Of a DNA stretch of 64,000 nucleotides, positions 1-64,000 are shown piece after piece. This stretch comes from Macrostomum lignano (lineage: Eukaryota): assembly GCA_002269645.1 (NCBI GenBank), contig NIVC01000319.1, forward strand, positions 310,001 to 374,000. The letters run 5' to 3'. How positions within the stretch are numbered: the stretch's first letter is position 1; every line of letters starts with the position of its first letter. Under the pieces are notes generated by a model that ran no database searches, was not told the origin of the DNA, and saw nothing but the letters and a program-made list of their open reading frames with translations. The translations under genes and the position numbers were made by a program.

Positions 1-94
1 GACTGTGTCATCTTAAGCCTAGGCCTAATTGTCACAGTTTAGTTAGTATATTGTGATATATGCCATCAATTTACCATTTAGTCAAGTATTCTTT

Positions 95-808
95 CCATAG
101 TCCGGATCATGGCCTGTACACCAAATTAATTTGGCATACAGTCACCCCTTGCTAACCTTATTGGTATACATTGGCGTACAACCAAAAAATTGGGCCCTAC
201 CTATTGGCGTGAGTGGCGTATACGTTGTTGCTGTTGCAACTTGCAATGTAATGTACATAAACATTGGTATTTTTTAGGAATTTGCACGAAAATTTAAAAT
301 ATATTCCCATCTATTGTTTTATTGAATAATTTTAATATTCTAATAAAACTTGCTGCTAGAGGCATAATATATATTTTACTTGCTTGCAGTATAACAGGGA
401 TATATATAACATAGGTGTAACTGTATTTAAATTGCGATATGCTCCATTTTTTGTTAACTATTAACTGATTTCTGATTAATGCTAACTGATTAACTGATTA
501 TTTTCTAACTGAAACTGACTGGCATTAAGATGAAAGTTAAGACTAAAGTTGAAAGTTAAAGTTTTTGTCAAACTCTGTAAAGCTGAAAGCACAGTCAAGT
601 AGGTCTACTAGTATATAGTGTACTATTGATATCTTGGAGTTGGAAACTATTCAACTTTTCATTGAATAGTTTTGAAGTAGAAAATTTGTACCTGTAAAAG
701 TGGCGTACAGTTAGGGAAGGCAGAAAAAAATTGGCGTACATTGGCGTACAAACTGTGGATCTATCAAGTTTTAGTTTGACGTGCACCCTGCCATGATCTG
801 GACTATGG
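95..808. mobile_element. Non-autonomous DNA transposon (MITE) with 19-bp TIRs and 8-bp TSD (hAT/P/MULE-type TSD length)
   Basis: CCATAGTCCGGATCATGGC at 95-113 is the reverse complement (1 mismatch) of GCCATGATCTGGACTATGG at 790-808; TATTCTTT is duplicated at 87-94 and 809-816; TTGGCGTACA subterminal motifs occur near both ends; no ORF. Confidence 0.85.
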
Positions 809-2450
809 TATTCTTTTGGCAATAAACTAGGCCCTAAACCAATAGTAAAAGACAAAGCCAAGTCCAAATGTCTCCTAAATTAAAAAAACGTAGGAATAAT
901 ATAGTTATAGTATACTATTACTAGAGCTATCCTAGGCATAAGGCCTCTAGAGAACTTATTTTGTCATATAAAACTATATTAGGGCCCTACTACTATATTA
1001 TAGAGATAATTTCAACTTAGGCTTAAAATTTCAATGTGTAATAAAAGAGGAAAACATAATAATTATAATTATAATTTATAATGAAATTATAGGCCCTAAT
1101 TTAAAAAAATATTATAACTAGGAGCTAGGACTAGGCATAGTAGCTAGGCCCTAGCCTATGCCTAGAGGCTAGGGCGCCTATGGATATAATTTGTAAAAAT
1201 CTATGCATTCAATTAATAAGTACGGCCTACATTATTAGAGTATGTCTATGATGCTGATCAAATTATCTAGATTGTGACAATTTTCTCAGATTTAATCTAA
1301 CCTTTTTGTTAGCGTCCAGATTAGCTAATATCAGGATCAAAAACACATCATAGACACACGACACTCGCTCGCGCCACTAAAGCTAAAGGTGGCCGACTTG
1401 CGGTCGGCCGGCGGCTTGTCCGTTGTCCGGCTGCTTTGAGCTCGGACTTACTGGCGGTTTCTATTTTTTTGAAAGTTGAGTTCGCGCCACACTACGAGTA
1501 AGGTCTATAACTCAGTATATCATTTTTCGAAGATAGGCAAAAAAACAGCCACATAGCATTGCCTGATAGTAAAATATTTTTGAAAAACGTACCAAGAACT
1601 TGATAAAGACAGATTTAATAGTTAGAATCGTCACTTACACTTACTCCACACTAGGGGAAAATTTTCTTTTACAGATATCGTTCGAGAGCCTCAGCTCCTG
1701 TCAATGACTCAAGGTTGTTTTAAAACTTGAAAAAAGATATTGATTGAATGATTCCAGAAGGGAGCAATTATTTCATGCAGATATGCTTTTGCGCAGCTGA
1801 CTATAATTTCGGAATACATGTACATGTACATTCGCGGTACGCCAGAGAGGCAAAGTAAACTTCCGCCAAAATACAGGCCCGCTCCCTCCGGCCCCCATTT
1901 TGGTTGGTCTTGACCCACGATCCCTCACCGGTTTTTGGTTGGCACCACAGAAGACTCGATTAGCACACTTCCTCTTCAGGGCACTTCTGAAGTTAAGATC
2001 GAATCAATAGAGATAAACTTTTGGTCGGAAATTGGTTGTAGCGTGATCTGGCACATCACAGGGGCTGTTAATGAGCGTGCGATATATGTACATGTATACA
2101 TCAATAGGCCGTATCATGTAGCCCATAGCCTTGTCGCGACTTTCCTAGTCATTTCTTAGTTCACCTTCACTTGTCTCTGTTTACTCTGTTTTCTCTCTTC
2201 TCTGTCCAGCTCAATCTTGTTATTCTTATCTCTCTCTCTCCCTTGCTGCGTTCTGATTGGCTCTCCGTTCTCGCCTCTTTCCTCAGTCGCGCACTCCACC
2301 CCCTCTCTTTATTATCTGCAATTTAAACCCCCTAAGTTAATGTCTGGTATAAATATACTTGTTTGGGCCCTGCGCCCACTTACTGGCTTATCTTAGATTC
2401 AATTTAACTCCAAGTAACTCTCTAGTCTTTAGTTTAGTATTTTTTCTACA

Positions 2451-2463
2451 TGGCGCCCAATGT
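2451..2463 (+). other. Primer-binding site complementary to the tRNA-Lys(CUU) 3' end (second copy at 4291-4303)
   Basis: TGGCGCCCAATGT directly after the LTR CA end, compared with the known Lys(CUU)-type PBS TGGCGCCCAACGT (one G:U wobble). Confidence 0.8.
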
Positions 2464-2669
2464 AAAATAATTTAGTCATTAAGTCAATTCAGTAAGGCTG
2501 GCAAAGGCCATGCCATCGTCGTAGCCCTCCACCAGTCTCCTCGTCTCATCGTTTGTCGACTGCGCCCTCCCATCTCGTCAACTGTCGGCCGGAGCAGTCT
2601 CATCCCATCTCATCTCGTCTCGACTGTCTGCCGGTGCTCCTTCATCTACATGTAGTCGTCGCTCATTGT

Positions 2670-3660
2670 CTGCCGGGGGTGCGTCCTGCGGTGTCCTCGG
2701 TCTCTCTCGGTTTCAAATTCTCGGCCGGGGCGCCTCAGGGCTCGCCTGCCGGATCGTCTCTTCGCTCATCGCCTGCCGGATCGTCTCTTCGCTCATCGCC
2801 TGCCGGATCGTCTCTTCGCTCTTCGTCTGCCGGGGGTGCGTCCTGCGGTGTCCTCGGTCTCTCTCGGTTTCAAATTCTCGGCCGGGGCGCCTCGGGGCTC
2901 GCCTGCCGGATCGTCTCTTCGCTCTTCGTCTGCCGGGGGTGCGTCCTGCGGTGTCCTCGGTCTCTCTCGGTTTCAAATTCTCGGCCGGGGCGCCTCGGGG
3001 CTCGCCTGCCGGATCGTCTCTTCGCTCTTCGTCTGCCGGGGGTGCGTCCTGCGGTGTCCTCGGTCTCTCTCGGTTTCAAATTCTCGGCCGGGGCGCCTCG
3101 GGGCTCGCCTGCCGGATCGTCTCTTCGCTCTTCGTCTGCCGGGGGTGCGTCCTGCGGTGTCCTCGGTCTCTCTCGGTTTCAAATTCTCGGCCGGGGCGCC
3201 TCGGGGCTCGCCTGCCGGATCGTCTCTTCGCTCTTCGTCTGCCGGGGGTGCGTCCTGCGGTGTCCTCGGTCTCTCTCGGTTCAAATTCTCGGCCGGGGCG
3301 CCTCGGGGCTCGCCTGCCGGATCGTCTCTTCGCTCTTCGTCTGCCGGGGGTGCGTCCTGCGGTGTCCTCGGTCTCTCTCGGTTCAAATTCTCGGCCGGGG
3401 CGCCTCAGGGCTCGCCTGCCGGATCGTCTCTTCGCTCTTCGTCTGCCGGGGGTGCGTCCTGCGGTGTCCTCGGTCTCTCTCGGTTCAAATTCTCGGCCGG
3501 GGCGCCTCGGGGCTCGCCTGCCGGATCGTCTCTTCGCTCTTCGTCTGCCGGGGGTGCGTCCTGCGGTGTCCTCGGTCTCTCTCGGTTCAAATTCTCGGCT
3601 GGGGCGCCTCAGGGCTCGCCTGCCGGATCGTCTCTTCGCTCATCGCCTGCCGGATCGCCT
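2670..3660. repeat. GC-rich 102/103-bp tandem array inside the first internal region of the LTR element
   Basis: About 9 copies of GGGGCGCCTCGGGGCTCGCCTGCCGGATCG...GG(T)TTCAAATTCTCGGCC. The second internal region (4291-4936) has only one copy. Confidence 0.95.
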
Positions 3661-5607
3661 CGTTAATTCGTCATTCAATTTTTTCTTTCACAATGTAAAA
3701 AATTAAAATAATTTTTTAGGGGGGAGGGTAGATGCAGTCAGTTTTTTCATTGGTTATACTCGTAAAAATTTATTCATTAAAATCGCACACGTGAAATTTC
3801 TTGGTCAATTTTGCATTCACTCTAGTCTCCACAGTTTTTGTATTGAAATTCTTAGTCGTATTTGTAGCTCGTACACCATTGTTAAATTTGTTTTAAAGTT
3901 GTTTCTTGAACTCTAATTCATAATTCTATTGGTACTCGAAAATTCAAAAAATGTTCCATTTTTTGGGGGAGTGTCGCGACTTTCCTAGTCATTTCTTAGT
4001 TCACCTTCACTTGTCTCTGTTTACTCTGTTTTCTCTCTTCTCTGTCCAGCTCAATCTTGTTATTCTTATCTCTCTCTCTCCCTTGCTGCGTTCTGATTGG
4101 CTCTCCGTTCTCGCCTCTTTCCTCAGTCGCGCACTCCACCCCCTCTCTTTATTATCTGCAATTTAAACCCCCTAAGTTAATGTCTGGTATAAATATACTT
4201 GTTTGGGCCCTGCGCCCACTTACTGGCTTATCTTAGATTCAATTTAACTCCAAGTAACTCTCTAGTCTTTAGTTTAGTATTTTTTCTACATGGCGCCCAA
4301 TGTAAAATAATTTAGTCATTAAGTCAATTCAGTAAGGCTGGCAAAGGCCATGCCATCGTCGTAGCCCTCCACCAGTCTCCTCGTCTCATCGTTTGTCGAC
4401 TGCGCCCTCCCATCTCGTCAACTGTCGGCCGGAGCAGTCTCATCCCATCTCATCTCGTCTCGACTGTCTGCCGGTGCTCCTTCATCTACATGTAGTCGTC
4501 GCTCATTGTCTGCCGGGGGTGCGTCCTGCGGTGTCCTCGGTCTCTCTCGGTTCAAATTCTCGGCCGGGGCGCCTCAGGGCTCGCCTGCCGGATCGTCTCT
4601 TCGCTCATCGCCTGCCGGATCGCCTCGTTAATTCGTCATTCAATTTTTTCTTTCACAATGTAAAAAATTAAAATAATTTTTTAGGGGGGAGGGTAGATGC
4701 AGTCAGTTTTTTCATTGGTTATACTCGTAAAAATTTATTCATTAAAATCGCACACGTGAAATTTCTTGGTCAATTTTGCATTCACTCTAGTCTCCACAGT
4801 TTTTGTATTGAAATTCTTAGTCGTATTTGTAGCTCGTACACCATTGTTAAATTTGTTTTAAAGTTGTTTCTTGAACTCTAATTCATAATTCTATTGGTAC
4901 TCGAAAATTCAAAAAATGTTCCATTTTTTGGGGGAGTGTCGCGACTTTCCTAGTCATTTCTTAGTTCACCTTCACTTGTCTCTGTTTACTCTGTTTTCTC
5001 TCTTCTCTGTCCAGCTCAATCTTGTTATTCTTATCTCTCTCTCTCCCTTGCTGCGTTCTGATTGGCTCTCCGTTCTCGCCTCTTTCCTCAGTCGCGCACT
5101 CCACCCCCTCTCTTTATTATCTGCAATTTAAACCCCCTAAGTTAATGTCTGGTATAAATATACTTGTTTGGGCCCTGCGCCCACTTACTGGCTTATCTTA
5201 GATTCAATTTAACTCCAAGTAACTCTCTAGTCTTTAGTTTAGTATTTTTTCTACAAGCCTTAACTAACCGCGGCCTCTCATATGAGTCCACGACCACGGC
5301 ATGCAGTCGTCCATCACCCAATAATCTGCAGAGAAGCCATGGATACTGGTAAAAAGGCAAAACGAGATAAGTAAAAGGATCGGAACCTAAAGGCACAGTC
5401 CTTGCATGTAATAATATACAGGTGCATCATTACTGCAATCCCAAATGCGTATCCAAGCACAAGATCTTCTCCTGTTTGCAGTCTTCTTTGTAGCTCATAT
5501 AGTTTTTAGCCAATAGATACAAAAAAGCAAACAGCAGAAAAGACAGCCACCCCGCCATGTACGCACTGATGAGAATTCGACTGATACAAATAGGTTAATA
5601 ACGGCAA

Positions 5608-5613
5608 TTTATT
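5608..5613 (-). promoter_or_regulatory. Candidate polyadenylation signal of the SMARCC gene
   Basis: TTTATT on + (AATAAA on -) about 600 nt downstream of the stop at 6207. Confidence 0.35.
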
Positions 5614-6206
5614 AATAACATTTATAACAGTAATAATGCATAAATTACTAAAATTAGACATCGGGATGACGGACAGCGAATGATTAAGCTGCTTTACATT
5701 TTAAAAAATCAGTGCATGCAACATTCAGTAGTTGAACTTACTGCATTGTAACTAGATTGCATAATAATAATAATAATATAACAAATACTAATAGAGCATT
5801 GGTAGCAGCGGCTGAACTTTACAACGGATACCAGGGGGGGGGGGGTCAGTAAGACTCGGAACCGGATTGCACTGCTGGGGATTCTATCGCCACGCCCAGA
5901 TATACTAAACAAGCACGGCAGACAAGCGCCACAGATACAGACACAGAAGCAAACGATAAACAGTTGAATAAACAGCATTGAGAAACTATTAAATTTTTAT
6001 AATATCAAACAATGAAAACGGCGATGCTGGTGGTGCAGGCAGAACGCGCTGGGTGCAACAAGGCCAGCCAGTGCCGGCAATACGATATGTACATTTGCAC
6101 GGAGACAACTCAGCACTGGGAATAATACGGCTAACAGATTATTCGGTTCAGAGTTTTGTTATCGAAATTCAAATTAAAGTTTCACAAGCCGAAAACGGGA
6201 AAGCCG

Positions 6207-9200
6207 CTACTGCGGCCCGGCCTGGTCCGTCTCCATTGGCTGCGGCCCCTCCGCCTGGGCAGCGGCAGGCGGCTGCTCTGGCGCCCTGTCCGGCACCGGG
6301 GGCATCTCCGAGTCCGAGGGCGCGGCGCCGCGCGCCTCTGAGGCCAACGAAGGCGGCGGAGGCGCCGCCGGCGACGTCACAGAATCGCCGGAGGGGGTCA
6401 CCGAAGCGGCGGCCGGCGCAGACGCTGGGGCCTCGTCGAGGGCTGCGGACAGAGTCGGAGGAGCGGCGGCGGTTGACTCAGCGCCCTGAGGAGCTTCAAC
6501 AGCCGGACCGGCCGCAGCTCCGGCAGCCGAGGCGACACTCGAAGCCTGCGGGGCGGCCGGCAGTTGCGGCTGGGCGGACAGCGAAGGAGGCTGCGGAGTT
6601 GCCGGCTGCTGCGACGTCGGGGGCGGCGGCGGTGGCGGCGGAGGCATGGCGGAATCGGAAGTTGGAACAGTCGATGCCTGAGCAGTCTGCTCAGCCAATT
6701 GCTGCTGCTGCTGCTGCTGGCGGACTTCTTGAGCGGCCAGCTGGCGAGCGCGCTGCTCGGCCACGCGGTTCATCTCTTGGTAGAAGGCCTGGCGCTCCTG
6801 CAGCAGCTGCTGTCGCTGGGCTTCCAGCACTTCCCGCTCTCTGTCCATCAGCGCCTCCAGCTCCTGGAAGTGGCGCAGTTTGGTTTCAATCTTCTTCATC
6901 TGGGTCTCCACCAGCGAGGCCACCAGGCTCTTGATCTTCTTCTCCTCCACCTGGGCCAGGTGCTTGGCTTTGACAGCAGCGGCGGCCAGAACGGACGCGG
7001 CAGCGGCGCTCATCGTCTCCTTGGGATCGGCCGGGGCTGCGGCGGCGGCAGCGGGCGGCTGGCCGCTGGTCTCATTGGCCGCGTCAGCCGGCTCCTTATC
7101 GCCGGCTTCGGTTGAGGCAACCTCAGCAGCAGCTGCGGAAGCAGCCGGAGGACTCTTGGGCTTGGCGGCTTCACCTGCAGCGGGATCAGTCGTCACCGGC
7201 TCGTCGCCATTCGTTTTCGCGGCGGCGGCGGCGACAGACTCAGAGGAAGCAGCGGCGGCCGGGGCACCGCCGGAGTCGTCGCCTTCCTTCTTGACAGAGG
7301 CGGCGTCGCCGGCGGACTCGGCGGATGCGACAGCAGCTGGTGGCGCAGCGTCAGCCGTGGCAGCCAGAGCAGCGGAAGCGGCGTCCTCGGAGGCAGCAGA
7401 CTTGTCAGCAGCAGCAGCAGGCGGAGCTCCGTTGCCCAGCGAGCTGGTGGCGGCCGCGGAGGCCTCCTTGTTGGCGCCGACGCTCTGCTGGTGAGCCTTG
7501 AGCACGCAGTTGGGAATCTCGTCCCTCATCTTGGCGTACTCGTCCAGAGCAGCCTTGGTGGCGGCGCTGGCAATCCTGGATCAACAGTGGCAGCCAGGAA
7601 GGCCACGGTGCACATGATGGGGTTGCCGGCCTTGCTGAAGGGAATCGGCTGGTGGATCAGCGGGCCCAGCGCCTCCTCGGCGCCCTCTAAAAACGGATCC
7701 TCGATCGGCAGCTTCAGGAAGTGCAGCACGCACTCCTCCTGGGTGCGGGACCCCACGTGCTCGGCCACTCGGTTCCAGTCGTCTTTGAATAGCTCAAGGC
7801 CCTCCAGCAGGCTCAGCGTCTCCTGGTCCGTCCAGTCCGACTTGCGGCTGGCCGGCGGCTTGTCCGGCTGCTTCGAGCTCGCCTCGGACTTTTGTCCGGC
7901 GGCGGACTGCGCTGCCGACTGAGCCGACGGCGCCTGTTGCTGCTGCTGTTGCGACTGAATCGCCGCCGTGCCGCCGGGCACTCCGGTGCCGCTGCCCTGC
8001 TGGGAGTCGCCGCTGGCAGCTGCCCCAGACACCGCGGGACTGTCCGCAGCGGAAGCCGCAGATGAGACCCCATGACCGTTGGAGGTCACAGTCGCTGTTG
8101 TGGTTGTCGTAGAGGCTGCGGTTGAGGCGGGCACCGCGGCGGTGGCGGCGGCGGCTGATACTGAAGCTTCGCTGGTGACGACAGCGGTTCCGCCGTTGCC
8201 GCCGCCAACATTGAGGAAGGGCGGAGCGGGCTTGAATGGCGGGTTGACGGGCGCCAGTCCGGCCGGGGTGTCCGCCAGCACGTGGAAATGCGAGGTTGAC
8301 GGCGGCCCCAGAGCGGCGAGCTTGGCTTCGTTGTCAACCTGGGAAATCGGCGAGCTTCTACTTGACAAGTGCGGATGGGGTCGGACAAAGACTTTAACTC
8401 TACTGTTGGGTCGGACAAAGACCTAAACTCTACTGTGGGGCCGGACAAAGACCTAAACTCTACTGTGGGGCCGGACAAAGACTCAAACTCTACTGTGGGG
8501 TCGGACAAAGAGTCAAACTCTACTGTGGGGTCTAACAAAGGCTCAAACGCAAGCCCAGACTCAAGTTCAGCCTCACCTGGTAGTTGATGAGGCCCCACTG
8601 TTCCAGGAAAGCGTGCACCCTGAGGATGCCGCACACGTCGCCATGCAAATTCCGCCTGCAGGCAGTGAAGGTGAGGTACTCCTGCGGGTTGAGCCTGTAG
8701 GTGTCAATCATGAAGTTGCGATAGGCCAGGTAGGCCTCAGGAGTTTTGCTCTGTTTGCCCTTGGTGAAGAACTCGGGCAGGCCGCGCTCCTCCAGCGCGT
8801 GGATGGAGTTGTAGTCGAACCAGGTGGCGTAGGAGGGCACGATGATGACGTGCGCCTGCTCAGTCACCGTCACGTCACCGCCAGCGGCAGTCTGAAAATT
8901 TTAGAAAAAATGCAATACAATTGTGATACATTGCTTTTTGCAGTTGATTATCCACAGCACAATTTCTCTATACATTAGCAAAACACACTATTTACTGTCT
9001 AAACAGTAGTAGAAATGCTAAAATGGCTAGGGTTTAGGTTAGGGCTGGGGTTTAGGTTAGGGTGAAGTTTAGGTTAGGGCTGGGGTTTAGGTTAGGGTGA
9101 AGTTTAGGTTAGGGCTGGGGTTTAGGTTAGGGTGAAGTTTAGGTTAGGGCTGGGGTTTAGGTTAGAGCTGGGGTTTAGGTTAGGGCTGGAGTTTAGGTTA

Positions 9201-12200
9201 GGGCTGGGGTTTAGCTTACGACCGGGGTTTATTTCTGAGATTGTGTCGGCAGTTGTTTGTTGCAGACCGAGTGTCCTCAGAAATTTGAAATTTCGAGCTT
9301 GTGAAAGAGGCCCAATAAATGCTTCATGTTGCCTCTCCCAGGTAAGCAACAGATCGGAAATTAATCTCACAGGCTGTCTGCACTACTACCAGTAGTGTGA
9401 CCTCACCTGCCCGTGCTCATCCTCTCCGTCTTCGACTTTGCCGCCACCGCCGCCCTCCGTGCCGCCGACCGTAGCGGCTGTGGCGTCCGCGTCCTCCTCG
9501 GCGCCGCCGCCAGCGCGGCCGGACCCGCCGCCGGGCGCTTCCGCGTCCATGGGCTCGCCGGAGGGCTGGCTGCCTGTCGCAGAAGCAGCAGCGGAGGCGC
9601 CCGTCTCCCGGCGCGCCTTCTTGCCGCCAGCGCCGCCGCCGGAAGCTGCCGCCGCCGCCGAGACGTTGGCAGCCGACGACTTCCGGCCGGAACCGGCGGT
9701 TCCGCCAACGCCGGAACGGGAATTCGACGAAGGCGTCGATGCGGCCACCGCCTGGGCGCCGGTCGACGAGGCTGGCGGCGAAGGCGATCGCTTTCGCTTC
9801 TGAATTTTCTTCTCCCGCTTGAGCTCCACGAACTCGGAAACCGAGTAGTAGCGGGGCGGCGCCGCTGGCTTGCGGCCGGTGCGCCGGGCGAACTCCTGGT
9901 ACTCCACCAGGAAGTCCTCCTCCGGCGGGAACTCGCACTGCTCGTCCAGCGTCAACAGGTAAGCGGCGTCCAGCTCCCAGGGACCGTCCGGGACGCAGCG
10001 GGTCACCTGGCGAAGGAGTGGGATTGATTAGGGAATCTAGTGTCTCAGGCAGAGGGAATCTAGTGTCTCAGGCAGAGGGAATCTAGTGTCTTAGGCAGAG
10101 GGAATCTAGTGTCTCAGGCAGAGGGAATCTAGTGTCTCAGACGGAGGAAATCTAGTGTCTTAGGCAGAGTGAATCTAGTGTCTCAGGCAGAGGGATCTAG
10201 TGTCTCAGGCAGAGGGAATCTAGTGTCTCAGGCAGAGGGAATCTAGTGTCTCAGGCAGAGGGAATCTAGTGTCTTAGGCAGAGGGAATCTAGTGTCTCAG
10301 GCAGAGGGAATCTAGTGTCTCAGGCAGAGGGATCTAGTGTCTCAGGCAGAGGGAATCTAGTGTCTCAGGCAGAGGGAATCTAGTGTCTTAGGCAGAGGGA
10401 ATCTAGTGTCTCAGGCAGAGGGAATCTAGTGTCTCAGGCGGAGGAAATCTAGTGTCTTAGGCAGAGTGAATCTAGTGTCTCAGGCAGAGGGATCTAGTGT
10501 CTCAGGCAGAGGGAATCTAGTGTCTCAGGCAGAGGGAATCTAGTGTCTCAGGCAGAGGGAATCTAGTGTCTCAGGCAGAGGGAATCTAGTGTCTCAGGCA
10601 GAGGGAATCTAGTGTCTCAGGCAGAGGGATCTAGTGTCTCAGGCAGAGGGAATCTAGTGTCTCAGGCAGAGGGAATCTAGTGTCTTAGGCAGAGGGAATC
10701 TAGTGTCTTAGGCAGAGGGAATCTAGTGTCTTAGGCAGAGGGAATCTAGTGTCTCAGACAGAGGGAATCTAGTGTCTCAGGCAGAGGGAATCTAGTTTCT
10801 CAGGCAGAGGGAATCTAGTGTCTCAGGCAGAGGGAATCTCAGTGTCTCAGGCAGAGGGATCTTAGTGTCTGAGGCAGAGGGAATCTAGTGTCTCAGGCAG
10901 AGGAACTCTAGTGTCTCAGGCAGAGGGAATCTCAGTGTCTCAGGCAGAGGGAATCTCAGTGTCTCAGGTAGAGAGAATCTCATACACTGGATGGAGAGAA
11001 AATCTCATATTGTTCAGAATGGAGAGGGAATCTCATATGCGGGATGAAGAGGGAATCTCGTATTCTGGGTGGAGAGGGAATATCATATTCTGGGTGGAGA
11101 GGGAATCTCATATTCTGGGTGGAGAGGGAATCTCATATTCGGAATGGAGAGGGAATCTCATATTCGGAATGGAGAGGGAATCTCATATTCTGGGTGGAGA
11201 GGGAATCTCATATTCTGGGTGGAGAGGGAATCTCATATTCTGGGTGGAGAGGGAATCTCTTATTCTGGGTGGAGAGGGAATCTCATATTTGGAATGGAGA
11301 GGGAATCTCTTATTCTGGGTGGAGAGGGAATCTCATAGTCGGAACGGAGAGGAAATCTCATTCAGAAATGGAGAAGGAATCTCAAGTCCTTGCATAAAGA
11401 ACGAATCGCAGATAGAGAGGAAATCTCATATGAGATGAAAGAAATCTCATATGAGATGGGCGAATCTCTTTACCCAGAATCCGCCTGAGCTGGGATTTAT
11501 CCCATGCTGATTACCTCAACCTCCAGCTCAGCGGGGCTAGTGTAAAACACATCATAGCTGGACACGGTGCCCTTCCAATGCACCACCGAGTGCTTGCCCT
11601 CCTTGAAGGCCGGGGTGACCTTGTCCTCAAGCAGCTGCTGGGCGGCGGCGGCCGGGGCAGCGCTGGCCGGGCCGTACACCAGGTGTGTGCAGGCGTCCTC
11701 GGTGTCAGCCAGCTCGAGGCCGTGTCGCTGGCAAATGTCCAGCAGGCGAGTCCGGATGTCCTCGGGCACGTCCGATTTGATGTGCACCCGCGGCAGCGAC
11801 CACAGCTTGGAGTCCAGCAGCTCCTTGCGCATCAGCGCCAGCATTTCCAGATTCTTCTCCAGCCAGGAGGCCTTGTGAAAGTCCAGCCTGCGCCAGCCCT
11901 GCTCGCCTTTGAAGCGGAACACAGTCAGGAACATCTGGCAGAGCGCGCCGCCCGGCTGGAAGTCCAGGAACAGCCGGCCGGGCAGGCGGGTCGGATACGG
12001 CGGCGACTTTGCCTGGCGGCGGACCTGCTCCTCCTGGAAGCAGAGCAGCTGGTAGCAGATGGAGGCCAGGCTCTTGTTGGTTGGCGGCTCCGTCTGCATG
12101 AGTTTCTTGTGATTGCGGGTGAGCCAGGTGCGGACCGTATCGAACTCGGCGATCACCTCCGGGTGCTCGAAGAACCGCTGACTGGGCGCGGTGTCCTTCT

Positions 12201-12216
12201 TGCGCTGCAGACTCAT
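6207..12216 (-). CDS. SMARCC2: SWI/SNF (BAF) core subunit SMARCC / BAF155-170 / Moira / SWI3 homolog, 4 exons, one apparent 1-nt frameshift
   Basis: Exons 12216-11515, 10006-9407, 8891-8577, 8338-6207, all GT-AG phase 0. N-terminus ...[23 protein letters not shown]...LFLDFQPGG...GWRRLDF; SWIRM ([19 protein letters not shown]...[26 protein letters not shown]); SANT ([40 protein letters not shown]); coiled coil ([31 protein letters not shown]). Frame break at about 7578. Confidence 0.95.
8376..8545. repeat. 30-bp minisatellite in SMARCC intron 3
   Basis: About 5 copies of GGGGTCGGACAAAGACTCAAACTCTACTGT with variants. Confidence 0.9.
9027..9215. repeat. Telomere-like 17/18-bp alternating minisatellite in SMARCC intron 2
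   Basis: GGGGTTTAGGTTAGGGCT alternating with GAAGTTTAGGTTAGGGT; each unit contains TTAGG and TTAGGG. Confidence 0.9.
10030..11460. repeat. 23-bp minisatellite grading into a 25-bp variant, filling SMARCC intron 1
   Basis: AGAGGGAATCTAGTGTCTCAGGC (about 10030-10970), then GAGAGGGAATCTCATATTC(TGGGTG/GGAATG) (about 11020-11340), sharing the core GAGGGAATCT. Confidence 0.95.
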
Positions 12217-12886
12217 GGCGTGACTGGGACAGCGGCGAGCTGGAAAGCGGACTTTATGGTTTATCAACTGACCATTGGAAAGAAATTGGAGTCAAGTAAG
12301 CTGCATGTTGTTTCCACTTTACTTTGCTTTTGTACAATAACATTTTCAACAAGGCCAACACAACACTACTTAAACAAAACAACCTCATGTGAATATAATT
12401 AACATATTTAGCATAACTGGAACAACACAAATTTATTATATTATCAGCTAAAATGATGAATTATGATTAATTATAAAATATTTAGCAGCACTAATTCAAT
12501 AAACAGTATATATGAATATAATATTTTGCTTTGCTTTGATAAATAAAGTATATTCAGATCTATTTTCCTATTTTGTTGAAAAAATTTCTTCTAATTTGTG
12601 ATCAGACTAAGTTTTGCCAGAAGCAAGTTTTTTAATTTACTTTTACTTAATTTGCTAATATAATACTCAATAGTATTATAAAACTAAATATTGATATTTA
12701 AAACTTTAACCCTTCAATTTAATTGAATTCAATGAAAATTTAATGTAACAAACAATAGAATTATTGACTAAAATATTTTAGTAAGGTGACAACTAATATG
12801 ATATAACTTTTGGTACTTGGTTAATTGGTTTTGTAGCATTTAGTCACTTTATTACCTATCTAGATTGGTTAGATATTGTGCATATA

Positions 12887-14325
12887 CGAGGGGTGTACCA
12901 AAAGTTCCCGGAATGTCTAATGTAGCTCTTTAATGGAGCCATAAAATTTCATGCCCATGGTGTCAAATGAAAGGAAATTTTGTCACAAAGAAAACAAAGT
13001 GAAAATCATGTTGATATCTTTTTTATTCAGGAGCTGCAGCAAGAAATGTGTGCAAAGGTCAGTGGTAGTGTTACACAACCTGACATATCAATGAAAATAA
13101 TATTTCATCTTCATTTCTGGATATTTTCATTTTGAATTCGTTCTATTGATGTGTCAGAAAGATGTGGTAGTGTCTATGGAAAAAAGCAGAAATGCTCATA
13201 AAGCTATTCTTATTTTATCCAGCATGCAAGAATGCTTTGGAAGTTGCCATAGTATGCAGAAATGCAAGTGTCTATGCTAAAAGCACCTTGAATTTACATG
13301 TGCACTCCATGCAGGAATGTCAATTGTGCAAGAATGTAATGTGCAATGTTTTTATATTTAGCATAACAGCCATAGACTACAAGCATAATCTTCTTTCCAT
13401 TGTGCAAGAATGTTTAGACTAGCTCGAGTATATTTTGTCTATGGTTCAAGTCTAACTCCACACCCCCAGCTCTACCCTTGTCTACTTTAGCCACACATGT
13501 TGGATCAAATAAGAATGCAAATCAAGCACTTAAACTTGTGTGTCTATGGCAAAAACCCTGGTGCGCTACCTGCACTCGTGTTTCAGCCATTGACATACTT
13601 GTCAGCATGCTATATTCCTCCAATCTGAGCTTTTGCATAAGTGCAGATAATTCATACCAAGTGCTTGCTTTCAACTTGAAATTTTTTGCAAAAATGAGTT
13701 TTCTTTAGAGCCTTGAAAGTCAACAAAGTCAAGTTTTTGCCCCTTGGTCAGTAGGATGGAGTGAAGCCAAGATTTCTAACCACTTATTCTCTATCCACAG
13801 TGAGAACAGCCTGAAAAAAACTGCCATTTATGGATGGATTGAACACTTTAGAGATGGCCAGTCTGCTGTGAATGATCAGCCACACTCTGGCCATCCTTGC
13901 ACATTGTGTGGCGAGACATCCCATCAATGGATCAAAACTGTTGTTGCCCAGGCCATTGACGGCATGCTTGCAAGGTGGCAGAGATGTGTCCAGCTGAATG
14001 GGGACTATGTGGAGAAGCCGCAGGTTGAGCTTGACAATTTGCTTTGAATTTTGAATTGGTGCATGCCCCAAGGATTCATCAATGGTATGAACTGTTCTGT
14101 GCTTTATTGTTTAAAATCATTGCCATAGATTTTTGAGATTGTGTAACTACCCCTGAACTTTGCTCATGTTTCTTGCTGCAGTTCCTGAATAAAAAAAGAT
14201 ATCAACATGATTTTAACTTTTTTTGTGACAAAAATTTTTTTTCATTTGACACCATGGGCGTGAAATTTCATGGCTTCATTGAAGAGCTATGTTAGACATT
14301 CTAGGAACTTTTGGGACACCCCTTG
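12887..14325 (+). mobile_element. Internally deleted Tc1/Mariner element with about 190-bp imperfect TIRs and TA TSD
   Basis: TA|CGAGGGGTGTACCAAAAGTTCC ... GGAACTTTTGGGACACCCCTTG|TA. Transposase relics on +: AIYGWIEHFRDGQSAVNDQPHSGHP (HTH / PRSGRP-like, about 13825-13900) lying close to the typical C-terminus ARWQRCVQLNGDYVEK (about 13970-14017); the DDD catalytic region is missing. Confidence 0.88.
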
Positions 14326-14974
14326 TATATTAAAAAAGTAAATGCAAATCTATCCAACCTTATATATTTTTATAACTAGGCCTTGTTTTTACATATACTA
14401 TAATCTAGAATATGGCCTCTATAGTTATATGCCGGAATTTTCTAGCATATTTATTATCCCATTGTGAATTTTTATATACATATAGGTGGTTCTACAAGAA
14501 GGAAACACTTAGAGAAATGGAAATCTCTAGATAACACATAAACTAAAAGAGCTATTTTTAAATTGCTGTTTTTTTAAAGAAATATCTATGCATGAACAGC
14601 AAATTTATTGACTCTAGATCACATTTTTTTATTTTATCCTTAATGTAGATGCACTTTATCAAAGCTCTGCATTGCTATTTTACTTTATCATTGGCATGCT
14701 ATGATAATATGGCTGACTTCTCTTAGATCCAAACTCCAAAATATTTTGGATAACTCAATTTGTCACTTTTTTCTAAATTTCAAATTGTATTAACAGTTTC
14801 TTAATACTTAACCTTGCTTTATCTCTTATATAGGCTATGCTAGACTTGTCCACACAGACCTCAAAGACATATTTTGTCTATGGCTAAACTGGCTATAAAT
14901 AGATTTAGCCAAATCAGACAATTTGTACTTAGGGCAAACAATAGTCTAGAAACTTTTGTAGTCCTGGCTTGGGC

Positions 14975-15135
14975 GCAACCTTGGGATTCACTTGGCCATT
15001 TCTATTAGCAACACACACATGTAAGTTGCTATTGGATGGAATAGTAGTCACGTGATTGCTCTTAGCCAATAGCGACTTACATGTATGTGTTGCCAATAGA
15101 AATGGCTAAGTGAATCCCAAGGTTGCACATGTATG
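14975..15135. mobile_element. Hairpin MITE (about 60-bp arms, about 30-bp spacer)
   Basis: GCAACCTTGGGATTCACTTGGCCATTTCTATT... pairs with ...AATAGAAATGGCTAAGTGAATCCCAAGGTTGC. The right end GGTTGCACATGTATG matches the TIR of the 17855-18150 element with 1 mismatch. Confidence 0.75.
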
Positions 15136-16919
15136 AATCCTTATATTTAGTAAGATACAAAAACTATAAAATGTTACCTAATCTTTTTTTGTAGTTATAA
15201 CTAGGATCATGATTAATCAAGCTATAGTTCATTTATTAAGCAATAAAACAGTCAAGATAGAACTTTTTACAAAATCCAAGACACATTCTATGTAGGCTAA
15301 CAAATACTTTATTGATATCTTAAGTAACAATTTTTCTATAAATCTGACATTTCAGAAATTTCTTTTAAGTTGGACATCTTAGCAATTCCTGCCATAATCC
15401 TTGACATATTAATAAGTACTTCAAAAACCTTGACTTCTTAACAATTTTCTCCAAAGGTAAGTGTTAGCATTATAGTAACCTGCCAACCTCAATAGCTTAG
15501 CAATTCTTAAAGGAATCATATTTGATATTGTTTTTTATATATTTTACATAATGCTTCTTTCGTACTTGATATGATACTTTTTGCATAACATAATACTTTT
15601 TTAATTTTACATTTAATATGATGCTTTTGTGATCTTTGAAATTATAGTTACCATGGGGTATAATGACATTAGAATCACATGTTAGTCAGTTAGGTTTTTA
15701 GCATTTTTAATGCATTTCAATTGAAATGTCTGCTTGACAGTAGCAAAAAAGCATGTTTTTATATTTAATCTATTTAGCATTGAGAAATTTCTTAGTCACA
15801 ATATAAATACTATGATAAGAAATTGATTTAGCTATTATTTTTTTTAATTAATCATATAGATATACACAGATAGAGAAAAACATTTTAGTATAGATAATAG
15901 ATATATATCTATATTTTACAATTTTAGTAAAATACTAATTGGACATTTATTTATCCATTTTTATAATAAACAAAAAAAAATAGAAAAAAATAAAAGCTTA
16001 ACTTAACATTGAAAAAAATTAATTTTGTCATTACATTTTTTATATTAATATTAGCATTGAATTACCTAGGCCTAAATAATTTTAATATTAGAATATGCTT
16101 CTCATGATCCAGGTATGCTGTGATTTGGTCTGTTTCTGTGTCTGTGTCATTTTGTCTACTAGCAGACCAGACAACTTTTTTGGCAAAGAAATGGGATGCA
16201 AGTCCTAGTTTTGCAATCTATGGGAATGGATAATATGGACTTAAATGAATGAAAACAAACATATAATTTACTTATTTGAATAGAAGTTGTATATCATGAG
16301 TGACATGTTATATATAGGGTTTATATTTTATAATAATTTAAAACTTTGTATAAATATATATATAACACAATTAATAGTATAGTAATATATATAAGATCAC
16401 TTATTCTAAGAAAAAAATGTAATTTAATTGTAATTCGAAATTTTTGTTTTTATTTTTATAAAGTGTTGTAATATAAATATAATTAGGCCTACAACTAGTT
16501 TATTATACTGCACTAATTTCTGTTAAAGTTTCTTATGTCCTATGGCACCTTTTTAAACCTTGAATTACAAATTTAAATGTGAAATTTATTCCAATGTAAA
16601 TATTGATATATGAGTAGCTTCATTACTACTATTTAGTACTTTCATACTACTTACTAATTATGTCACAATATAATGCTGTTTTTCATCTACAAAAGGATCA
16701 TTATTTCTATAACAATCAAATTAGAAGCAAAAATACATTAAGCACATATTTGGCCTTAAAATTTCAACCTAAAAGCTTTAAAATCTGTATTTTTCTAATC
16801 CCGAGATTGAATCATAGGATTGGCCAATTATTAGTTAGAATAAGAGTCGGAATGATACTTAGTTTAGACTCTATAATCATTTAGTAATGGCAACTGTTAT
16901 TTATCCAGTTAAATAATGA

Positions 16920-18215
16920 GTGTAACATATACCGCATGTTATTATGCATGTTATTCCGCATGTTATTCCACACGTTATTCCGCACTTTCCGCATGTTCCG
17001 CATGGTATTCCACATGTTATTACGCATGTTATTCCGCACGTTATTCCGCATTTTATTCGCATGTTATTCCGCACATTATTCCAAATATTATTCCGCACGC
17101 TATTCTGAATTTTATTCTACGTTATTCCGTACTTTATTCCGCACATTAGTCCGCACATCTACTTTTTTAACATATTTCCTACCAAGCTAGCTCTAGTCTA
17201 ACTTACGCGTCCAATACATGATTTCCATGTCAAAAACGTGAAGATATAGATAGTTTTAATAAGTATGACGATCTGCATAAAATACAATTGTAAAAATAAT
17301 GCGCCATTAGCTAAATGCAATAATATGGTTTACTTACTACACGTACATTAGTTTTTTATTTGGTGTTAGGACTTATAATATTTATTAAAGCGTAAACTTC
17401 TTTTAGTATCAAAGAACACTTTTTTTGCATCCTGTAGTGACCTTGTACATGCATGATGTGATTCTTTCATTAATTATATATGGTTGATAAGTAGTCACTC
17501 TTCTCTTCTTTTCTCAACCTCTTCACGACCTCGGCTCTGTGCATACAACTCTGTAACTCAACTTACAACTCTGCAAACTACAGCAGTACTCTATTGTTGC
17601 AGTCAATTATAATTTTACGAATGCCATTGTACTCGTAATCCAGGAAAATTATTACGACAAGTTTATGTATATGTAGGCTTTTGTTTTACATTTAAAATGT
17701 ATCAAAAATGGAAAAATTACTTGTAAATTTTATACAGAACATCGTGGAAAAATGCCTAATAACATGCGAATAATATGCGGAATAACGTGCGGAATGATGT
17801 GCTGAATAAGGTGTGGAATAAAATGTGCAGAATAACGTGCGGAATAACGTACGGCATACATGCGCAACAGTCGGCCGAGTCGGCCGATCCGGCCGACCGA
17901 TTTGGCGGCCAACCAAGGAAGTCGCAAAAATGCCAACCCGAAAAACACAGAGTAGTAGTACTAAGTAGCTGACGAGGCATTTTGGCTTTATAAGACAGTC
18001 ATAGTTACTTTTGCCGTTTACCCAAAGTTGCGTTAATTTTGCTTTCGGGTTTTTTTACATGTAAGTCGCATTTTTGGCCAAAAACTACGTCGCATTTTTG
18101 TTAAAACTAAGTCGCATGGCCGACCGAAATTTGGAGGTTGCGCATGTATGACGTACGGAATAATATGCGGAGTACTGTGCGGAATAACATACGGAATAAC
18201 ATGCGGCGTGAGTTA
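16920..18215. mobile_element. Degenerate foldback-like element with inverted subterminal 12-bp arrays
   Basis: TTATTCCGCA(C/T)G tandem at 16930-17155, with the inverted TGCGGAATAA(C/T)A tandem at 17760-17854 and 18151-18210. Exact termini not resolved. Confidence 0.6.
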
Positions 18216-19584
18216 TTCACGTGTTAAATAGATATTATTACTTATATATATTTTAATAAATCTTTCTAGATTTCAAAGGTTTCTAACTTGCATCTTGATT
18301 ATTATATTGTTATACTAGTGTATGTCTAATCACACTTAGTCTGATTGCTTCTTGTCTTATATAGCTTGTACCCTTTAATACTGCACACCCTTTTATGAGG
18401 CAAAACAAAGGGAAGATAATAAGGCATGATAAGGTATGAAAATCAAACTGAACTTAATGAGAAGTTTCAATAATCATGCATTCAATATGGAAATAAAGTT
18501 TTTAAGCGAGTTAATTGTATATACATATACCCAATAATCCTAGGTGTATTAACTAAGTATAACAATATATTAATTAAGATAGGAAAAAATAGCTCCTAAA
18601 AATCCAGAATATTAATTAGTTAAGAAATACTTTAAACTTTAAATTAAAGTAGAACATTTGTATGTAGCAATTTAACCAGACAAATAACAAAATGGCTATT
18701 AGTCTGGTGACCAGACAAATAACAATGTTGCTATTTGTCCAGTCATCAGATAGCCTAAATAACAATTGCCTTTAATGATTAATTGGAATAAGAGTTGGAA
18801 TTCCAACCATTGTTCCAACTTTTAATTCAATTGCATTATGAATCAGAATAATAGTTGGAATATTCTGAGTCAGACAAAGTTTAAGAGCTCTTAGGCTTAG
18901 TAGGATATTATTATTTATTATTCTTGACTCTTAGCTTATGCCTTATATATATGAATAGACATAGTCGTATAGGAGAAATTTTAATTTTCAAAACCTTAAA
19001 AAAGGTAGGACCCAGTCAGAAAGGACAAAATCATGACAAATTTATTTAGTCGCTTGTTATATGATGAATGAATGAATATAGTCTTCACAATTTTGCCTTT
19101 TTGTCATGTTAAATTTTAGCAATACATATTTACGCAGTTAAACAAACTATAAAATTAAAGATTATTATTAAAATCTTTTTAGTTCCAGCAAGTATATTTT
19201 GAGTTAATAAATAAAAAAGTTTTTAATTTTACAACTAAAATAAATATTTTAGTTAATTTTTTTTCATACGCGCATCTTATAAAAACACAATATTGTGATC
19301 AATTTCTGTAAATGTACTTGACGGTGTCCATTCGAACACTATAGGCTGGGAAAACTAGCACATATACATGTTTAAAAAATTAGTTGCCCATCAACAAATG
19401 TCTATATAGTGCGGCAACTGCAGGAGCACCGAAAAATACAACCTAAGCAGAAAACTTCGAACAAAACAAAACTTTCACATTTTCGCCTACCGTTGCCTAC
19501 ATGTACCTCGCTGGTTCCGTCTCTTCAGAGCTTTTCCGAGCTGCTCCTTCTCAAGCTGAGCCAGTTTTTTCACTTGGTTTAAAG
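17495..19584 (-). CDS. Candidate two terminal exons of an unidentified gene (basic/acidic helical C-terminus)
   Basis: Exon 19584-19507 (78 nt, tttcag acceptor, gtacat donor, phase 1-1, LNQVKKLAQLEKEQLGKALKRRNQR) joins in phase to 17550-17495 (ELYAQSRGREEVEKRREE*). Upstream exons not established. Confidence 0.3.
17855..18150. mobile_element. hAT-like MITE nested in the foldback element
   Basis: Perfect 14-bp TIR CATACATGCGCAAC / GTTGCGCATGTATG; 8-bp TSD ACGTACGG at 17847-17854 and 18151-18158. Confidence 0.9.
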
Positions 19585-20729
19585 CTGAAATATTAAACTA
19601 ATTGTGTTAATTGAAAATTATAATATGATGTGTTGTTAATAACGCACAAAAAATATATAATACCATATATTGATTTGTATATTATATATAAACTGAACTG
19701 CTTCAGAAATTGCAAAACATCAAGGATAACCACGATAAACGGCGAAAAACTAAAAAGTACATGAAAACTGTAGCCGCGCTCTCGGCCGTGTTGTTTAACG
19801 CATTTTCCGCGATTGGCTCGATCTCAGTCTGCAGTTGTAGAGACCCAGAAAACGTACGTGTGCTATCCGAAAACAACAAATCACTGTAACTTACTGGTTG
19901 TTGTCCTTTAATATGCCTTGTGTGTACATGTATTTTTGCGTGCATTTTTTCGCGGCAAAAAATGACAGTCAGCTGCTTATAGATATTGCGGTTAGATACA
20001 GAATAGAGAGTGTGGTCTCGGGCCCCGGAAGGCCTGTGTTTTTCCTGCAATTTTGCGGGCATTTCGTCTTAAATGGAGGTTCTTTCTTAAAATTCTAGCG
20101 TTTACTTCCACTTTTGGCTCCACTTTTTACCAACTCGATCGGTACAGTAGTTGTCTATGGGCCAAACCCCATATGACAGCCAGTCTTGCTTTTTTAGTTT
20201 ATGGTACAAACCCCAAATTTGCAGTGCGCCTAAAGTGGCCGGGGTTCGTCTGGCAGTATTGTCTATGGCTGAAACCCTAAGTTTTGCGTACTCTTTCATG
20301 TATAGGCTGGCTGGCAGCAGGACTCAGATGGTGAGGAGCTCAGATGCACAATCAAGCCTTATTGCCATCTTTGACAGCTTCAATTGATTTTAAGCTAAAA
20401 TGTGCATGTTCATTATTGTTCGCTTCTCAATTTCACACACTGACACACACAGACAGACAATTTTTAGTATAGTGGATATCAAGCCACTCGGGACGGACAC
20501 AACAGTTTGCTGTATTGGCTCAGTCTGTACTGTAATTGAATCAATATACAGTATTGCGATACGGCAAATAGGATAGGCCTTGAACAAACGATTCAGAGAT
20601 TTAAAACTATTAGCTCCTGTTTTCCTATCGTCGGAGGGCAAGTCCTACTAAACTTTCTCCAAAAGTCGCAGGTACATTACAAGGTTGCGCAAGGGAATAA
20701 AAAGTGGACCGAGGCAGAAATCCAAGCGC

Positions 20730-20870
20730 CTCCTGGGAAGGCGTTGTTGGAATGACAAGCGGGTTATGGTGAAATTCTTGGGAAGGCGTTGTTGGAATGA
20801 CAAGAGGGTTATGGGGGAATTCCTGGGAAGGCGTTGTTGGGATGACAAGAGGGGTTATGGGGGAATCCTG
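20730..20870. repeat. 45-bp tandem x3 homologous to the DOK7-like intron 5 acceptor region
   Basis: CCTGGGAAGGCGTTGTTGG(A/G)ATGACAAGAGGGTTATGGGGGAATT is nearly identical to 28734-28785. Confidence 0.85.
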
Positions 20871-21022
20871 CAGGAAACTAAGCTTGAATTGAATTTCAGC
20901 CACGGCTCCGGAGTTCGACTCCCCGGTGCGGTCACACTATCACACTGGGAAGACTGTGGCCAAGCCACTGCCCTCGCTAGCTCAGGGTGAACTGAGAATA
21001 TTTTTATGCTGATCATTGTGTA

Positions 21023-21410
21023 CACTCACTCTGATTACACTCACTCTGATTACACTCACTCTGATTACACTCACTCAGATTACACTCACTCTGATTACAC
21101 TCACCCTGATTACACTCACCCTGATTACACTCACTCTGATTACACTCACTCTGATTACACTCACTCTGATTACACTCACTCTGATTACACTCACTCTGAT
21201 TACACTCACTCTGATTACACTCACTCTGATTACACTCACTCTGATTACACTCACTCTGATTACACTCACTCTGATTACACTCACTCTGATTACACTCACT
21301 CTGATTACACTCACTCTGATCACACTCACTCTGATTACACTCACTCTGATTACACTCACTCTGATCACACTCACTCTGATTACACTCACTCTGATTACAC
21401 TCACTCTGAC
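21023..21410. repeat. 15-bp minisatellite, about 26 copies
   Basis: ACTCACTCTGATTAC repeated almost perfectly. Confidence 0.97.
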
Positions 21411-21737
21411 TTGACTGAAGCTGCTTCTTCGATAAATTATTTAAGGACGCGTTTTTGACAACTGCAGCGCGGTAAAACCTAAAAGAAGTCTATTTTCGTG
21501 GCTGTCAGGTCAATAAAATTAACCAAATTTGCATTTGGTTCAACTAAGGAAAGTAGCCTTTTGAGCTTACTGACTGACTAATTGCAGTTAGGACGATTTG
21601 GATTAAAGCAACTGGGATAAAAGCAACTGGGATTAAAGCTATTGGGATAAAAAATTGGGGTTATAACTGGGATTAGACTAGGATTTATCCATAGCCTTCA
21701 CAGTTTACAGTCAGTTCATCCAGTTTTCACCAGCAGT

Positions 21738-22739
21738 TCAGCGCACCAGATCGAAGAAGCTGCGGATCTCAGCCTCGGTCATCGAGTCGTTCATGACGGC
21801 CACCACCTGCACCGTGCCGTTCAGCATTCGCGAGTCGCCATGTCGAAATCCCAGTCTTAGGCAGTTGCAGCTGGGAATGCTCGATTCAAGATACGGGCCT
21901 CCCACATTCACCTGCCCTGGCGGCACGAAGCCTCCGTTGGAGAAAAATGTTCGGCTCGAGCGAGACGCTGACGTCAGGCCGACTTCCACGAACGAATTCG
22001 GGCTAAACGAGTTCGTTTCCGGTGCGGTTTGAAGTACAGGCTGATTGAAGCTGGTTCGTCGTCCCAGAAGACGGCTCCAAAGTTCTTGGTGGTGCAGTCG
22101 TAGCTCTCCAGAATTGCTATACATTCTTGATCTCCCGCTTGAGCCTGAAGAGCCACATGAGAGCCTGCTGGTAGTTCGCGAACTCCACGTTCTCCAGCCA
22201 CATCTTGGACGACACTCCGTCGAGCTTGGCTCCCTCGCTGCTCCACTCCACATTCTCCGACATCCACTGCTGCGTCTGGCCGCACACCAAGTTGCTCCTG
22301 CTGGCGTCCGCATCGTCGCTCATCACCCAGGCGGCCCTCAGCTTCGAGCCCACACCCAGCATGAGCTTCCTGCTCAAGGTGAGGAACTTGGCGGCTCTGG
22401 CATTGGCGAATGCGGCACAGCGGCGAGGCTGCGAGCTCTCTGCAGCAGCGAGTCCATCGATGAGGTGGCACACTGCGGTGTATTGGAAGGGAAGCCGTTG
22501 CGCTGCCTCATCAACTCACCTGCTGGACTCTCCGCATCCAGAGATGCTTGCAGGCCGCATGCACAGCAAGGTGGGGCTCAGGGGAGATGGGCGCAGATGG
22601 GGCTGGGCGATCAGCAGCAGAAATCGCCTGCGGGAAGCCGCATGGGCGATGCGGGTGGCCCGTGAGTCGCCGCAGTTGCCTTCCCGCGTTGCCTTCTGCG
22701 CGCATTGTGAAAAACTACAGTAGAAACTCTGCTTAATAC
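21738..22739 (-). pseudogene. Frameshifted GC-rich coding segment, possibly ending in a MATH/TRAF-like domain
   Basis: Three protein-like frames are joined by two 1-nt shifts (about 22120 and about 22020): ...LMWLFRLKREIKNV / IAILESYDCTTKNFGAVFWDDEPASISLYFKPHRK / TNSFSPNSFVEVGL...NVGGPY...DSRMLNGTVQVVAVMN...FFDLVR*. The MATH resemblance is by eye only. Confidence 0.45.
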
Positions 22740-22749
22740 CTGGTCAGTA

Positions 22750-24163
22750 GAATCTGGGTTAGCGCTACCCAGGTCAAAAGCCATGCAGACCTGCTCAACA
22801 CGATCCAAGGCAGAGCGTGTAGGCTCATCTGCAACGCCACCAGGTCCACGCCCTTTGCTGGCATGGGGGCCTTCCTTAATCTTCCGCCTCTTGACCTCTT
22901 CATCAGGGGTGAGGCGGCTAGAACGACGCGGCGTCTAATTGATGCCGGCGTCAAATTCATTTACATGAGAGCACCTGCTAAGCGGAACCTTGTCCCGCAT
23001 AGCGATCTGTGCCTCAACTTTCTCAACGAGTGTCAGGCCAATCGCGTCTTCACCGATGGCATTGCCTCAACGCTCAACCTGAGACAGCGCTACTCCGTAG
23101 CTATCGACTCGCGCGATAATATCAATGACCATTGGAACCCTGGTGAGCTTCATTGCTACACCGACGGTTCTAAGCAGTCAGCCAACACCGGCTTTGGTGT
23201 TGGAATCTTTCTGAACGGGAGGGTCATCGCTACCCACGCTCAATACACTGGGGTCAACTCCAGTGTTTTCCAAAATGAAGTTCTGGCCATCAGCTCCTGC
23301 ACTGCAGAGCTTCTCGCCACTGGCGTTACTGGTAAGAACATCATTTTCCATTCGGACAGCCAAGCTGCCTTGCACGCCATCAGTGGCTGCAGCACCAACT
23401 CTGCTACAGTCCTTGACTGTATCAAACTCCTCAATGTGTTGGGTTCCGCCAACAAAATTACCCTTAAGTGGGTTCCGGGGCATGTGGGGATCCGAGGAAA
23501 TGAGTTGGCTGACACCCTTGCAAAAGTTGGTGCCTCCGGCTCCTCTCTCGGCCCCGAACCTCTTGTCCCGATTCCTGGCTGTGTCATCGACTCACGCATC
23601 AAAGCGTGGATCAGGACTCAGCACCGCTCGACTTGGGCGAACCGCACGAACTGCAGGCAATCCAGAGGCGCTGTCCCTCAGCCCTCTCACCAGCTCCGGA
23701 AGCTCCTCTTGCGCCTCTCGCGCAGAGACATCCGGGCTGCCACCATGACCCTCTCTGGTCACGGCTGCTTCTCCAGGCACCAGTACCTGCAGGGCAACGC
23801 CACCAACGCCACCTGTAGTTTCTTCAACTCAGGTGACGAAACCGCTGAGCATTTCGTCAGCATCTGTCCCGCCTTCACGCGGGCCAGACTCACTTACCTC
23901 GGGCCACACACATCTATTACTGAAGCGTGCAAACCCGAAAACTTTAATCAGCTCATGCGCTACCTTCGGGCCACCCGCAGGGCTGAACTCTCCTTTCCAG
24001 AGAGCACCATAGCTGCTGGCGACACTGGGGGACCTCCCTGGGCGGCGCCAACCCTCCGTCCATAGCGACGCGTCGGCCGTTCAGGGACTAGCGGAATGGG
24101 CGCCCGCGCCTTCCCGCTGTGTCCCCTTCGGGACAGCCCTGCAGCTAAGTCAAGTAAGTCAAG
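22750..24163 (+). mobile_element. 5'-truncated non-LTR retrotransposon with RNase H (LOA/Lian-like, I group)
   Basis: Open frame 22752-24065: RT thumb (...TRSTPFAGMGAFLNLPPLDLFI), RNase H (YTDGS, QNEVLAI, HSDSQAAL, KWVPGHVGIRGNELAD), degenerate CCHC (CSFF...ETAEHFVSICP). (TAAGTCAAG)2 tail; 12-bp TSD ACCTGGTCAGTA at 22738-22749 and 24164-24175. Confidence 0.92.
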
Positions 24164-24411
24164 ACCTGGTCAGTAATTCAGTTAGCAATGCATCCCGATG
24201 CCCGCTATCCATTGAACAGCCCAGAGCACCGAAATTCCCGTTAATTCGTGTGCGAGCTCATGGGCCTGGCGACAGTCTTTTGAATTGAAACGTCCGTCAC
24301 TTTACGAGCGATGGGTATGGATTTGTCGATGTGCACTTTTTGGACATTTTTTCTCTAGCTCAATTGTCTAGTGTACGAGCTATTTATATCTACATTATTC
24401 CCAACTGCCAT

Positions 24412-24607
24412 GGGGCTGGTTGTAGCCTAGTGGTTAGTTGTCGGACTCACGACTGAAAGGTCGGAAGTTCGAATCCCGAGCCACTCGGAACAATTTGTGT
24501 TCTTGAGTAAGACACTTAACTCTACATTTTCTCCAGTTCACCCAGCTGTAAAATGGGTGCCATCATTAGCTGAGTTAATTGAGGGTGCGTGTTGTTGTTG
24601 TTGTTGT
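24412..24607 (+). mobile_element. tRNA-derived SINE with CORE/Deu-like body and (GTT)n tail
   Basis: A box TAGCCTAGTGG, B box GTTCGAATCCC (24467), body CTTGAGTAAGACACTTAAC...CACCCAGCTGTAAAATGGGT, tail GCGTGTTGTTGTTGTTGTTG. Confidence 0.8.
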
Positions 24608-25332
24608 CATTAGGATGAAACTAAGTGTTGTCTATTTGTCTCAGGAACTGTCACATCCTGCAAATGAAACTGGACAGCTTATATGCCCAAGATCAACTTG
24701 GAAATTAATGTCAACAGGCTCCTTTCTTGCGACTGTAATTTGCATTGCGGCTCAATGACTCAATACAAAGCACTCAATACAATACAAGTAACTTTTCCTC
24801 CGTGAATCGTCTACATGTATGCATGTATAACTGGTTACGTTTGGTTTTGTTACCTGTAAGCAGTGCCCCTTTCGGGGCGACGTTTGCCCTCGTACGGTGG
24901 TTAATGACCGCTCGGGCACTGCCCGTTTGCGCTCTCTCCCTGGCTCTGTCCACTTTGTGTGCCATATGTACTTTCTCTCCCTCGGTCGCGCCCCTCCCTC
25001 TCCGTCTCTTTGCCCCACGCGCACCCACCTCCCCCGATCTGGTTTTAAGGCCTTCTTGGGTTGCAATAATTACATACAAATTATTAGTATAGGAGCTCTT
25101 AGAACTTTCAATTTAGTTTACTTTTTCAAGGCGATTGTAAAAACTGTTTAAAATCAAGCAAAGCTTTTCATGGCCTGCTGGAAGCTTCTTTATTTTGTCT
25201 TTTTACAAGTTTAAATAATTCAGAGCAGCAACAAACTATGATTGCTACTGATAAAGGCAATACAAGTAGTATAATTGAGAACATAATGGAGTAAAAAAAA
25301 TAGATGAGGTAGAGGCTAGAATGACATGATTA

Positions 25333-27247
25333 CACCATTTTACCCTCGACCCCGAACAAGGAGAACCTCGAAACTGACAAACTCCTCTTCAATATTGACA
25401 CTCCATGGTCGAGCACTCAAAATCCACAATCAATATCGACAGATCAAGCTTCAATTTTGACAAACTCTGGTTCAATTTTGACAATGCACGTTTAGTCAAC
25501 TTCTCCTGGGAGAATTCGGTAACAAATTAATCCAATGAAAGCCTGAACGGGGCTGAAGTGAGCTGTGCAAAATCAGCTTATTCTGACTTTGCTTTTTGGA
25601 TCTACAAGTATTGATAAAATTTATTTTTCTCTATCCTTTACACACACAGACTAAAATAGCCTGACTGGTTGGGCTGCAAAGTCTGATTCTATTTTGACAG
25701 AGTTGCTTCAAAACTGAAACTCTATGGTTTGTGTACCCAAAAAGTCCGCTTCATTTTTGACAACTCCGAATCAACATCGAACAGTTTACAATCGATTTTG
25801 ACTAAGATGAATCTTTCTATCCAGGGATGCTTGCTAGAGTCCCTGCTCTCTCAAGGGACTCTAGCAAAAGGCCGGTCATTTAACATCCCAAGACAGCAAG
25901 CATCCACCCAGATAGCAAGCATCCACCCAGATAGCAAGCATCCACCCAGATAGCAAGCATCCACCCAGATAGCAAGCATCCACCCAGATAGCAAGCATCC
26001 ACCCAGATAGCAAGCATCCACCCAGATAGCAAGCATCCACCCAGATAGCAAGCATCTTGCAGATAGCAAGCATCATCCAGGTAGCAAACATCCACCCAGA
26101 TAGCAAGCATCCACCCAGATAGCAAGCATCCACCCAGATAGCAAGCATCCACCCAGATAGCAAGCATCCACCCAGATAGCAAGCATCCACCCAGATAGCA
26201 AGCATCCACCCAGATAGCAAGCATCCACCCAGATAGCAAGCATCCACCCAGATAGCAAGCATCCACCCAGATAGCAAGCATCCACCCAGATAGCAAGCAT
26301 CCACCCAGATAGCAAGCATCCACCCAGATAGCAAGCATCCACCCAGATAGCAAGCATCCACCCAGATAGCAAGCATCTTGCAGATAGCAAGCATCATCCA
26401 GGTAGCAAACATCCACCCAGATAGCAAGCATCATCCAGATAGCAAGCATCCACCCAGATAGCAAGCATCCACCCAGATAGCAAGCATCCACCCAGATAGA
26501 AGCATCCACCCAGATAGCAAGCATCCACCCAGATAGAAGCATCCACCCAGATAGCAAGCATCTTGCAGATAGCAAGCATCTTGCAGATAGCAAGCATCAT
26601 CCAGGTAGCAAACATCCACCCAGATAGCAAGCATACCTGGATAGAAAGATTCCTATACATGTACTCGTCGATACATGCAGCCAGTACCCCTTCTCCCAAA
26701 TAGCCAAGTATCCCCCCCCCTACTCAAGAGAGAAATCTTAGTAAAAATTGTCAAAATCTATTTCAAAAAATGTCTTAGTCAAAATCGATTGTAAACTGTT
26801 CGATATTGATTCGGAGTTGTCAAAAATGAAGCGGACTTTTTGGGTACACAAACCATAGAGTGTCAGTTTTGAAGCAACTCTGTCAAAATAGAATCAGACT
26901 TTGCAGCCCAACCAGTCAGGCTATTTTAGTCTGTGTGTGTAAAGGATAGAGAAAAATAAATTTTATCAATACTTGTAGATCCAAAAAGCAAAGTCAGAAT
27001 AAGCTGATTTTGCACAGCTCACTTCAGCCCCGTTCAGGCTTTCATTGGATTAATTTGTTACCGAATTCTCCCAGGAGAAGTTGACTAAACGTGCATTGTC
27101 AAAATTGAACCAGAGTTTGTCAAAATTGAAGCTTGATCTGTCGATATTGATTGTAGATTTTGAGTGCTCGACCATAGAGTGTCAATATTGAAGAGGAGTT
27201 TGTCAGTCTCGAAGTTCTCCCTGCTCAAAATCGAGGGTAAAATGGTG
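25333..27247. mobile_element. Non-autonomous DNA element with about 475-bp near-identical TIRs, TA TSD and a minisatellite core
   Basis: 25333-about 25808 is the reverse complement of about 26775-27247 (TA|CACCATTTTACCCTCGA ... TCGAGGGTAAAATGGTG|TA); no transposase. Confidence 0.9.
25890..26640. repeat. 19-bp minisatellite inside the long-TIR element
   Basis: CATCCACCCAGATAGCAAG, about 39 copies; the same unit occurs in opposite orientation at 51420-52130. Confidence 0.97.
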
Positions 27248-27485
27248 TAATAGCGAGGTAGATATTTAATTCAAAGCGCTTCTTTTAGAAGCAAAAAACG
27301 ATTGCACGGAAGAAGCTGATTAGCTGAGGCCAATATTTACAGAAAAGCCTGAAGCTCGCGAACCAAGCATTGAGCATGCGCGATCGATGAGGTCAAAAGC
27401 TGATTGTCTCAATGAGAACTGCCGACAGTGCTGAGGCAGCCCTGCGGGGGGCTCAAGCGGCACAATGCACTGTCAGCTCTGCCGC

Positions 27486-30400
27486 TCAGTCCTGCCTGAA
27501 TGAGTGCCCGCGCTGGAACATGCGGATAAACGACCGACGGTGACCGGAAGTACCGGAGGCCGAGCCGGAATTCGATCTGCCGTGCTGCTGCTGCTGCAAC
27601 CTTCGGGAGCCGTCCAGTTGCTCCGCGATCTCGCGAAACGCGCCGGTCTTCCAGTGGTCAACCTCCGTGTAGTTCAGCTGGGGAGCGCCAGCAGCCACCG
27701 GGGTCGCGGAGGCCATCGCCAGAGCTGGCTGGGCAGCAGCCGCCGAGTGGTCCAGCGTCGCGTACAGCAGTGTCGAGGTGTCGCCGGCAGCTGAAGTCGC
27801 TGAGGGCGCCGACCGGCACGGGTCAGCTGGGCGGTGGGCCGCGCTTTCGGCGGGCTTCTTGCTGAGCGGTGCGGGATTCGGCAGACTTGCATGGCAGCCG
27901 CTTGCCGCCGACAGGGAGGCGACGCGCTGCCTGCTGACGTACTCGAAGCCGTGGCGCGGGTTGCGCACGCGAAAGTCGTCGGAGGTGGCGGCGCTGCCAG
28001 AGCTGCTGAAGCCGCCGTCAGCCGCTGGGTCGCGGCAGTTCGAGCGGCAGCCGCAGGAGCTGCAGCAGCTGCTGGCGGAGCCGCACAGGTCGGAGCTGGA
28101 GCGGACCAGCCGCCGGTAGCCGTTGGCGGGGCCCGGCGGGTCCGCCTGCTGCGAGTTCTGCAAATTTTATCAATTCGAATTCAGCCTGCTGCAGCGCTCC
28201 TTATGGATGCAGTGCAAAAGCAAAATTGGTCTGCTTCAAGAGCCAGAACCAACAGTATGAAAAGTCTCGCGGCTTTCAGTTGCCATGGCTACCATATGAG
28301 TCACAAACCTGTCGCCGACGCCAAGTCAGACTGGCCAGCCTCAGTTTGGACATCGCCGCAGCCGCAGTTGGTGGAGCGCTGCCGACACCGGCAGGCAGGT
28401 TGCAGTAATCCCGACTGCCGCAAGGCTTCAGCAAGGTGCACAAGGTGAAGTAACTGGGCAAGCCGCCGCTGTAGCCGCTGTCCGCCGTCCACTGGCCGAG
28501 CTGCTGCTGCGCCTTCAGCTGCTGCTCCTCGCCGCTCACTTGGCCAGCAGCCGGGTTGTGGCAGCGGCAGCGACAGCGCTGCAGATCCCACAGCCTGCGA
28601 CTGGCGCACCGGTTCCGACACCGGTTACCCGTTCCCGGTTCCGGCTGCTGCTGACTGTCGGCTCGCGGCTTCGGGATGTCGATGCTGCTGCTGGCGGTTG
28701 GCCGGCGCGGATCGGCGACCTCGACAGTGGAGCCTAGGAAGGCGTTGTTGGGATGACAAGAGGATTATGGGGAAATTATGGGGGAACACACTAGCGAGCA
28801 TGTGGCCAGCTGTGCAGTCACATCAACACAATGGCTAGCGGTGTCTACCATAGTTAGAGATCTGAGGCCAAAATGATTAACATAAAAGTACACAATGATC
28901 AACATAAAAGTACACAATTATTAGCATAAAAGTACACAATTATCAGCATAAAAGTACAAAATTATCATAATAAAAGTACACAATCATCATAATAAAAGTA
29001 CACAACGATCAGTATAAAAGTACACAATGATCAGTATAAAAGTACACAATAATCAGTGTAAAAGTACAAAATGATAAGTGTAATTCTCAGCTCACCCTGA
29101 GCCAGCGAGGGCAGCGGCTTGCTAACGCAGGCCGCTTTCATGTCGAGGTACAGCTGGTGCCGCCGGTCGCATTGGAAATACTGCATGCCGCGAACTGTCA
29201 AATGTCAAAAACAGACATCTAGATTTCGAGGACAGACATCTAGATTTCGAAGACAGACATCTAGATTTCGAGGACAGACATCTAGATTTCGAAGACAGAC
29301 ATCTAGATTTCGAAGACAGACATCTAGATTTCGAAGACAGACATCTAGATTTCGAGGACAGACATCTAGATTTCGAAGACAGACATCTAGATTTTGAAGA
29401 CAGACATCTAGATTTCGAGGACAGACATCTAGATTTTGAAGACAGACATCTAGATTTCGAAGACAGACATCTAGATTTAAAAAACTACTCACCCTGCCCG
29501 CAACCAACGTCGCCCTCGAACACAAAGCAGCGCATGGCCTCGTTAACCATGTAACGCTTGACGAATTGCAGCGGCCAGACGGCCAGGCCCCCGTGGGAGT
29601 CGGCCGGCTCCGAGTAGAAGCACAGCCGGGAGGGCTGCACGTGCAGTCGGCCTTCGCCGCCGCCAGATGGACACAGCTGCTGCTGGGTTGGCTTGCCGAT
29701 GGACTCGCACTTGATGAACCTGGCCCGATAGCTGGCGTCTGGGCCAGCGGGTTGGGAAGGCGGGCGGGTCATTGGGATAAGCAAGGGGGTCATTGGGATA
29801 ACCAAGGGGTCATTGGGATAACCAAGGGGTCATCGGGATAAGCAAGGGGTCATTGGGATAACCAAGAGGACATTGGGAGATTCAAGGGCAGAGAGGGTCA
29901 TTGGGATAACCAAGGGCAGAGAGGGTCATTGGGAGATTCAAGGGCAGAGAGGGGGAGATTCAAGGGCAGAGAGGGGGAGATTCAAGGGCAGAGAGGGGGA
30001 GATTCAAGGGCAGAGAGGGGGAGATTCAAGGGCAGAGAGGGGGAGATTCAAGGGCAGAGAGGGGGAGATTCAAGGGCAGAGAGGGGGAGATTCAAGGGCA
30101 GAGAGGGGGAGATTCAAGGGCAGAGAGGGGAGATTCAAGGGCAGAGAGGGGGAGATTCAAGGGCAGAGAGGGGGAGATTCAAGGACAGAGAGGGGGAGAT
30201 TCAAGGGCAGAGAGGGTCATTGGGAGATTCAAGGGCAGAGAGGATCATTGGGATAAGCAAGGGGTCATTGGAAGATTTAAGGGCAGAGAGGATCATTGGG
30301 ATAAACAAGGGGTCATTGGGAGATTCAAGGGCAGAGAGGGTCATTGGGATAAGCAAGGGGTCATTGGAAGATTCAAGGGCAGAGAGGATCATTGGGATAA

Positions 30401-33211
30401 CCAAGGGGTCATTGGGAGATTCAAGGACAGAGAGGGTGATTGGGATAAGCAAATGGTCATTGGGATAAGCAAGGGGTCATTGGGAGATTCAAGGGCAGAG
30501 ACGGTCAGTGGGATAAGCAAGGGGTCATTGGGAGATTCAAGGGCAGAGAGGGCCAGTGTGATAACCAAGGGTTACTGGGAGAATCCAATGCCATGAACAG
30601 AGATTAAACAGCTCACCTTGAACGCAGTTACTGATTTTCTCAAGCCAAAATGTCAAATCACTGTAGCTGTTGAATCCCAGCAGCAAGAGGCGATCCTCGC
30701 AGGTGAGCACGATGGCAGCCATGACTGGCGATTTGTCAGAACTGGACACAGAGTCGAGGCCATAGACAGTGTCATATGGTGCTTGGGCTGACAGGTCAGC
30801 TGATTTTTTGTAGTCGGATGCCTCTTTATAGACAAACAGCTTTACAGATCCTGGATTAGTTTGCATACAGTTTAATAATAACTAATATTAAATAGATAAA
30901 ACATTTGATAGTGCTCAATTGGCTTACCAGCAAAATCAGTTTTGGCTACCACACAAAACCGTTGCTTCCACTAAAATTAATGAAAAAGAAATAAATGAGA
31001 AACTGTTTTTCATAAGAATTCATGAAAGAGAAATATCATTAAACATAAAAAAATATAATTGTAGCATATGTAATAACATTCTATTATTGTGACAGAAATG
31101 TTGCATGATAGGCTAAAGTACAATTGGCACTAAAACTACATTCCTAGCCTTGTAAACAAACTAGCCTTAGCCTTTGTCTAAGCCTTATCCCTAGCCTTGT
31201 AAACAAGGGCTTTGCCTTTGAGTGTATCGATTCTAAATTATATACGAGTAGGTTACAAAGTATTTTAAGCCACACATAATAAGGAAGATTGACCAACTTG
31301 TCAATTATTAGTAATACCTTCCTCCAATAGCTTTGTCACATTAGCATTTTTCCTTGCCAAACATATATAAGCCGATGACATGAGTGGTAGGGGAAATGGG
31401 GACTCTGCTGCAGGAATTTCCGTGGGAAAACCACGGGCCTAAAGAGTGAACATAGAAGCCTATGTGTTTGCATGGGAGAACTCTGCCGCGGGGAAAGCCA
31501 TGAAAATAGGTGGGGACAGCCACTGTTGTATTGTACTATATGTGTATTGAGCCAACCAAAAACATGTTTGTAAATAGTAGGTTTACTAAAGTTTGTAAAC
31601 ATTTACCTCCATTTCATTTGCCTTTCATCTTAGCATCTCAGCAAAATAGTGTGAGAGGCTTTTTAGATGGCAACTGTGTTTGGTCATGAGTTCCTCTGCA
31701 CTCTAGTAAATGAACTAAATGCACTTTAGTAAGCAAATAACTTTATTGGACTGAATGTTTTGTGAAAGTGAGCTTGCAAAGCGCCATTTAATGCCTTGTT
31801 ATTTGTTGATACTGCTGATTTGGCGGCAGGGAAGTGGGGTGGGGGTCTGTAAAACTAACCAATACGAGCCTGGGGAATATTATTACTTTTGTTCAATTTG
31901 GCATGCCATAATGAAATGTCATTGGCTTTTATTATATCTATACTTAGGAAAAACTTTTGTCAGCTTATCTTTATTTTTTCTGGCTAAATTTCAAATTGTA
32001 TTTTCATCTTTAAAGGTTGCAACTAGTTTTTTACTACTTTTTATTTAGAGTTTATAGTAAACTTTGCTTTTATAAAATTGTACTTTATTTCATTCACATT
32101 TTAATGTTTTTAAAGAAAAAATACTAACCCTCATTTTAACTTTTTTCACAATTTCTACTTTTTATCAGCTTATTGGAGCATATAATATCACATAGAATGC
32201 TTATTTGTATTGTATAAAACTATCTGGACAATTTATAATGCCATCACTTTACTTTTGGAATAAAGAAAGCAAATAGTATAAACCAAATTTAACAACTTTG
32301 CATCATTATGTTATGTTTTATTTCTAGATCCTAACATTTTTTGTTCAACCTTGTTAACACATGTTGCTTGTAATATTTTAAAGACCTGATCCTGATTCCC
32401 AGATCCCAATCCTAATCCCAAAAAAATTTTCCCAATCCTGATCCTGCACAATGATTTCAATCCTATCCAACCTCTATTGATTTGTAATCATTCATTCATT
32501 ATAGTTTGACACTGCTATGAGTAAGACACTAACTCTTGGCCTTAATCTTAAAGATTGGTATATATTAGGGTTCAAAATTCCTATGACTAGGCCTAGGCCT
32601 ATTAAACTTAAAAAAAGCCACAACCAACTAACTTAAAAACCTTCCTTAGCCTTAGGATTTTATACTCTTGATCTGGACTCTTCCTCCTTTTATTTGGGTG
32701 CCAGTTGTTTGTCTGCCAACAGTTTGTCTGCTGAGCAGGCATTCCTTTCTCTTTAAATTTATTTGTCTACTGGGAAATGATGGTAGGAATGCAGAATAAG
32801 ATGGGAGCTGCCTAACAATCTCTTTGTTGATATTGGTTAAAGTGCTGCAGGCGTTGGTCTCATTGAATATGACAATATATACTAGTTATAGATACATGCC
32901 ATTAAGGAAAAGGTTTTTTATTAGAGAGGGGGAGACATGGTATGCAACAACTCTAGATTTGAACAAACACATGTCTTGCATCTAAAAATTGTTGAAAAAG
33001 AAAAACAATTTGTTAATATTTATTATCTCTAGCAAATTTTCAACTGTTTTAGTTTAAGCTTTAGTTCAAGCTACAAGACATATATCAATACTTTGGAACG
33101 TAGGCCGCGGCGGCGGCGGCCGGCCACCTATGCGCTATGCCTTACCTTCTTGTTGCTGAGTAGTTTGATTTTTCCAGAAACAACGACAGAGACGGAGTTT
33201 GTACTTGACAT
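27486..33211 (-). CDS. DOK7: DOK7-like PH + IRS-type PTB docking protein, 7 exons, 594 aa
   Basis: Exons 33211-33146, 30970-30928, 30850-30617, 29738-29493, 29194-29096, 28733-28309, 28157-27486 (1785 nt, open, GT-AG). Reads MSSTNSVSVVVSGKIKLLSNKK|WKQRFCVVAKTDFA|GSVKLFVYKE...LLLGFNSYSDLTFW...; PTB ...LAVWPLQFVKRY...CFVFEGDVGCG. Resembles DOK7 (VEGQVKLRDGKK|WKSRWLVL; IMLGFDS; FIFEGGTRCG), including the exon 1/2 break. Confidence 0.85.
28875..29075. repeat. 22-bp minisatellite in DOK7-like intron 5
   Basis: CATAAAAGTACACAATGATCA(A/G) variants, about 9 copies. Confidence 0.9.
29212..29478. repeat. 21-bp minisatellite filling DOK7-like intron 4
   Basis: GACAGACATCTAGATTTCGA(A/G), about 13 copies. 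Confidence 0.96.
29768..30575. repeat. Compound 20/23-bp minisatellite filling DOK7-like intron 3
   Basis: GGGGTCATTGGGATAA(C/G)CAA and GGGCAGAGAGGGGGAGATTCAAG units, pure and interleaved. Confidence 0.95.
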
Positions 33212-34138
33212 TTTTATATATTAAGGGGCAAAGCCTTTTATTTTCTTGCCTTTTAGTAAATTTCCGATTGTAATTTTAAACAGTTTCTTAATAAAACTAG
33301 ACCGTCTACGGGCCTAGAATTATTAATGTATAATGTGGCAAGGAATTCTAGGAAACCAGCAAATTCAAAATTTTAATTTTTGTTTTGCGGGCTAAACAAA
33401 GATTTACTTGAGCCCCTAAACTTCAAAGGGAACATAAGCTTGCTTTAAAAAAATAACGTATCCTATTAAGTTGCACTATCTAATAAGGCTTAGTGCATAC
33501 ATACGACTAGTATGGCTATGGTACGTAATGCCTAACACCACGTGAGTAAAACCAAGCTATTTTTAGAGCCGGTTATGTGGCAGTGATTCAGTGAGGCACA
33601 ACTTACTCCCGATAGGCCTATCGTTCTCGAGACTAGAATAGGGTTCTAGTCCTACCCTCCAGCCCGGAGTGACAGCTAATCCATTATGTCCTACTCAATG
33701 CTAAGGATCTGACAGCGGTGTCGGAAAATTTTTCAAAGTGGGGGGGCTATTTGGTGGGAGGGCCACATTGCATATACATTTTTGTAATCGAAGGGCACCC
33801 TAACACCTGATTTTATGTAATTTTGTGACATTGTGACAACCAGGCCAATATTCAATTCTATGTTGGAAGTCGGAAGATGCTCGAATTTTCAACTGATTCA
33901 AACATTGCGCAACGGTACTGCACTATTAATTTATCTAGTAAATATCCCAAAGGAATGAAAATTGCAAGGGCAAGACCAATCAGTTAATTTTCTGGATCTC
34001 TTGGCTACCTCCTTCAGTTCCTCTTGGCGTTGCATGCCTCTTTATTCTTTTAGCTGACGGCATTTTAATCATTTTGGTTGCAGCGCCAGCAGCGGTTTAA
34101 GTCTTGGGATTGCGGTTAGACTCGACAACCAACCTTGA

Positions 34139-34184
34139 CAACAACAACAACAACGGAACACGCGTTCAGCGCCTCAGGGCGTGC
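34139..34184 (-). mobile_element. Short 3'-terminal fragment of an RTE-like LINE with (GTT)5 tail
   Basis: Minus strand GCCCTGAGGCGCTGA (ALRR*, compare ALRRAI* at 38105-38126), then ACGCGTGTTCC and (GTT)5. Confidence 0.5.
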
Positions 34185-34931
34185 CAGCCGACGTTTGCCA
34201 GCTGACGTTTGCCAGCCGACGTTTGCCAGCTGACGTTTGCCTGCGGGACGTTTGCCAGCGGTACGTTTGCCTGCGGGATGTTTGCCTGCGGGACGTTTGC
34301 CAGCCGACGTTTGCCAGCCATGGCCAAACTCCGTTAAGCAGAGTTTGGCTTTTGAGTTAAGTATATATCAAGGACTACTCAAGTAACCAAGTACTCAAGT
34401 CCTTGGTATTGGGCGAGATTAATGCAATACCATTATGGATGTCTCAATCTTTTCCCATATTTAGCTTGTAAACACTAGTTTGTTTGGCCACTGAGATGGA
34501 AAGGGCCATTCCATGGCACAAATAGACATCAACTGTGACGATGGAATTTTTTTTTTTGTATTTTTACCTTTCTATTTAGGCAGACAAGAGCAATAACTTC
34601 AATAAGCCTGAACAGTTGTTTGTTAGTAAAACCTGTATATTTAATAGCAGTAGTAGGGAGCGAGGTGGAATTAGATTAGTGCTATGTCCACAGTTTTCAA
34701 ATGCAAGTACATGCAAGCCTAGAGAGGGCATACTTATTTAACCAATTGCCGCCTGCAAATGTCCAGCTGGCAAACGTCCCGCAGGCAAACGTCGGCTGGC
34801 AAACGTCCCGCAGGCAAACGTCGGCCGGCAAAGGTCCCGCTGGCAAACATCGGCTGGCAAACGTCGGCTGGCAAACGTCCCACTGGCAAACGTCGGCCGG
34901 CAAACGTCCGGCAAGGCAAACTTCGTAGACC
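34185..34931. mobile_element. Non-autonomous DNA element with inverted 15-bp subterminal arrays, left end truncated
   Basis: GCCGACGTTTGCCA(G) tandem at 34185-34320 and inverted GGCAAACGTC(G/C) tandem at 34760-34920, ending GGCAAACTTCGTAGACC. Confidence 0.7.
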
Positions 34932-34932
34932 C

Positions 34933-46510: not shown

Positions 46511-48349
46511 GTTGGATGATGGGATTCGGCTGATGAATTTCAGGGTTCCGGTGGAGTTCCGGTGATGGGAGTTCTTCCCCTTTCTCCTCCAGAGGAGGAG
46601 TTGGCCTCGTCTTAATACTAAAGTTGGTGCGATGTTTGTCTGTCTGTATGTTGCAATTTTTCTCCTAGACTACTTGCAACTCAGCGTTGAAACTTATATG
46701 GGTAAACTGCAAATTTTCCGGGTTGGGTTTATAGCTATTTTAATCTTTCATTTTTATATTTTAAGATCCCTAAAAAAGCAGAAATAATAAAACAATAGGG
46801 AATATGATCCACCTTGCGCAACTCTTAGTGATTGCGCCACAACAGCTGGCCTATCTGTGTAGTGTATTCTTTTAGCTGAAGGGGTGTAACTGGGCCAGTT
46901 GGCATCAATTTTTAGTGATTACGCCACAACTTTCTCCTATCTCGGCAGTGTATTTTCTCTCCAATGGGGGAATGGGGGCATTCTCAGTGTACAATCGGAC
47001 CCTAGCTCACTGGCTGATTGTATAGACAATTGCGCAACGATATGTTTTCTGATTTTCAATAGGCAGCCCTGTGTATTTGTTGGACAGTAAAATTCAATGA
47101 ATAAACTTGCGAGCCTCCCACTGCTGCAGGCAGTGAACGTACACTCAATAGTTCAATTCCTTAAAACGGGAAATTTCAAAGCCAAACTGTTCCTTGAGTT
47201 TTAAACTTTAAGAGAAGAGACTTATATTGCTGGAAAGAAGTTGCAGTGCTGAGTTAGGGGATATAAGTTGTTTGCTCTAAATGTGAAAATTAAAAGCACA
47301 GCATTCAAAAAGTGATTTCCATACTTTTAACGTTTTGCAAAGATTGTACTCCATTTCGGGGGTTCAATGAGGGTTTGACAGACTCCCAACAGTGGGGGGG
47401 TTCAATTTCTAGCTGCACTGCGTATTCGAAGGGGTTCGGTCGCTGTGTATTGGAGGGTTGATTTAGATTGCGCAATTTTTTTGTTAACTTTAACCGAGGC
47501 TGATACTGACTGCCTGAGAAATAATTTGCGCAATTTAATTGGTTCAATGTTTTAACGGCGCCTTTCAACACGCAGCTGTGTGTAGCTCTAACCCCTAACC
47601 ATAACCAATGAATTCTGAGAGCTGGGTTCTGTTTGACAGAGAAATTTCGATTGAGTCCAGTTACACGGAGAGGATTTTCGCGGAGAGGATTTTGATGGTG
47701 TTCAGTTTCACGGAGACAATTTCTGTTTCGCGGAGAGTTCAGGAAATGGGATTCCGGTGATGGGAGTTCTTCCCCTTTCTCCTCCAGCGGAGGAGTTGGC
47801 CTCGTTCCATATACTAAAAATGGTCTGTCGGTATGTGTGTGTGTGTGTGATCGATTTTAGCAAAAATGGCTCAACCGATTTTCTTCGAACTTGCACCATT
47901 CGATCAGAAATTTTTCCGTGACGGTACATGCATCGTGGCTAAGAAATTGCTCGATGCTAAAGGGATTAAATATTCGAAAAACATGCTTTTTTGCAAAGGT
48001 CAAGCAGCTCTTTCGACTTGAAATGCATTGTAAGAATGCTAGCAGAAAAAACTGACTGGTTGAATTCTGATTCTGAAATAGATTGCATCACAATACACTT
48101 TATTTATCGTCTGTGTACTGGCTGAATTTGACACTCAATTGAATTGCGTCACAGCTTTGAGGGTGAAAGTATAGTGCAGTACTGAATTTATATTACGTAA
48201 CCATATTGTTAGCTTTCATAGACACTGGTACTGACTTGCCTAAGAAATTGATTATGTCATAACTGCTTCGTGTGACTTTTTACTCTACCTGACTTGGTGT
48301 GAGTGTTGAATTATATAAGTGGTACAAATTCACTGATAACTTCGATGAG

Positions 48350-48408
48350 AGCTAGCCTAGAGCTGAACAGACCAGACTGCTAATGCAGCGACCTGGGTTC
48401 GAATCTAA
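48350..48408 (+). other. Degenerate tRNA/SINE-head relic
   Basis: A-box-like TAGCCTAGAG and B box GGGTTCGAATC at tRNA spacing; no intact acceptor stem. Confidence 0.35.
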
Positions 48409-48477
48409 GTAGTTTAAAAGTAGTAGTGTAGAATTTTTTATTAAAAGCTTTTATTAAAGGACTAAATAAAAACACTT

Positions 48478-51375
48478 AGATTACTGCACTCGATAAGCTA
48501 AGGATTATTGCTCTTGGCAAACCAAGGATTACTGCACTCGATAAGCCAAGGATTATTGCTATTAATAAACCAAGGATTACTGCACTTGGCAAACCAAGGA
48601 TTACTGCACTCGATAAGCCATGGATTATTGCTATTAATAAACCAAGGATTACTGCACTCGATAAGCCAAGGATTATTGCTATTAATAAACCAAGGATTAC
48701 TGCACTCAATAAACCAAGGACTATTGCTCTTGGCAAACCAAGGATTACTGCACTTGATTAATCAAGGATTATTGCCATTAATAAACCAAGGATTACTGCA
48801 CTCGATAAGCCAAGGATTATTGCTATTATTAAACCAAGGATTACTGCACTCGAAAAGCCATGGATTATTGCTATTAATAAACCAAGGATTACTGCACTCG
48901 ATAAGCCAAGGATTATTGCTATTAATAAACCAAGGATTACTGCACTCGATAAGCCAAGGATTATTGCTATTAATAAACCAAGGATTACTGCACTCGATAA
49001 GCCATGGATTATTACTATTAATAAACCAAGGATTACTTACTGCACTTGGCAAACCAAGAATTACTGCACTCGATAAGCCATGGATTATTGCTATTAATAA
49101 ACCGAGGATTACTTACTGCACTTGGCAAACCAAGAATTACTGCACTCGATAAGCCATGGATTATTGCTATTAATAAACCAAGGATTACTGCACTCGATAA
49201 GCCAAGGATTATTGCTATTAATAAACCAAGGATTACTGCACTCGATAAGCCAAGGATTATTGCTATTAATAAACCAAGGATTACTGCACTCAATAAACCA
49301 AGGACTATTGCTCTTGGCAAACCAAGGATTACTGCACTTGATTAATCAAGGATTATTGCCATTAATAAACCAAGAATTACTGCACTCGATAAGCCATGGA
49401 TTATTGCTATTAATAAACCGAGGATTACTTACTGCACTTGGCAAACCAAGAATTACTGCACTCGATAAGCCATGGATTATTGCTATTAATAAACCAAGGA
49501 TTACTGCACTCGATAAGCCATGGATTATTGCTATTAATAAACCAAGGATTACTGCACTCGATAAGCCAAGGATTATTGCTATTAATAAACCAAGGATTAC
49601 TGCACTCGATAAGCCATGGATTATTACTATTAATAAACCAAGGATTACTTACTGCACTTGGCAAACCAAGAATTACTGCACTCGATAAGCCATGGATTAT
49701 TGCTATTAATAAACCAAGGATTACTGCACTCGATAAGCCAAGGATTATTGCTATTATTAAGCCAAGGATTACTGCACTCGATAAGCCATGGATTATTGCT
49801 ATTAATAAGCCAAGGATTACTGCACTCGATAAGCCAAGGATTATTGCTATTATTAAGCCAAGGATTACTGCACTCGATAAGCCATGGATTATTGCTATTA
49901 ATAAGCCAAGGATTACTGCACTCGATAAGCCAAGGATTATTGCTATTAATAAACCAAGGATTACTGCACTCGATAGCCAAGGATTATTGCTATTAATAAA
50001 CCAAGGATTACTGCACTCAATAAACCAAGGACTATTGCTCTTGGCAAACCAAGGATTACTGCACTTGATTAATCAAGGATTATTGCCATTAATAAACCAA
50101 GGATTACTGCACTCGATAAGCCAAGGATTATTGCTATTATTAAACCAAGGATTACTGCACTCGAAAAGCCATGGATTATTGCTATTAATAAACCAAGGAT
50201 TACTGCACTCGATAAGCCAAGGATTATTGCTATTAATAAACCAAGGATTACTGCACTCGATAAGCCAAGGATTATTGCTATTAATAAACCAAGGATTACT
50301 GCACTCGATAAGCCATGGATTATTACTATTAATAAACCAAGGATTACTTACTGCACTTGGCAAACCAAGAATTACTGCACTCGATAAGCCATGGATTATT
50401 GCTATTAATAAACCGAGGATTACTTACTGCACTTGGCAAACCAAGAATTACTGCACTCGATAAGCCATGGATTATTGCTATTAATAAACCAAGGATTACT
50501 GCACTCGATAAGCCAAGGATTATTGCTATTAATAAACCAAGGATTACTGCACTCGATAAGCCAAGGATTATTGCTATTAATAAACCAAGGATTACTGCAC
50601 TCAATAAACCAAGGACTATTGCTCTTGGCAAACCAAGGATTACTGCACTTGATTAATCAAGGATTATTGCCATTAATAAACCAAGAATTACTGCACTCGA
50701 TAAGCCATGGATTATTGCTATTAATAAACCGAGGATTACTTACTGCACTTGGCAAACCAAGAATTACTGCACTCGATAAGCCATGGATTATTGCTATTAA
50801 TAAACCAAGGATTACTGCACTCGATAAGCCATGGATTATTGCTATTAATAAACCAAGGATTACTGCACTCGATAAGCCAAGGATTATTGCTATTAATAAA
50901 CCAAGGATTACTGCACTCGATAAGCCATGGATTATTACTATTAATAAACCAAGGATTACTTACTGCACTTGGCAAACCAAGAATTACTGCACTCGATAAG
51001 CCATGGATTATTGCTATTAATAAACCAAGGATTACTTACTGCACTTGGCAAACCAAGAATTACTGCACTCGATAAGCCATGGATTATTGCTATTAATAAA
51101 CCAAGGATTACTGCACTCGATAAGCCAAGGATTATTGCTATTATTAAGCCAAGGATTACTGCACTCGATAAGCCATGGATTATTGCTATTAATAAGCCAA
51201 GGATTACTGCACTCGATAAGCCAAGGATTATTGCTATTATTAAGCCAAGGATTACTGCACTCGATAAGCCATGGATTATTGCTATTAATAAGCCAAGGAT
51301 TACTGCACTCGATAAGCCAAGGATTATTGCTATTAATAAACCAAGGATTACTGCACTCGATAGCCAAGGATTACT
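48478..51375. repeat. 48-bp (2 x 24-bp) satellite with about 1311-bp higher-order repeat
   Basis: AAACCAAGGATTACTGCACTCGAT + AAGCCAAGGATTATTGCTATTAAT. Variant patterns recur at an offset of 1311 (48762/50073, 49033/50344, 49425/50736). Confidence 0.97.
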
Positions 51376-51419
51376 GCGCTTGATAAGCTTGGCTACATGT
51401 ATAGGATTATTCTTATCCA

Positions 51420-52135
51420 GGGATGCTTGCTATTTAGGGATTCTTGCTATGTGCAGGATGCTTGCTATCTGGAAGGATGCTTCTACATTATTTGGGGGAT
51501 GCTTGCTATCTGGAAGGATGCTTCTACATTATTTGGGGTATGCTTGCTATCTGCAAGATGCTTGCTATCTGCAAGATGCTTGCTATCTGGCGGATGCTTG
51601 CTATCTGGGGGATGCTTGCTATCTGGGGGATGCTTGCTATCTGGGTGGATGCTTGCTATCTGGGTGGATGCTTGCCATCTGGGTGGATGCTTGCTATCTG
51701 GGTGGATGCTTGCTATCTGGGTGGATGCTTGCTAGGAGTATTAGGGAATGCTTGCTATCTGGGTGGATGCTTGCTATCTGGGTGGATGCTTGCTAGGAGT
51801 ATTAGGGAATGCTTGCTATCTGGGTGGATGCTTGCTATCTGGGTGGATGCTTGCTATCTGGGTGGATGCTTGCTAGGAGTATTAGGGAATGCTTGCTATC
51901 TGGGTGGATGCTTGCTAGGAGTATTAGGGAATGCTTGCTATCTGGGTGGATGCTTGCTAGGAGTATTAGGGAATGCTTGCTATCTGGGTGGATGCTTGCT
52001 AGGAGTATTAGGGAATGCTTGCTATCTGGGTGGATGCTTGCTAGGAGTATTAGGGAATGCTTGCTATCTGGGTGGATGCTTGCTAGGAGTATTAGGGAAT
52101 GCTTGCTACTGGGGGGATGCTTGCTGTCTTGGGAA
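51420..52135. repeat. 19-bp minisatellite grading into a 42-bp derivative
   Basis: GATGCTTGCTATCTGGGTG units, then GCTAGGAGTATTAGGGAATGCTTGCTATCTGGGTGGATGCTT. Confidence 0.95.
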
Positions 52136-52654
52136 TATTTTCTATTTAGGGGTAATGACTGTGATCTTTGTGAAAGCTATATTTTCTTGTCTGTTTATTA
52201 ATTTTACCAATCTTGGCGAAGCCTTCTGCTATAGCTTTGAACTGTTCTGTCTTTATTCGATAATTCGTTGGAAATTAATAAAGACGATATTGTTCAGTTT
52301 ATAATAGACTAATTTAGTTTAATTTAAAACAAATTTATTGTGTCATAACTGCTTCGTGTTAGTAGTAGTAGTAGCAGCGATTGTTTTAATCAACTCGAAT
52401 GATTGCATTAGGTCCAATTTCATTTCAGTCAGAACTTAGTATGCATGATTCTCTCAGATTCCATTTTGCTAATACGTGTATTAGATTTTTCGTTGCAAAT
52501 TAATAAAGACGATATTAAACAAGAAAGGGTCATGTAATATCATAGCAGGGTCATGTAAACAATCATAGAAGCGTCATGTAAACAATCATAGAAGCGTCAT
52601 GTCAGACATGAAAGAAGTGTCGTTTAAAAATTTAATGAAGCTTTTGTGCTGTGC

Positions 52655-53645
52655 TGGGGAGAATTACTGAGATGTCAAGGTTCACGGAGAATAACTGAGA
52701 TTACGGGGGGGGGGTTTCTGAGATGTCAAAGCAAAAGTCAGAAGCTACTTCAAAGTACATGTAGTTTACTCAATTTTTAATTACATTCTTTGTTGGCTTG
52801 CCACGGGGGGGGGCGCTGATAGAAGAAGACTCATGCAAAAAAGAAAAGAAGCACTATGTATACATAAAAGAAGAGCCATGTTGAAGTTAAAAGATTCATT
52901 TAGGAATTGCTACGATGTCAAGGCTTGGAGGGAATCGCTATAGTGCTGTGATTCTTGAAGAAAGAATCACTAAATTGTCAAGGCTTAGGGGAGAAGAATT
53001 TCTGAGATTTCAAGGCTTTAGGTTGGGTTAAAGTTAGGTTTAGGTCAGGTTTGGGTTGGGGGTTAGATTTTACAGGGGATTCTACGGGTTTTACGGGTTT
53101 CAAGGTTAACAGGGGATTTTTCAGATATCAAGGTTTATGGGGGGGGGGGGCATCGCTGACATGTCAAGGCTTACGGGGGGAATAGCTGAGATGTCAAGGC
53201 TCACGGGGGAATAAATGAGATGTCAAGGCTAAAATCAGAAGCTACATGTAGTTTATTGAAAACTTTTTTTCATTATTTGTTGGCTTCTCACGGGAGGGAT
53301 CGCTGGTAGAAAAAGCGTAATGTAAAAAATAAAAGAAGCTTCATGTCGAAGTTAAGAGATTCATTTGGATGTGGAGGCTTGCGGGGAATCGCTATCGCTA
53401 TTCTCTCCAAGAGTGCTATAATGACTCTTAGAGAGAATTACTGAAATGTCAATGTTTTAGGGTTAGGTTAGGTTAGGGTTAGGCTAGGGTTAGGGTTAGA
53501 AAGTTGACAGATTTTTTTAGATTTCATGGCTTATGGGGAGCATCGCTGAGATGTCAAGGGGGGAAGTTGATATGTTAAAGCTTGTGGGGGGGATTACTGA
53601 CATGTCAAGGAAGTTTGACAGGAGATTTTTTAAGATTTCAAGGCT
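52655..53645. repeat. Degenerate GAATTACTGAGATGTCAAGG(C)TT repeats with TTAGGG runs
   Basis: Many diverged copies; telomere-like runs at about 53025-53070 and 53457-53499; an inverted relic of the same motif lies at about 15340-15450. Confidence 0.7.
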
Positions 53646-53948
53646 ACATGTAGCTTATTAAAAAACGTTTATTTCATTTCTTTAGCTCCCCAACGGGGGG
53701 CGTAGATTGCTAGTTATGCTTCTAACTGCCTTATTTTTGCGTACACTTGCATGCTCCGAAAACTTTTTATTCTGTACGTTTCAGTTTTTATTAACAGAAA
53801 TTGATATAGAAATTGAAAATATTAATCAGTTTGTGCTGGACAAATATTGCTGGTCATGCGGAAAATTATAAAAAACAAAAATTCCAAGTGTTTTTGTGCG
53901 AGAGCATTTAACAAAGTTAGAAAAGCAGCGAGCAGAATGATGCGGCGG

Positions 53949-56900
53949 CTATGTTGTTGCCAGGTACTCAGTCAGGTAGCCTTCCCTGCCGCCGCCACCG
54001 GTGGGTTCGTTTGAACGCGTCTGGCTTTCCTGGAAAATTGTTCGAATAAAAACTGGTTTGACCCGACCGAATGATTGACAATTCCAGAGCCAATTAATGT
54101 AAAATCGTGCATCCAAATATTTATCAATAAGTAGACTAAAACAAACTGAACCAAAGACCAAATTTTTGAAAGTAGAAATATATGCAGTTTATCTAAAGAG
54201 TACATAGAATTTTGTATCTGCATGCTTTCCGACTATACTACTCATGGCATTGTTGGATGCATTAGCTTTGGCGCCGACCGATTTTATCATTGTTGAGTTA
54301 AACAAATTCCTGCTCATAAACTTGCTTGTTTTATGATTTCCTTGTCAATAGTGCAACTGTGTTGTTAGGTGAAATTCGATAAAACAAAATGCTTTTTACT
54401 TTTGTAGCAAAAGTACAAAGGGATAGTAAAAAAACTAAGGAAAGATACAATAAAATCAAAACCAATTTATGTCATGTGTTGGCAGGCGTGAATATCTAAA
54501 TGTACAGATCTGCTCCGACTGCTCCGTGTTGGGGTCACTGCATGGCTACAGGAAATCTCCGGATTTTTTAGGCACATTTAAACAAACATTACGCATTTCA
54601 TTACATTGTATTTTAGTAAGGGAACGGTGTTTGAGCTGAAATTGTCTGGGCTTGCGTCCATACAGTCCAGCTTTGTTTTAATAAATCGATCTCCGTGCGG
54701 AGTCCGTGCAATCCACGCTGTGCAGACAATTCGAGAGGTGAAAGTGAAAAATGGAAAAAAAATAGAAAAAAAACAAAGTTATTACTGAGAATGGCGGCTG
54801 GGCCGACGAAGGCGTCGGGATCGAAGGGCTGTCAGCAAAATTTGTAGTTGTACTCCTAGGAATGGCCAGAAAGATGCTCAGTTAGAGGCAGGGGGCGTGT
54901 GCACCCTGGCACACTTTAAGCGACATTGTCACACCGCCACACCGGCGAGAGGCATTGCTGCCCATTCCGCCGACTCCCCTGAGCAGGCACACAAGCGCGC
55001 GGATACGTACGCAGTCATACGCACAGGCACACACTCAAACAGGAGTGTACAGCGGCCCCAACTTTATTAATCGTTAAGCATGTACACTTCCCTGTGTCTT
55101 GCGGGTTGGCCGTCAGGGGCTTTTATTGCACGAGCAGAGCCAAACCGAGATTCCAATTAAGCCCCAAATTAATGTGACTGCACTTGGAATCGGCACATCA
55201 GAGCATCGCGCCGCCCCAAGGCCCGTATTCTGATTCATTTTGAGTCATCGAAAAATAAATTTTTCTAACTACGAGACCGCGACTTTTGTCGACCTATCTT
55301 TTTGCACTTTTCTGCACAACTGGTCATTGAAGCTGTCGACCATTCAACTGTCATGTCCTTCCAGACTTTATGGGGAGGTGCGGACGTTTTTACGGCAAAC
55401 GTCTTACTTAGGAGGCGGAAAATTCTATAATTATCCGGGTATCCATGGTATGCCACTGAAGCGTTGCGTATTAAATGAAGAACATTTTAAGGAAAATATT
55501 TCTCTTTTTGATCTGTCCCTAGCGGTGCAATCTCGCAGACGCCAGGCTCACCTGCAGCTCCCAGGGATCTTCTTCATCATCGCTGTCGGACCCGGTGGTG
55601 GTGTACTGCCCGCTGTCCACCCGGACGTCTTGTAGGCGGATCTCCGCCACTGCGGGCGCCATCTCGCCGGCGATGCCGCAACGACCAGCGTCCGGAGCAT
55701 CGACGGCGTCGGCGTTGTTTTCTACAACGTCAACGACAAGGGCTTCTTCAGCCTCGCCGACGTCGGGCGAATCGGCATCGGCGACGACCTCCTGCGGCGA
55801 CTCCTCCTCGACATAGAGCTGGCGCTGCAGAATTGAGTTCCGCTTGCCCTGCCGCTGCCCCGACGGCCGGCCGTTCATCGTTGGTCGCTCGGCGTCAGGC
55901 GACGATGGCGTCGAGTTGCCGCCCTTGTCGACAGGCACCGCTGTCGAGGCAGAGGTGGAGGCTGCGGTGTTAGCAGCGTCCTCCACGATGGTGTCCAGCC
56001 CAGAGGACTGTCGGGAGGTGCTCGGCGGGGTGCCGAGGTTGTTGGTGAGGGCGCTGAGCGAGCGGCGGTGCTGCGCCCCGGCGATGCCGCCGAAGATGCC
56101 GGCGGACATGGCGGCCATGGACTTCAGGGCGTTGTTGGACTGGCGCTTGCTGATGTTTACGACTGTGTGGGCGGGAGGGATGGCAGAGGGTTTCTAGTTG
56201 AACTGTTTCTCGGAAACCAATGCCTAATATTCAATGATGAGATTCTTGGAAATCATTTTTTATATAGTATGTCGTAGAAACCGATGCTTTAGTTGCGACG
56301 AACCCTTGTAAACAATGATGTAGTTTTCCTAGAAACTAAGCCCGTAGTTCTCTTAGAAACAACTAATGTAGTTTTCTCAGAAACCAAGTGCTTTAGAATT
56401 CCTAGAAAGCATTGTTATTACTCGTAGATTCCCAGACACTTGGCTACAGGGTGGTCCGTAGACACAGCGGTTAAGCGTGGGTCGCCCATTCCGCTAGATC
56501 CCAGACGTAGAGACACAGAAGATGATCTCCATTACCGAATCACTTGAAGTCTTTGCTACTTTCCGTATAAAAATTTATCTTCGCTCATCCTAGATATTAG
56601 ATATTATCTAGATATTAAGTTAGCTTAGACTAGAAAATGGAATGTCTGACTCAATAATTCCCGCCTGCGTTCTGCAGTCCGCAACACGTGGCCCATCTAA
56701 TGAACTTCTCGCGTCTGCTCACGCTGAAGCCGCCCCCCCCCCAACTATCTGGCTGAGGGTCTGCGGTGCGCTGCGAAGTGCAGCGGAAGAGACGAAGAAA
56801 GAGCGACCTCTCAGCTCAGGACTCGAGCCCCACTGGATTCCCGCCAATAGTCGAGACAAAAAGCGCTCAGGCGACCACTGAGGCCTCCTTGACAGACAGG

Positions 56901-64000: not shown

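What the first reader, a model, noticed from the sequence alone, without database searches (positions are those of the whole stretch)
2132..5255. Three-LTR tandem mini-retroelement inserted as one unit (LTR-int-LTR-int-LTR, single 5-bp TSD)
Seen: three 319-bp LTRs, a tRNA-Lys PBS after LTR1 and LTR2, a PPT before LTR2 and LTR3, and one AGCCT TSD around the whole. This is a tandem TRIM-like structure, best described in plants (for example Cassandra) and less so in invertebrates. The two internal regions differ in length (1521 vs 646 bp), so the units are not simple copies. Inference: it arose by integration of a dimeric cDNA or by LTR-LTR unequal recombination.
Basis: partly seen in the sequence, partly recalled or inferred. 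Interest (0 to 1): 0.7.

Follow-up and report, generated by a model that had tools for sequence, protein, structure and literature searches.

The report
Tandem three-LTR mini-retrotransposon in a flatworm
A very young, protein-less LTR retrotransposon sits just downstream of a flatworm chromatin-remodelling gene as two units sharing a middle LTR, a layout already well described in plants and seen in tapeworms and bivalves, so it is a clean example of a known kind.

Summary
Three 319-bp LTRs (2132-2450, 3972-4290, 4937-5255) are 100% identical and have TG..CA ends. A TGGCGCCCAA primer-binding site follows LTR1 and LTR2. A TTTTTTGGGGGAG polypurine tract precedes LTR2 and LTR3. One AGCCT duplication flanks the whole structure.

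The units carry no gag or pol and match no Rfam family, so the element is non-autonomous and is neither Cassandra nor a retrozyme. The basic unit is 1284 bp, slightly above the strict TRIM size limits.

The two internal regions are the same sequence. Internal 1 has 875 extra bp, eight more units of a 103/102-bp minisatellite, and there is one C/T difference.

The host is a Macrostomum flatworm. The element lies about 950 bp past the stop codon of a SMARCC/moira gene.

"LTR-internal-LTR-internal-LTR with one TSD" (L3I2) is the commonest tandem TRIM form in maize, and tandem TRIMs are reported in cestodes and bivalves. A single TSD fits unequal LTR-LTR recombination (favoured) as well as insertion of a tandem cDNA, so "inserted as one unit" is not shown. 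An assembly false duplication of two alleles is not excluded. No other copy could be reached with the tools.

Verdict: new member of a known kind, low to moderate interest.

The parts
2127..2131 (+). Left copy of the 5-bp target-site duplication, AGCCT
2132..2450 (+). LTR1 (319 bp, TGT...ACA). It carries an inverted CCAAT box at 2256-2260 and a TATA box (TATAAAT) at 2348-2354. There is no AATAAA downstream of the TATA box and no heat-shock element.
2451..2463 (+). PBS 1, TGGCGCCCAATGT. It matches the complement of the tRNA-Lys(CUU) 3' end at 10/10, then 12/13; the tRNA sequence is from memory.
2451..3971 (+). Internal region 1 (1521 bp), non-coding. It consists of a 218-bp leader, the minisatellite and a 3' AT-rich tail.
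2669..3653 (+). Minisatellite inside internal region 1. It has one 157-bp unit (containing three copies of a 27-bp sub-repeat), then 4 units of 103 bp, 3 units of 102 bp and the last unit. Positions 2669-3543 (875 bp) have no counterpart in internal region 2. T at 3600 against C at 4565 is the only other difference.
3718..3732 (+). Second polypurine run with a T-run just upstream (TTTTTT at 3712-3717, then AGGGGGGAGGGTAGA). It is also present at 4683-4697 and may act as an internal plus-strand primer site (inference only).
3959..3971 (+). PPT 1, TTTTTTGGGGGAG, abutting LTR2
3972..4290 (+). LTR2, the shared middle LTR, identical to LTR1 and intact
4291..4936 (+). Internal region 2 (646 bp). It has the same 218-bp leader with the PBS at 4291-4303, a single minisatellite unit, the same 3' tail, and the PPT at 4924-4936.
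4937..5255 (+). LTR3, identical to LTR1 and LTR2
5256..5260 (+). Right copy of the target-site duplication, AGCCT
6207..12267 (-). Neighbouring host gene, SMARCC/moira, with SWIRM-assoc_2, SWIRM, Myb/SANT and SWIRM-assoc_1 exons. Its stop codon is at 6207-6209. The only AATAAA on its strand downstream is at about 5608-5613. The element lies beyond that signal and in convergent orientation.

Best explanation
This is a very young, non-autonomous LTR retrotransposon of a Macrostomum flatworm genome. It is TRIM-like, with a 1284-bp basic unit of 319-bp LTR, 646-bp non-coding internal region and 319-bp LTR. It is present as an L3I2 tandem, that is, two units sharing the middle LTR.

How the unit works, inferred from its anatomy and from the established LTR-retroelement replication cycle:
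- Transcription starts downstream of the CCAAT/TATA promoter in U3 and ends in the next LTR.
- The RNA is packaged and copied by gag and pol supplied in trans by an unidentified autonomous element.
- Minus-strand synthesis is primed by a tRNA, most likely tRNA-Lys, on TGGCGCCCAA next to the 5' LTR.
- Plus-strand synthesis is primed at the GGGGGAG tract next to the 3' LTR.
- The partner's integrase joins the TG..CA ends across a 5-bp staggered cut, giving the AGCCT duplication.

How the tandem most likely arose (inferred, about 0.5 to 0.55):
- One ordinary insertion was followed by unequal homologous recombination between the 3' LTR of one copy and the 5' LTR of the other.
- The partner copy was the sister chromatid, the homologous chromosome, or a free cDNA or 1-LTR circle.
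- This is the reciprocal product of solo-LTR formation and it keeps the original single TSD.

The two internal regions differ only in the copy number of an unstable 103-bp minisatellite (nine units against one) and at one base. That difference either predates the exchange (two alleles or two cDNAs) or arose afterwards by slippage.
For: - LTR identity, ends, PBS, PPT and TSD are all present at the exact junctions.
- LTR2 is intact and flanked directly by a PPT and a PBS, so there is no nested insertion.
- There is no coding capacity. One search found only short ORFs, Pfam gave nothing above its cut-offs, and the 381-aa repeat ORF had no protein homologue.
- The internal regions are identical apart from 875 bp of minisatellite and one base.
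- Host assignment: the best SMARCC hit is UniRef100_A0A1I8FJZ9, 98% and 89% identical over two exons. Accessions on either side of it in that UniProt series are listed as M. lignano proteins in bioRxiv 10.64898/2026.03.11.711021.
- L3I2 with one TSD is the commonest tandem TRIM form in maize and was validated there by PCR (PMC4717578).
- Unequal crossing-over was the authors' explanation for tandem ta-TRIMs in Echinococcus (PMC4558846), and it is one of the explanations on offer for TRIM and kangaroo tandems (PMC11899658).
- This window is itself full of unequal-exchange products: 76 TRF rows and a roughly 1.2-kb macrosatellite. M. lignano is reported as 21% LTR elements and 15% simple and tandem repeats (PMC5730564).
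Against: - No second copy of the family could be examined, so mobility, the autonomous partner and the ancestral minisatellite length are untested.
- The structure does not separate post-insertion recombination from integration of a tandem cDNA.
- Internal region 2 is not a one-step deletion derivative of internal region 1. Its unit type (TT/CC/CAG) cannot be made by a single crossover between the first and last units of internal region 1. Several events therefore separate the two, yet there is no substitution in 957 bp of LTR. This is slightly awkward for a pure sister-chromatid model, unless the minisatellite mutates very fast.
- Perfect identity of all repeats is also what an assembly false duplication would give.
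- The tRNA identity rests on a recalled tRNA sequence, because no tRNA gene lies in the window.
Confidence: 0.55

Rival explanations
1. The tandem was made during retrotransposition and integrated as one piece. One route is a read-through RNA from a tandem or 1-LTR-circle template. Another is aberrant strand transfer between two co-packaged RNAs carrying different minisatellite lengths. A third is cDNA-cDNA recombination before integration.
For: - There is a single 5-bp TSD around the whole structure.
- No canonical AATAAA lies downstream of the TATA box in the LTR, so termination in the middle LTR could be leaky.
- Reverse transcriptase is known to change direct-repeat copy number (established retrovirology). 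Two internal regions with different minisatellite lengths but otherwise identical sequence are therefore expected under this model.
- The unit variants show that internal region 2 is not a one-step derivative of internal region 1.
- This route is discussed as possible for TRIMs and rice tandems (PMC11899658).
Against: - Nothing in the sequence requires this route, since the same end product arises from unequal LTR exchange.
- No other tandem copy with a different TSD could be found, because no genome of the host was searchable.
- In the one flatworm precedent the authors favoured unequal crossing-over.
Confidence: 0.25
2. The tandem is an assembly artefact. Two alleles or homeologous copies of an ordinary two-LTR insertion, one with nine minisatellite units and one with a single unit, were strung together through the shared identical LTR (false haplotypic duplication).
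For: - All three LTRs and all unique internal sequence are 100% identical apart from one base and the minisatellite length. That is what two alleles would look like.
- The M. lignano assembly is described as substantially redundant, and the species as a hidden allotetraploid (PMC5730564; PMC12801592).
Against: - The whole structure is only 3.1 kb, which is easily spanned by single long reads.
- A 319-bp overlap is short for an overlap assembler to join reads falsely.
- L3I2 structures have been confirmed by PCR elsewhere.
- No reads are available here, so this explanation is neither supported nor excluded directly.
Confidence: 0.12
3. Two independent insertions (one element landing in or beside another), or a generic segmental tandem duplication that has nothing to do with retroelements.
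For: This genome makes many tandem duplications of arbitrary sequence, for example the 1.0-1.27-kb array at 39854-47850.
Against: - There is only one TSD.
- LTR2 is uninterrupted and bounded exactly by a PPT and a PBS.
- The repeat boundaries coincide with TG..CA ends.
- A PBS and a PPT sit at the correct junctions, and none is present outside the array.
An arbitrary duplication would not end on these features.
Confidence: 0.03

Closest known systems
Tandemly arrayed TRIMs (TA-TRIMs) of plants, L3I2 class, e.g. Zma-SMART and Wukong in maize (Gao et al. 2016, PMC4717578; PMC4528315)
   Same: [quoted passage not shown]
   Different: The host is an animal (a flatworm). The unit is larger (1284 bp, 319-bp LTR), and the internal region carries an expandable 103-bp minisatellite. 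I did not compare sequences with the plant families; no similarity is expected.
ta-TRIM of taeniid cestodes (Koziol et al. 2015, PMC4558846)
   Same: It is a non-autonomous small LTR element in Platyhelminthes. A few tandem copies are reported and attributed to unequal crossing-over, and the LTR carries its own promoter.
   Different: ta-TRIM has an 8-nt PBS for tRNA-Leu and mostly 4-bp TSDs. This element has a Lys-type PBS and a 5-bp TSD, so it is a different family with a different expected integrase partner.
Tandem LTR-retrotransposon structures of full-size elements (rice, Arabidopsis, cotton, almond; also Drosophila, kangaroo centromeres, yeast Ty1/Tf1) (PMC11899658)
   Same: LTRs and internal regions alternate and are flanked by one TSD. 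The tandems are highly polymorphic in copy number. The same two candidate origins are under debate.
   Different: Those are mostly autonomous gypsy-type elements several kb long. This element is protein-less and miniature.
Cassandra TRIM (plants)
   Same: It is a TRIM that often forms tandem arrays with multiple LTRs.
   Different: Cassandra is defined by a 5S rRNA-derived segment in each LTR. No 5S or any other Rfam family matches here.
biv-TRIM of bivalves (PMC6934838)
   Same: It is an animal TRIM for which tandem copies and solo repeats were observed.
   Different: biv-TRIM lacks an identifiable canonical PBS. This element has a textbook PBS and PPT.

Membership tests
LTR retrotransposon (structural definition) | Long direct terminal repeats with TG...CA ends | tested here: met
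   Three 319-bp repeats are 100% identical and have TGT...ACA ends.
LTR retrotransposon (structural definition) | PBS complementary to a tRNA 3' end immediately after the 5' LTR | tested here: inconclusive
   TGGCGCCCAATGT starts at the first base after LTR1 and LTR2. It matches the recalled tRNA-Lys(CUU) complement at 10/10 and 12/13. No host tRNA gene was available to confirm this, and ARAGORN found none in the window.
LTR retrotransposon (structural definition) | Polypurine tract immediately before the 3' LTR | tested here: met
   GGGGGAG, preceded by T6, abuts LTR2 and LTR3 and occurs nowhere else in the window.
LTR retrotransposon (structural definition) | Target-site duplication of 4-6 bp | tested here: met
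   AGCCT lies at 2127-2131 and 5256-5260.
[quoted passage not shown] | No gag/pol coding capacity | tested here: met
   The longest ORF in the short unit is 92 aa. Pfam gave nothing above its cut-offs. The repeat ORF has no homologue among 5.8 billion proteins.
[quoted passage not shown] | Total length under 1000 bp and terminal repeats of 100-250 bp (strict definition, PMC6934838, PMC4717578) | tested here: not met
   The short unit is 1284 bp, the long unit 2159 bp and the LTR 319 bp. It falls within the broader set of Gao et al., in which 22% of subfamilies exceed 1 kb and 32% have LTRs over 250 bp. 'TRIM-like' is therefore accurate, but strict TRIM is not.
[quoted passage not shown] | Dispersed multicopy family mobilised in trans by an autonomous partner with the same PBS and TSD length | not testable with these tools
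   There is no other copy in the window. No searchable collection contains the host genome.
Tandem LTR-RT / TA-TRIM, class L3I2 | At least three LTRs alternating with internal regions, inner LTR shared, one TSD around the array | tested here: met
Tandem LTR-RT / TA-TRIM, class L3I2 | Structure verified as real rather than an assembly artefact (PCR or spanning reads) | not testable with these tools
   No reads are available.
Cassandra | 5S rRNA-derived promoter segment inside the LTR | tested here: not met
   cmscan of 1900-5500 against Rfam 15 at E up to 1 gave 0 matches.
Retrozyme | Hammerhead ribozyme in the terminal repeats | tested here: not met
   The same Rfam search gave 0 matches.
ta-TRIM (taeniid cestodes) | tRNA-Leu PBS of 8 nt and 4-bp TSD | tested here: not met
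   This element has a Lys-type PBS and a 5-bp TSD, against the description in PMC4558846.

The most novel reading that the evidence does not exclude
The L3I2 structure was produced during reverse transcription or by read-through transcription, for example from two co-packaged RNAs with different minisatellite alleles, and was integrated as a unit. Such tandems would then be themselves transposition-competent in Macrostomum. They would recur at many loci with different TSDs and could seed LTR-derived satellite arrays.
Probability: 0.2. Interest if true: 0.45.

Novelty: new member of a known kind. Interest (0 to 1): 0.25.

Why it matters
This is a textbook-clean and evidently very recent example of a tandem non-autonomous LTR element in a free-living flatworm that is a laboratory model. 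Small protein-less LTR elements and their tandems have been described mainly in plants. In Macrostomum the recent LTR census started from reverse-transcriptase domains (PMC12801592), so such elements would have been missed.

The zero LTR divergence implies that an autonomous partner was active recently. Because M. lignano is transgenic-tractable, the locus could serve two purposes. It could be a marker for line polymorphism, and it could be a test case for the open question of whether tandems arise by recombination or during retrotransposition.

The locus does not reveal a new mechanism. The practical value is mostly for annotation: a non-autonomous family, a hypervariable internal minisatellite, and possible false duplication.

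Tried and rejected
- Other copies through proteins. Exact look-up of two element ORFs (3951-4166, 4393-4671) in the contig index gave nothing on record. A homology search with the 381-aa repeat ORF gave no hit.
- Other copies through DNA. A scan of metagenome contigs with the LTR-end plus PBS 20-mer gave one hit, in a 65% GC contig with no other similarity to the window. I judged it a chance match. Scans of viral contigs and prokaryote genome contigs with the LTR 5' 20-mer gave 0 hits. No collection that holds the host genome was searchable, so copy number, solo LTRs and the autonomous partner remain unknown.
- The supplementary consensus sequences of the M. lignano LTR census are not held as text.
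- Cassandra and retrozyme readings were rejected because there is no 5S or hammerhead match.
- A heat-shock-responsive LTR, as in some M. lignano families, was rejected because the LTR has no HSE.
- A nested or double insertion was rejected because there is one TSD and LTR2 is intact.
- A hidden gag remnant was rejected.
- The 1.0-1.27-kb tandem array at 39854-47850 was inspected as a possible second tandem LTR structure. It shows no LTR, PBS or PPT anatomy.
Full report
**Observation**

I read 1900-5500 and compared the repeats directly.
- The three blocks 2132-2450, 3972-4290 and 4937-5255 are each 319 bp and identical at every base.
- Each begins TGT and ends ACA.
- The pentamer AGCCT precedes the first block (2127-2131) and follows the last (5256-5260).
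- The first base after LTR1 and after LTR2 opens TGGCGCCCAATGT. CATGGCGCCCAA occurs only at these two places in the 64-kb window, against 0.37 expected by chance with one mismatch allowed.
- TTTTTTGGGGGAG ends exactly at the first base of LTR2 and of LTR3 and occurs nowhere else.
- There is no PBS after LTR3 and no PPT before LTR1.

**The two internal regions**

The internal regions are 1521 bp and 646 bp. They share an identical 262-bp prefix and an identical 371-bp suffix. Cutting both at a repeat landmark shows the following.
- Each consists of the same 218-bp leader (PBS included) and the same 428-bp last segment (last repeat unit plus an AT-rich tail ending in the PPT).
- Internal region 1 has 875 additional bp between them. 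These are one 157-bp unit containing three copies of a 27-bp sub-repeat, four units of 103 bp and three units of 102 bp. TRF reports the array at 2796-3653 with period 103, 8.4 copies and 99% matches.
- The only other difference is T at 3600 against C at 4565.

The units are therefore copies of one sequence that differ in minisatellite copy number. They are not structurally different elements.

The repeat units carry small variants: TTT or TT, CAG or CGG, CC or CT. The single unit of internal region 2 (TT/CC/CAG) cannot be produced by one crossover between the first and last units of internal region 1. More than one mutational step therefore separates the two arrays.

**Coding and RNA content**
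- The short unit has no ORF longer than 92 aa.
- Pfam finds nothing above its cut-offs in any element ORF.
- The 381-aa ORF that runs through the minisatellite in all three frames has no homologue in the 5.8-billion protein set.
- An Rfam scan of 1900-5500 at E up to 1 returns nothing. There is no 5S segment, which is the Cassandra hallmark, no hammerhead (retrozymes), and no tRNA-like part.

The element is non-autonomous.

The LTR has an inverted CCAAT box at 2256 and a TATA box at 2348. There is no canonical AATAAA in the 95 bp between the TATA box and the LTR end, and there is no heat-shock element.

**Host and setting**
- The minus strand from 6207 to 12267 encodes a SMARCC/moira protein. 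Its exons match SWIRM-assoc_2, SWIRM, Myb/SANT and SWIRM-assoc_1.
- Its closest database relative is UniRef100_A0A1I8FJZ9, 98% and 89% identical over two exons.
- UniProt accessions on either side of it in that series are listed as Macrostomum lignano proteins in bioRxiv 10.64898/2026.03.11.711021.
- The window therefore comes from M. lignano (a paralogous or homeologous copy) or from a close congener.
- This fits the window's character: 76 tandem-repeat rows and TTAGGG tracts. It also fits the published description of that genome as 21% LTR elements and 15% simple and tandem repeats, with a redundant assembly (PMC5730564).
- The element lies about 950 bp beyond the SMARCC stop codon and about 350 bp beyond the only AATAAA on that strand. 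It is in convergent orientation. It is probably intergenic, although the 3' UTR end is not mapped.

**Mechanism**

The unit has everything needed in cis for the standard LTR-retroelement cycle and nothing in trans:
- a promoter in U3;
- a tRNA primer site, most likely for tRNA-Lys(CUU), matching 10/10 and 12/13 against the sequence as I recall it (no host tRNA gene was available);
- a PPT;
- TG..CA integrase ends;
- a 5-bp TSD.

It must be mobilised by an autonomous partner, which I could not identify. The zero divergence among 957 bp of LTR shows that the insertion and the tandem are very recent.

A single TSD around LTR-I-LTR-I-LTR has two classical explanations.
- Unequal homologous exchange. 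The 3' LTR of an inserted element recombines with the 5' LTR of its sister, its homologue or a free cDNA. This gives the tandem and, reciprocally, a solo LTR.
- Integration of a tandem cDNA.

The literature leaves both open (PMC11899658). For the one flatworm precedent, the authors favoured unequal crossing-over (PMC4558846).

I favour recombination at about 0.5 to 0.55. It needs only one ordinary insertion plus a process that this genome visibly performs all the time.

The minisatellite difference does not discriminate between the models. It can be allelic variation brought together by an inter-homologue exchange, slippage by reverse transcriptase, or later replication slippage.

A third possibility, at about 0.12, is that an assembler chained two alleles of a two-LTR insertion through the identical LTR. 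The perfect identity and the known redundancy of the assembly keep this open. The small size of the structure (3.1 kb) argues against it.

**Comparison with known systems**
- L3I2 with one TSD is the most frequent class of tandemly arrayed TRIMs in maize (63 of 93) and was confirmed there by PCR (PMC4717578).
- Tandem LTR elements are common and polymorphic in rice and other plants, and are reported from Drosophila, kangaroo centromeres and yeast (PMC11899658).
- Animal TRIMs with tandem copies are known in cestodes and bivalves (PMC4558846, PMC6934838).
- On membership, this element meets the structural definition of an LTR retrotransposon and of an L3I2 tandem.
- It meets the non-coding criterion of TRIMs but exceeds the strict size limits (under 1000 bp, LTR 100-250 bp). 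"TRIM-like small non-autonomous LTR element" is the accurate label.
- It is not Cassandra, not a retrozyme, and not the cestode ta-TRIM family, which has a tRNA-Leu PBS and a 4-bp TSD.

**What could not be done**

No searchable collection holds the host genome.
- Exact look-ups of element ORFs gave nothing.
- The homology search gave nothing.
- The one metagenome scan gave a single hit that I judged a chance match, in a 65% GC contig.
- The viral and prokaryote scans gave nothing.

Copy number, solo LTRs, other tandems, the autonomous partner and read support therefore remain open.

**Verdict**

"Inserted as one unit" is unproven and "not simple copies" is incorrect. The structure is a new member of a well-known kind, in a lineage where small non-autonomous LTR elements have not been catalogued. 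Interest is low to moderate (0.25).

Noticed in passing
window 39854-47850: A macrosatellite of about seven units of 1.0-1.27 kb, with 74-100% identity between units; 41099-42135 and 42136-43172 are identical. It has embedded 20/30/50/80-bp minisatellites, for example 46074-46518. No LTR, PBS or PPT anatomy is visible in the unit I read.
   Followed up: partly
window 25329-27251, and 51421-52125: A foldback-like structure: 479-nt inverted arms (25329-25807 and 26773-27251, 97% complementary) enclose a 19-bp minisatellite (25891-26634, about 40 copies). The same 19-bp repeat occurs in the opposite orientation at 51421-52125.
   Followed up: no
window 22863-24065 and 35916-36818 (+ strand); 37449-38126: Two ORFs carry RNase H domains (Pfam E = 1.7e-11 and 1.3e-07). 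A neighbouring ORF with no Pfam hit looks like the tail of a reverse transcriptase. These are probably fragments of non-LTR retrotransposons and are unrelated to the tandem element.
   Followed up: partly
window 6207-12267 (- strand): The SMARCC/moira gene has very GC-rich, low-complexity exons of about 67% GC. Minisatellites lie between or beside its exons (8376-8548 with a 30-bp period, 9025-9231, and 10030-11361 with 23/25-bp periods). It is 89-98% identical to a second M. lignano SMARCC fragment, which suggests a homeologous pair.
   Followed up: partly
window 43518-43547, 53457-53499, 9025-9231: Short interstitial telomere-type tracts are present: (CTAACC)5 and (TTAGGG) of about 7.7 copies, plus a degenerate GGTTAGGG-containing 18/35-bp repeat.
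   Followed up: no
window 48479-51388: A 2.9-kb minisatellite with a 24/48-bp period (about 120 copies at the 24-bp period) and higher-order structure.
   Followed up: no
window 3718-3732 and 4683-4697: A second polypurine run with a T-run just upstream (TTTTTT, then AGGGGGGAGGGTAGA) lies inside each internal region and resembles the 3' PPT. It could be a central plus-strand primer site. This is inference only.
   Followed up: no
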